Below are positions 1 to 64,000 of a stretch of DNA of 64,000 bases, in pieces. How positions within the stretch are numbered: the stretch's first letter is position 1; the number at the start of each line of letters is the position of its first letter. The notes beneath the pieces were generated by a model that saw only the letters and a program-made list of their open reading frames with translations, did no database searches and was not told the DNA's origin. Position numbers and translations under genes: made by a program. This DNA is from Azolla caroliniana (Eukaryota; Plantae; Polypodiophyta), in assembly GCA_043228905.1 (NCBI GenBank), contig JBHGNT010000015.1, positions 5,766,001-5,830,000 of the forward strand. Reading direction: 5' to 3'.

Positions 1-580
1 CTTCATAGGTGGCGATGATCATCCCTGCCCGGTTCTGCGGCATGACAGGGGGTCTAGGGTACACATGGCCGTATTCGTGGAGCACACGGGCAATCTCGCG
101 GAACAACATATCTCCGCCGCCCTGTGTCCGGTAGCCCTTGCTGGCTAGGGAGTACTCACCAAAATACTTGATGAGTTGCTCCGAGGTCGGATTGTCAATC
201 GTGAATATGCCTCCCTCCGGAAGGCCTGTTAATGCACGGATCGCCTCATCTGTTATGACCTCTGTGTCGATTTCTTTGATCACCTTGTCGGCTTCTTTGT
301 GTGGCGGTGCCTCCATAATCGTCAAGAAGCCCTCGAGCCCGTGTTGCTTTAGCCATTTCTTGGCGGCTTCCGACAGCGTTTGCGGGTCCATGTCTGTGTC
401 AAGGTCGGATTGTGGTGGCGAGGTTGGATGGTGATGAGAGTGAGAGTGAGAGAGTTCAAAAAGTGGGGGCTCTCTATGCGTAGGTTCTCGTCTGATGATC
501 TTCCAACGCCTTGGGGCTTCTGTGCTCCTGGGTTCGCGAAAGTAGAGGGTCTCCACGCGCAGTGGTTTTTCTCTGTGCAT
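1..580 (-). CDS. Extra ORF 3' of pol in Gypsy-1, runs off the window edge; absent from the ORF track
   Basis: Hand translation from ATG 580 is open to base 1: MHREKPLRVE...MDPQTLSEAAKKWLKQHGLEGFL...VITDEAIRALTGLPEGG...LFREIARVLHEYG. Same strand as pol, separated from it by an AT-rich spacer. Confidence 0.7.
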   Translation of the reverse strand, partial: MHREKPLRVETLYFREPRSTEAPRRWKIIRREPTHREPPLFELSHSHSHHHPTSPPQSDLDTDMDPQTLSEAAKKWLKQHGLEGFLTIMEAPPHKEADKVIKEIDTEVITDEAIRALTGLPEGGIFTIDNPTSEQLIKYFGEYSLASKGYRTQGGGDMLFREIARVLHEYGHVYPRPPVMPQNRAGMIIATYE

Positions 581-773
581 TCTGGCGCCTTTTTCGAGCG
601 TGTGCACGTCGTGTACTAAAATAGCATTATGTCCTATGGCGGCGCTTAAATGCCCACTACGTACCTTTTCGCTCCTCGCTCTCTCATCCATTCATACCTC
701 GCTTTTGCATGATTACTTCACTTTTTTTTATTATTTTTAAATTTATTTATTTTAATTTTAATGTAGTGTGAGG

Positions 774-3700
774 TTACTTGTCCGTTAGCCCTATTGGACC
801 CTTACCGGCCTCATTACTGTTTGCCGTCGCCTCATTCTCCCCAGTTACCGGCTTGCCGTCTCCTCCATCTTGGTGGTTGCCGTTTCCCTCACAGGTTGCC
901 GTTTCCGCACCGGTTCCCAATCCGGTGTCGGTTCTTTGCTCAAATGGGTTCTTGGGCATCGGTCCTCTATATGGCTTCAATCTGAATCCGTTGACCCATT
1001 TGCCTAGCACTTTGTCGGCAAGTGTCCCTAACTTGTAGGACCCATTATACTCACGTGTCAGCCAATACGGGCCGGTCCATCTAAACCGTAGTTTACCCAG
1101 CATCTTGCCCATCCGGGTCTGAAATACTAACACCGGCTTGCCGATTTCGAACATTTTTTCATTTCCTTTCCTGTGTCGGTCGACAAATGCTTTCCGTCGT
1201 CGTTGTTCCAATTCTAAGTGCAGGATGCTTGCCAGCCGTTGTTCCTCAAGTTCACACAGCGCTGTTAACCGTATTGCCTCCGACTCCTTCTCGTTCAGCC
1301 GTTCCCGTAGCTGGATCCGTAAGCTTGGTACTTGGAATTCCATCGGCATGATCGCCTCTAGTCTGAATGCTAACCGGAACGGCGTTGTTTGGATGCTCGT
1401 TTTGTATGCTGTCCGGTATGCCCAAAGCGCGCTATGTAGCTTGGTATCCCAATCAGTTCGGTTTTCGTTGACGATCTTCCGGAGGATATTCTGGAGCGTT
1501 TTGTTCGTCGACTCAGCTAACCCGTTTGCTTGCGGATAGTACGGTGTGCTCCGTTTATGGACAACGACATAGAATGTCGTCAGGCTTTCAACTACTTGGC
1601 CGAGAAAGTGCCCCCCTTGGTCGCTTATTAATTCGATTGGGCATCTGTAATGGCACTAGATGTATTCGTATAGAAATTTTGCCGTTGACGCAGCGGTGTT
1701 GTCTCTTAAGGCTTTGGCCTCCACCCATTTCGTGTAGTAATCCGTCGCGACGATGACGTACCGATTACTTGTTCTCATTTCCGGTGGTTTGAACGGTCCA
1801 ACAAAGTTCAGCCCCCACTTCTGGAATGGTTCGAGTGGTAGTACATGCTGGTGTGGCATCTGAGCTTGCTCCGTTGGCTGGCCCATTCGCTGGCACAGGT
1901 CACATTCTTTTGCGTACTGTACAACATCTCTTAATGTAGTTGGCCACCATAGGCCACTTTGCCATATTTTCCTGGCCGTCGCATCTCCGGCATAGTGACC
2001 TCCAGCAACTCCGCAGTGGGCTTCCTTCAGTATAAGGTCCTTTTCATCGCTGCGCGTAGCCCGTCTCCATATGCCGTCCGTGCCCTTGTGGTAAAGTGTG
2101 GCTCGTAGTAAGTAGAAATGTCGGCTTTGCACCGCCAGGCGTTTCCTTTCATCTCGGTTCATCTCTTCCGGAGGCAGTCCTGTGCTCAGAAACTGGTGCA
2201 TATTTGTGAGCCACTTGTCTTCTTGTGCCACCGTCTCATCTGCTGCCGTTTCCGTAGTGACTCGAAACAGCTCCGCATCTGGAAACTCGTCCACTACTCC
2301 GTCGCCCGTCTCTCCGGACTCTAATCGGCTTAAATAATCCGCTACGACATGCTGTATACTGGGTCAGTGGAATATTTCGAAGAATTCCTGTAATAGTAAG
2401 GTCCACCGAGCCAACTTACCGGTGAGTGACGCCTTGGACACCAGGTAGAGGAGTGCCGAATGATCTACATGGAAGGAAAACTTCCTTCCCAATAAATAAT
2501 GCCGAAACTTTGTCACACTGTAGATCATCCCTAGAGCTTCCCATTCCGTGGTAGAGTAGTTCCGTTCCGCATGGGATAGCTTTCGGCTGGCATAGTACAT
2601 TGGCCGGTACCACTTTGGCTCCGTAAGTTGCATCAGTACGCTTTCGATTGAGATGTCGGTGGCATCCACGAAAACATGAAATTCTTTACTCCAATCCGGA
2701 GGCTGCACTACCGGTGCTTGCGACAATAGTACCTTGAGGGCCCTATACGCCCTATCCTCGGTGTCGGTCCACTGGAATGGTGTCCGATGTACAACGGCAT
2801 GCAACGGTGTAGCCAGGTCGGCCAAGTATCGGAGCATCCGGCTGTGCCACCGGATCTGGCCTAAGAACCGGCTCAATGCCTTTGCCGTTGCCGACGCTGG
2901 TGCTTCTAATATGGCTTTCACTTTGTCCGGGTCGACTGCAATGCCTTCCTGGCTCACAATATGTCCTAGTAAGGTTCCATTGGACACGCCAAATACACAC
3001 TTCACCGGATTCAAGCTTAGCCGGTACGCTCTACACTTTTCTAGACAAAGACGGAGGTGCTGAAAATGGTCCTCCTCCCGGCTATAGACGGCGAAATCGT
3101 CAAGGAAAACCTGCATAAAAGCCGGGATATATTCACCAAAGATTTCCATGATAATTCGTTGAAATGTTGCCAGTTCGGTTTTGAGTCCGAACATCATCAC
3201 CACGGCCACAAACACCCCCCATTCGGTGACGAAAGTCGTTTTCTCTTGGTCGTCGGGGTGCATCCGGATCTGATTATACCTGCTGAATCCGTCTAGAAAG
3301 CTATAGACCTCATGGCCGGCGATGACATCCAACACTCCATCTGTGAACGGAAGTGGAAACACATCCGTTACCGTAGCCGCATTGAGTTTCCGGTAGTCCA
3401 CACAAACTCGAATTTTTCCGTTCTTCTTCGGTATGACTACGATCGGGCTCAGCCATGTCGCTTTCTTTACCGGACGGATAAAGCCAACTCTTAGCAGTTT
3501 GTCGATTTCCTCCTTGACTTTGGCGGCATAATTGGGATTCATCCGGTACCGTCTTTGTGCCACTGGTTTTGCATCCTTGCTCAAGTGAATCTGATGCTGG
3601 TATAACTGAGGGTCGAGCCCTCGCATGTCTTTGTATGACCAGGCAAACACGTCGCGAAATTCCGTGAGAATTGTGATCATCGCCGTTTTGTCTTCGGACT

Positions 3701-6587
3701 TCATCTCCTTGGCGATGTGCACCGGTTTTGCTTCGTCCGTGGTCCCTAGGTTCACCTCTTCAAGTTGCGACGCTTTTACGCGTTGTGAAACGGCCATTTC
3801 CCGTTCCAACGGTTCTTGCGCTTGCCGTAACTCTCGGATTGCGTCTTTATCCGATTCTACTTCAGTCTCTTCCGGCTGCGGTAAGTATGGTGCTACTGCT
3901 TCGGCAATGTCAATTTCGAAGAGGGGTACGATCTTTGGGTTTTCCTGCAAGTACTGAGCTTCTTCTTCGTCAGCTAACCCTTCTAGCATGTTGACGTACT
4001 CTGCATACAACGGTTTACATTCCTTGCCAGTGCTCGTCCTTGGCTGTGTTGGTACCCGTACCTTGGCTTTTCCTCGCCGGAAGGTAATTATATTTTTCCT
4101 CCAATTCTGTTTGATATGTGCCGTTTTCAACCACAGCCACCCCAACAATAGCGGGTATGCGCCTTGTGCCTGTAATTGTAGCACTACTGCCGAGATGTGA
4201 AATGTATGACCGCCAACAGTGACTTCTAATTTTCGTATTAATCCTGTCGGCGACACTGAGCTTGTATCGGCCATCTGTAACCAGAATGGACACGGCTCCC
4301 ACTCGTGGATTCCCAGGGCATCACACGTCCGGAGGCTTATTACATTCACCCCGGAGCCTCCGTCTATTACTGTGCCAGGGATTTCTTTCCCTTTTACAAT
4401 GGCAGTAATTACCAGACTGTTGGTGTCCACCACCGTTGGTCCCTCCTCCGGATTCGAGAAGAGTACCGGTGCCGGTGATGATTCTCCTTCCGTCATGGCT
4501 GTCTTCAGTCCTTCCGTGAATCTTGGCACGAGTTGTAGGAGTCTTCCTAGTGGCAGTGTAATCTGGCATTCTTGCAACGCTTGCCATGTCTCGTTCTTGG
4601 AGTGACTGCCGCTGGCAAGCCCTACGGTGTTCTCCTTTTGCCGCTGTAAGTCTGTGACGTTTTGCTCGTTTGCTTTCTTCACCCATTCCATCGCTTGCTT
4701 CCGGATGGTCTCTTGCGTCTCCCATTCCTTGGCCATGCCCTTTGACCTTGTGGTCACCTGTTGCAGATCTGCCACTTCAGGGACTACCATATTTACTGCC
4801 GATCGTTTGTCATAGCTCTTCGCCGGGCATTGATTACTATAATGGCCTTCCTGTCGGCAGTAGTAGTAGTAGGCTTTCCGGGTATTGCTGGATTCGGCAT
4901 TGTCTGTTGTACCCGAGGTAGGTCCTGTGGTAAGCGCGGGGTTTTGGGCCGGTTGGCTGCTTGAAGCTCCTTGTTCCGGATCCCGTGGGTGGCCGCCTTT
5001 TTTGAAATGCCGTTTTTTGTTATAGTTCTTCTTATTGCGGTACTCTTGACGAGGTTGGTCGTTATATCTGCCGTATTCCTCCCATTGCTGACGATACCTG
5101 GGGGAGTGCTCCCGGTCGTAATGTTCGTATCGTCTATTGTAATCCCGGTACCGATCATATCTATCATACCGGTCGTAGTTATCCCGCCGATCACCATACC
5201 GGACATCATTCTCCCGTCGATCGCCATACCGGACATCCTGTGACAGTCGGTCGCGGTCCATTCGCCGCCAGCGTTCCTCTTCTTCATCCCGGCTGCTGCG
5301 TGGCTCTATTTGTCGGACGGGCGGTGCTTGCCGGTTCAATAGATTATACTCGCACCTATCCGTCGTATGGCCCTTGGATTGACAGATTACACATTGCGTC
5401 CTCATAGTGCATTCTAGTGCCGAGTGTCCGGAATTCAAGTAGGTTGTGCACTGTATTGCTTGCCGAAACCGGAGGTCTTCATCGGACGGTAACACCCGTT
5501 GGAGTGCTCCCAGTGTGAGCCAGGAGCTTGTCTTTTCCATCTCTCTCACCCGGTCAATGACCTGGTCGATGGTACTTGCGCGGAAGTCAATTACCGTGCA
5601 AACCGTGCGTAGGGGTTCCCGGAGTGCATTTAGGAATATAGTCCGTAATTCCTCCTCCGGGGGTGCGCGGGCAAGCTGACTATGCATCCGTTGAAACCGG
5701 ATGACAAACTGGGGAATGCTCTCCCCTGCCTCCTGTTGGATGGTATAAAATAAGCCCACCATTACTGTTTGGTCCACCTCCTTTTGGAAAAAATGCAAGA
5801 ATTTAGCTTTTAAATCTGCGAAGGTGGTGATGGTACACGGGTCCTGCGTCCGGCGCCATCTCGCTGCCGGTCCCTCCAATGTGATGCCAAATTCTGCTAT
5901 CTTAGAGCGTTCCTCTTCCTCCGGGGTCAATTGCTGGGACACATGGTTTGCTTCCCATGTCTGTTCAAAGGCGTGAACATGAGCTTCCGCGTCCGGATCA
6001 TCTCTATACTTGGAGTACTGGAACGGCATGTCGTCGTCCAGTATTGGTGCGTGGGCTGGCGGTGTTGGTGGTTGTTCATGGTTTTTCTCTGGCGTCGGTG
6101 GTCTTTCCTCTTCTGTTGGTGATGGAGGCCTCTCCTCCTCGACTTTCGGTGTCGGAGGTCACTCTTCCTCTGCTGGTGCCGGAGGTTCCAGCCTTAGCAC
6201 TTCCGGTTCTGGTGTCGGTAAGGTGTCCGATCCTTCGTCCTCCGGTCCGCCTGGGGTTTCGTTGCTGCTACGGTAGTTCGTGTGCACGCTGTATTCCCCT
6301 TCGGAATCTGATTCATACGCTGAAAAGGCTTCTGCTTCTCCTTCTCCGCTTGCCAACGCCTGGAGAAGGGATTCGGTTTCCCGGAGGCTGCTTAGGCTGC
6401 TGCCGTCGTCCGGGTGCGATGTTTGTTGTAACCAGAGGGACTCCTCCGCTACTCTCCGGATTACGTTGGAAAATGAGTGATCCGCTCTAATTTCCTGCGC
6501 CGCTTGCTAGAAAGACTCACGTCTCCTTTACCTTTCGGCAAGGCGTCGAGTTCGATCTGTAACCAGGTTGTGCGTTGATCTAGTCAT
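774..6587 (-). pseudogene. gag-pol of Gypsy-1 (disrupted)
   Basis: Starts MTRS at 6587. Three CCHC-like knuckles, PR IDGGS, RT LDGFS/FLDDF, RH VDA..YYASR, IN H-H-C-C and GPY motif. Broken into ORFs 2364-6029, 1656-2294 and 774-1349. Confidence 0.92.
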
Positions 6588-6620
6588 CCATTCGTGCCGT
6601 CTTTTGCTGCAAAAACAGGA

Positions 6621-6638
6621 ATCGTGGTCGCCAAAAAT
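6621..6638 (-). promoter_or_regulatory. Primer-binding site TTTTTGGCGACCACGAT
   Basis: TGGCG.. motif adjacent to the LTR, of the Athila/Tat type. The priming tRNA was not determined. Confidence 0.7.
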
Positions 6639-6791
6639 TGTGTTAACTCTTAGGGCCGGACAATGGCCTAACACAGGGTGTCTACGGAAGACACTTCACC
6701 AAAGGGGTGTTACGGCAAGAGGATTAGGCTCAACGATTAATCCGACTTAATTAGGTTACTTAGCAAGATCATTCTTAATAATCACACGCGT

Positions 6792-7604
6792 TGTCGTAGT
6801 GTAGGTTGCACACTATGTGGAAATTATATTTTTGTCCCTCCGGATAGAGAATGGAGTGCTCGGTGAGAACCGGAAGAAAACGGCATACCGGCAAGGAGGA
6901 AAACGGCATACCGGCAAGGAAGAAAACGGCATACCGGCAAGGAAGAGCCGGATAAAGAGACATAAATGTAAAAAAGAAGGAAATACTCACTACTGCGCAG
7001 GGCGTGATTCGAACTCTGCACCTCCACGTTAACAAACCTCAACCTTACCATTACATTAACTTATCTTAAGTGTTTTAAATATAGATTTAATATGTATAAG
7101 ACCTTTATTTATGCATACCTTTATTAAAAGGTAAATCGTGTATTTCTTTAATATATGAAAAAGAAAAAACACGAGACACTAAAAATAACTCATGCACATC
7201 TAGCGTGCATGAGCCCTATACTTAGGAAATAAAAAAGCATCACATGCACATTTTTAGGGGACATGAACACTTTTTGTAAAAAAAAAAGAAGCATGAAGCC
7301 ATGCTTAGCTCTTCTTTCCTTATATAAGGAGGAGAGAAATATGTAAAGGGTTGTTGATTATTTGGATTAAGAATTAATCAATACAAAAATTATTCGTGGG
7401 ATTCACGATTTATACGTCTACTTCTCTCTTAACACCCTAAGTACTAATTAATATAGTATACTCGTGTGATTCACGAGTTTCTTATCTTTCTCTTTGCTAT
7501 TTACTCATAATTAATCTCTATCTCACGAACTTCTTTCTCCTAGTCCAAGACCTCTGTGGTTCCCACCCGACTCACGCAACGATCCGGAGCCGAAAGGCAC
7601 GACA
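6792..7604. mobile_element. Solo LTR-like insert with 4-bp TSD GCGT
   Basis: TGTCGT...ACGACA ends. GCGT at 6788-6791 and 7605-7608. Absent from the sister LTR at 55840. TATA-like motif near 7320. Confidence 0.85.
6872..6946 (+). repeat. 3 x 23-bp tandem repeat (AAAACGGCATACCGGCAAGGARG)
   Basis: Core motif at 6881, 6904 and 6927. Confidence 0.9.
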
Positions 7605-7892
7605 GCGTAAGATATAACAATGAATGCAGAACGACAATTAACATAGAGAGATGAAAACACTAAGCTTTATTAATTAACCGCTGCTCATTACATTGTATCC
7701 AGGCCTTTAAATAGGTTTCCGGTTTGTATTACAAAACGGTGCCATCCGCACCTGTTCGGGATCGGTCCGGATCCGGAACGGCATACCGATTCTGGTCCGT
7801 CCGTCCACACTAATAGCTTACTTACAACCATTCCTTAATAATTAAATATCTCCTTCGTTTCACACTCTGGACTCCTATGCCGGCCGGTAACA

Positions 7893-10425
7893 GCCGTAGT
7901 GAAGATGTCAGCAACCTGAAGGTTCGTGCTGATGTGTTGTAGATCAACATCGCCAGCCTGAACGCGATCTTAGATGAAGTGATAGTGTACTTCAATCTAC
8001 TTAGTTCGTGCATGGGACACTGGGTTCTGAGCCAAGGAGGGATTGTTCATGTTGTCGTAGTATAGGGGAATCAGATCCTTGATGGGAATGACTAGATCCT
8101 TCAAAATTCTTTTTAGCCACACGGCTTCACAAGCGGTGACGGTCGCGTCCTTGTATTTGGCTTAAGTGCTCGACAATGCGACTGTCAACTGCTTCTTGCT
8201 GCTCCACGAGATGGCTCCGCTATCGAGGTTTTATAGCCGGCCCAATCTACATCTATTTACCCTTCAAGCCGAATGATCATATCCGACTTATACATAATGT
8301 CATAATCCACCGTCCCATGATCGTATTTGAGTACTTTCTTAGCACAATCGAGATGTATATCCCAAGGTTTCTGCATGAATTGGCTAAGTAGATCAACCGG
8401 ATAGCTGAGGTCAGGTCGGGTGATGCTTAGATAGATTAAGTTGCCAATCAGTTGACGATACTGAATAGGCTCGCAATCTTCTGTTTCCGAATCGACATCA
8501 AGTTTAGGTTTTGATTGAGAAGGATAGACACAAGTTTGCACTCAGTCATCCCAAACTTGTAGAGCAAATTGAGAATGTTGTGCCATTGAGAGATCAATAT
8601 CCCGACTAGTGTTCGAATGACTTTGATACCGAGGAAGTAATGGAGCTTGTGCATATCTTTCATTTCGAATCTGCCGGATAGGAGTGATTTGACCTTATTA
8701 ATGTCAGTTAGATTCTTCCTCTGATGACCAGATCATCCACGTACATGATGATGACAATTGGGTTGTTTGACTCATTTCTGATGTACAAGGAGTTGTCTGA
8801 TTTCGACATTTAGAAGCCCATTTGGTGAAGACATTGGGTGATCTTCAAATGCTAAGCACGCGGTGCTTGCTTGAGACCGTATAGCGGTTTCGTGAGTCGG
8901 TAGATTGTTTTCGGGTGTTTGCTCAATTCAAAACTAGGTGGTTGAATCATGAAGACCTCTTCTAATTTTCCTTGTAGGAAGGAGTTCTTTACGTCCATTT
9001 GGTGGAGGTGCCACCCTTTTGTAGCTGCAAAAGCAATGACTATCCGAACAATCATCATCTTTGCCACCGGGGCAAAGGTCTCCTCATAGTCGATTTTGTG
9101 TGTTTGAGCATATCCCTTAGCTACGAGTCAACATTATATTAAACCTTGAAAATCCACCTACAGCCGATTGCTTTCTTGTGTGGAGAATGGGGGACGAGAT
9201 CCCATGTCTTTTTTCTGCTTGAATCCTGCATCTCCTCGTTCATGGATTCAATCCATCGTGGATCCTTGGCTGCCTCGAAAAAGGTTTCTAGTTGTCAGAC
9301 TATCACCACCTTCATCATAAAGGCATAATGATATGTCATATACTCATAATAGCTGAATCGGCTAACCAGGTTTTTCTCTTGGGTGGAGCGACGAAGCTTC
9401 TTGTTTGCAGAGACTAAGGATTTCTTTGCTCCAATCGTTCGGATGATTGGGATGTCAAGGCCTTCAAATTCACTATCAAGGGAGTGAGTTGACTCATTGT
9501 CGATTGGATCTTTGTATTCTAGCATTTTGACCTTCCCTTTGTCGAGCTTCGGACTCGGCCGAGATGTGTTTTGGTCATTCGGGGGCTCTTGCGGTTCACT
9601 CAGCCTTGTCGTTGGGCTGTCTTCGAACATGCGCCTCATTCGATCTTCATCTTCTATCTCTCGTTCGGCCGATTCCGGGTCGATTGGGGTCGGAATCAGA
9701 GTCGTCTTTGGTTCGTACTAGGATGCGAACTCGTCGAAAATGACGTTTTGACTCACTCGAACTTTTGGGTTGATGGATTGTAACATTTGTGCCCATTTTG
9801 TTCGAGTGAGTACCCTACGAGGATACATTTCTCCGACCTGGGATTGAGCTTTTGTTGCTTCTTGTTGGGAATATGTACATAAGAAATTGAGCCAAATATC
9901 CGGCTTCTTTCCGAAGAACTTCTCGTGAGGAATTACGTCGTGTACCCCAGAGGTTGTACACTTGTTCATGAGATAGAGAACTGTGTTAGCCGCTTCTTCC
10001 CAGTACGATTTTGGTAGGTTCTTCTCATTCATCATTGCCATTGCCACCTCTACTATGTGCCGATTCTTGCGTTCGGCTACTCCATTTTGTTGAGGCGTGT
10101 GTCGGCATGAGAATTCTCGTCGAATTCCTTCCATTCGGAGATAAGCTATAAATTCATCCGAGAAATACTCGTTGCCTCTATCTGATCGAAGGCATCAGAC
10201 ATGTTGACTAGTGACTTTTTTTACTTCATTTTTAAACTCTTGGAAGTGTCTGAACACTTTGCTCTTTTGCCGCATAGGGTAAATCCAGGTATGCCTGGAG
10301 AAATCGTCGATGAACATAACATAATATTGGCATCTGCCGAATGTTGCCATCTCGGTTGGTCCCCATACATCGGAATGTACTACATCCAAGATCCCTTTGC
10401 TCACGTTCCTCTCTTTCGGGAACAG
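7893..10425 (-). mobile_element. Copia-A remnant (IN-RT-RH)
   Basis: [53 protein letters not shown]. Many stops. 5' part missing. Confidence 0.9.
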
Positions 10426-10469
10426 TGTTAAAGATTGCTTGCGGAAGCGTTAGAAAGAACAATACACAA

Positions 10470-10488
10470 AGAGAGAGAGAGAGTACGC

Positions 10489-10538
<50 letters not shown>
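10470..10538 (+). repeat. (GA)n microsatellite within LTR
   Basis: Directly visible. Not expanded in the sister LTR at 59118. Confidence 0.95.
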
Positions 10539-10540
<2 letters not shown>

Positions 10541-13500
10541 AGGACACACTACACTTCAAAATTATATGAATACTCTGTCTTTGTACAACGCGCTCATCAG
10601 CGCTATTTATACAAGTCCACATGGGACTGTTAGGAGTACGGTGTACTTCAATGCTCACATGAGCATCTGACACTAACTACGAGACTATAACTTCCTAGTA
10701 GTCTAACCTATACTAGGCTTCCGGTTACGGATTGGATCCGGCATACCGGCTCCCCAGCTCACCGGTCCTTACTGCTTACCAGCTCGGTTGCTCATAGGCA
10801 TACCGATTCATCTCGTTTACCGGCTCAGGCTTATTCAGCCGATCCGGCTCCAGTTGAGCTTGCCGGTCAACACTCCCCCTCAAGCTCAACCTAAGGTAGG
10901 GTCGTAGTGTCAACCTTTGTGGCAGCCGGTTCTTCCAACCGACTTCTCCTGGCGTCGCTTCGCCTTGCTCGCGCTCCTTGTCCGGTCGAGTCCCGTTTGC
11001 CGCGACCCCTTTGGTTCTGTGGGCCTCGACCTTCCGCATGTTTGCTCAATAGGCCCATCTCAGCTCCTTCGCTGCTATGACTCCGGCGCTTGCCGATCCG
11101 TCGGTTCCTCCGCGATGGCATTGACTTCCGCTGCATCCGTGTCTCCTTGGCCTCTCGTTGATCCGACTCATCTGGATCCGTCTGTTGATCCGAATCGGCT
11201 GTCTCTGACTCATTCCAGCTCTTGTTCGAATCGGTATCCTCCAATTCAATTTTCGGTTTCAGGCCTCTCACCACATCGGACCACGTCTAGGTCTTGGCCT
11301 TCTCCGTGCTTCCCTTGGCTTCTTCAGCCGGTTCACCGAAGTCAAATTCTTCATTCGACTCCGCATCATGGCCATTACGATCGTGATGACCTCCGTATAG
11401 CATGCACTTCTTCTTCTTCACAACCGCTCACTCCGACCTCTTCGGATGTGCCGACTTCCTTCGTCGACTCGGCTTCATTTTTCTTCTTGTCTCCACCTCT
11501 ACCGGTTCTTCTCTTACCTACGGGTTCAACAGTTTTTTTGCCTTTGCCCGTTTCGGTAGTGTCTTTGCCCTTGCGTCTCCCTCTCAAGTGCGGCACGTTG
11601 AGATGCTGAACACCAAGCATTTCGGTAAAGTGCTGCAACTTGTCCGACCCGAGCGGCTTGGTGAAGATGTCGGCAACTTGCCGATCCATGTGAACATACC
11701 GTAGTTCAACTTCACCGCTCAGGACCCGCTCACGCACGAAGTGATAATGCACTTCTATGTGCTTTGTGCGAGCATGGAACATAGGGTTCTTGGAGAGTTG
11801 CATGCTGCTGAGGTTATCGCAGTAGATCAGGATCGGGGTTGGTACCTCGATCCGCAGGTCTTGCAGTAGTCGCCGAAGCCAAATGGCTTCGTAGGTGGCA
11901 ACGGTCGCGCCCCGGTATTTAGCCTCAGTGCTGGATAGAGCCACTGTTGGCTGCTTTTTGCTGCTCCACGCAACAACCGCACTCCCAAGAGAAAACATAA
12001 AGCCGGAAGTTGAGCGACGATTTGTTGCATCTCCAGCCCAATCGGCATCCGTGTAGCCGACAAGATCTTCGATTATACCTTGCTAGTATAAGAGCCCCCG
12101 GTCCTTAGTGCCGCTTACATACCTCAGTATTCGTTGCGCGCACTGAAGGGCTCCACGGTCGGCTTCTACATGAATTGGCTTACCACTCCGACTGGATAGC
12201 TAATGTCGGGTCGGGTGATGGTCAAATAGATTAGGCTTCCGACTATTTGTCGGAACCGTTTCTCATTGTAGGCTGGTCCGGAGTTGGGATGGATCTTCTG
12301 ATTCCGGTCCAGGGGTGTGGAGACAGGTCGGCATTCCGTCATGCTGATCTTGTACAGTATATTCAATGCATAATGGCGTTGAGAAAGCAATATGCTGTCG
12401 GGGGTGCGGATCACCTCGATCCCCAAAAAATAATGAAGGTCCCCCAAGTCCTTCATATCGAATGCGTCCGACAACTGGGACTTGACGCGGTTGATTTCCG
12501 GAAGACCTGGGCCGGTGAGATACATACTAGACCGTTTGAGCATTGACGGATGAACATGGAAGAGTCCGACTTAGAGGCAACAAACCCCATCTTTCACAAC
12601 CGGTGGGTGATCTTAGCATTCCAAGCATGGGGGGCTTGCTTCAAGCCATACAATGACTTCCTCAGCCGACATACCGTCGATTTGTTCACCTCCGATTGAA
12701 ATCCGGGGGGCTGAGTCATAAAGACTTCTTCATCAAGATCTCCTTGAAGGAAGGCATTCTTCACATCCATTTGATGAAGATGCCACCCCCTTGACGCAGC
12801 AACCGCCAGTACCACACGAACCGTCGTCATCTTCGCTACAGGAGCGAAGGTCTCGTCGTAGTCGATTTCGTGGGTCTGCGCATATCCCTTCGCCACTAAC
12901 CGGGCCTTGTACCGATTAACTGTACCATCGGCATTGTACTTTATCTTGTACACCCACTTGCATCCGATCGGTTTACAGTGACGGGGAGGGTCAACCAGGT
13001 CTCCCAAGTTCCGTTGGCATCCAATGCCCGCATTTCTTCCTCCATAGCGGCACGCCAATTTGCGTTGTTTGCCGCTTCTGCGTAGCTCTCCGGCTCATGC
13101 ACTTCTGTGACCTTGGTCATGTACGCATAATGATGCGCCATGTACTCGTTATACCCGTACCGTATAATGGGATCCTTCTGGCGGGTGGACCGGCATAACT
13201 CACCGTTACCCAGTATGAGACCCTTCTTGGCCGGTTCGGTCTTCGTTCCCGAAGGTCTGCCTATGTACTTGCTGAAGTCAGATACGCACTGATCCGACTC
13301 ATCATTACCAGTCTCAAATTCTGGCATCTTCTGCTTCCCTTTCTCTTTGCGTGTGAACCATCTCCTCGGTTCCTTGCGCGGGGAGAGCATGACGGAGTCT
13401 CCACTACTCGCCATCTCATCATCCGACTGGTTGGACTGATCCAGTCTCTCATTTGGTCTGCTTAACCGGAACGATTCGAGACTCTCATCTTGAGTCCCGG

Positions 13501-14582
13501 CTTCATCTTTCTCTACTTGGGCCGGTTCGGGCTCACTAGCCCCATCCTCCAACATCGGGTCAGGATCGGAAGTCGGAGTCGGTAAGGAATACCACGATGC
13601 TGATTCATCAAACTCGACATCTCGGCTGACTCGGACCTGCTTCGTCTGGGGGTTATAACACTTATACCCCTTTTGCTCTTGAGCATAGCCGACTAGGATG
13701 CATTTTTCAGATTTTGCATCCAGCTTTTTCCGCTTCTCCGGCACATGTACATAGGCTATGGTGCCGAATATCCAGAGGTGTCTCAAATTCGGCTTGCGCC
13801 TGAAATACAACTCATGAGCTGACACCTTGTCCCCGATCCGGTTCTGGATGTAAACGGCCGTTTGGACCCAGTAGAACTTGGGCATGCTCTTTTCCTCCAG
13901 CATTGCCCTAGCCACGTCAATCAGCGACCGATTCTTCCTTTCGGCCACACCATTCTGTTGCGGTGTGTATCTGCAGCTGAATTCTCACCGAATTCCTTTT
14001 TGTTGCAGATAGCTGTTGAATTGGCCGGAAAAGTACTCTTTTCCGCCATCCGACCGTAGGCATTTGATCTTCCTCTCCGATTCCTGTTGAGGCTCCGGAA
14101 ACACTCGAGGACTTCGCTCTTCCGCTCAATGAGGTAGATCCACGTATGCCGCATGTAGTCGTCGATGAAGGAGACGAAATATCGACTCCCGCCAATGCTA
14201 ACATTTTGTGCCGGTCCCCACGCATCCGAATGGATAAGATCGAGCTTGTTACGGCTTCAATTTCTTTCGGTGGGGAATGGAAGCCGGTGTTGCTTCCCGA
14301 GTTGGCAGGCTTCACAAATCTAGGCTCTCTGGCCGCTAAACTTTGGCACAAGCCGAAAACGACTTGTTCCATTTGCAGGTCTTGAAGCCTCTGGTAGTTG
14401 ACGTGGCCGATCCTCTTGTGCGACAGGTCGATATCCGACTCGACCTTCTGTCCTTTGGCGAACAGTGCAGTGCCGACATCATTGGTGTTGAGGATAAACA
14501 TCCTCTGTCCATTGGTTTTCTTGTTCTTCTTCGTTGGTTTTTCCTTCAAGCAAAGTCGGCTACAGAGGTTCTCAACCCTCGC

Positions 14583-14594
14583 GCTTTGATACCA
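14583..14594 (-). promoter_or_regulatory. tRNA-iMet PBS (TGGTATCAAAGC)
   Basis: Abuts the LTR CA end. One mismatch from TGGTATCAGAGC. Confidence 0.9.
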
Positions 14595-14830
14595 TGAAAA
14601 GAATAGTGTGCGGAAGCAATATAGGAAACCGAACAACAGAAGACACAGGTTTAATGGAAAGCTTAGGTTTGCACAGTATGCACGGGAGAGACAGAGAGAA
14701 AGTAATCACAAGAACTTAATTCAAAAATAATACTCGATTTGTACATCATGTGTGTTCAATGAACACTTTTATACAAGTCCTTTTCGGACTGTCAGAAGTA
14801 CAGACAGTACTTCAATGCTCATTAAGGAGC

Positions 14831-15996
14831 CCCGAAGAGGCATTTTAGACTATTTACAATTATAGTCTTCTGAAATGATTTCGGTTTTCGATTTCGGTTT
14901 TGGTACTTCTCTTCCCATACGGAGGGACATGTTTCCCAACAAACTCTCCCTTCACTCCGGCATGGGGTACTTCACCAGAGCGACTCTCTGTCGGCACGCG
15001 TTTAGCTTTTCGGCTGACAACACCTTCGTCAGCATATCCGATCCATTTTCGGCCGCGTGGATCTTCACTAGAGAAAAATCCTTTTCTTCAATTCGCTCTT
15101 GGTGCCAATGATATCTTCTCTGGATGTGTTTGGTCCTCGAGTGGTAGGCGGCATTTTTCGCAAGGTGGATGACACTCTGGTTATTGCAATGGAGTTGGAA
15201 TTCTTCCTGCCAAATTCCCAGCTCACCGATAAAATCCTTCATCCATATGATTTCCTTGCCAGCTTCAATTGCGGCCTTATATTCGGCTTCCGTGGTCGAT
15301 AGCGCCACGGCCTTCTGCAGCCTTGACTGCCATGAAACAACTCCCCCTGCATAAGTCATTATGTAGCCGGACGTGGATCGGTTGGTATCCACATCAGCCG
15401 ACATGTCCGAGTCAGTATATCCTTCCAGTGTGGGGTTACCGGAATTGAAACAAAGATACACGTTCGAGGTGTATTTTAGGTACCGAAGTATCCACTTCAC
15501 GGTAGCCCAATGCTCTCTTCCGGGGTTGCTCATATATTAGCTAACCACGTCAACTGCATATCCTATGTCCGACATGGTACATACCATTGCATACATCAGG
15601 CTTCCAACCACCGAGGCATAAGGGATTTTTAACATCTCGGCCTTCTCAGTTTTCGATTTCGGATATATTGTTCTTTGCTTAGCTTGCAGTTCGTCGGTAG
15701 TGTCAAGCAGACCGGTTTTGTGATTTCCATGCCGAATCTCTAGAGCACCTTTGTCACGTACTTTTCTTGTGACAGCCACAAGAATTTCTTTGTTTGATCT
15801 CAAACAATCTGCATCCCCAAGATTTGCTTTGCCAGGCCCATATCCTTCATCGAAAACGATCTGCTCAAGGCCTTCTTCAACACTTGAACCTTCATATGGT
15901 TCCGTCCGACAATCAACATGTCGTCCACGTAGAACAGGAGGATGAGGAAATATCTTCACCACCGGGGCAAATATCTCGTCGAAATATACACCCTTC
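14831..15996 (-). mobile_element. Tnt1/Tork-like Copia remnant (RT deleted internally, RH, PPT, partial 3' LTR)
   Basis: YVDDML, PYASVVGSLMYAM, WQSRLQ..STTEAEY, HSRTKHI. PPT 14942-14954. LTR end matches the solo LTR end at 29525-29544. Confidence 0.88.
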
Positions 15997-16373
15997 TGTA
16001 AAAAGAATAGTGTGTGGAAGCAATAGAAAACCGAACATAGAAACGCAAGTTTAATGGAGAGCTTGAATATACATAGTACGTGGGAGAGACAGAAAGAGAG
16101 AGAGAAGACACACAGAAATTCAATTCAAAATAATACTCAATTTGTACATAGGATGTGCTCAGTGAGCACCGGGGAAAATATCTCGTCGAAATATACACCC
16201 TTCTGTAAAAAGAATAGTGTGTGGAAGCAATAGAAAACCGAACATAGAAACACAAGTTTAATGGAGAGCTTGAATATACATAGTACGCGGGAGAGACAGA
16301 AAGAGAGAGAGAAGACACACAAAAATTCAATTCAAAATAATACTCAATCTGTACATAGGATGTGCTCAGTGAG
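15960..16373. repeat. 207-bp tandem duplication spanning the Tork-RT / Copia-C LTR junction
   Basis: ACCGGGG..TATCTCGTCGAAATATACACCCTTCTGTAAAAAG at 15961 and 16168. Confidence 0.92.
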
Positions 16374-19300
16374 CACTTTTATACAAGTCCATACGGACTG
16401 ACAGACGTACTGATACGTACTTTAATGCTCATAAATGAGCTCTACACTAACTCCCAAAATATATTCCTACACGGAATATCTTTCCAACGGCCTCAAGGTT
16501 TACGCACCGCTACGGCTTCTCGTTGCGTACCGGTTTATGCACCGGTTCGGCCTAATTGATTGCTCCCAACTGATCCGCCCAATGTTGAGCTTGTATCTCA
16601 ACACTCCCCCTCAAGCTCAACTTGAGGCTCCATCTGCTGTTCCGGATCATTGCTCTGGTTCCTTCTGGCTTCACGCCTTGCTCACGCTCCTCGACCTCCT
16701 CGATTCCGCGCGCCTCGACCCTTTTGGTCGGCTTGTTTGCTCACACAGCCCTTCTCAGCTTCCTTGTTGTTGCGGTGCTGGCACCTCTTTTGCTGCCTTC
16801 TCTTCTGCTTGGCCCTTGGCTGATTCAGTGTATCCGAATCAAACATCTGAACCGACTCGGCTTCCTCCGATTGTTTTTCGCTCTCATCCAAGTTGGCTGT
16901 CTCCAACTCTTCTTCGGTCTTCTCGCGCTTGATGGCTTCATCTCCCGCACGCTTGGTTGGATTCGACTCTTTTTTTCGGCTGCTCCCCTTATGTCCCGCA
17001 CGCTTGGTTGGCTTCGAATCTTCCGCGGATCTGCCCTCGGCTTCTTCAGCCCATCCGAAATCGAATTCGTCATCTGACTTGACGTCGCGGTCTTCCGGAA
17101 CTTCTCTCCCCCTTTCGTGGTCATTCGGGACGTCTCTCCCCCTCAAGTTCGGCACGTCGAGGTGACGCAACCCAAGTGCACCCGAGAATTGCTGCAACTT
17201 GTCCAGACCAAGAGGCTTGGTGAAGACGTCGGCGGTCTGCCGATCCGTCGGAACATACTGAAGTTTGTCTTCACTGGAGAGTTCACGCTCGCGGACAAAA
17301 TGGTACTGCACCTCAATGTTGTTAGTCCGGGGGTGGAAGATGGGGTTCTTTGCTAGTTGGATGTTGCTGAGGTTGTCGCAGTAGATTGTCGTTGGATTAG
17401 ATACATCCACCTGCAGATCCTTAAGTAGCCGCTTCAACCATATGGCTTCGCATGTCACGACAACATCTCCTTTATACTCGGCTTCGGTGCTCGACAACGC
17501 AACTTTCGGCTGCTTCTTGCTACTCCACGCGATCGCGGCACTCCCGTGAGAGAACGCAAAACCGGACGTGGATCGGCGATCGGCGACGTTGCCGGCCTAG
17601 TCGGTATCCGTGTAGCCGACCAACTGCGGGGATGTATCAGACCGATATACTAGCCCCCGATCCTTAGTGCCACTGACGTACCGGAGTATGCGTTGTGTGC
17701 ACTGAAGGTGTTCCTCGGTCGATTGCACCATGAACTGACTAATCACCCCGACCGGGTAGCTGAGATCTGGTCGGGTGATGGTCAAGTATATAAGGCTTCT
17801 AACTATTTGTCAAAACCTCGTCGGGTTGCACACCTTTCCGGAATTGGGGCGAAGCTTGACGGTTCTATCCAGGCAGACTTACAATCGGCCATCCCGAATT
17901 TGAAGAGCATACTTAGCATGTAATGCCGTTGGCTGATTAGTATGCCTTCGGGGGTGCGGATCACTTCGATCGCGAGGAAGTAATGAAGGTCACCCAGATC
18001 CTTCATGTCGAATAATGCCGCAAGCTGGAGCTTCACGCGATCAATTCCACTTAGGTCGGCGCCGGTGATGACCAAGTCATCATCATAAAGTAAAATACTA
18101 ACCGGCCCGAGTCGACCTTTCCGGATGAACAGTGAGGAGTCCGATTACGACATCGCAAAGCCCATCCGACGCTGTTGCTGCGTGATCTTCGTGTTCTAGG
18201 CATGCGGGGCTTGCTTTAGTCCGTAAAGGGACTTCTTTAATCGGCACACCGCCGAAGTGTTCATTCTGGAGTGAAATCCGGGGGGTTGTACCATGTACAC
18301 TTGTTCCTCAAGCTCACCTTGCAGGAACACATTCTTTACATCCATCTAATGTAAGTGCCACCCCTTTGCTGCAGCTATCGTGAGCAAAACACAGACGGTC
18401 GTCATCTTCGCGACAGGTGCAAACGTCTCATCGTAGTCGATGCCGTGTTGCTGCGCGTAACCTTTTGCTACTAACTGGGCCTTTTATCGGTTGACCGAGC
18501 CGTCAATGTTGTACTTGACCTTGTACACCCACATACATCCGATGGGCTTCACACCTTTCGGTGCGCCAACCAAGTCCCAGGTTTCATTTTCCGCCAATGT
18601 GTGCATCTCTTCCTCCATTGCGGCAAGCCAATTTGCATCCTTCGCCGCTTCTGCGTAGCTCTCCAGCTCACGCACTTCCGCTACACACGTCATGTATGCA
18701 TAGTGATGCACCATGTACTCGTTGTAACCGAACTGCACAACAGGGTTCTTCTGGCGGGTAGATCATCGTAATTGTTCATTGGCCGATGTTAAGGCTTTCT
18801 TAGCCGACGGACTTCGTTCTTGAAGACCCCTCATCACTTCCCTCGGAATCGGACTCGTGTCGATCCGACTTGTTCCTATCCGTGCCGTAATCCGGCACCT
18901 TCTTCTTCCATTTTTACTTGCGCGTAAGCCGTCTCCTCGGCTTCCTACGCGGGAATGCACGACCGAGTCTCCACTACTCGCCGGCTCTTCATCGGACTGG
19001 TCGCTCATCCGGAGGCATCTCGGCCTCGCTGACCTCATCGTCAGAACTCAGATTGGAGGTGAGGTCCGGAGTCAGAGGCAAGTACCAGGATGCAGATTCA
19101 TCAAACACAACGTCGCGGATCACACGCGCTTGTTTGGTGTGAGGGTTAGAACACTTATAACCCTTCTACTCGTCCAAATAGCCGACCAAGATACACTTCT
19201 CGGCTTTCGTGTCTAGCTTCCTCCGCTTCTCCTTCGGTACATGCACATACGCAATGCTACCGAAAACTCTTAAGTGTCGCAAATTCGGCTTTGTTCCGAA

Positions 19301-19650
19301 GTATAACTCATGCGCCGACACTTTTTCTCTGATCCGGTTCTAGATGTAGATCGCGGTCCGAACCGCTTCGGCCCAGTAGAACTTGGGCAAGCTCTTCTCC
19401 TCCAGCATTGCCCGTGCCACTTCCACAACCGACCGATTTTTCCTTTCGGCCACGCCGCTTTGCTTCGGCGTATATTTGCAACTAAATTCACGTCGAATTC
19501 CCATATGTTGTAGATACCCGTTGAATTCACCGAAAAAGTACTCTTTTCCGCCATTCGACCGTAGGCCCTTGATGTTTCTTCCTGTTTCTCTTTAGAAGAA
19601 ACTCTTGAGGTCCCGGAAATAATCAAAGACTTCACTCTTCTTCTCAATGA

Positions 19651-19675
19651 GGTTTAGGGTTTAGGGTTTAGGGTT
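19651..19675 (+). repeat. Interstitial plant telomere repeat GG(TTTAGGG)3TT
   Basis: Three perfect units inside the Copia-C integrase. Confidence 0.95.
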
Positions 19676-22600
19676 CAAGTCGAGCTTGTTTGGGCTCTGA
19701 TTATGCTTGTTGGGGAAAGGAAGTCGGTGTTGCTTCCCTAGCTGGCAGGCTTCACAAAGTTGTACCTTCCAGCCACTAAATTTGGGCGATCTGAACACCA
19801 CTTGTTTCGATTGCAGGTCCTGAAGCTGTTGATAGTTGACGTGGCCTATCCGCTTGTGCCATAAGTGGATATCCGACTCAACTTTTTGTCCTTTCACGAA
19901 CATTGCGGTGCCACCATCACTAGAGTCAAGGATAAACATTGTCCCGTCTCTGCGCCGTTGCGCAATAACTCGGCCTTCTTCCTCGATGAAGCACTCGAGA
20001 TGCTTGAACCCCTAGTTGACAATCTACCCGACTGACACAAGATTCTTTGTGATTGTCGGGACGTGTAACACATTCATGAGTTTCCCTTTCTGCCCGACAT
20101 GGCTCAGGGGAACTTCACCGACATTCGTGATCGAATGCGGAGTGTCGTCTCCGGTTGCGTCTACTCCTGGATACATCAATTTCTCAAGGTATGAGAACCA
20201 CTCCTTGTGGCACATCATGTGATTTGACGTGCCGGGGTCGACGTTGTCGTGAAAATCCGTCACTATGTGCGGATCGTGAGACGGAACCTCCGGGGTTCTG
20301 GACTAGAAGGATTTAGTGCAACACGTACAACACAAGCAAGTTTTAAGCATAAGACAAGTGAGCGAGACAAATCATTAGTTTATTGCAAAGAAAATCGATT
20401 CTTTATAATTTCAGAATCGTGTTACAATGGGTTGGGTATGGAAATGAGAGATTAATTTTTCAAAGAAAGGAGCCAACAACCATGCATCCACGCATGCGTG
20501 CGCGTAGTGTACGCATCCACACATGCACGCGCGTCCAACCCGCACCGTGTACGCATCCGCGCGCAAAAATCTCGACTGCGCCGTAGTGTACGCATCCACG
20601 GATGCACGCCTCTACGTGCTCTCCGCACACACGCGTCCGTCCGAAATGTCCACACGTACATCCGAAGACATCCATGCGCACGTATGTCCGAAAACGTCCA
20701 CGTGGCCATGCACACACGCGTGCGCCCAATCCTGCATACACGCATATGGCCAAAGCGTGCACACCACACAATGTACCCCAAGTCACCTTGAACATTCTGT
20801 GCTCCACACATTGATAGAATGAACATGTTTTGGTTTCCCTTATATATTTTGGGTTCCAATGTTGTCCTATCTATGTGGGATATCTCACAGTTTTGTCTTT
20901 TCTTTTCTTTTCTTCAAACTTTACACTCACATAACTTGATACTTGTTTATCCGTTTTATGCGTAGTAAAATACGCTATGAAGCTCTTGAACACATCTATC
21001 TTTCCATATCAATATATTAAGCTAATCGTAAATAATTATTTTACTAGTTTTCATATCGTGTGTGAAAAACCACATGACATTCATCCCCACCAAACCTACA
21101 CATCCACCAATATGTGCCAATTTAGGTGAGGTTCCTGTTTTTTAATTACTCTTCTTCAACCTTGATGTTCGAGGATACATCATCTAGAGTTTCGATCTCA
21201 AGATTTGGGGCCTCTCTTCTCTTAAAGATCTTGATCCTCTTCCCTGCTATTGGCAAAGCAAGTCGAGTTCCATCTAACTCCGCTAAAAAATAGGTTGCAT
21301 TGCTTTCTATTTTCTTGACCATATACGGGCCAAACCATCGTTTTGCGAACTTTCGAGCAGTGCTATATTGATTATCGAGACTACTATCATAGACAAGAAC
21401 CCAATCTCCTTCTTCAATTTTTCTTTGTCGAAGACGATGCTTTCTATCAAAATTGTCCTTGTTCTTCAATCGAGCTTGGCGCAACTGTTCTATTGCCAAC
21501 TCAACATCTTCGGGCCTTCGTTGTAATTGTTGAATCCTCGTGGCTAGCAATTCTTCCTGACTCATTTCCTCTTGCCATGGCAAAGATGTCCACGAAGCAA
21601 CACTTTGCTCAATAGGCATTATTGGTTTTTGTCCTAATATGAGTTTGGCGGGCATATATCCCGTAGTTGTGCTATGTGTAGTTCTATCTACCCACAATGC
21701 ATAAGGTAGTAATCGTGGTCAATTTCCCATCTTGCCATCGCAAGTCTTTGCTAGAGCTTTTACAATTGGACTATGTCCTCGTTCCACCTTCCCATTTGCG
21801 TCCGGGTTGTATGCCATGGTGAGCGATAATTTGACGCCTATTCTTGAAAATAACTCTTTAGCTTCATGCGCATCTAATTCTCCCCTATCGGCCACTATTT
21901 TGCCGACACATCCGTATCGACAAATAACATCTTCAAGGAGAAACTTACAAACTGCCGAAGTTGTTTTATTCCTTAGTGCCCGTCCTTCTACTTGGTTGGT
22001 GAGATCCTCTCTTGCTAGCACGAGATATTTCATTTGGCCCAATTCCATTGGCATAACCACTATGTCTACGAACCATTTATAGTGCATTGATAATGGATAT
22101 GTCGGACGAAGTTCATCCCTATGTTGAATATTCGAGTATAATTGGCATTGCTCACATGTTTCAACATAACTTGCTACATCTTTGTAAACACCCGGCCACC
22201 AATACTTCTCCTTGAGCTTTGCAAATGTTGCCCACATACCACGATGACCTGCCCACACACTATCATGAAATTCAGCAATTAGTGTTTGTTGATCCTGTTT
22301 CTTGCACACCACTTGAAGTGGAGTTCCATTCTTCTTCTTCCGAAACTTCCATAGATGTCCTTCTTTGAGGAAGAACTTGTAGGCCTTCTTCCTAATTCGG
22401 TAAAAGTCTTCCTTTGACTATGATTCATCTTTTGTAAGAGAGCTTAAGTATTTGCCAATTTCGATGAATTCACCCTCATAATCTTCTACTTTGAACACTG
22501 CTAGCACCCGAGCACAAGAAACCGTAAAGAAGTTTACGCCAACATCCTCTTCGTTGGAGTGCAAATCTTCTTCACCCTCATACCTCGCCCTTGACAACAT

Positions 22601-24307
22601 ATCGGCCACCAGATTATGCTTTCCATTTATATGCCGAATCTCAGGGTTGAGGGACTTGATATAGGCAATCCATCGCAGCATTGCAATATCCGGTGAAGCA
22701 CAACCGGATATCATTCCGAGAATAGGTAGATAGTCGGTTTCGATTATGACCTCTATTCCTATAAGGTAGTCACGGTTTGTATTAACTGCGGACACTATTC
22801 CCCATAGCTCTCTCTTTACTTGAGCTTACTTCCTTTGTCTTTCGGTTAACACCTTCGCACCGAATCAGATTGCATACCGATTCTTTTCTTTATCTTCTTG
22901 GTTTATCACCCATCCAATTCCGGTTGGGCTCGTATCCACCGTCACATATATCAGGGTACCATCGGTGTAGTCGGCTTTGCGCAGTGCTGGATCTTCTAAT
23001 AATAGTTTCTTTAGCTTTAGAATCACGTAGGTATGCTCATCTTCCCATTTGAACTTCTTCCTTTTCTTTAATAGTCCATACAATGGTTCAACGACATGGG
23101 CATAATGTGGAATCCATATGTGATAGAATGCACATGCTCCCAAGAATCTTCGCACCTTCGTTTGAGACACACATTCTTCTTTCATCTCTTGAATAGCGTT
23201 CACCTTAGATGGAGATGGTTTCCGGCCATAAGACCCACATAAGTGTCCTACTACTAATATTTCTGGTTGACGGAATGCAGACTTCTCTCCCGAAAACGTG
23301 AGATTTGCATCCTCAAGCTTCTGCAACACCTTCTCGCTATCCTTTATATGATCGATGAAGAATCTTGAAACTGATCATAACCCGAGTAGAGATCACCAAT
23401 GGAATAGATCGATCTTCCCGCGAAGGCTTCGGCAAATTCATCCACACTTGGACCAATTCCGGCATTTCCGATCGTCACCTTGTTGACGGGTTGGAGATCT
23501 TGTATAAAGCGTAAGGACCCGTTCTTCTTCGGCACCGTAAACTATCTATTAGAGTACGGAGCATTGGATGGCTCAACAATTCCCATCCTAACCTTTTCCT
23601 TTAGAAGCTCAATCAACTTTGGAATGTGAGCTTTCGGAACCGGTATCAGATTGAGGTTCCAAGGTACATGCGGCACCGTAAAAATCACCATTGGCTCTAT
23701 CATCGTCGGGTTGGTACATTCGATCTCTTGTGGAGAGAAGGCAAAGGCTTTCCCATGTATCTCAAGCATTCGGCGGAACATTCTCTCCTCTTCGGGGAGA
23801 AGGAAATCTTCCCTTCCAAATTGTAGCTTTCCTTTCGTCTTTTTGGTGAAGACATGACCTATTGACTTTCGATCCCTTAAGCTCGGATCATTGGCAACTT
23901 CTTTCATCTTCTATCAGCTATCTTCCGGTAGCGAAACCGCAACTGGCTTGATCTTCTTATACACCGTTTTATATTTTGTGTTGACTTCAGCTTCCTCCAT
24001 CAAGATGCCCCGATGATATCATCGATGATAGCGTACATGTTGACGGAGTTAACCGAAATCACATTTTGATCGTGAGGGTAGCTCAATTCCGCGACCTCGT
24101 CGATTTCACCGATGGTGTCATTAAATGAGGCTTCCTCTAGAATATGAGACACAAATTCTTCTTCTTCGATTATGCTTTCTTCTTTCAACATCTTCTCGAA
24201 GTCTTGTATCTGGCGCTTGTCCTTCTTGTCTAGTAGTGTTAGTTTACATGCGCCACTAGGTGTCACACATGTTGCTTCTCCTTGCGGTCCACTTATTTCG
24301 CTTCCTT

Positions 24308-24371
24308 GTGGGGACTTATGATTGCTCGGACTATTTGTGCCCCACGCTTCAATAGTGCGCTCTAAAAATCC
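24308..24371 (-). other. Putative -1 ribosomal frameshift cassette
   Basis: G GAT TTT TAG followed by a stem and pseudoknot. The downstream ORF is in the -1 frame. Conserved at 38337-38400. Confidence 0.7.
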
Positions 24372-26577
24372 GAGGATTCGCCTCCAAGGCTATCTCGGTT
24401 CCTTTCGTGATTAGCCCTCACCGTAAGGAATTGAACAGATCTTTGATTGTCAAGGCTCTTGACTTGCGTGAAGGCTGCTCCAGTATCAAACACGTTAGAC
24501 TCCATCCAGGACGACGTGATATATGGTTGTCCTAGGATGACGGGATGTGAAGCCGAGTCTTGCACGAAGAAGTGTTGATCCATCTCCACATCTCCGATCG
24601 TGACTTTAACGTTGGGGCAAGCTCCGTACAAGTTTTCTATGGCCTTCGTTGCCGCTCGTATCTTCCATCCGTGGTTTGTGTTGATCGGCCATCTTCCTTT
24701 CTTGTAGAATTCGGCTGACATGAGGTTGATCTCCGAACCATGGTCAATCAAGGCTACCACGGTCTCCTTCTTCTCTCCGATCCTCACCGGCGTCTCCGTT
24801 GTCGGTCTTGCCCAATGAGGCCGAGAGTAATGGCTGTCCGCCATCACTTCTTCTTCCTCCTCCTCTTCGGATCTTGCCATGGTTATGGCACTTGTTTTCA
24901 CCTCTTCTTCATCCGATTGTTGCCGCTTCCGCTTAATCAAGTCCACGATAGTATCGTGGAACTCCTTCTTAGCGATCCCAAGTAGCTCTCTCAAAGTAAG
25001 GTCGACATGACTGTCTAAAACCTTCTCCTCAAGGACCTTCCGCAAGTTGGTTGTTTGTTCTATATCTGACCTTAGCTTGTAAGTCGGCGCCACTCGTTCC
25101 TTTCCTTTCTTCATAGATTCATCGACTTCCATCGGAGAAGGTTGGCTCGATCCACAAGGCTTCATGCTTGTTTCTCCTATCTCTTTTCGTGGCGTAGGTT
25201 GGGCTTGTCCTTCTTTCCCTGCATTCCTTGTATTGGGACACTTTGAGGTGCCATCTTCTTCACCGGTTCTTTTCCTCTTCTCTTCGACAAGAGCCTCATA
25301 GTTGTCACACACAACCTTCCCAAAGCTTGTGTTATCGTCGACTGGATCCGACCATCCGGTTACTCGTCGCACATTCCGATCAGCATGTTTGAGATCCTCC
25401 AAATATATTTTTCCTTTCTTTTCACACTCGAATACCGTTGGCCAAAACCCAACTCCCGGCTTGATCGTCTTTAGATTCTCTCTTTCGACTCGTATTCCCG
25501 CCAATGCGGCGTAGTGCATGGCTTACACATGCCTTGCATCTTCCTCTTCCACGGTCTTTTTCAGCCCGCCTCTTCTGAAGTTCACTCGTAGTGGCTTTCG
25601 GGTCTCACTCGAGTGGATCATGTTGCCATCCAAATAGACGACATTCTTGCGAATCGCGTCTTGCAAGTCAGTGCACTCCCTTCGCGATTGTTCGAAATTG
25701 TCGCACACCACACATCTATACGCTTCTTTTCCCTTCGGCCCGTGTCGACCTAAGTTGGCCAGCAATACCGCTTCAAACTTCCTGGAGAGCTCTTCGATTA
25801 TAGATTCCTCCATCACTTTCTTGTCGAAATTGTTTATCGGCTTGTTAGACTCAATCGTCATAGGTGCCTTCCTCCTCCACGATTGTGGATTCTCCATATT
25901 AGTTTCCTCTTGCCATTGTCGACGTTTATCAAGACGTCTACAAGCCTTCTTCACCGCCGCCTAGTCTGCTACCAAGCCATTTGGTTGTGTTTCATCCTCC
26001 AAAAAGTTACCCAATTCACGCCGATCTTTCGCATCCACTGCCTTCAGGAATAGTAGGACTTTATCTCCATCGAGAACTCGTTGATCAACACTCGGAAGTC
26101 GGTTATACTTCTGGTCGAATTCGGCATATAGTCGAGACGCACACATATTCTTCCCTTTCTTCTCGATCCAAGACATTAGCGTATGTCGAGTCATCCGCGA
26201 TGCGTCTTCAAGCATGTATTCGGCGAGAAGCGCCTTTTTGAACTGTGCCCAAGTTGCATGCTCGCTCTGGATCTCCATGATGCGCTCGCGGATCCGTGGT
26301 TCCACCACACGTTTGAAGCTAGAAATTTGTTTGAGATCGTTGACGTCCCCTTTGTTGCATCTCGTTCCAATAGGTAGCAAGAAAATCCATGATGCTCTTG
26401 CCACCAAATCGTCCAGCTATCTCGATCGTCTGATCAACTGCTTTGTCGATTAAAGCTTCTCGATCTGTCACCTTCAGCATGTATTCCACTACAGACACCA
26501 TACCTTTCGTTAATTCCTCTCCTTGAGTTTCGCTTGTTGAAGCCATTGTTGCACTTGATATCCTTCCTACCGCCTCT

Positions 26578-26595
26578 TTCACGTCGGGTTCACCA
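26578..26595 (-). promoter_or_regulatory. tRNA-Trp PBS
   Basis: + strand reads TTCACGTCGGGTTCACCA, matching the plant tRNA-Trp 3' end as I recall it. Lies 8 nt from the LTR. Confidence 0.85.
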
Positions 26596-27269
26596 CTTAA
26601 TTATATCGTGAAAATCCGTCACTATGTGTGGATCGTGAGACGGAACCGCCGGGGTTCTGGACTAGAAGGATTTAATGCAACACGTACAACACAAGCAAGT
26701 TTAAAGCATAAAACAAGTGAGAGAGACAAATCATTAGTTTATTGCAAAGAAAATCGATTCTTTATAATTTCAGAATCGTGTTACAATGGGTTGGGTATGG
26801 AAATGAGAGATTAATTTTTCAAAGAAAGGAGCCAACAACCATTCAATGAGTGGTCTGATATGAATACAAGAGATAATTTTTGATGAGAAAGATCGAGTAA
26901 ACAAAGCTAGGAGTTTGATATCAATATGTGAGATAATTTGTTTCTCGAATCCGAGAGGGAAGAAGAAAGAAGGGGGAAAAGAAAAAAACCAAGGAGGGAA
27001 AAAATGGGACATATATCGAGCTCCTTGTTGCTTCTCCTCCCCAATGTTACTTTGCATGCCCACTTTTAGTTCGCTGGCCTCTAATTTCCGTTGCATGACC
27101 TCTGCTTTTAGTTGCATGCTTCCATTTTTAGATGCATGCCTTTAACTTTTAGTTGCATGGCCCTTGCTTTTGGTTGCATGCGACTGTCTTTATAATTCGG
27201 CCAAATGACACAATCATCCATAAAGTTTAGCCCGTGCGCAATTCGTACGTGCATCGCAACCAAACCGTA

Positions 27270-27745
27270 GACGCGTCTGCGCGCAAAAGTCCCGATCGCG
27301 TAAGGTATGCATCCACGCGTGTCCAACCCGCACCGCGTACGCATCCACGCGCAAAAATCTTGACCGCGCCGTAGTGTACGCATCCACGCATGCCCGTGCG
27401 TCCAACCCGCATTGTGTATGCATCCGCGTGCAAAAATCTCGACCGCACCGTAGTGTACACATCTGCGCGCAAAAATCTCGCACACGCCGTAGCGTACGCA
27501 TCCACGCATGCGCGCGCGTCCAACCCGTACCGTGTATTCATCCGCGCGCAAAAATCTCGACCACGCCGTAGTGTACGCATCCACGCATGCACGCGTGTGC
27601 ACACACGCGTCTGCGTGCTCATCCGCACATACGCGTCCGTCCGAAGACATCCATGCGCGCGTACGTCCGAAAACATCCACGCAGCCATGCACACGCGTGA
27701 ACTTCTAGTCGTGCATACACGCATATTGCCCGAAGCGTGCACACC
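27270..27745. repeat. CpG-rich alternating purine/pyrimidine tandem array in Gypsy-2 LTR
   Basis: Repeated GTACGCATCCACGCATGC..GCGCAAAAATCTCGACC units. Variants at 20480-20765 and 41255-41620. Confidence 0.88.
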
Positions 27746-28752
27746 ACCCAATGTAGCCCAAGTCACCTTGGACATTTTGTGCTCCACATATTGATAAAAT
27801 GAATATGTTTTGGTTTCCGTTATATATTCTGGGTTCCAATGTTGTCCTATCTATGTGGGATATCTCACAGTTTTGTCTTTTCTTTTCTTTTCTTCAAACT
27901 TCACACTCATATAACTTGATACTTGTTTATCCGTTTTATGCGTAGTAAAATACGCTATAAAGCTCTTGAACACATCTATCTTTCCATATCAGTAGATTAA
28001 GCTAATCGTAAATAATTATTTTACTAGTTTTCATATCGTGTGTGAAAAACCACACGACAACGTACCACACCTCGTCTGATTTCGGGGTGATCTTCTTCAT
28101 CGAGTTTGCTTCGTGTCTCATCACGAAGGCTGATCCTCTTTCGGCTTTTCCTTATCCTTCGGCGTAGTGCGATCGCTGCCGATTTCCTTTGTTAATCTGT
28201 CTGGAACCTTATCCGAACCCTGTTCTCTCCCAATCGGCGCACTTTTTTTAGCACACGCTCTCCCTATCACCTTTCTTGTCATAGTACCAGCATTCTGTGG
28301 CGGATTTCCCTTGCCGGTTCTCATCGCCTCGACTCCCCCTGTTTCCGGAGGGTCCAGAATTGCTGTCGGCATCACTTCGGTGCCTTCTTCCTTGATCCCG
28401 TCGGCCACCTCCATTGCGCAATGACTCGCCTCGTCTGCCAGGACCACGAGGCCTATCTCCCTCCGTGTACAACATCTTGCTATCGGTGTGCGTGCTCGTC
28501 GACGCAGTCGTGTGGTTCTCCTCTATAAGTAGAATTGATTGTAGGTCGAAAAACGACGACGTATTCTCCTGTGTACACACAACCTTTCGGAATGCTCCGA
28601 ACTTCGATGCCAATCCCCCGAGACAGATCTGCACAATTTTGCCTTCCTCGACGTTCATATCGATAGAGGATAAGGAGTCGCATATCTCTTTGATCTTTGA
28701 GGTGTAATCAATCACCAACAAGTCGCGTTGTCGTAGGTGTAATCAGTCACCA

Positions 28753-29817
28753 ACAAGCTCAACATTCGTGCGTAATACGATGCGTAACCCAATGTGTAGA
28801 GTGGGTGCGTAAATCGGTACGCATAACATGGCCGTATCAGTGCGTAAACTGGAAGGCCGTCAGTATGATATTCCTCGTAAGGAATAATTTTGGGAGTTAG
28901 TGTAGTAGGCTCGTTTATGAGCATTCTGAGAGGAATGCACGCTCCCTTTGCACAACACTTGGCCACAACCGAGTCTAAAATCAAACACAGAGAAAAACGG
29001 GTAATGAATGCACGACACAATGGAGAGAAGAGTACACAAGATGTTTACGTGGAAAACCCAAACACGGGAAAAATGACGGCAGTCCACTGACTGCTAACTA
29101 TCACTATGTAACAATATACAAAAGATGAACACAGAGGCAACAACCTCTTGTTCACTGTCTTCGCCACAAGCGGCGGTTACAACAGAGATACGAACTCTTC
29201 GTCTCTTTCTCTCTCTCGCTCTCTCTGTACATTGTTGCGCTCTAATCTTGCGCCAACAAGAATGACAACAACTCATACATTAAGTTTGCCCTAAGTCATA
29301 TTTATACTAATATGACTTTTCGGCTATTTACAAATATAGCCCCGATGGACTCTCAGAAACATATTTATGAATATGTCCCTTTATCCAGTGAGCACTCCTT
29401 ACCGGGCCTGCATCATCCGGCTCTTGCCGGGTACTCGTCATCCGGTTCTCACCGGGTCTTCCGTTGTCGGGTACTCCTCATCCGGTTCTCACTGGGTCTT
29501 CCGTTGCCGGGCACTCTACATCCGGAGGGACCTGTTTCCTAACACATTCAAGTACTGTCAGTACTTGTGTTAGCCCTATTGTCAGGGCTTGTATAAAAGG
29601 TGCTCACTGAGCACGATGTATATATAGAGTGAGTATTTTTTGAATTGAGTTTCTGTGTGTTCTCTCTCTGTGTCTCTCCCACGTATTGTGCATATTCAAG
29701 CTCTCCATTAAACTTGCGTATTTTCCGTGTTCAGTTCTCTATTGCTTCCCCACAGAATCTTCTTCATGGTATCAGAGCGCGAGGGTTGAGAACCTCTGCA
29801 GTTGACATAGCTTGATC
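28753..29817 (+). mobile_element. Bryco-like 5' LTR + iMet PBS + leader fragment
   Basis: Homologous to LTR 61540-61940. Ends at 29766, followed by TGGTATCAGAGC at 29767-29778. Confidence 0.88.
28927..29544 (-). mobile_element. Tork-like solo LTR, TSD CATTC
   Basis: TG...CA ends. CATTC at 28922-28926 and 29545-29549. Contains TTTACGTGGAAAACCC and CCGG-rich repeats at 29400-29525. Confidence 0.9.
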
Positions 29818-32164
29818 GAACTTCTCGAATATTCCAAAGAGTTGGCCAAAGTTTGACTTTCTTGATACGAGAAGGATCAATTTCAACTCCTCGTTTGGTT
29901 ATGAGATGTCCAAGATAAGTAATTGATTTCTTGAAGAACTCGCATTTTGAGATCTTCGTGTAAAACTGTTTGTCACGCAATGTTTGTAAAACAAAGCGGA
30001 CATGTTTAGCATGTTCTTCTAATGTACGACTATAAACTAAAATATCATCCAAGAAAATAACAACAAATTTTCCAAGTTGTTCTCGGAAAATGTCATCCAT
30101 TTCTTGTTGAAATGTGGCCGGAGCATTGGTCAAACCAAAAGGCATAACCAAAAATGCATAATGGCCATACCATGTAGAAATGCCATTTTAGGACCATCTT
30201 CCTTACTTATACGAATTTGATGGTAGCCCGTACGGAGATCAAGTTTCGTAAAATACTGAGCTCCCTGGAGACAGTCAATTAGATCGTCAGCCCGGGGCAA
30301 TGGATATGAATTCTTGATCGTCAGTTTATTCAAGCGTTGGTAATTAATATACATACGCCATGTGCCCTCTTTCTTTTTTACCAAGAGAACAGGTGCACCC
30401 CATGGAGATTTACTATAACGTATATAACCCATTCGTAAATAGTCCTTGAGTTTCTTAGATACCTCATCCTCTTTGGATCGATTTAAGCAATAAGGAGGTA
30501 TACTTATTGGTGCAACACCAGGTACAATATCTATACGATGCTCTATATTACGTTTAGGAGGTAACCTATGTGGTAGTTCACTTGGAAAAACATAACGAAA
30601 ATCATTTAAGATTTCATCGAGTTGTTGTTGTTCAAAATATGATAATTGACCCGAGATATTCTCAATATTATAAACGTGAATGTTCGGATCAAGTACACAA
30701 TAAAATAAAGAAGAACAAGACAACTCGGATATCAATGGAGAGGAAACAATCAAAAGAGATTGTTTGTTTATGCATTGAATAAAATGAGTACAATTGTTTA
30801 GTACAAAAGAAATGGATTGGTGAACCCAATCAATAGATAAAAAGGCGTTTTTATTAAAAAACCAGGGATAACCTAGTATTACATCAATGGTACGAAGATT
30901 CATTACATGGAAGTTTACTTCCTCTATATAAGCATCAATAGAAATTCCTAATGAATGAATCTCCCTGCTAATGTATTGTACACTCCCATCAGCCAAGTGC
31001 ATCTTATAGGTGTGATCACTTACGGTGGGTTGGATTCCTCATATTTGAACCAAATGATCATTCACAAAGTTGTGTGCACTTCCCAAATCAAATAAACATT
31101 GTATCGAGATCCATTGATACAGTCGTTTGTCCATTAAAATACCCATTTGCACACAGTAAATCATTGGGTCCCAATACATAGTGAGGGAAAGAACATTTAC
31201 AATTACTTAAATGATGTGTATAGACCCGAAGGACATTAGGAATCCGACCTTTATGGTCTGCAACTTTTGTTTTGTTGTCGTGCTCTTTCCGTTGGAGCTT
31301 TCGACATTGATCTTTTGTATGAGTTACCCTTCTTTTTGTTGAATACGCAAAAAGGATTTTGTCGCTTACATCACGATCCATGAATTTGTTGGGTGCCTTG
31401 CGTTTCCCAACGAATTGTGACTGCTTAGTCCTAGGCGCTTCGTTGGGTTTGTTATGGTCCTTCTTTGAAGTGCGTTGATAGCGAAGGACAATTTCAATGG
31501 CCTCCTTCAAGGATTTGGGATCCTTATCGTGCAGTATCCAATGATAGTCTGAATTGTGGATGCCATTGACAAAACAAGCTATTAACTAATTTCCCCCTTC
31601 TAGACCCGATTTTTGGATTTGGGTTCTAACATGGTGAACATAGTCTTCTAGCGAGGAAAATTTCCTACTAGAGAGGTTCATTAAAGCTTGTGCTGCCTCG
31701 GTTCGAGATGGAGGTTGCAGAAATTGGCCCTTGAAAACAGTGGCAAAATTTGTTCAAGTATCGGGCCCACACCACTAGGTGGCGGCCTTACCCCCTAGGT
31801 CTCGGTCGACATATGCAATCTTTGTACTATCTAGCTTGGGATAGAGCTCAAAATGAGACTCCCATCGGGCCAACCACATGTAGATTGCTTCTTTGGTTCT
31901 TTCCTTTTTTTCTCACGTAAATGGCTTTACGACAAATGATGGTTCACGTTGACGCTCATCGAGTTTATTAGTATCATGTTGTAAACTAATGACACGTGCC
32001 TCGAGAGCACTATGAGATTGCCGAAGTTCGGACATCGGATGCATGGTTGAAATAAGGGAATTTTGTATTTGTATCAAATACGAGTGAATGGGGATTGACC
32101 CAGGAGGATTTTCTTGAATTCCTTCCACTTGAGCGGATGACATCGGGTCGTTATTATGAGCCAT
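29818..32164 (-). mobile_element. Old chromovirus-type Gypsy remnant (gag-PR-RT)
   Basis: [45 protein letters not shown]. Confidence 0.88.
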
Positions 32165-34377
32165 TTAATGATAATGTTAATAATTAGGTAATTAAGCAAG
32201 GGTTAATTAGTACCTAATTATGTGATGAAGTTAAGAGGAAGAGAGAGAGAGAAGTACACTTATGATTAACACAAGATGGGGGATGATTAACTCTATATTA
32301 AATTAGCATCATCATCATCAAATACAAAAATACCCACAATGAGTTATATATAGATCTCATGTGCAAGGTTGGACATGTGTGAGGAGAATATAGGTACAAG
32401 GGTGTAAGTCCTATATTAAATGTACTTGGGAGTGGAGGATCTAGAATATCCCACTTAAGTATAAGGTCCTATTTAAGGCGTTACAGTCAACACTTCTAAC
32501 TAGATTCTATCTAGGTAACTACGAAGTTACATGGTTGACTAACTAACTAAACTAAGTTGAGCTTGATCTCTCAACATGCCCCCTCAAACCAAGTGTGAGG
32601 CGTCCGACATCCGGTTCTACTTTCGGCGTTGTCCGGCTTTCGATGTCGGCTTCTGTGCGGCTTTCGGCGTCGGTATTCTCGTGGCAGTTTCGGTTTCTCC
32701 CCCTCAAGCCTGTGACGGAGGCTTGGGTCGACTGCTTTCACCCATTGTGGATTACGAGCCACTTCTGTAGAGCTCTCAAGCTCTTGTTTGGCCGTTACCT
32801 TCATCGTGAAGGCCTAATGATGGGCCATGTACTTGTTGTAACCGAGCCGAGTGACGGGATTCTTCTTTCTAGAAGAACGTCGATGTTTTTCGTTTGCCGA
32901 TGTGAGCGCCTTCTTTACTCCGGGTGTTCGCGTGATGGGTACACCAAACTCACTGTCTAGTGAGGGAGCCGACACATCTGAATCACTATCGTTGGGGTGA
33001 TCGACTTCTTATTCGGGCATCTTACCTTTGCCTTTGTCCAAGGTCGTACTTGGACGCGATGTGCTTGGGTCGCGTGAAGGCTCGTGTGGTCCACTTCGCT
33101 CGGTAGAGCTTGGATGGTCCTTTGGTGAAGGGCTTGGCCAAATATCATCCTCTAGGTTGACGTTCAACTCTTCCTCGGTCGGGCCGGGTGGAGTTGAATT
33201 GGGCTTATACCATGATGCCGATTCGTCGAAGACTATGTCTCGACTCACCCAAACCGCTCGGGTCGAAGGGTTATAGCACTTTTATGCCTTCTTCTCAGAC
33301 GAGTATCCTAAGAGGACACATTTCTCCGACTTCACGTCGAGCTTCTGTCAGTTTTTGTTCGGGATGCGTACATTCGCAATGCTTCCGAACACCTTGAGGT
33401 GCGACAAGATTGGCTTCCTTCCGACAAGGAGCTCGTATGGAGTTAGCTCATGCACTCCATTGGAGGTGCATCGATTCATGAGATAGATGACCGTGGATGC
33501 CGCATCGGCCCAATAGAAGTTCGGCATGGGCTTCTCATGTAACATGGTCTGTACTACCTCGAGTATTTGACGATTCTTCCATTGGGAGACTCCATTTTGT
33601 TGGGGTGTGTGTTGGCATGAGAATTCTCTCCGAATGCCTTCACTTTGGAGGTAGGAGGTGAGTTCATCGGAGAAGTACTCCTTGCCTCCATCCGATCATA
33701 GGCATCGAATGTGCTGATTGGTTTCCTTTTTGACTTGGCCCTTGAGCTTTTGGAAGTGGGAGAACACTTCGCTCTTCTTCTTCATCGAAAAGATCCACGC
33801 GTAGTGTGAGTAGTCATCGATGAAGGTGACAATCGGCATCCTCCGTTCATCGGTGTTTGAGCTCTCCTTCGGGAATGGGAGTCAATGTTGTTTGCTGAGT
33901 TGGCATGCTTCGCATACTCGGTCGACTCAAATGTCGGAAGTCTGATGACGACTCCCTTTGTTTGCATCGCTCAAAGCTGTTGGAGGTTTATGTGCCCGAT
34001 TATTTTGTGCCACAACTCAATGCTAGTCTCGGTTCAAGACCTTTGGCATACATGGACGGTTTCACCTCGTTCGAATCGAGGATGAACATGCGACCATCTC
34101 TTCGTCCCTTGGTTTTGAGTCAGGCATCTTTCTCGATGAAACAACCTTCATTGTTGAAGCAGACTTGCATGCCTTGCTCCATGATTTGCACGACTGACAC
34201 CAAATTCTTCGTTATTGTGGGCACGTGCAAGACATTCTTGATGCAAGTTTGTTCGCCTTCTTTCCCGAATGGGACATTGCTGATGTGCTGAATGGGATGT
34301 GTGGTGTCGTCTCTCGTCTCTATGAAGCCGGGTCGGTCCGGCGTTCGTAAGTCATGGAACCACTCTTGGTGTGACGT

Positions 34378-37300
34378 TGTCGTGAAAATCCGTCACTATG
34401 TGCGGATCGTGAGACGGAACCGCGGGGGTTCTGAACTAGAAGGATTTAGAGCAACATGTACAACACAAGCAAGTTTTAAGCATAAGACAAGTGGGAGAGA
34501 CAAATCATTAGTTTATTGCAAAAGAAAATCGATTCTTTATCATTTTAGAATCATGTTACAATGGGTTGGGTATGGAAATGAGAGATTAATTTTTCAAAGA
34601 AAGGAGCCAACAACGATGCAAGGAGTGGTCCGATATGAATACGAGAGATAATTTTTTACTAGAAAGATCAAGTAAACAAAGCTAGGAGTTTGATATCAAT
34701 ATGTGAGATAATTTGTTTCTCGAATCCGAGAGGGAAGAAGAAGGAAGAAATAAAAACAAGGAGGGAAAAAATGGGACATATATCGAGCTCCTCGTTGCTC
34801 CTCCTCCCCAATGTTACTTTACATGCCCACTTTTACTTGGATGGCCTCTATTTTTAGTTGTATGGCCTCTGCTTTTAGTTGCATGCTTCCATTTTTAGAT
34901 GCATGCCTTTTACTTTTAGTTGCATGGCCTTGGCTTTTGGTTGCATGCGATTGTCCGTATAATTCGGCCAAATGACACAATCATCCATAAAGTTTAGCCC
35001 GTGCGCAATCCGTACGTGCGTCGCAACCAAACCGTAGACGCATCTGCAATTGATTCTTTTCCCTGCAATTGGCAACGCAAGTCGAGTTCCATCTAACTCC
35101 GCTCAAAAATAGGTTGCATTGCTTCCTATTTTCTTGACCATATACGGCCCAAACCATCGTTTTGGGAACTTTCGAGCAGTGCTATATTGATTATCGAGAC
35201 TACTATCATAGACAAGAACCCAATCTCCTTCTTCAATTTTTCTTTGTCGAAGACGATGCTTTCTATCAAAATTCTCCTTGTTCTTCAATCAAGATTAGCA
35301 CAACCGTTCTGTTGCCAACTCAACAGCTTCGGCCCTTCGTTCTAATTGTTGAATCCTCGTGGCTAGCAAGTCTTCCCGACTCATTTCCTCTTGCCATGGC
35401 AAAGACATCCACGAAGCAACACTTTGCTCAATAGGCATTATTGGTTTTTGTCCTAATATGAGTTCGGCGGGCATATATCCCGGAGTCGTGCTATGTGTAG
35501 TTCTATCTGCCCACAATGCATAAGGTAGTAATCGTGGCCAATTTCCTATCTTGCCGTCGCAAGTCTTTGCTAGAGCTTTTACAATTGGACTATGTCCTCG
35601 TTCCACCTTCCCATTTGCGTCCGGGTTGTATGCCATGGTGAGTGATAATTTGACGCCTATTCTTGAAAATAACTCTTTAGCTTCATCCGCATCTAATTCT
35701 CCCCTATCGGCCACTATTTTGCCGACACATCCGTATTGACAAATAACATCTTCAAGGAGAAACCTACAAACCACCGAAGTTGTTTTATTCCTTAGCGCCT
35801 GTACTTCTACTTGGTTGGTGAGATCCTCTCTTGCTAGCACGAGATATTTCATTTGGCCCAATTCCATTGGCATAACCACTATGTCTACGAACCACTTATA
35901 GTGCATTGATAATGGATATGTTGGATGAAGTTCATCCCTATGTTGAATATTCGAGTATAATTGGCATTGCTCACATGTTTCAACATAACTTGCTACATCT
36001 TTGTAAACACCCAGCCACCAATACTTCTCCTTGAGCTTTGCAAATGTTGCCCATATACCACGATGACCTGCCCAAACACTATCATGAAATTCAGCAATTA
36101 GTGTTTGTTGATCCTGTTTCTTGCACACCACCCGAAGTGGAGTTCCATTCTTCTTGTTCGAAAACTTCCAAAGATGTCCTTCTTTGAGGAAGAACTTGTA
36201 GGACTTCTTCCTAATTTGGTAGAAGTCTTCCTTTGACCATGATTCATCTTTTGTAAGAGAGCTTAAGTATTTGCCAATTTCGATGAATTCACCCTCATAA
36301 TCTTCTACTTTGAACACTGCTAGCACCCGAGCACAAGAAACCGTAAAAAAATTTAGGCCAACATCCTCTTTGTCGGAGTGCAAATCTTCTTCACCCTCAT
36401 ACCTCGCCCTTGACAACATATCGGCCACCACATTATGCTTTTCATTTATATGCCGAATCTCGGGGTTGAGGGGCTTGATATAGGCAATCCATCATAACAT
36501 AGCAATATCCGGTGTAGCACAACCGGATATCATTCCAAGAATAGGTAGACAGTCGGTTTCGATTATGACCTCTGTTCCTATAAGGTAGTCACGGTTTGTT
36601 TTAACCGCAGATACTATTCCCCATATCTCTCTCTTTACTTGAGCATACTTCCTTTGTTTTTCGGTTAACACCTTCGCACCGAATCGGATTGCATACCGAT
36701 TCTTTTCTTTGTCTTCTTGGTTTATCACCCATCCAATTCCGGTTGGGCTCGTATCCACCGTCACATATATCGGGGTACCATCGGTGTAGTTGGCTTTGCG
36801 CAGTGCTGGAGCTTCCAATCATAGTTTCTTTAGCTTTCGAATCGCATAGGTATGCTCATCTTCCCATTTGAACTTCTTCCTTTTCTTTAATAGTCCATAC
36901 AATGGTTCAACGACATGGGCATAATGTGGAATCTATATGTGATAGAATGCACATGCTCCCAAGAATCTTCGCACCTCCGTTTGAGAAACACATTCTTCTT
37001 TCATCTCTTGAATAACGTTCACCTTGGATGGAGATGGCTTCCGGCCATAAGACCCACATAAGTGTCCTACTACTAATATTTCTGGTTGACCGAATGCAGA
37101 CTTCTCTCCCGAAAACGTGAGATTTGCATCCTCAAGCTTTTGCAACACCTTCTCGCTATCCTTTATATGATCGATAACGAATCTTCGGCAACCATCGTCA
37201 TCTTTCGATTCATCTTTTTCTTCCACCAAGCATCCTTTGATTGGAATGTCATCTAAGAAGGGCATTGTGATATCAGGGATACAATCCCTCAACACTTTGT

Positions 37301-40300
37301 TCATGGCATTCACCATGTGGGCTACGAAATTTGTCGCAGCTTGGGGTAAGGTGCACATCCTTACCAACCCGATCGGCTTCCTCATTGTCGTTATATCTCT
37401 ACTATCAACGGCCAATTGAAATTAAACATAACCCGAGTAGAGATCACCAATGGAATAGATCGATCTTCCCACGAAGGCTTCGGCAAATTCATCCACGCTT
37501 GGACCAATTTCAGCATTTCGGATCGTCACCTTGTTGACGGGTTGGAGATCTTGTATAAAGCATAAGGACTCATTCTTCTTCGGCACCATAAACCATCTAT
37601 TAGAGTAGGGAGCATTGGATGGCTCAAGAATTCCCATCCTAAACTTTTCCTTTAGAAGCTCAATCAACTTTGGAATGTGAGCTCCTAGAACTGGTATCGG
37701 TTTGAGGTTCCGAGGTACATGCGGCACCGTAAAAATCACCATCGCCTCGCTCTATCATCTTCGGGTCAGCACATCCGATCTCTTGTGGAGAGAAGGCAAA
37801 GGCTTTCCCATGTCTCTCAAGCATTCCGCGTAACATTCTCTCCTCTTCAAGGAGAAGGAAATCTTCCCTTCCAACTTGTAGCTTTCCTTTCGTCTCTTTG
37901 GTGAAGACATGACCTACTGCCTTTGGATCCCTTAAGCTCGGATCATTGGCAACTTCTTTCATCTTCTGCCAGGTATCTTCCGGTAGCGGAACCGCAATTG
38001 GCTTGATCTTCTTATCCACCGTTTTATATTTTGTGTTGACTTCAGCTTCCTCCATCAAGATGCCTCGATGATATTCATCGATGATAGCGTACATGTTGAC
38101 GGAGTTAACCGAAATCACATTTTGATCATGAGGGTAGCTCAAGTCCACGACTTCCTCGATTTCACCGATGGTGTCGTTAAATGAGGCTTCTTCTTCGATT
38201 ATGCTTTCTTCTTTCAGCATCTTCTCGAAGTCTTGTATCTTACGCTTGTGCTTCTTGTTGAGTAGTGTTAGTTTACATGCGCCACTAGGTGTTACACATG
38301 TTGCTTCTCCTTGCGATCCACTTATTTTGCTTTCTTGTGGGGACTTATGATTGCTCGGACTATTTGTGCCCCACGCTTCAATAGTCCGCTCTAAAAATCT
38401 GAGGATTCGCCTCCAAGGCTATCTCGGTTCCTTTCGGGATTAGCCCGTACCGTAAGGAATTGAACAAATCTTTGATTGTCAAGGCTCTTGACTCGCGTGA
38501 AGGCCACTGCATTATCGAACACCTTAGTCTCCATCCGGGACGATGTGATATATGGTTGTCCTAGGATGACGGGATGTGAAGCCGAGTCTTGCACGAAAAA
38601 GTGTTGATCCATCTCCACATCTTCGATCATGACTTTAACATTGGGGCAAGCTCCGTACAGGTCTTCCGTGGCCTTCCTTGTTGCTCGTATCTTCCATCCG
38701 TGGTTTGTGTTGATCGGTCATCTTCCTTTCTTGTAGAATTCGGTCGACATGAGGTTGATCTCCGAACCATGGTCAATCAAGGATACCATAGCCTCCTACT
38801 TCTCTCCGATCTTCACCGACGTCTCCGTTGTTGCTCTTGCCGAATGAGGCCGAGAGTAATGGCTATCCGCCATCACTTGTTCTTCCTCTTCCTCTTCGGA
38901 TCTTGCCATGGTTATGGCACTTGTTTTCACCCCATCTTCATCCGATTGTTGCCGCTTCCGCTTAATCAAGTCCACGATAGTATCATGGAACTCCTTCTTA
39001 GCGATCCCAAGTAGCTCTCTCAACGTAAGGTCGACATGACTGTCTAAAACCTTCTCCCCAAGGACCTTCCGCAAGTTGGTTGTTTGTTCTATGTCCGACC
39101 TTAGCTTATAAGTCGGCGCCACTCGTTCCTTTTCTTTCTTCACAGATTCATCGACTTCCATCTGAGAAGGTTGGCTCGATCAACTGGGCTTCATGCTTGT
39201 TTCTCCTATCTCTTTTCGTGGCGTAGGTTGGGCTTGTCCTTTCTCTGCATTCCTTGTATTGTGACACTTTGAGGTGCCATCTTCTTCACCGGTTCTTTTC
39301 CTCTTCTCTTCGACAAGAGCCTCATAGTTGTCGCACATAACCTCCACAAAGCTTGTGTTATCGTCGATTGGATCCGACCATCCGGTTACTCGTCGCACAT
39401 TCCAATTAGCATGTTTGAGATCCTCCAAATCTATTTTTCCTTTCTTTTCACACTCGAATACCGTTGGCCAAAACCCAACTCCTGGCTTGATCGTCTTTAG
39501 ATTCTCTCTTCCGACTCGTATTCCTGCCGATGCGGCGCAGTGCAGGGCTTCCACATGCCTTGCATCTTCCTCTTCCATGATCTTTTTCAGCCCGCCTCTT
39601 CCGAAGTTCAATCATAGCGGCTTTCGGGTCTCGCTAGAGTGAATCATGTTGCCGTCCAAATAGACGACATTCTTGGGAATCGCGTCTTGTAAGTCAGTGC
39701 AATCCCTTTGTGAGTGCTCGAAGCTATCGCACCACACACATCTATACGCTTCTTTTCCCTTTGGCCCGCGTCAACCTAAGTTGGCCAACGATACCACTTC
39801 AAACTTCTTCCATCACATTCTTCCATCGCTTTCTTGTCGAAATTGTTGATCGGCTTGCTAGGCTCGATCATCATAGGCGCCTTCCTCCTCCACGATTGTG
39901 GATTCTCCATATCAGTTTCCTCTTGCCATTGTTGACGCTTATCAAGACGGCTACAAGCCTTCTTCACCACCGCCCAGTCTGCTACTAAGCCATTCGGTTG
40001 TGTTTCATCCTCCAAAAAGTTGCCCAATTCACGCCGATCTTTCGCATCCACTGCCTTCAGGAATAGTAGGACTTTATCTCCATCAAGAACTCATTGATCA
40101 ACACTCGGAAGTCGGTTATACTTCAAGTCGAATTCGACATATACTCCAGACGCACACATATTCTTCCCTTTCTTCTCGATCCAAGACATTAGCGTATGTT
40201 GAGTCATCCGTGATGCGTCTTCAAGCATGTGTTCAACGAGAAGCACCTTTTCAAACTCCGCCCAAGTTGCATGCTCGTTTTGGATCTCCATGACGCACTC

Positions 40301-41933
40301 GCGGATCCGTGGTTCCACCACACATTTGAAGCTAGAAATTTGTTTGAGATCATTGACATCCCTTTGTTGCATCTCGTTCCGATAGGTAGCAAGAAAATCC
40401 GTGATGTTCTTGCCACCAAATCGTCCAGCTATCTCGACCGTACGATCAACAGCTTTGGCGATTAATGCTTCTCGATATCTCACCTTCAGCATGTATTCCA
40501 CTACGGACACCATGGCTTTCGTTAATTCCTCTCCTTGAGTTCCGCTTGTGGAAGCCATCGTTGCACTTGATATCCTCCCTACCGCCTCTTTCACGTCGGG
40601 TTCACCACTTAATTATGTCATGAAAATTCGTCACTATGTGCGGATCGTGAGACGGAACCGCGGGGGTTCTGAACTAGAAGGATTTAGAGCAACATGTACA
40701 ACACAAGCAAGTTTTAAGCATAAGACAAGTGGGAGAGCCAAATCATTAGTTTATTGCAAAAGAAAATCGATTCTTTATCATTTAAGAATTGTGTTACAAT
40801 GGGTTGGGTTTGGAAATGAGAGATTAATTTTTCAAATAAAGGAGCCAACAACGATGCAAGGAGTGGTCCGATATGAATACGAGAGATAATTTTTGACCAA
40901 AAAGATCAAGTAAACAAAGCTAGGAGTTTGATATCAATATGTGAGATAATTTGTTTCTCGAATCCGAGAGAGAAGAAGAAGGAAGAAAAAAAAAACAAGG
41001 AGGGAAAAAATGGGACATATATCAAGCTCCTCGTTGCTCCTCCTCCCCAATGTTACTTTGCATGCCCACTTTTAGTTGGATGGCCTCTATTTTTAGTTGT
41101 ATGGCCTCTGCTTTTAGTTGCATGCTTCCATTTTTCGATGCATGCCTTTTACTTTTAGTTGCATGGCCTTGGCTTTTGGTTGCATGCGATTGTCCGTATC
41201 ATCCATAAAGTTTAGCCCGTGCGCAATTCGTATGTGCGTCGCAACCAAACCGTAGATGCGTCCGCGCGCAAAAGTCTCGACCGCGTAGTAGTGTACGCAT
41301 CCGCGCATGCGCGCGCGTCCAACCTGCACCGTCTACGAATCCACGCGCAAAAGTCTGAACCGCACTCTAGTATACGCATCCACGCATGCACGCGTGCGCA
41401 CACACGCGTCTGTCCGAAACATCCACGCGTACGTCCACGCATGCGCGTGCGCACATACGCGTCCGTCCGGAACGTCCACGCATACGCCCGAAACTTGCGC
41501 ACGCGCGTACAGCCGAACACGTCCATGCACGCGTACGTCCAAAAATGTCCACAGGGCCATGCACATGCACATACGCTCAAAGCGTTTCGTGCACACACGC
41601 GTATGCCTGAAGCGTGCATACCACATAGTGTAGCCCAAGTCACCTTAAACATTCTATGCTCCACACATCGAGAGAATGAATATGTTTTGGTTTCCCTTAT
41701 ATATTCTGGGTTCCAATGTTGTCCTATCTATGTGGGATATCCCACCGTTTTGTCTTGTCTTTTCTTTTTCTTCAAACTTCACACTCACATAGCTTGATAC
41801 TGGTTTATCCGTTTCATGCGTAGTAAAATACGTTATGAAACTCTTTAAGACATCTATCTATATGAATACATTAAGCTAATCTTAAATAAATGTTGTAGAA
41901 GTTTTCATATCGTGTGTGGAAAACCACACGACA
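34378..41933 (-). mobile_element. Gypsy-2b, TSD ACGT
   Basis: ACGT at 34374-34377 and 41934-41937. 5' LTR 40616-41933. 3' LTR truncated near 35048 (PPT lost). RT PFLDDIPIKG. Confidence 0.93.
40590..40607 (-). promoter_or_regulatory. tRNA-Trp PBS
   Basis: Identical 18-mer and identical 8-nt spacer as in Gypsy-2a. Confidence 0.85.
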
Positions 41934-44019
41934 ACGTCATATGATGTGAGGCACCGGAATCGACGAACCACACGTCTTCCAAATTGGAGGTGGTTGTGGA
42001 GTCGGAGGCCAACATAGAGTTCTCTCTATGCCTCATTACGAATAGTCCGCCGTATTCGGAGTTGGTGGCGTAATTCGTGAGTTGTCAACTTGTCAAGGCG
42101 AACTCGCTTCTTCTTTTTCGGCACTCCTTTCGATGGCCAATTTTTCCGCAATACTTGCAAGTTGCGGGCCTCCTTGGCCGACCTTGTTTAGCATGGAAGC
42201 TTCCCCTTCTTCCGAAGGTTCCTCGATGGTTTCCGTGAAGGTTTGAGTTCCCTTCGTGTGATGGGCTGAATTAGCCTCTTCTACTACCGTGACCTCGTTC
42301 TTAGCCACCGTCCGAACTTGAGAAGAACATTTTTCCTTCCAACACCTTCGTCTTGGTTTGGAAGTGGTTCTCTTCAACCAATGACATTGATTGGAGGTCG
42401 AAGAACGAAGGAGGGTTTTCTCTCACCAAGATTGCCGTCTGTAATGGATCGAATCGTTGTGCGAGGCCGCCCAAGCATATTTGAACCATCTCTTCTTCAT
42501 CGACATTTATGTTGATGGAGCCAAGCGAGTCGCAAATGCTCTTGATTTTGGTGTAGTCCGACATAGACATATCGTTTTGCCCAATGTTGTTCAACTCTTG
42601 TCGGAGTTGAAGCTTTCAAGCGGTCATGTTGGCGGCGAACATCTTCTTCAAGTTCCCCCACGCCTCTTTAAGCACCTTGGCGTCTCGAATGTGGCTAAAT
42701 ATGTGATCGTCAACACATGTTGCCAAGTAATACATGACTCGACTAGCCGCTTGCTCCCATGTTGTGTAGTCGGCGAGTCGGGTTGATTTTCTTGTGTTCC
42801 ATTGATGTAGCTCCAATACCCTTGGTCGGCGGGGTATTGGGTCATCTTGTACTCCCAAGATGAATAATTGCTCCGGTCTAGCTTTTCACTCGGTAGCGAG
42901 CTACCCATTTGTGTGTTCATTTTGATGTAGTGTCTTCCTTTTTCGATTTCCTTCCCTCGATCACATACTCGTGCTACGTAATGGCACTATGGTAGAGGAC
43001 AACCAGAATTTGTCGTTGGCATTTCAAACACACAATTACGAAGAGTTGGGTGGACTTAGTGGATGTGCTAAACCACACGTTATGATACCATGTTAATAAT
43101 TAGGTAATTAAGTAAGGGTTAATTAGTACCTAATTATGTGATGAAGTTAAGCAGAAGATTAAGTGATATATGTTTGTGTATGTGTGTGAGAGGAAGAGAG
43201 AGAGAAGTACACTTATGAGCAACACAAGATGGGGGATGATTAACTGTATATTAAATTAGCAACATCATCATCAAATACAAAAATACCCACAATGAGGTAA
43301 TATAGATCTCATGTGCAAGGGCGCACATGTGTGAGGAGAATATAGGTACAAGGGCGTAAGTCCTATATTAAATGTACTTGGGAGTGGAGGATCTAGAATA
43401 TCCCACTTAAGTACAATGTCATATTTAAGGTGTTATAGTCAACACTTCTAACTAGATTCTATCTATAGGTAACTACAAAGTTACATGGTTGACTAACTAA
43501 CTAAACTAAGTTGAGCTTGATCTCTCAACAAATAACTTCTGGCAAAGAAATAGGATAAGGTCAGAAAAATAGTCATAACATCATGTCGTGATGTAAACAT
43601 ATCATGGCCAAACATTAATCGATATTATGATCTCACGTGAATACCCCTCTAGACGTATGAGATGAGGTTCAAGATCAGGTTACTATGGTAACACAAAAGT
43701 GTTTTAAAAACCATGGGGGTGACAAATGAATGTCTTTCCCTGATCTCTATATCGATTTGTTCATGTATGTTTGTCATGAATAGTTTAAACACGAAAAAGT
43801 GTTAACAGTAAACTATGTCTCTGTGCCCACACATGTGGTTTGGGCTCTTTAAGTCCTATTACAAGGACCCCGAAGTGCACTTAGACCTAAAGTCTAAACA
43901 TGTCTTATAATCAAGTTATATGTATCAACAATGTTGTATGGTATTGGTCATATTTGAACTCGAGACCTGTACGAGACGATCGACAGAGCAGAAATACTCA
44001 CGGGGGTATTAGAGTTAGA

Positions 44020-45577
44020 ATGGAAACTTCTTAACAGAAAGGAGGAGGCCACCATCCGGCAGTGAGTCGATGTAAGTGTCCTTCAACATGTGGCGAACGA
44101 CACAAATGCCCATGAGATGTGGCAGAAGCTATCGGGTCTATATGAGAGGAAGAATGCCCTCAAGAAAACCTCACTGATGAGAAAGATCGTACGGCTGAAA
44201 TATAGAAACGGTGAGAGCATTGTTGAACACATTAGCACATTCATGGGGTATGTAAACCAACTTGCCACAACCAAGTTCCCCTTGATGATGCTATGCAGGC
44301 CATCCTACTGATGTGCAAACTGCCAGACAATTGGGAGAACCTGGTGGTTACTCTCAGCATCTCTTGTCAGAAGAGAACTTGTCTTTAAAAGCGGTGAAGA
44401 TAAGCATCCGGAACGAGGAAGCGAGAAGGAAGTACAAGGGTGTCCTAGTCCAGTCGGAGTCGAATTTGACTCAATGTCCTGTAGAGGAAGAAACCGGTGA
44501 AGGAGTCCACCAAGGAGAGAAAAGTCTCAAGACAGGTCGAAGTTCAGAGGAAAGCTCGTGTGCTTTTATTGTGGAAAGCCTGGACATTTCCAGAAGGGCT
44601 GTCGACACCTTAAAAAGGAAAAGAGTGTCGGTAATAATGTCGAACCCAGGAAGATTCCTGAAGAAAAGTACACTTTAGCCATTGCTACGAGCAATGAAGA
44701 ACTTTTGTTCATTTGCGAACAAACAAGTGCAAATCTTGCAAGCGAAGAATGCACTTGGGTGATCGACTCCGACGCATCCTTTCACATAACTCCGTCGAGA
44801 GAGTATTTCTCGACTTACATAGTTGGTGATCATGGTTATATAAAGACGAGTTACAGTGGGGAGTGCAAGATAGACGAGATCAGAAGCATCTGCCTGACGA
44901 CGTCGACAGGGTGTCGACTGACTTTGAAGGATGTTCGACACATCCCTAATATCAGATTGAAGAGATATCAACTGGAAGATTGGACGAAGAAGGCTACAAT
45001 GGTAGTTTTCGGAATGGTAAGTGGAAGTTCTGTCGAGGAAATCTTATATTGGCCTGAGCATAGAAGGAAGGCACATTGTATATGATGCGAGCCCGACTGT
45101 GCAAGTTGGAAGTGAATGTGGCAGCCGACTCGGCAGGAAAGATATGGCATAAGAGGCTAGGCCACATGAGTGAGAAGGGACTGCATATATTGGCCGATCA
45201 GAAGCTTCTACCAGAAGTAACGGGAGTGCACCTGGTGAAGTGCATCGACTACTGAGTTGGAAAGCAAAACAGAGCAACATTCCACACACGACGACCTAGA
45301 AGAAGAGAAGCTGCACCTGGAACTGGTACACACGGATGCTCCGTCGCATCGAGTCGGACAATACTTTGTGACTTTCATCGATGACTACAATCGGAAGTTG
45401 TGGGCTTTCGTACTAAGGATCAATTACTATAATTTTTGAAGGAGTTCCATGCAAGAGCTGAATGGGAATTAGGTCAGAAGTTGAAGGTTGTCTGAACTGA
45501 CAATGGTGGTGAATATATGGCAAGGCCCATGGTATTCAAATCAAATACACGGTACCGAAGACCCCTGAGTTGAATGG
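44020..45577 (+). mobile_element. Tnt1/Tork-like Copia remnant (gag-PR-partial IN)
   Basis: EMWQKLSGLYE, CFYCGKPGHFQKGC, WVIDSDASFH, WHKRLGH, FIDDY, KTPELNG. Confidence 0.87.
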
Positions 45578-48500
45578 TCTCGTGAACATATGCCACGGAG
45601 GAAGGTAGGGATTGAACCCAAGACCTCATGGTCTCTATTCGGCAACCCTAGTACCAAATCAAACTTCATGTAGTGTAGATTGAACATTGGAAGTTCCTAG
45701 CTTGCATGCATTCTCATTTCTAGCTTGCACACATTCTCATGCATTCTCTATTGCATGCATCCTCATGCATACTCTATTTCTAGTTGTCTTACATAGCCCT
45801 ACCTTCTTGTATAAATACTTAGGTGCACCTTGATTCTAATCAAGGTGAACAACACCAGTTATGGATTCTATAAGTGAGTTCTTGTTCTTTTCCTCTCTCT
45901 TGTTTTCTAGTCTTGTCTTCGCTATGCTCTATTATACTTGTCCATGACAGTTCAACCATGCTTGGTTCCAACCACTAACTGAAGCCCAACGCCAACATTG
46001 TTAGGACAATGAACTCTATCTCTATTGTGGCAACCCCAGCCATGTCATCCGCCATTGCCCAGTGCGAGGCCCGCGTCACCAATTCCATCGTGCACGTCTT
46101 GCGAAGGTTCATCGACAATAGGAAAATGACCAAGTCCGGCTGCCGTTGGATGCTTCCCGTTACTCACCTTCTCCATGCTCCAACAAGTTCGTTCCGCCAT
46201 TTGGAGAGTTTTCTTTGATAGTAAGTCTTTGTTTTGGTTCGACTTCAATACATTCTCATGCCTTGCTCGACTCCGGAGCATCTACTTGCTTTATAGATAA
46301 ATCGTTTGTTTGCACACATAATATCCCCACCGACCACACATCACAACCCATATCTATTGAAGGGATCGATGGTCGGGTTCTCTCTTCAGGGGCGGTTATT
46401 GAAGCCACTATCCTATTGGTACTTCAAGTCGGCACACATAAGGAGGAACTGATGTTCTACCTTGTAACAACCCCTCGACATCCGGTTGTGTTGGGGTTAT
46501 CTTGGTTGGAGACACACAATCCGACGATGGATTAGTGTAACCGCTCCATCACAGTTCCAGTAAGGCCAATTCCAGCTAGGTCTCGACACTATTGATTCCA
46601 TTACTGTCGAGTCCGGTTTGGTCGCTACACTAGCCGTTGTGTCAAGGGACGTCACCGTTCCTGTTAACAATTTACCTGTCTGATATAGTGACTTTTCCGA
46701 CATCATCGAAAAGCGGAATGTCGATCGGTTACCCACTAATCGTCCCTACGATTGCCCAATCGAATTCGAAGTTGGTGAGCGTCCCCCATTCGGTCCTTTC
46801 TATGGGTTATTTGAACCCAAACTTGAGGCTCTCCGCACATATCTAGCTGAGAATCTCGCAAAGGGCTTCATTCAACCCTCCAAATCACTTGCCGGGACAC
46901 CAATCTTATTTGTCGAAAAGAAGGATGGATCCTTATGCTTATGTGTGGATTATCGAGGTGTCAACAAAGTTACGGTGCATAATCGTTACCCCCTACCCTT
47001 AGTTCCAACACTCCTCGATCGACTCCGAATTGGGCATATCTTCTCGAAAATCGACCTTCGGGGCACTTACAATTTGGTGTGCATCAAGCCTGGGGATGGG
47101 TGGAAAATGGCTTTTCAGACGCGCTATGGACATTTTGAGTACAAAGTGATGCCATTCGACCTTACTAACCCTCCGGCCATCTTCGAACACATGATGAACG
47201 ATATTTTTCGAGAGTATCACGATCATTTCGTGGTCATCTACCTTGATGACATCGTAGTTTTTTCTTCCAACTGGGAGGAGCACACACACCACGCCCATCT
47301 GGTTCTCACCAAACTCCGGGAATATGGGCTCTTTGCCAAAAGTGAGAAATGCAAATTCAATCAGACCTCTGTTGAATTCCTGGGTTACATGATCTCACCT
47401 ACCAGGATCACCATGGATGAACGCAACCATGTCCGACAGAAAGATCTGTCTGTGGCCGATTACACGACCCCAATCAAGGAGATCCACGACTCTCTTGCCT
47501 CCATCAACATGAACATCAAGGAGGAAAAAATGGTGCAGGTTTGACTTGGTGGGTTAGCGTCAAAGATCGGAGCATTCCAGATGGCAGTCTACACAAGGGA
47601 GATTACGTCTTCATTCTTCGAGTTTCAATCGATGTTGCTTGTGGAGGAAAATCACGTGGGTGCGTCAACAAGTACACACACCGACAACAAGATGTTGTAA
47701 ACAGAGGACGATAGGCCCCGTAGTCGTCGCGGACGAGGCAGATCGATGCGCAATGGAGGCGGCCGAAAAGAACAGAATGTGAGGTATAATCGAAATGCCG
47801 GAAGCAGGGGGAGTCACAGCGGCATTGGAAGCTGACAAGAGAAGGCCACGACGGAATGCTGGTACTGTGGCAAGAAAGGTCACAAGGAGAGCGAGTGTTG
47901 GAAGAAGAGAGCCGATTTGGACAAAGCTGAATCGAGCGAAAGAGATGTAGGAAGGCGTCAGAATCGCACTACGCCGAAGGCTCCGAACGAGCCGGATATG
48001 GATTGGGCCCAACGTTCGTAATGAAGCAAAGGCCAATTCGATGACCGTGAACACCTCGAAATTGAGCGAGGTGTGGTATGTTGATTCCGGAATGTTAAAT
48101 CATATGACGCGTCATGAGGAATGGTTCTCGTATTTGGAGAAACCAGATAAACAAGGAGTGGTCGAAACGGGAGACAACACTCTGCATACCATCGAACATC
48201 TCGAAGAAGTTCCTCTTAGCCACGTCGGGCAGAAAGGGAAACTTATGAACGTGTTGCACGTCCCAAAAATAACCAAGAACCTGGTGTCGGTCGGTCAGAT
48301 CATCGATCAGGGGAAGCAAGATTGAAGAGGAAGGGAAAGTTATCGCGCAAGGGCGACGTGAAGGGAGGATGTTTATCCTCGACACCAATCAAGTCAGAAC
48401 CACGTTGTTCACGAAAGGACAAAAGGTCGAGTCAGACATTGACTTGTGGCACAAGCAGTTCGGCCACGTTAACTTCCCACGACTTTGTCAAATGCAAACA

Positions 48501-51500
48501 AAGAACATTGTTTTCAACTTGCCGAAATTTCGGGCCCGTAATGGCCAAGTCTAAGAAGCTTGCCAACTCTGGACGCAATACTGACTTCCATTCCCCAATG
48601 AGCGTAATCGAAGTCAAAATCCACTGGATTTGATCCATTCAGATGTGTGGGGACTGGCACAGAATGTGAGTCTTGGTGGAAGCCGTTACTTCGTAACCTT
48701 CATCGATGACTTCACTTAGCACACCTGGGCATGCTTGATCGGGAAAAAGAGCGAAGTTTTCGCATGGTTCCTGAAGGTGAAAACCTTGTAGAAAGGGAAA
48801 TAGGGCGTAAGATCAAGTGCCTATGGTCCGATGTCCACGAGTGATCTACAAAAGGATGAAATTTGATGTGAATTCCTGTGTAGATATACGCCTCTGAGTG
48901 ATGAGGATATCAGAGGTCTGATAGAGAGTTCGATCTCATTTTGGCTCAGTGGGCCAAATGAGGGGTTGGGCCGAGATCACCGACCAAATGAAGAGCCGGC
49001 GAGTAGTGGAAACTCAGCCGTGTTGTCCCCGTGTAAAGAACCGAGGAGACGGTTTATGCGTAAAGAAAAAGGGAAGAAAAAAATCGGAGCAAATCTGAAT
49101 TTGGGCCAATCGAGAAGGAACCTCGACGGAAGGGGTCGAAATCGACCGAAAAGGTCGTGAAATTAGGTAATCACGAATTACGCCGATCTACCCGCCTGAA
49201 GAACTCCATAAAAAGGTACATGTACAATGAATACATGGCGCATCATTACGCGTACATGACACAAGTGGCGGAAGTGCGTGAGCCGGGTAGCTATGTAGAA
49301 GCGACGGAAGACGCAAATTGCCGTGCCGCGATGGAGGAAGAGATGCGTGCATTATCGGACAACAAGATTTGGGACCTGGTTGACGCACTTAAAGGTGTTA
49401 AGCCGATCGGATGCAGATGGGTGTTTAAGGTGAAATACAACATCGACGACTTGGTCAACCGATATAAGGTCCGGTTGGTTGCGAAAGGCTACGTGTAGAA
49501 GCACGACATTGATTACGACGAGACCTTCGTGCCTGTCGTGAAGATGACTACCGTGTGAGTTCTGCTAGCCAAAGCTGCAGTGAAGGGGTGGCATCTACAT
49601 CAGATGGATATGCAACGGTTGCGTAGAATGGGGTTTACAACGTCCAAATCAGACTCCTCGTTGTTTGTTCGGGAAGGTTGACATGGACCGGTTTGTCTTT
49701 TACTTTATGTGGATGATTTAGTCATCGCCGGTGCCAACCTAGAAGAAATCAGCTGCGTAAAGTCTTAGCTTGCGGCATCGGTCAAAATGAAGGATCTTGG
49801 CGACCTTCATTATTTCCTCGGGATCGAAGTGATCTGTTCCCCCAAAGGCATATTGATCAGTCAACGTCATTACGCGCTGAATATGCTCTTCAAGTTCGGG
49901 ATGGTAGATTGTAAGCCCATCTCAACCCCTCTGGATAGAAACGTAAAGCTTCACCGAGATTCGGGAAAGGCGTGCGACCCGACACCGTTTTGACAGATTG
50001 TCGGAAGCCTCATCAACTTGACGATCACTCAGCCGGACCTCAGCTATCCAGTCGGAATGACCAGTCAATTTATGTCGCAGCCCACGCCCGAACACTTTTA
50101 GTGCACGCAAATGATATTATGATATGTTAGCAGCACGAAAGACATGGCGTTGTTGTATCGTGCTGACATAGCCGAGCAGTTAGTCGGCTACATGGATGCC
50201 GATTGGGCCGGAAATGCCCAGGATTGTAGATCCACATACGGATATGCATTCTCATTGGGAAGTGCGGTGATCGCGTGGAGCAGTAAGAAGCAACTGACAA
50301 TAGCATTGTCAAGCACAGAGACCGAATATCGAGGGGCAACTGTGACTACGTGCGAAGTCATTTGGCTGAAACGGCTATTACGGGTTCTGCACATAGAGGT
50401 GTCTGATCCAACGACGATCTACTGCGACAACCTCAGTAGCATCCACCTTGCAAAAAACCTTGTATTCCAGGCTTGGACTGCACCTTGAGGTGCACTACCA
50501 TTGCGAGCGTGTCCTTTCTAGTGAAGTCGAACTAGCGTATGTTCCGATGGGTTGGCAGATTGCCGACATCTTCACGAAGCCCCTTGGTCTCGACAAGTTA
50601 CGACATTTCTCGGTTGAGCTGGGTTTGCGGCAGCTCGACACGCCAAACTTGAGGGGGAGATAGGAACAGGCACAGGAGTGTGACAGGTGTTGTAGTAACC
50701 CAATGCCGAATCTGATGAAGAATTCGATTTCGGGCCGGCTGAAGAAGCTGAAGAAGAAAACAAGGGCCGTAATCGCAAGGAAGAGCCAAAGACAACCGAA
50801 CAAAGGGGAAACATAGCCAAGAAAGGTGTAAAGGCCAAGACTAAGGCATGGTCGGATGTAGTTAAGGGCTTGAAGATAGCAGACGAATTGGAGACAGTCA
50901 ATTCGGGTGAAAGCGGGAATGAATCGGAAATGTTCGATTCGGATATGTAGAATCAACTGAGGGCCAAGCGGAGAAAAGGGCAGCGAAAGAGGTGCCAACA
51001 CCGCAACAACAAAGGAGCTAAGAAAGGCTGCATGAGCAAAGAAGCCAACCGGAAGGGTCGAACCGCGTGGAATTGAACGGGTCGAGGAGCGTGAGCGAGG
51101 CGTGAAGCCAGGAGAGGCCAGAGCGAAGATCTGGAAAAGCATATCGAATCTCAAGTTGAGCTTGAGGGGAAGCGTTGAGAGACAAGCTCAACATTGGGAG
51201 CGTAAACGGGTGCGTAACCCAGTGCGTACACAAGGTGCGTAAAACCGTATGCAAAATATGGCCGTAGCGGTATGTAAACCGAGAGTCCGTTAGAATGTTA
51301 TTCTTCACAATGAATAATTTTGGGGGTAAGTGTAGGATGCTCATTTATGAGCAATCAAGTACTGTAAGTACTTGTGTCAGCCCGATAGTCAAGGCTTGTA
51401 TAAAAGGTGCTCATTGAGCACCAAGTATGTACACAAAGAACATACAAAGAATTATTTTTGAATATAGTTACATTTTCGACTCTTTCTCTCTCTCCCTCTC

Positions 51501-54290
51501 CTTCTCTGTGATTTTTGTGTTGTATTTTTTTACAAACACCAATGGGCGTGAGTGACCATGTGCGGTCCTCATTGGAGACACGGACACCAATGGGTGAAGG
51601 AGTGCAAGTGAAGTGGTCGACGCGACTTCTTCTAATTATGAGAGGATAAATAGTCGAGGTTGACCCAAGACATGGCACAAACAGTACCGCTAGCGAGAAA
51701 CCCACGCAATCCCCACCATGAAAGTGAGTGGTTGTGACCCCCACTGAAACTAGAAGGTTAGCGATCGAAATCGGTCCTTGCCAACAGAAAGTGGCGCGAG
51801 ATTTGAACTATAACGAGAATGTAGTGCAAGCGAGCAATGATCCAATCCCCACCAGGAAAGTGAGCGGTTTTGACTCCCACCGGAACTAGGAAGGTGAGTG
51901 ATCGAAAGCACTCCTGACCGAAACCGCGATGCAAAATGATACCTAAAAATGATGACAAGTAGTGTTGATGATGGTAACTTTGGAAGCAAGGACGGTGATG
52001 ATGGTAACTCTAGAAGCAAAGGCGATAACAAAGACGGGTGGTGCTCCCAATTGGAAGGAATTCAAACTATCAAGAGTGCAAATCTTGTCATGATTGTTGT
52101 CATGTCTGTGACATGCGACCCTATCTAGCTAGGGCCCAACATCGTATTCAGGTGTTGACTGACCACAAGAAACTCATCTTCTTCACCACCACTCGTATGT
52201 TGAATCGTAGGTAAGATCACTGGTCATTTTTCTCGCCAACTACAAGTTCGAAATCTTGTTTCGACCCTGCGTTCAACATAGGAAGGCGGATGCTCTCTCT
52301 CGGCGACCTGACTTTGCACTACGCCCAAGTGACGACACATATTCTTAGCAATCACATTGTTTATTGTGGCCCGATCAACTCCACATGTTTGCAACCTATA
52401 TGTTGCATGATGATTCCTTGCTCAACGAGATCGCACAAGCAACCACGTCGGACCCTTTCGCTACTGACATCATGGCGTGCCTCAACAACCCATCCCACGA
52501 AATGCAATGTTCGGATCTCAGTCACTTTACAACTCAAGATGGGCTACTCTATCGTAATCACCTCGTTTACGTACCAACTGGCACATGTCGCATCCGAGTA
52601 CTACAAACTTGCTACAATGATCCTCTTGTCGGACACTTTGGGGTCGCAAAAACGTAGGCGTTGCTGTCTCGAGGGTTTTGGTGGCCCCAACCTTGGAAAT
52701 TAGTCAAAGAAATTATTAAAACTAGTGACGTCTGTGCTAGCTCCAAAGCGGCTCACCATCATCCATACAACGTTCTACCCCCACTTCTAATTCCCAGTCG
52801 ACCTTGGGCATCTATTTCCATGGACTTTATCATCGACCTTCCTCGGGTCAATGAACATGACACGGCACTAGAGGTCGTTGATCGGTTTTCGAAGATGGTT
52901 GACTTTGTCTCATGTTTGAAAACCATTTCGGGGGAGGAAACAGAGCTGACCTTTTTCTGAAAAATGTCGTCTGATTACATGGTTTCCCTAAGTATGTCAC
53001 TTCTGATTGAGGTCCTCAATTTATCTCCCACTTCTGGCGCCGACTTCTACAGACATTCGAGACTTCTGTGAACTTGTCAACCGTGCACTACCCTCAAACT
53101 GATAGCCAAACTAAAAGAGTCAACCAAATCCTCGAACAATACCTTCGGTGTATAGTCAGCTACCAATAAGATGATTGGGTGGACTTCCTTGCCATGGCAG
53201 AATTTGCCTACAATAATAGTATCCATGCCTCAACTAAGGTTTCCCCATTCTTTGCAAACTACCCTATTCACCCTCATTTCAGCATTTCCATTTCGGAGAT
53301 TTCGGTCAATCCGTCGGCCGAGAGGCGTGCCCACACCTTACAAGATATCCATCGTCACATATCCCTTGAGCTCCGTGCCACTGACAAATAGTATAAAGCT
53401 CACGCTGACCGACATCGCTTGGTCACGCCAACCTTTGTAGTCGGTGACATGGTTTGGCTGCTATGTCGCCCCATTGCAACCACCCGTCCCTGTGCAAAGC
53501 TCAACTACAGAAAGCTAGGACCCTCCCTTATTCTCGAGCGCGTTAACCCAACGCCTTCCGGTTAGCGCTTGCCCCCACATTTCGGCTTCACAACGTTTTC
53601 CATATCTCTGTCCTCGAACTCTACCATCCTTCTCGCATTCTGGGATGACAACCTCCTCCGCCGCCACCCGTGGAATTATCGACAGGTGAGGAGTGAGAGG
53701 TTGACCGGATTCTGGACTCCCACTTGCGTCGATGAAGACTTCAATACTTGGTCTTATGAAAATGTTACTCTCTTTCGGACGCCACATGGGAACCACTTAC
53801 ACATTCACAAAATGTGTCGGAGGTCGGAGGTAATGATACCCTCATAAACCGACCGCGGGTGTTAGAATGCATCCTTAGAAGGAGGATAATGTCATAGACA
53901 TATGCCACAGAGGAAGGTATGGATTGAACCCAAGACCTCATGGTCTTTATTAGCCAACCCTACAAATTGAGCTACATATGCATCCTTGTACCAAATTGAA
54001 CTTCATGTAGTGTAGATTGAACTTTGGAAGTTCCTAGCTTGCATGCATCCTCATTTCTAGCTTGCACACATTCTCATGCATCCTCTATTGCATGAACCCT
54101 CATGCATTCTCAGATATTTCTAGCTGGCTTATATAGCCCTACCTTCTTATATAAATACTCAGGTGCACCTTGATTCTAATCAAGGTGAGGAACACCAGTT
54201 ACAGATTTTATAAGTTGAGTTCTTGTTCTTTTACTCTCTCTTGTTTTCTAGTCTTGTCTTCGTTGTGCTCTATTATACTTGTCCGTGACA
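45578..54290 (+). mobile_element. Tcn1-like chromovirus Gypsy, probably chimeric
   Basis: LTRs 45578-45949 and 53890-54290 with no matching TSD. PR LLDSGAS, RT YLDDI, IN SISMDFI, degenerate chromodomain near 53690-53800, PPT 53877-53889. Confidence 0.85.
47423..51535 (+). mobile_element. Copia-E (Bryco-like), 5'-truncated, internal deletions
   Basis: gag C-terminus, WYVDSG, HSDVWG, YVDDL, RH, PPT near 51160-51172, 3' LTR from 51173. Confidence 0.9.
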
Positions 54291-54792
54291 CATCCACAAA
54301 TAAGGGTGAATGTAATACGCAATTGAGGTATTGACCTCCTATGCACACGACACGAATCACATATCAATATATGTCAAATGAGGTATTGACCTTATACACA
54401 TGTAAACGTTTTATACAACCAATTAATTACCACTACAACATCAATGAATCAATGGAAACATGTTCGCGTTCAGAAGTGGAAGGATAGGGAATTTTCCATT
54501 AGATTTTAGGGTTTTTTTAACCATCTCACAAAAAAAATGATACCTGTATCACATGTGCTCAAAGACTCAAAGGACAAGCTTAAAATATCACCATGTCATA
54601 AAATTGAAAATTCACAAAATTAGACAAATGGAAGAATTTTACAACATGTTTTTTATCATAAAAATAACAACTCATGTTGTTTATATAACAAACAATATTC
54701 ACAATGAGCGATTGATTTAAAAACAATTAAGCTTTATATCATTTGAGTTCTTACAAGCTTATACTGTTAACTGTTCATGCCAAAAAATTCAA

Positions 54793-57700
54793 TCAAGAGT
54801 TATTCCTCCCATACGAATCACTACTATAGAGCCTAGTATACAATGGTGATTCATCCTCTTCATCATCAGATGTACCAATCAAAACATTGTGTTCATCTAA
54901 AAGGAAATGTTGTGACTCCAAATCATGCGTAGAAGATCTGGTCTGCCTTCGATCTGAGAAGCCTCGTAGGCTTGGCAATTTCTCTTTTATTATGTCTATT
55001 GTTGACTTCCTTAAGCGTTCAGCTTTTGTTAGTGTAAAGTCGTGCACAATGATATCCACATCTTGCATGTCAAGGGTCAATGTGTTACGTATATTTCTTT
55101 TCTGCTTTCTATTTCCTCTTGATGTTGGGCATTCCATCATCTCCAATGTATACTTGACTGTAAATGCATTCTTGCTTTTTGTGCTATACCAATGCACCTT
55201 TGTAGACTTTAGCTAATTTTGGTTTTCATGCATCACCCTATCCAATACTTTACCAATCCAAAATTGGTGCCCCATGTCATTGTCATGGGCACGTGTGACA
55301 ATCAACATGCCAACCTTTATTTATTGCGTGTTTCCTTGCCAACAGGCTTCTACTGCTTTTGTCATCCTCAGTCCCACATAGATGTCTCTGTGTTGTGGAT
55401 GGAGCAAGTTGTCAAGATCCACATTCGTTGCACAAGGTGAAGTTTGAGAATTAGGCGTGTGTTGTACGGACCATGTAAATGGTATTTGCAAGGGCCAAAT
55501 ACTAGTGAAGTAATTATCAATAATTCCTTGTTGATCACTAAAGAACATGTCCCACCATGAGGCATCTTGTAGTCGAACATACTTCTTTGCATTATCAATG
55601 TGCTTCCTTTTGTCCTATAAGGCTTGCATCCGAAAATTCCTTTGTTCATCTACCAAATCACTGTGCATTTCCTTTTTAAACTCAATTGGCATTTGTTTTG
55701 CACCATGAATAGTAGTTACAGATGGCATATGAAGCAAGAGCTAGTAACCGCCTTCTGGCTCGCACTGTGGGGAGGATGAATATTGCTTTGCATGCAACAG
55801 TGTACAACCACTTATATCGTTTTTCTTTATGAAGAACACTGTTACCGGCCGGCAAAGGAGTCCAGAGTGGGAAACAGAGAGTTAATTAAGTAGTAGGAAT
55901 GTGGTTGTAATTATGCTATGAGTGTGGACGGACGGACCGGAAACGGTATGCCGTTCCGGATCCGGACCGATCCCGAATAGGTGCGGATGGCACCGTTTTG
56001 TAATACAGACCGGAAACCTATTTAAAGGCCCGGATACAATGTAATAGTTAGTGGTTAATTAATGAAAGCTTAAGCGTTGTTATCTCTCTCTGTTAATTGC
56101 CGTTCTGTCTTAATTGTTATATCTTACGCGTGTTATGAAAGAAGATCCTAATAAGTAACTTAATTAAGTCGGATTAAGCGTTGAAGTCTAATCTGGTTGC
56201 CGTAACACCCTTTGGTGAAGTGTCTCCCGTAGACACCCTGTGTTAGGTCATTGTCCGGCCCGAAGAGTTAACAAACACATGATTGAAGCTAATATTGTTT
56301 AATTGGGCTAACACTTTCACATTCTCCTCCCCAGCATCTGCTATGTATCTCTTAAAGTCGTATATCTCCTTTAAGTGGAGCAAATTCAGATGTGGCGTAT
56401 ATGCATCACAAATGACGTCACAACTGTCTAGAGAATGTACTGAACATTTGATCAATATGGTCATGTGTGTGACCAACCAGAAGGAAGTTAACTTTAACTT
56501 TCCTAAACACTCCTTGTTCCACCAACATGCTCAAATATCTGAAGATAGTTGAATTCTTGTTCTCCTTAGCAGTGTTGTCCAATTGAATGTAGAGAATAGG
56601 GGGCAATGGGTGCCCCCAATTCATCAGAACACTTTGAATCACAGTAATTGTTAGATTGGGGTCGTTGTGGACATTCGGGTAAGTAATGAAGACATGAGGT
56701 TTAACTATCCCATTATAAGCCAAACAACCCACCAAGTGCATCTGAACGAGACATTTGTCGTTGATGTCTTTCGGAAGCCTCCTAAGGTGAGGTAGACACG
56801 ATTTCTTCTAGTCCATACCGTCAATCATTAGACACATATATTGTTCTGGTTTCTTCATCGCCTTCTCTCTGTGGTGCATTGCTTTTTTGCGCTCCAGTGT
56901 TTGCGCTTCTCGATGGTCCTGTAACAATTGTTTATTGATGTTCTTCTGCTTTGTTGTTTTAGCACCTTAGTCATGCTGTTGAGGTTTGCACAAATAAAAC
57001 AATACCCCATGCGTAGTTTCTGAGGTATGCCAACGTTAGTGAATTGTGTTGACCACAATCTTGTGAACTGACTGTAGGTGACATATTTATCACTTGACAT
57101 TAACATATCCGATCTGTAAGCATCATATACTTCTCGTCGTGTGTAATTATCTGAAAGATGCAACCTATCGGTAGTTGGCATTACTTCACAATTAAGGTTG
57201 AAGTAGTTCTTCATCCAACGGATTGCATTTCTTCCGGATGCACCCTTCATACTTGGAACTTCACCGCCATCGACATTGAGATCACCATTGAGAACTCGTT
57301 GTTGCACTCTATGTAATCTCATGTTGCTAACACATAACGAAATCTTGAATGCCATTGTACAACATTGTAGTCCATAGAAGATATAATACTTAAATGAGAT
57401 CTTAATGTCGGAGAATATGTCCTTTACCATCTGCATCTTTGTTGCAAGATAAGTGTCTTGATCATCAGTAGTGAGTGAGAAATAGTATCACCTTAATGAC
57501 CGTAACTTATCCTTTCCAATAGCAGACATGCACCCACGTGCACAACAATCTTTGCTGATATCTACTCTGAGTTGGTTCTCAGATGTCACAAGGGCAAACC
57601 TATCTCGGTTGTTTCGATGTGGAACCCTCGTAAAATGCATAGGGCTTGCCGATTGGATTTCTTCTACACATACATTTGTTGGCTCATTTTGTTTGTTTAC

Positions 57701-57961
57701 TTTGGAATGTGAAACAACAACAACACTTGTGGGAGCTTGATTGTCATTCTCTTCATAGGTTAGATCCTCATTTCAGTTGTACGCATCAATCGAGAACTCA
57801 TGACTTAGGGCGATAGTTGATGGTGACTGAGTATTTGGTGACCACCCGCAATATTCTTCGACAAAAAAAGGTGATCCTATCGAAATCGGATATTCGTCCA
57901 CCGAAAATGGTGAGTTTTGGCTCATTTTCTCAACCTCCGAAGATTTTGTCAAACGATTCAC
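54793..57961 (-). pseudogene. DDD/E transposase pseudogene, Sola-like (inferred)
   Basis: LYIQLDNTAKENKN and FLLVGHTHDHIDQMFS motifs, C-x2-C upstream. Split by stops and a solo LTR. No TIRs found. Confidence 0.75.
55840..56273 (+). mobile_element. Solo LTR of Gypsy-1 family, TSD AACAC
   Basis: TGTTACC...GTTAACA ends. AACAC at 55835-55839 and 56274-56278. Confidence 0.93.
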
Positions 57962-58482
57962 TATTGTTCAAATGAGGTGTTGTTGTACAATATAAGAGAG
58001 CATATAACAAATGACTGAAGCTAAACACATACCTATAAATATAGAAATATAATTTAAGACAAAGCACATTATATATATAAATATTTTTATTATAACTATA
58101 CATAACTAACTAACTATATAACTATATGAGGTCAAGTTATTACTAACCACACCTAATATTTTGTGCCCTATATATAACCGTGCTTTTTATTTTTTCCCCA
58201 CAAAGCATGAGAGAGAACACGACAGCGTAGAGCCCACAAACGTATCAAACCAACGAGCGAGAGAGGAGAGCGTACAACCAACAAGCGTGAAAATCCACGA
58301 GCGAGAGAGGAGAGCCTCACCGCCGCAGCGACAACGCAGAAGACAACACCACCACCGCAGCAACCATGTCTTCGAAGAAGATATCCCGATTGGATTCTAG
58401 GTACGAAACCCTAATCTGTACAGACACCGTCTCCTTCATATCGTTCTCCCTGTATGGAAATCTGAGCACCCCTTTAGACCCA

Positions 58483-58915
58483 AACTCGATACTTGGTATC
58501 GAGTTTCTCTACCGTTAGACGAAAACTCGATACTTGGTATCGAGTTGCTTCCCCTTTAGACCACAACTCGATACCAAGTATCGAGTTGCTCTGCCTTTAG
58601 ACCCCAACTCGATACAATGTATCGAGTTTCTCTACTCCTTGGCCCCAACTCGATACTAGGTATTGAGTTGCTACCCCTATGTATACAAACTCGATACCAA
58701 GTATCGAGTTAAAGCCCATATGTGGAACAACTCGATAACATGTATTGAGTTTGTATACATATGGGCCCGAACTCGATACCAAGTATCGAGTTGAAGCCCA
58801 TATGTGGAACAACTCGATAACAAGTATCGAGTTTGTATACATATGGGCCCGAAACCAATACCAAGTATCGAGTTTCTATACATAGGGGTAGCAACTCCAT
58901 ACTTGGTATCGAGTT
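58483..58915. repeat. 11 x 23-bp palindrome AACTCGATAC-N3-GTATCGAGTT with 18-bp spacers (41-bp period)
   Basis: Unit starts at 58483, 58524, 58565, 58606, 58647, 58688, 58729, 58770, 58811, 58852 and 58893. Confidence 0.95.
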
Positions 58916-59117
58916 GGTATACATATGTGCTACAATTTACATGTTTATTGTCCTATAATACTAGATCGGGCATAAAAATCAAAGCTTTTTAGCTTTAGGT
59001 TTTAGATGTTATTTTGGAAATTTTAAGCCAAATGACCCATTTTAGGCATACAAATAACCTGATGAAGTCTTTCTAAAACTCATAGTGCCAATTTCCTAAG
59101 TCTCCCTATTTTATTAT

Positions 59118-61539
59118 TGTAAACGATTACTTGCGGAAGCGTTAGAAACAGAGAAACTAGGGAATACACAGGGTACGTGGGAGAGACAAAGAGAGCAGAA
59201 CGTAAAAGCTATATTCAAAAGCGATATATGCCTCTCTTCTTTACAATTGTACTCAGTAGCACTATTTATACAAGTCCTCATGGGACTGACAGAAGTACCG
59301 CGTACTTCAATGCTCACACGAGCTTCTGACATTTACTACGAGACTATAATTGCCTAGTAGTCTAAACTAATACTAGGCTTCCGGTTACCGATTGTACCCG
59401 ACTAACCGGCTCCCCAGCTCACCGGCTCTGTTGCTTGCCGGCTTACCGATCCGTCTCGCTTGCCAGCTCAGGCTTATTCAGCCGATCCGGCTCCAGTTGA
59501 TCTTGCCGCTTCAACACTCCCCCTCAAGCTCAACTTGAGGTTGGATCCTAGTGTTAGTCTCTGTGGCAGTCGGTTCTTCCAACCGACTTCTCCTGGCGTC
59601 GCTACGCCTTGCTCGCGCTCCTCGTCCGGTCTGGTTCTGTTTGCCGCGACCCCTCTTGTTCTGCGCACCTCGACCTACTCGATCAATATGTCTGCTCAAT
59701 AGGCCCCTCTCAGCTCCTTCGCTGCTATGACTCTGGTGCTTATCGATCCGTTGGTTCCTCCGCGATGGCATCAACTTCCGCTACATCCATGTCTGCTTGG
59801 CCTTGAATTGATCCGATTCTTCTGAATTTGTCTTTTGAACCGAATCGACTGTCTCCGATTCGTTCCAGCTCTTGTCCGAATCGGTTGCTCTCGATTCATC
59901 TTCTGGTTCCAAGCCCTTCACCACATCGGACCATGTCTGGGTCTTGGCCTTCTTCCTTCGGTCGGCTCTATCCTTCTTGACTCTGCCACCTTCTATTCTT
60001 CCCTCACCGGCGTAATCGACAATCTCTTTGCCTTTGCCCGTTCCGGTGTCTTTGCTTGTTCTCCCCCTCAAGTGTGGCACGTCGAGATGTTGAACACCAA
60101 GCATTTCGGTGAAGTACTGCAACTTGTCTGATCTGAGTGTCTTGGTGAAGATGTCAGCTACTTGCCGATCCGTGTGAACATACCGTAGTTCAACTTCATT
60201 GCTTAGGACCCGCTCACGCACAAAGTGATAATGCACTTCTGTGTGCTTCGTGCGAGCATGGAACATAGGGTTCTTGGCGAGTTGCATGCTACTTATGTTG
60301 TCGCAATAGACCAAAATCGGAGTCGGTACCTCGATCCGTAAGTGTTGCAGCAGTCACCGAAGCTAGTTGGCTTTACAGGTGGCAATGGTAGTGCCCCGAT
60401 ACTCAGCCTCAGTGCTCGACAGAGCAACTGTTGGCTGTTTTTTGCTGCTCCACGCAACAATTGCGCTACCTAGGGAAAACATGTAACCAGAGGTTGATCA
60501 GAGATCTGATGCATCGTCGGCCCAGTCTGCATCCGTGTAACCGACGAGCTCTTCGGGTATACCGCGCCGGTATAACAGGCCCTGGTCCTTCGTGCCGCTG
60601 ACATACCGCAATATCCTTTGCGCGCATTGAAGGTGCTCCACGGTCGGCTTCTACATGAACTGACTTATCATTCCGACTGGATAGCTGATGTCAGGGCATG
60701 TGATAGTTAGGTAAATAAGGCTTCGGACAATTTGTTGGAACCGTTGCTCGTTGTAGGCCGGTTCGGAGTTGGGACGAAGCTTCTGGTTCTGGTCCAAGGG
60801 TGTGGAGACAGGTCGGCATTCTGTCATGCCAAACTTGTACAACATATTCAAGTCGTAATGTCGTTGTGAGAGCAATATACCGGAGTCGGACGTACACCGA
60901 TCTAACTCATCGTTGCCGAATTCAAATTCCTGCATCTTCTTCTTCCCCTTCTCTTTGCGCGTGAACCGTCTCCTCGGTTCCTTGTGCAGGGAGTGCATGG
61001 CACAGTCTCCACTACTCGCCGGTCCCTCATCGGACTAGTCAGATTGACTCAGTCTCTCGTTCGGCCCACTCAACCGGAACGATTCCGGACCCTCATCCTG
61101 AGTCCACGCTTCATCATCGTCTACCTGCGCCGGTTCAGAATTACTAGCCTCATCCATCGGCATCAGGTCATATTCGGAAGTCGGAGTCGGTAAGGACTAC
61201 CATGATGCCGATTCATCAAACTCGAGATCTCGACTAACTTGGACCTGCTTTGTCTGGGGGTTATAACACTTATAACCCTTTTGCTCTTGAGCATAGCCGA
61301 CTAGGATGCATTTTTCCGATTTTGCATCCAGCTTCCACTGTTTCTCATCCGGTACATGCACAAATGCAATGCTACCGAAGATCTTAAGGTGTCTCAAATT
61401 CGGCTTCCGCCCGAAATACAGCTCGTGAGCTGACACCTTGTCACCGATCTGGTTCTGGATGTAGGCAGCCGTTCGGACTGCCTCTGCCAAGTAGAATTTG
61501 GGCATGCTCTTCTCCTCCAGCATTGCCCTTGTCACATCG
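59118..61539 (-). mobile_element. Copia-F (Bryco-like), most of RT deleted
   Basis: 3' LTR 59118-59516, PPT, RH. IN C-terminus fused to late RT near 60885. Cut by Copia-G. Confidence 0.9.
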
Positions 61540-64000
61540 TGTTCAGAGACAAGCTCAACATCGGCCGGATCGGCTGAAGAAGCCGAGGACCGGATCGGTT
61601 GGGACCGATCGGTTAAGCCGGTGTGTAAACCGGGAGGCCGTTAGGAAAGATATTCCGTGAGGAATATATTTGGGAGTTAGTGTAGGAGCTCTCAATGAGC
61701 ATTGAAGTACTGTCAGTACTTCTGTCAGTCCTTCTAGGACTTGTATAAAAGTGTTCATTGAACACACATATGAGTAGAGTAGTGAATCGAGATTGTGTAT
61801 TATTTTTAGTTGAATATAGTTCTTGTTTCCTCTCTTTGTCTCTCCCGACGTATACTGTGTAAGCTCAAGCTCTCCATTAAACCTGAGTGTTCTTCCTTCT
61901 GTTCTGTCTTCATACTTGCTTCCGCACGCTACTTTTTACATGGTATCAGAGCACGAGGGTTGAGAACCTCTCTGCAGCCGACACAGCTTGACGAACAAGA
62001 ACAAGAAGAACGATGGATAGAGGCATGGCAAGCTTGGTTCCAACAGAGAAGCTCGACAGAACCAACTACGCGTCTTGGTCCTACAAGATGCACCAGTACC
62101 TGCTTGGGCACGGCTACTGGAGTTATGTCGAAGGAGCTAATGATGTGGCACCCGAATCGACACACAGAGACTTTCTGTCGTGGGAGCAATCGGTTTGCAG
62201 GGTATTATACTGCTTCGCGTCGTGTGTGGGCGAACAGCTATTGAGCTATGTTCGGGATGGAAAGACGCCGAAGGGTGCGTGGGAAAATCTGAAGAAGATC
62301 TTCGCTGCGAGCACCACAGCCAGGAAGCTTCAGCTCCGACAGGAGTTGAGCAACCTATGACAACACGACTTGTCGGTGGAGAACTATACCTCGAAGATCA
62401 AGGATATCTGCGACTCCCTTGCCTCCATAGAGGTGAACATCGAGGAGAGCGAGATGGTCTAGATCTGTCTCGGAGGTTTGGCGTCGAAGTTCGGAGCGTT
62501 CCGAACGGCTATGTGTACCCGGGAGAATACGTCGTCCTTTTTCGACCTACAGTCGATGCTCCTGGTAGAGGAGAACCACGCGGGTGTGTCGACGAGCACG
62601 CACACCGACAGCAAGATGTTGTACACGGAGGGAGAAAGGCCACGTGGTCGTGGCGGACGAGGCGAGTCGGTACGCAATGGAAGCAGTCGACGAGATCAAG
62701 GAAGAAGGCACCGAAGTGATGCCGACAGCAACTCCGGACCCTCCGGAAACAGGGGGAGTCGAAGCGATGGGAACCGGCAAGGGAAGGCCATCGCGGAGTG
62801 CTGGTACTGTGGCAAGAAAGGCCATAGGGAAAGTGAGTGCTGGAAGAAGCGCGCCGATTTGGAGAGAACCGGTTCCGAAAACGGCTCCGGACATACCGAC
62901 AAGGGAAATCGGCAGCAATCGCACTATGCCGAAGACTCCGGGAGAGACGGAGAATGGTCTGCCTTCGTGACGAGACACGAAGCAAACTCAATGAAATAGA
63001 CCACCCCGAGATCGGATGAGGTGTGGTACGTTGACTCCTACGCGTCAAACCACATGATGAGCCATAAGGAGTGGTTCTCGTACCTGGAAAAACCGATACA
63101 ACCTGGAGTAGTCGCAACTGGAGACGACACTCCGCATCCGATCGCGAATATCAGAGAAGTTCCCCTTAGCCATGTTGGGCAGAAAGGGAAACTCATGAAC
63201 GTGTTGCACGTTCCGACAATCACGAAAAACTTGGTCTCGGTCGGACAGATCATCGACCAAGGGATGGAGGTTCGGTTTACACACCTCGGGTGCTTCATTG
63301 AGGAAGAAGGCCGTGTGATTGCGCAAGGGCGCAGAGACGGGAGGATGTTCATCCTCGATTCCACTGACGGTGGCACCGCAATGTTCGCAAAGGGAAGAAA
63401 AAACCGAGTCGGACATCGACTTGTGGCACAAGCGGATAGGCCACGTCAACTACCAGCGGCCTCAAGATCTACCATCGATTTGTGAAGCCTGCCAGCTCGG
63501 GAAGCAACACCGACTTCCCTTCCCCAACGAGCGAAACCGGAGCCGGAACAAGCTCGACCTTATACACTCCGATGTATGGGGGCCGGCACAAAATGTTAGT
63601 CTTGGCGGGAGCCGATATTTCGTCTCCTTCATCGACGACCACACGTGGCACACGTGGATCTACCTCATTGAGAGGAAGAGCGAAGTCTTCGACGGCTTTC
63701 GGGACCTCAAAGGGTTCGTGGAAACGGAAACGGGATGAAAAATCAAGTGCCTGCGGTCGGATGGCGGGAAAGTACTTTTCCGGTCAATTCAACGGTTACC
63801 TACAACAAATGGGAATTCGCCGCGAATTCAGTTGTAGATACACGCTGGAGCAAAACGGCGTGGCCGAGAGGAAGAATCGGTCAGTTGTGGAAGCGGCACA
63901 GACAATGTTGGAGGAGAAGAGCTTGCCCAAGTTCTATTGGGCCGAGGCGGTAAGGATTGCGGTATACATCCAGAACCGGATCGGAGACAAAGTGTCGGCG
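61540..64000 (+). mobile_element. Copia-G (Bryco-like) 5' half
   Basis: LTR 61540-61940, PBS 61941-61952, gag from 62013, CWYCGKKGHRESEC, PR WYVDS, IN HSDVWGP. Confidence 0.93.

What the first reader, a model, noticed from the sequence alone, without database searches (positions are those of the whole stretch)
20241..41937. A Gypsy family inserted twice beside the Copia protease catalytic codon, both with TSD ACGT
Seen: Gypsy-2a splits W-Y-V|D of Copia-C, with the TSD immediately before the Asp codon. Gypsy-2b splits DSGASHHM-T|S of Copia-D, 8 codons after the Asp. The hosts have different LTRs and the sites differ, so these are independent events under 30 bp apart in homologous coordinates, both co-oriented with the host and both with ACGT. 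Known: most plant LTR elements make 5-bp TSDs without a fixed sequence. Inference: a sequence-selective integrase, possibly parasitising this Copia group. n=2 only.
Basis: partly seen in the sequence, partly recalled or inferred. Interest (0 to 1): 0.72.

Follow-up and report, generated by a model that had tools for sequence, protein, structure and literature searches.

The report
CG-targeting Phygy-like retrotransposon, no protease targeting
Both insertions are real, but this jumping-gene family inserts at CG dinucleotides all over the genome, a preference already described for the Phygy lineage to which it likely belongs, and shows at most a weak, statistically unsupported excess at the Copia protease site.

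Summary
Two independent, co-oriented Gypsy copies (20245-28059, 34378-41933) carry 4-bp ACGT duplications 29 bp apart in homologous coordinates, in two different Copia families.

The integrase is sequence-selective, but for NCGN, not ACGT. Of 172 junctions, 138 have a CG centre and 29 its deamination products; background CG is 4.6% and ACGT is 41 of 172. With its tRNA-Trp primer site, 7.6-7.8 kb size and no chromodomain or extra RNase H, the family matches Phygy, whose NCGN preference is published (PMC6317226).

Copia parasitism is not supported. 53 of 168 sites lie in Copia coding DNA against 26% expected, spread over the whole polyprotein, 27 versus 26 by orientation. The protease window is a mild hot spot: 3 of 53 against 1.4 expected (P=0.16), and 6 genome-wide against about 3 (P=0.07-0.10). 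Its WYV and SNHMT codons carry favoured ACGT/GCGT sites, which explains most of this; a residual excess of about 1.5-2-fold is not excluded. Three look-ups showed no earlier scan note on this.

The parts
20245..28059 (-). Gypsy-2a, Phygy-like Ty3/gypsy element (7,815 bp; gag-PR-RT-RH-IN broken by stops and frameshifts; about 230 bp of RT missing relative to 2b)
20241..20244 (.). 2a target-site duplication, left copy ACGT
28060..28063 (.). 2a target-site duplication, right copy ACGT
20245..21079 (-). 2a 3' LTR (835 bp, lacks much of the internal repeat tract; 93.9% identical to the 5' LTR over 814 aligned bases)
21080..21091 (-). 2a polypurine-tract-like stretch directly before the 3' LTR
   Evidence: same junction in 23 of 30 loci
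26580..26595 (-). 2a primer binding site complementary to the 3' end of host tRNA-Trp(CCA), after an 8-nt spacer
26604..28059 (-). 2a 5' LTR (1,456 bp, with 21-bp and 39/118-bp tandem repeats)
24365..25522 (-). 2a Gag C-terminal part (DUF4100, PF13352) and aspartic protease (weak PF13650 match)
21149..22417 (-). 2a integrase (H2C2 zinc finger, rve core, C-terminal part); no chromodomain match
34378..41933 (-). Gypsy-2b, second copy of the family (7,556 bp; 90-95% identical to 2a internally; inner half of 3' LTR and PPT deleted)
34374..34377 (.). 2b target-site duplication, left copy ACGT
41934..41937 (.). 2b target-site duplication, right copy ACGT
40592..40607 (-). 2b tRNA-Trp primer binding site
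40616..41933 (-). 2b 5' LTR (96.6% identical to the 3' LTR remnant 34378-35047)
17111..20242 (-). Host Copia-C downstream part (PR from the Asp codon, IN, RT, RH)
   Evidence: tblastn with the L190 ORF, 70-80% identity
28060..28739 (-). Host Copia-C upstream part (gag to ...DEVWYV)
32175..34377 (-). Host Copia-D downstream part with 3' LTR 32175-32576; no RT or RH match
41934..43530 (-). Host Copia-D upstream part (gag to DSGASHHMT) with 5' LTR 43091-43530; 5-bp TSD GATAA/AATAA

Best explanation
These are two independent copies of a Gypsy retrotransposon family, likely of the Phygy lineage, that inserts at CG dinucleotides with a 4-bp duplication (NCGN, A-CG-T favoured) across the genome; both likely landed beside the Copia protease codon because Copia is abundant and that motif carries favoured sites. 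Shown: 4-bp TSD, CG centre, heterogeneous outer bases, sites distributed like a random draw of NCGN sites, no orientation bias. Inferred: the integrase makes a 4-bp staggered cut around a sharply bent central pyrimidine-purine step, as retroviral intasomes do, with an added base-specific preference for CG. Also inferred: after insertion, methyl-cytosine deamination (CpG, and CHG created next to the LTR's TG/CA ends) turns ACGC, GCGT and GCGC copies into ACGT and inflates that TSD.
For: Centres of 172 right-end junctions: CG 138, TG 17, CA 12, TA 2, other 3; background CG 4.6%. Left ends: CG 60, TG 14, CA 12 of 88. In 58 two-ended copies the mean match is 0.81 at 4 bp against 0.12 at 3 and 5 bp; 42 of 44 mismatches are transitions; 55 of 58 are CG or decay of CG. 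4,689 clade LTR ends are followed by NCG, reversed control 15. Copia share 53 of 168 against 26.4% null, P=0.08; orientation 27:26. Repeat share 131 of 168 against 451 of 600, P=0.48; CpG o/e equal. The protease 38-nt window is at the 99.9th percentile of 4-mer-weighted target mass but only the 76th of plain CG mass. Protease against three control windows: 7 versus 6, P=0.35 weighted. Decay direction next to the LTR is 16 versus 5, P=0.027, and L232 shows GCAT/ACGT at a GCGT host site. Phygy features from PMC6317226, passages and supplementary table read.
Against: Every test of the protease window leans above expectation: 3 of 53 against 2.6% (P=0.16) or 1.2% under plain CG (P=0.026); genome-wide 6 against 2.8-3.2 (P=0.07-0.10, fold about 2, interval 0.7-4.6) or against 1.6-1.7 under plain CG (P=0.006-0.008); 8 of 14 against motif copy number alone, P=0.047. 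The 4-mer weights come from decayed TSDs, so ACGT is over-weighted and the weighted null may be too generous. No named Phygy reference sequence was available, so lineage rests on features and on unnamed Physcomitrium relatives.
Confidence: 0.85

Rival explanations
1. A real but weak hot spot: beyond the 4-mer, extended sequence context, DNA shape or a conserved nucleosome position over the Copia protease motif raises insertion about 1.5-2-fold.
For: Eleven independent clade insertions are known within about 45 bp of the protease Asp in two Copia families (2a, 2b, L016, L023, L050, L227, L228, L229, L231, L232, L317). Fold over controls 1.45-2.5; fold over the genome null 1.9-2.1.
Against: Not significant under the 4-mer null (P=0.07-0.35). 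Other Copia positions recur too (residues 178-184, 806 twice, 851-853, 887-888, 1037-1041, 1182-1189). Flank positions 5-12 look like the null apart from slight G enrichment at position 5.
Confidence: 0.12
2. One reading: the integrase recognises the Copia protease region (fixed ACGT, co-oriented) and the family parasitises this Copia group.
For: Two of two copies in the window; further copies at the same motif elsewhere.
Against: Only 3 of 168 other sites are at the motif. About 7 of an estimated 2,345 clade insertions lie in the Copia-C window among about 4,000 such motifs. Copia share is not above null. The 11 protease-region insertions are 5 co-oriented and 6 opposite by my reading of the LTR ends, at several positions, with TSDs ACGT, ACGC, ACAT and GCGC. 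The two hosts share no detectable DNA similarity around the site.
Confidence: 0.02
3. The two copies derive from one nested insertion by duplication or co-mobilisation.
For: Same family, same strand, 6 kb apart. PMC6911290 (passages) reports similar nested pairs for Phygy in Tcn1.
Against: Different host families, different positions, LTR pairs of different age (93.9% and 96.6%), 5' LTRs only 89.5% alike.
Confidence: 0.01

Closest known systems
Phygy (non-chromovirus Ty3/gypsy lineage of REXdb; Neumann et al. 2019, PMC6317226, passages and supplementary table read)
   Same: 4-bp TSD with NCGN preference, tRNA-Trp primer site, size near 7.7-10 kb, no extra domain or extra ORF. The Gag-protease part has 29 Physcomitrium patens relatives among the 120 hits listed (37-61% identity).
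   Different: Described there as specific to P. patens; this genome (523 Mb, 22 large contigs) appears to be another species. RT relatives are in Riccia (62-72%) and Adiantum (65%), and Phygy is already reported in the liverwort Apopellia (PMC12885004, passages). Outer-base bias (A>C~G>>T) and post-insertion decay toward ACGT were not in the passages I read.
TatI (REXdb)
   Same: 4-bp TSD (100%) and tRNA-Trp primer (75%).
   Different: TatI carries an archaeal-type RNase H in 100% of elements. None was found in the window fragments or in the close relative P0002; P0050 has only an overlapping sub-threshold RVT_3 match.
Drosophila errantiviruses, ZAM subgroup (PMC5408687, passages)
   Same: Gypsy-type integrase with a palindromic 4-bp target (CGCG for one subgroup; TATA and ATAT for the others).
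   Different: A separate lineage with env and AGT/AnT termini. The specified motif here is the central CG with loose outer bases, and the termini are TG..CA.
Retroviral intasome target capture (PFV, HIV-1; PMC4422553, abstract)
   Same: Preference for a flexible pyrimidine-purine step at the centre, strongest with short duplications.
   Different: That is a weak bias over all such steps. Here about 95% of targets are CG (55 of 58 pairs), with TA nearly absent (2 of 172), so base-specific reading is inferred on top of flexibility.

Membership tests
Ty3/gypsy superfamily | Domain order Gag-PR-RT-RH-IN between LTRs | tested here: met
Phygy | 4-bp TSD | tested here: met
   58 pairs: mean match 0.81 at 4 bp, 0.12 at 3 and 5 bp, 0.30 at 6 bp; pairs were chosen by best 4-bp match with at most 2 mismatches
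Phygy | NCGN target preference | tested here: met
   167 of 172 right ends and 86 of 88 left ends are CG, TG or CA centred
Phygy | tRNA-Trp primer binding site | tested here: met
   the PBS pattern finds 64 places; 4 of 4 loci checked are tRNA-Trp(CCA) genes
Phygy | Length 7,656-9,968 bp, coding region filling the internal part, no extra ORF | tested here: met
   7,815 and 7,556 bp, both with deletions; two other two-ended copies of 8,085 and 8,259 bp
Phygy | No chromodomain and no archaeal RNase H | tested here: met
   Pfam scans of the window fragments and of P0002, P0027, P0050
Phygy | Clusters with Phygy references in RT-RH-IN trees (the primary definition) | not testable with these tools
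   No sequence labelled Phygy was available. Indirect only: 29 unnamed P. patens Gag-PR relatives; no P. patens name among the 120 RT or 120 IN hits listed
TatI | Archaeal-type RNase H domain | tested here: not met
Selgy | tRNA-Ala primer, 4.4-6.7 kb | tested here: not met
   tRNA-Trp primer, 7.6-8.3 kb
Element that targets another element (site-specific parasite) | Most insertions at one host site, fixed orientation | tested here: not met
   3 of 168 at the protease motif; orientation 27:26

The most novel reading that the evidence does not exclude
The Phygy-type integrase is a near-strict CpG reader (about 95% of targets), possibly of methylated CpG, which would let a Gypsy element without a chromodomain follow silenced DNA by reading the DNA mark itself; extended context would add a roughly 2-fold hot spot at the Copia protease motif.
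Probability: 0.12. Interest if true: 0.6.

Novelty: new member of a known kind. Interest (0 to 1): 0.2.

Why it matters
As found, it is a clean, large natural data set (about 2,300 insertions) for the one plant LTR lineage that Neumann et al. 2019 list with a TSD sequence preference. It adds an outer-base bias and shows that ACGT is partly made after insertion. One search for NCGN with retrotransposon returned only that paper and an unrelated one, so the basis of CG choice may be unstudied. True targeting of a rival element's protease would have been a striking case of conflict between transposons, but the data do not support it.

Tried and rejected
Fixed ACGT target: rejected (41 of 172; in pairs ACGT falls from 28 of 58 in either copy to 18 of 58 once transitions are discounted).

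Co-orientation rule: rejected (27:26).

Copia or repeat enrichment: not found. Nor for Gypsy hosts: own lineage 11 of 168 against 35 of 600, the window's other Gypsy 10 of 168 against 45 of 600.

Resemblance between the LTR end and the Copia SNHMT codons (11 of 14 bases) as a recruiting signal: 346 of 1,000 shuffled 14-mers match as well, and Copia-D lacks it. It also caused 2 false rows, which I dropped.

Extended target motif beyond 4 bp: nothing clear at positions 5-12.

Rows dropped before the mapping count (179 to 168): 1 flank under 200 nt, 7 near-identical duplicates, the window's own 2a, one tandem end at L050, and L187 as a repeat of L016. T-starting TSDs were sampled only on the first seven contigs (7 ends; 18 TC junctions genome-wide).

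The Rfam tRNA search did not identify the primer; a pattern search did. The Atlas search gave only generic integrase clusters. PMC7466625 (passages) says RLG1 has a chromodomain and gave no target-site data. No structure or complex job was run.

Full report
Observation. A self-comparison of the window shows two copies of one LTR family at 20245-28059 and 34378-41933, 90-95% identical internally. Both have TG..CA ends and an exact 4-bp duplication ACGT; the fifth base differs on both sides. On the minus strand the flanks of 2a read ...DEVWYV and DPGTSNHM..., and those of 2b read ...DSGASHHMT and SHQEWF..., so both sit in the Copia protease motif, 29 nt apart in homologous coordinates. The hosts are different families and share no blastn match in 500 nt of flank; LTR identities are 93.9% (2a) and 96.6% (2b).

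What the element is. Pfam and tblastn give the order Gag (DUF4100), protease, RT, RNase H, integrase, with no chromodomain and no extra RNase H. The primer site follows an 8-nt spacer and matches the 3' end of host tRNA-Trp(CCA) genes. RT relatives are in Riccia and Adiantum and in unnamed metagenome contigs of up to 96% identity. The Gag-protease part has 29 Physcomitrium patens relatives among 120 hits listed. Neumann et al. 2019 (PMC6317226; passages and supplementary table) define Phygy by a 4-bp TSD (100%, NCGN), tRNA-Trp (81%), 7,656-9,968 bp and no extra domain, and state that Phygy is the exception among plant elements in having a TSD sequence preference. All features I could test are met; the defining tree could not be built. 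The host is probably a seed-free plant (inference from the relatives).

Target rule. An exact LTR-end pattern has 175 matches followed by A, C or G. All were fetched and gave 173 distinct junctions, 172 of them external. Centres are CG 138, TG 17, CA 12, TA 2 and other 3, against 4.6% background CG. TSDs are ACGT 41, ACGC 18, CCGT 17, CCGG 17, ACGG 14, CCGC 12 and rarer ones. Ends followed by T number 94; 18 are TC, and 23 of the 30 checked are the internal PPT junction. Left ends agree (CG 60, TG 14, CA 12 of 88). Fifty-eight two-ended copies, 55 of solo-LTR size, fix the length at 4 bp; 55 of 58 are CG or explained by CG decay, and 42 of 44 mismatches are transitions. Mismatches next to the LTR run mostly toward A at position 1 and T at position 4 (16 versus 5, P=0.027), as expected if the LTR's TG/CA ends put those cytosines in CHG context (inference). 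ACGT is thus favoured (18 of 58 after discounting decay) but partly made after insertion. Sibling families share the TGTCGTG..CACGACA ends and the tRNA-Trp site; 4,689 such ends are followed by NCG.

Is Copia targeted? After dropping duplicates and the window's own copy, 53 of 168 sites map to the Copia polyprotein, from residue 32 to 1384, 27 sense and 26 antisense. Sites drawn from 40 random 7-kb regions with the same 4-mer weights map to Copia 26.4% of the time (95% bootstrap 17-36%; P=0.08). Repeat content, CpG o/e and Gypsy-host share also match the null. The Copia-C protease motif has about 3,900-4,200 copies, so landing in Copia is common.

Is the protease motif targeted? Three of 53 fall at residues 308-326, against 2.6% (weighted null, P=0.16) or 1.2% (plain CG, P=0.026). 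The window is ordinary in CG count (76th percentile) but at the 99.9th percentile once ACGT preference is weighted in, because the WYV and SNHMT codons hold ACGT, GCGT and ACGA sites. A genome-wide junction search gave 11 rows: 2 false, 1 duplicate, 8 independent including 2a. Three control windows gave 1, 2 and 3. Seven of 13 against an expected share of 0.45 gives P=0.35; against plain CG P=0.23; against copy number alone P=0.087, or 0.047 with 2a included. In absolute terms 6 other copies with intact CG are seen against 2.8-3.2 expected (P=0.07-0.10; fold about 2, interval 0.7-4.6), or 1.6-1.7 under plain CG (P<0.01). A reverse search added one more. The 11 known insertions in the region lie at several positions in both orientations (5 co-oriented, 6 opposite by my reading). 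So the motif is a mild hot spot holding about 0.3% of the clade's insertions in Copia-C hosts. Local 4-mer content explains most of it; a residual excess of up to about 2-fold is not excluded, partly because the weights come from decayed TSDs.

Mechanism. Shown: 4-bp duplication, CG centre, loose outer bases, no clear longer motif, no host or orientation bias. Inferred: a 4-bp stagger needs a sharp bend at a flexible pyrimidine-purine step (PMC4422553, abstract), and the near absence of TA and of true CA/TG centres implies base-specific contacts as well. Whether methylation of the CG matters is untested. Sequence-specific Gypsy integrases have precedent in Drosophila errantiviruses (PMC5408687, passages). 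Jedlicka et al. (PMC6911290, passages) found 4-bp TSDs with GC-rich centres and recurrent Phygy nesting in Tcn1.

Novelty. This is a new member of a known kind. Phygy outside Physcomitrium is already reported (PMC12885004, passages). The paper searches listed nothing on protease-site targeting or on the basis of NCGN choice, but the library lacks most subscription papers. Three look-ups of earlier scan notes showed none on this target rule; the place look-up displayed 8 of 35 matching notes.

Noticed in passing
window 2-6158 (-): A different Gypsy element with a 1,264-aa Gag-PR-RT-RH frame, continuing in frame through single stops to the integrase (774-2363), then a further open frame of at least 230 aa (2-691) with no Pfam match; its 3' end lies outside the window.
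   Followed up: partly
window 32175-43530 (-): Copia-D keeps both LTRs (95.6% identical) and a 5-bp TSD but has no RT or RNase H match; it looks like a deleted, non-autonomous copy.
   Followed up: partly
G000 C5:10.10-10.11 Mb, C8:17.80-17.82 Mb, C16:4.99-5.11 Mb: Tandem clusters of the tRNA-Trp 3' pattern (64 matches genome-wide), some spaced about 1.2 kb or 0.87 kb apart: tRNA gene arrays or tRNA-derived repeats.
   Followed up: no
L050/L051 (G000 C2:26438563-26438702) and L235/L236 (C386): The LTR end plus a few dozen to hundreds of flank bases is repeated in tandem, giving two apparent junctions at one insertion.
   Followed up: partly
L015 and L132: Two family copies with LTRs of different length sit at the same Copia position (residue 806); other recurrent spots are residues 178-184 and 1182-1189.
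   Followed up: no
window 27052-27586, 41068-41486: The LTRs carry CG-rich tandem repeats (21, 39/118 and 53 bp) whose copy number varies; LTR length ranges from about 0.8 to 1.9 kb across copies.
   Followed up: no
genome-wide: Solo LTRs dominate the two-ended copies recovered (55 of 58), though stretches reached only 1.5 to 9 kb inward. A sibling family with ends AAATCTTCACGACA/GGATCTTCACGACA makes up most of the first 100 of 4,689 clade ends listed.
   Followed up: partly
window 29708-31038 (-) and 46684-47544 (+): RVT_1 fragments that match the window's other Gypsy RT at 28-37% identity, between the Copia elements.
   Followed up: no

Follow-up and report, generated by a model that had tools for sequence, protein, structure and literature searches.

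VANC, encoded by VANDAL transposons of Arabidopsis, binds family-specific motifs that accumulate in tandem within introns and further non-coding regions of its own element (PMC5735166). VANDALs are described in the available part of a recent preprint as the sole transposons for which binding and modification of their own elements is known (bioRxiv 2025.02.11.637652). Two 2025 papers propose self-modification for further transposons, naming no site and giving no test in the parts available to us (PMC12477816; bioRxiv 2025.02.11.637652). The Sola1 element Sola1-1_Ec32 of Ectocarpus carries, on the opposite strand, a gene for a ParB-like domain joined to a 4mC/6mA methyltransferase, and the authors suggest for proteins of this kind that they attach to the element encoding them and modify it; the main text has zero mentions of 'palindrom' or 'tandem array' and leaves the binding site unnamed (PMC12477816). 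In Bostrychia, the ParB-like accessory gene of Plavaka elements with PAG2/PAG3 adjoins 'tandem arrays of inverted repeats', its proposed binding sites (bioRxiv 10.1101/2025.02.11.637652); section 8 of that preprint describes no phasing, flipping or family-specific sequence, and its supplements may hold array details. From the parts available, a Marchantia 4mC preprint and PMC4738411 concern other methylases, and PMC5751038 and PMC4455052 deal with classification only. Neither a case from land plants nor any description of phasing or of family-specific palindromes came up in our literature searches; what was known already is the gene pair (Ectocarpus) and the association of ParB with inverted-repeat arrays (Plavaka).

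Here, we analyzed a 64,000-nucleotide stretch of Azolla caroliniana DNA (contig JBHGNT010000015.1, positions 5,766,001–5,830,000), referred to as the window, in which the original prediction had placed a palindrome array upstream of a Sola-like transposase. The array lies in a dead copy of a transposon that belongs to an old subfamily with a 41-bp period. The features of this copy in the window are as follows.

54457–54492, plus strand: left terminal inverted repeat (TIR; 36 bp in intact copies), with a candidate target-site duplication (TSD) TGGA at 54453–54456.
54814–57943, minus strand: broken Sola1-type transposase gene with DUF7869 (a 927-aa frame in intact copies), carrying stops, frameshifts and an insertion.
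55840–56273: 434-bp insertion in the transposase gene.
58169–58177, plus strand: predicted TATA-like box upstream of ORF2; a similar box occupies the same place in the intact-looking copy L020.
58366–58400, plus strand: predicted ORF2 exon 1, 35 nt, encoding MSSKKISRLDS, with a GT donor at 58401.
58483–58915, no strand assigned: palindrome array, 11 units of 10+3+10 bp with a period of 41 bp, in predicted ORF2 intron 1.
59118–64000, no strand assigned: nested Copia LTR retrotransposons in the same intron, with a target duplication ATTAT at 59113–59117.

The transposase remnant on the minus strand confirms the predicted upstream position of the array. The second gene, ORF2, was missed earlier because the Copia nest splits it: the gene picks up again ~6.7 kb past the window, at L072:6692, and a further break follows at L072:9246. 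The 30 kb that follow the window did not reveal the right end of the element. The array begins 82 bp after predicted exon 1 and 4.0 kb from the left element end (54457). That the gene is spliced is a prediction from the conservation of donor and acceptor positions and from the frame; the 35-nt exon with its GT donor recurs in other subfamilies, and exon 1 is, by inspection, in frame with exon 2 when read over the predicted intron. The insertion at 55840–56273 has TG...CA ends and an AACAC duplication and is likely a solo LTR. The Copia sequence (59118–64000 plus L072:1-6678) lies on the minus strand, with at least one more Copia nested in it and a primer-site-like motif near 61940.

The array consists of eleven copies of the unit AACTCGATAC-N3-GTATCGAGTT, which start at 58483 to 58893 in exact 41-bp steps with zero indels, as originally reported; 100 rounds of shuffling the window gave zero palindrome matches. 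A recount of the 18-bp spacers reproduced the relations claimed for them: spacer 10 matches the reverse complement of spacer 5 at 17/18 positions, spacers 7 and 9 are identical, spacers 6 and 8 agree at 17/18, and spacer 7 is an inverted relative of spacer 5 (13/18) and of spacers 6 and 8 (11/18 each). Units 5–11 do form a larger fold-back, with arms at 58645–58779 and 58783–58917 that are 78% complementary. The 3-bp cores occur both ways round (TTG and CAA), and an 82-bp repeat of spacers 6–7 is an evident tandem duplication. The nearest sister among the copies compared (L088, 85–92% identical) also has an inverted copy of spacer 5 at its 3′ end, so this inversion was likely inherited.

The exact 23-mer has 2,757 matches in the 523-Mb genome, and a reversed control has none. 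When aligned, each of the first 11 arrays on contig 1 falls in the same element, whose intact-looking copy L020 (9.2 kb) contains a 36-bp TIR, the 927-aa DUF7869 frame on the minus strand, a divergent spliced ORF2 and the second TIR. The order is TIR, transposase (leftward), two divergent promoters, exon 1, array, remainder of ORF2 (rightward) and TIR. All 21 full-length young copies have the 36-bp TIR and a 4-bp TSD. Exact TIR matches number 752 genome-wide, implying several hundred copies, and 2,757 palindromes to 752 TIRs is about the ratio expected if arrays stay within elements. Linkage of the array to this transposase family, also part of the original prediction, is borne out in both directions: when the transposase was the sole criterion, 37 of 40 loci had an array within 10 kb (two of the 37 pushed away by insertions) and the remaining three ended before the array position; when an 18-bp spacer was the criterion, 16 of 17 loci had transposase or ORF2 matches. 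Each element has one array in a central place: either end is ~4 kb away, exon 1 ~80 bp and the transposase start about 0.5–0.9 kb.

The transposase matches Pfam DUF7869 (E = 2.6e-50) and keeps the stretches DGMDQ, LDN and GHTHDHID in most of 53–56 own-genome loci; their acidic positions are presumably the catalytic D residues of Sola transposases. The label Sola1-type rests on the TIR and TSD, DUF7869, the acidic motifs and termini that resemble those of Sola1-1_Ec32. At its start, the transposase frame of the young family has a 13-residue repeat, encoded in L020 by a 39-bp tandem repeat (L020:3745-3876). Three deletion derivatives of ~4.3–4.7 kb (L075, L079, L081) have lost most of both genes and keep 12–22 palindromes with mixed periods of 31/40/41/51/62 bp; they possibly represent a non-autonomous family that needs the array.

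ORF2 is predicted to fuse a ParB-fold domain to a bacterial-type 6mA/4mC methyltransferase. Exon 2 has no Pfam match. A structural model of its core (mean pLDDT 76.6) matches Noc/ParB best (Foldseek E = 5.6e-5), its structural matches being bacterial ParB/Noc/KorB (PDB 7ol9, 7bnk, 7bm8 and 8qa9), and a VIA alignment with 7bm8 gives Z = 10.6 and an rmsd of 2.2 Å over 98 residues. For the helical part, which would read DNA, there is an alignment with full ParB chains and a weak match with the ParB DNA-binding domain by itself (Z = 3.6). The arginine box of CTP-binding ParB proteins reads GxRR, and ORF2 has GSHS at this position (GGSHS in most loci). A later exon matches PF01555 (N6_N4_Mtase, E = 8e-8), and the same ParB-methylase fusion is found in 8 of 31 longer homologues scanned. 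DIPY, which we take to be motif IV, is kept in 52/54 own-genome loci, and its exon lies upstream of the exon with LDLFSG, our candidate for motif I; motif IV before motif I would fit a beta-class amino methyltransferase. The homologue P0019 has M.RsrI, MboIIA and CcrM as its best matches. Motif IV is altered (DVAY, DIVY, HIAY) in 6 of 11 metagenome loci. Metagenome contigs L140, L142, L147, L164, L192 and L198 hold arrays with 50/62/125 spacing near methylase exons.

Among named sequences, the closest relatives of ORF2 come from a fern assembly, at 71%, and from a gymnosperm-type gene model, at 48%. Searching the Azolla genome with a distant homologue (115 of 1235 candidates scored, 12 examined further) returned the known subfamilies and one sister family only. 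Between the 51-bp, 41-bp and 32/40-bp subfamilies, the ParB and methylase parts have pS of 0.67–0.92, at or near saturation, and pN of 0.04–0.14; ORF2 is under purifying selection. In a language-model comparison, the ParB-like core (L020:6432-7352) has clusters of fungal DUF3723 as its neighbours (score 0.96). Starships carry DUF3723 as an accessory gene, which may also encode a ParB-like protein; a literature search pairing DUF3723 with ParB found no paper.

The half-site is identical in the 51-bp, 41-bp and 32/40-bp subfamilies. Because their synonymous sites are saturated and their spacers unrelated, this identity places the half-site under constraint, and the array is a real, constrained cis element. 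Its units are also phased. Array periods cluster at 31–32, 40–41, 50–52 and 61–63 bp, and periods of 31, 41 and 51 are mixed within single arrays. Genome-wide, with spacer lengths of 10, 16, 17, 19, 20, 26 and >29 left out of the count, exact half-site pairs number 48 at 30–32 bp, 3 at 34–38, 39 at 41, 27 at 44–48 (16 of them a 46-bp variant) and 2,095 at 50–52. The off-phase 46-bp unit, found at 16 places (e.g., G000:C2:5662288), mostly has one nearly palindromic 23-bp spacer and was likely inherited in a subfamily.

We grouped spacers into classes, which are not phylogenetically independent, so that copies were not counted repeatedly. Among classes present in at least 3 loci, 12/12 in the Azolla genome fall within 1.6 bp of n × 10.3 (expected fraction 0.28), as do 29/30 in metagenomes (at least 120 loci, among the matches listed); the own-genome loci were partly chosen by spacer length and the metagenome loci by the palindrome alone. 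With singletons included, 39/55 classes in the own genome and 62/79 among the metagenome matches listed are in phase, and the best-fit period is 10.15–10.35 bp. The proposal of helical phasing, at about four turns, thus stood up. In the 51-bp family, gain and loss of a 10-bp inner arm is seen, a mutational route that could account for part of the 10-bp steps; since this route exists in one subfamily, selection for phase is only an inference.

Spacers and cores are far less stable than sites. The arrays of 21/21 young copies all differ, with 2–16 units between flanks up to 99.78% identical, and spacers occur 121 times in one orientation and 87 times in the other (154 versus 149 for cores). Neither the order nor the orientation of spacers is fixed, and the reshuffling by inversion suggested earlier is supported. 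Neighboring cores are independent (127 same, 128 opposite) and neighboring spacers are not (103 same, 48 opposite). Against fixed flanks, the first core reads GGC in 18 and GCC in 4 of 25 first units, and the last core reads TTR in 4/6 and CAA/CAC in 2/6; GCC differs from GGC by one base and TTG from CAA by three. Inverted arms enclose each core and each spacer as a loop, and hairpin loops are reported to be inverted by template switching (PMC10710096). The flips, along with duplication and deletion, are likely passive replication accidents, tolerated because the site is symmetric. In one very young sister-family pair the arrays differ at one base only, so rearrangement is not instantaneous.

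Palindromes could instead be crossover sites for an enzyme that inverts the DNA between them, as in a shufflon-like switch. Inverted arms around an asymmetric core do look like recombinase sites, rearrangement is very fast, and the co-orientation of neighboring spacers shows that blocks move together. Core-cleaving conservative recombination would not flip terminal cores against their flanks, as happens here, and hairpin-loop inversion fits these cores better. Unit number varies too, neither the transposase nor ORF2 matches a recombinase family, and the spacers encode nothing switchable, which together make such a switch highly improbable.

The spacers also bear on the alternative, raised in the original prediction, that hairpins in the spliced intron are diced into functional small RNAs acting as guides or decoys. 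The array does lie in the predicted transcript, and its fold of −228 kcal/mol (z −23) is what any palindrome array must give, which makes it trivial support for an RNA reading. Helical-step spacing would be meaningless for single-stranded RNA; no relation links the spacers of different subfamilies, and those of sister copies have been reshuffled. Spacer 5, the one of the 11 spacers searched genome-wide, has 8/8 matches inside arrays, and the best match to Rfam miRNA families scores 63.7 bits against a gathering cut-off of 230. We therefore consider functional small RNAs very unlikely; host siRNAs arising from the hairpins as a by-product are plausible. A CRISPR-like guide array was likewise rejected, as the spacers are related and repeated and spacer 5 occurs only in arrays. 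Searched against the window, all 11 spacers gave one match, with 3 mismatches.

The sister family provides a natural control. Its transposase is 51% and its ORF2 exon 2 57% identical to those of the main family, its layout is the same, and 7/8 copies have 4-bp duplications. The sister palindrome, AATCCGATGC-N3-GCATCGGATT, has 644 exact copies, with 131/144 intervals at 41, 51 or 71 bp. The half-site keeps 7/10 positions, and the sister TIR shares only its first 5 bases with the main-family TIR. Sister loci L283-L289, L292 and L293 (e.g., G000:C1:22633800-22643799) are very young, two insertions differing at 5/8973 bases. Shape and phase are thus kept while sequence is family-specific, the pattern of a site that would be read by an element-encoded dimer. 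A neutral minisatellite, for which the tandem duplication of spacers 6–7 speaks, would account neither for a half-site constant despite saturated synonymous sites and unrelated spacers nor for the same place and periods in a family with another site sequence; it is largely refuted and hardly credible.

Which protein would read the site is a separate question. The original prediction proposed sites for a dimer, which the helical phasing supports, and named the transposase as the binder, with the array as its subterminal repeats. Internal transposase-binding sites acting as an enhancer would be a related possibility: arrays accompany the transposase, phased spacing suits any DNA-binding dimer, the derivatives L075 and L081 keep 12–22 units (they were picked by array, which biases this point), and the first 8 TIR bases match the half-site at 6/8 places. 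The array is, however, single and central in predicted ORF2 intron 1, 4 kb from either end, in place of subterminal repeats, and in the sister family the TIR and half-site have no common motif beyond AA. ParB-like genes also adjoin inverted-repeat arrays in elements with unrelated transposases, as the available part of one preprint reports (bioRxiv 2025.02.11.637652). Binding by the transposase is accordingly unlikely, and the ParB-like protein is the likelier reader. Core divergence between the two families is equal for the transposase (70%) and ParB (73%), so divergence does not single out ORF2; it is favored because its fold is predicted to be that of ParB, because the array sits within this gene and because no TIR motif is shared.

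A host factor might read the array, or the repeats might position nucleosomes or bend DNA at a bidirectional promoter, with ORF2 a mere neighbor. The observed 10.15–10.35 bp is closer to the helical period of wrapped DNA than to 10.5 bp; the array also lies close to exon 1 and to the transposase start. A fixed host factor would not favor a site that changes with the element family, and ParB proteins bind palindromes (bioRxiv 2025.02.11.637652, available part), which leaves a host reader quite unlikely.

The array probably serves as phased double-stranded docking sites for the element's own predicted ParB-like methylase, which would then mark or shield its element. A dimer of the ParB-like domain would sit on each 10+3+10 site, and in-phase spacing would let several dimers cooperate or wrap the DNA. 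The methylase domain would then write 6mA or 4mC in cis, and so either help the element evade silencing by host 5mC or autoregulate the pair of divergent promoters next to the array. Spacers and cores would flip as loops between inverted arms, by template switching or conversion, and such flips would be tolerated if nothing counts but the distance and the symmetry of the site. The signal lies in the site and phase, which stay fixed, and the spacer flips are likely the least meaningful part of the array. More tentatively, the element may carry a private, family-addressed epigenetic system, in which a ParB-derived methylase on a parS-like array (multiples of ~10.2 bp) wraps or spreads and writes 6mA/4mC, the two families being orthogonal site-protein pairs.

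CG and CHG transitions are ~fourfold above CHH, in keeping with a land-plant host. CpG transitions within the site number 15/1308 in young copies, versus 32/1308 at neighboring CpG, and 38/316 in the old 41-bp family that includes the window copy's subfamily (counts not independent). Shielding from host 5mC would be weak at best, at most twofold in young copies and confounded. Outside eukaryotes, the palindrome occurs singly at 14 prokaryote loci and 1 viral-contig locus, and no arrays were found in the prokaryote genomes and viral contigs searched; the prokaryote loci (L257-L270) come from 14 genomes, 12 of them Flavobacterium.

A single plant genome holds a candidate 23-bp site with its permitted spacings, young copies that look intact and a sister family whose site differs, so that tests of binding, site swapping and phasing can be planned directly. 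An active methylase would make the element a transposon-borne source of 6mA/4mC for land plants, as well as a methylation tool that is compact and addressable.

The predicted ORF2 core fold and the clustered palindromic sites resemble bacterial ParB/Noc/KorB with parS; unlike bacterial ParB, ORF2 is a spliced eukaryotic gene fused to a methylase, does not keep the arginine box and has no ParA gene in its element. Like VANDAL/VANC, whose transposase we assume to be of the MULE type, the Azolla element has family-specific tandem motifs in non-coding parts, although the proteins are unrelated and it is not a VANDAL member; as described, VANC motifs are 8–9 bp and non-palindromic, and VANC has been shown experimentally to cause methylation loss. 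Plavaka of a red alga likewise combines a ParB-like accessory gene with adjoining inverted-repeat arrays, but its transposase is EnSpm/Plavaka, its ParB is reported as fused to a 2OG oxygenase and its methylase as a separate gene. With Sola1-1_Ec32 the Azolla element shares, as far as that element is described, a 4-bp TSD, termini starting AAC and the same gene pair, and it is thus a recently described kind of transposon. The two differ in that Sola1-1_Ec32 belongs to a brown alga and measures 21.5 kb with a 282-bp TIR, whereas the Azolla element, in a land plant, measures ~9 kb with a 36-bp TIR and carries a defined phased array.
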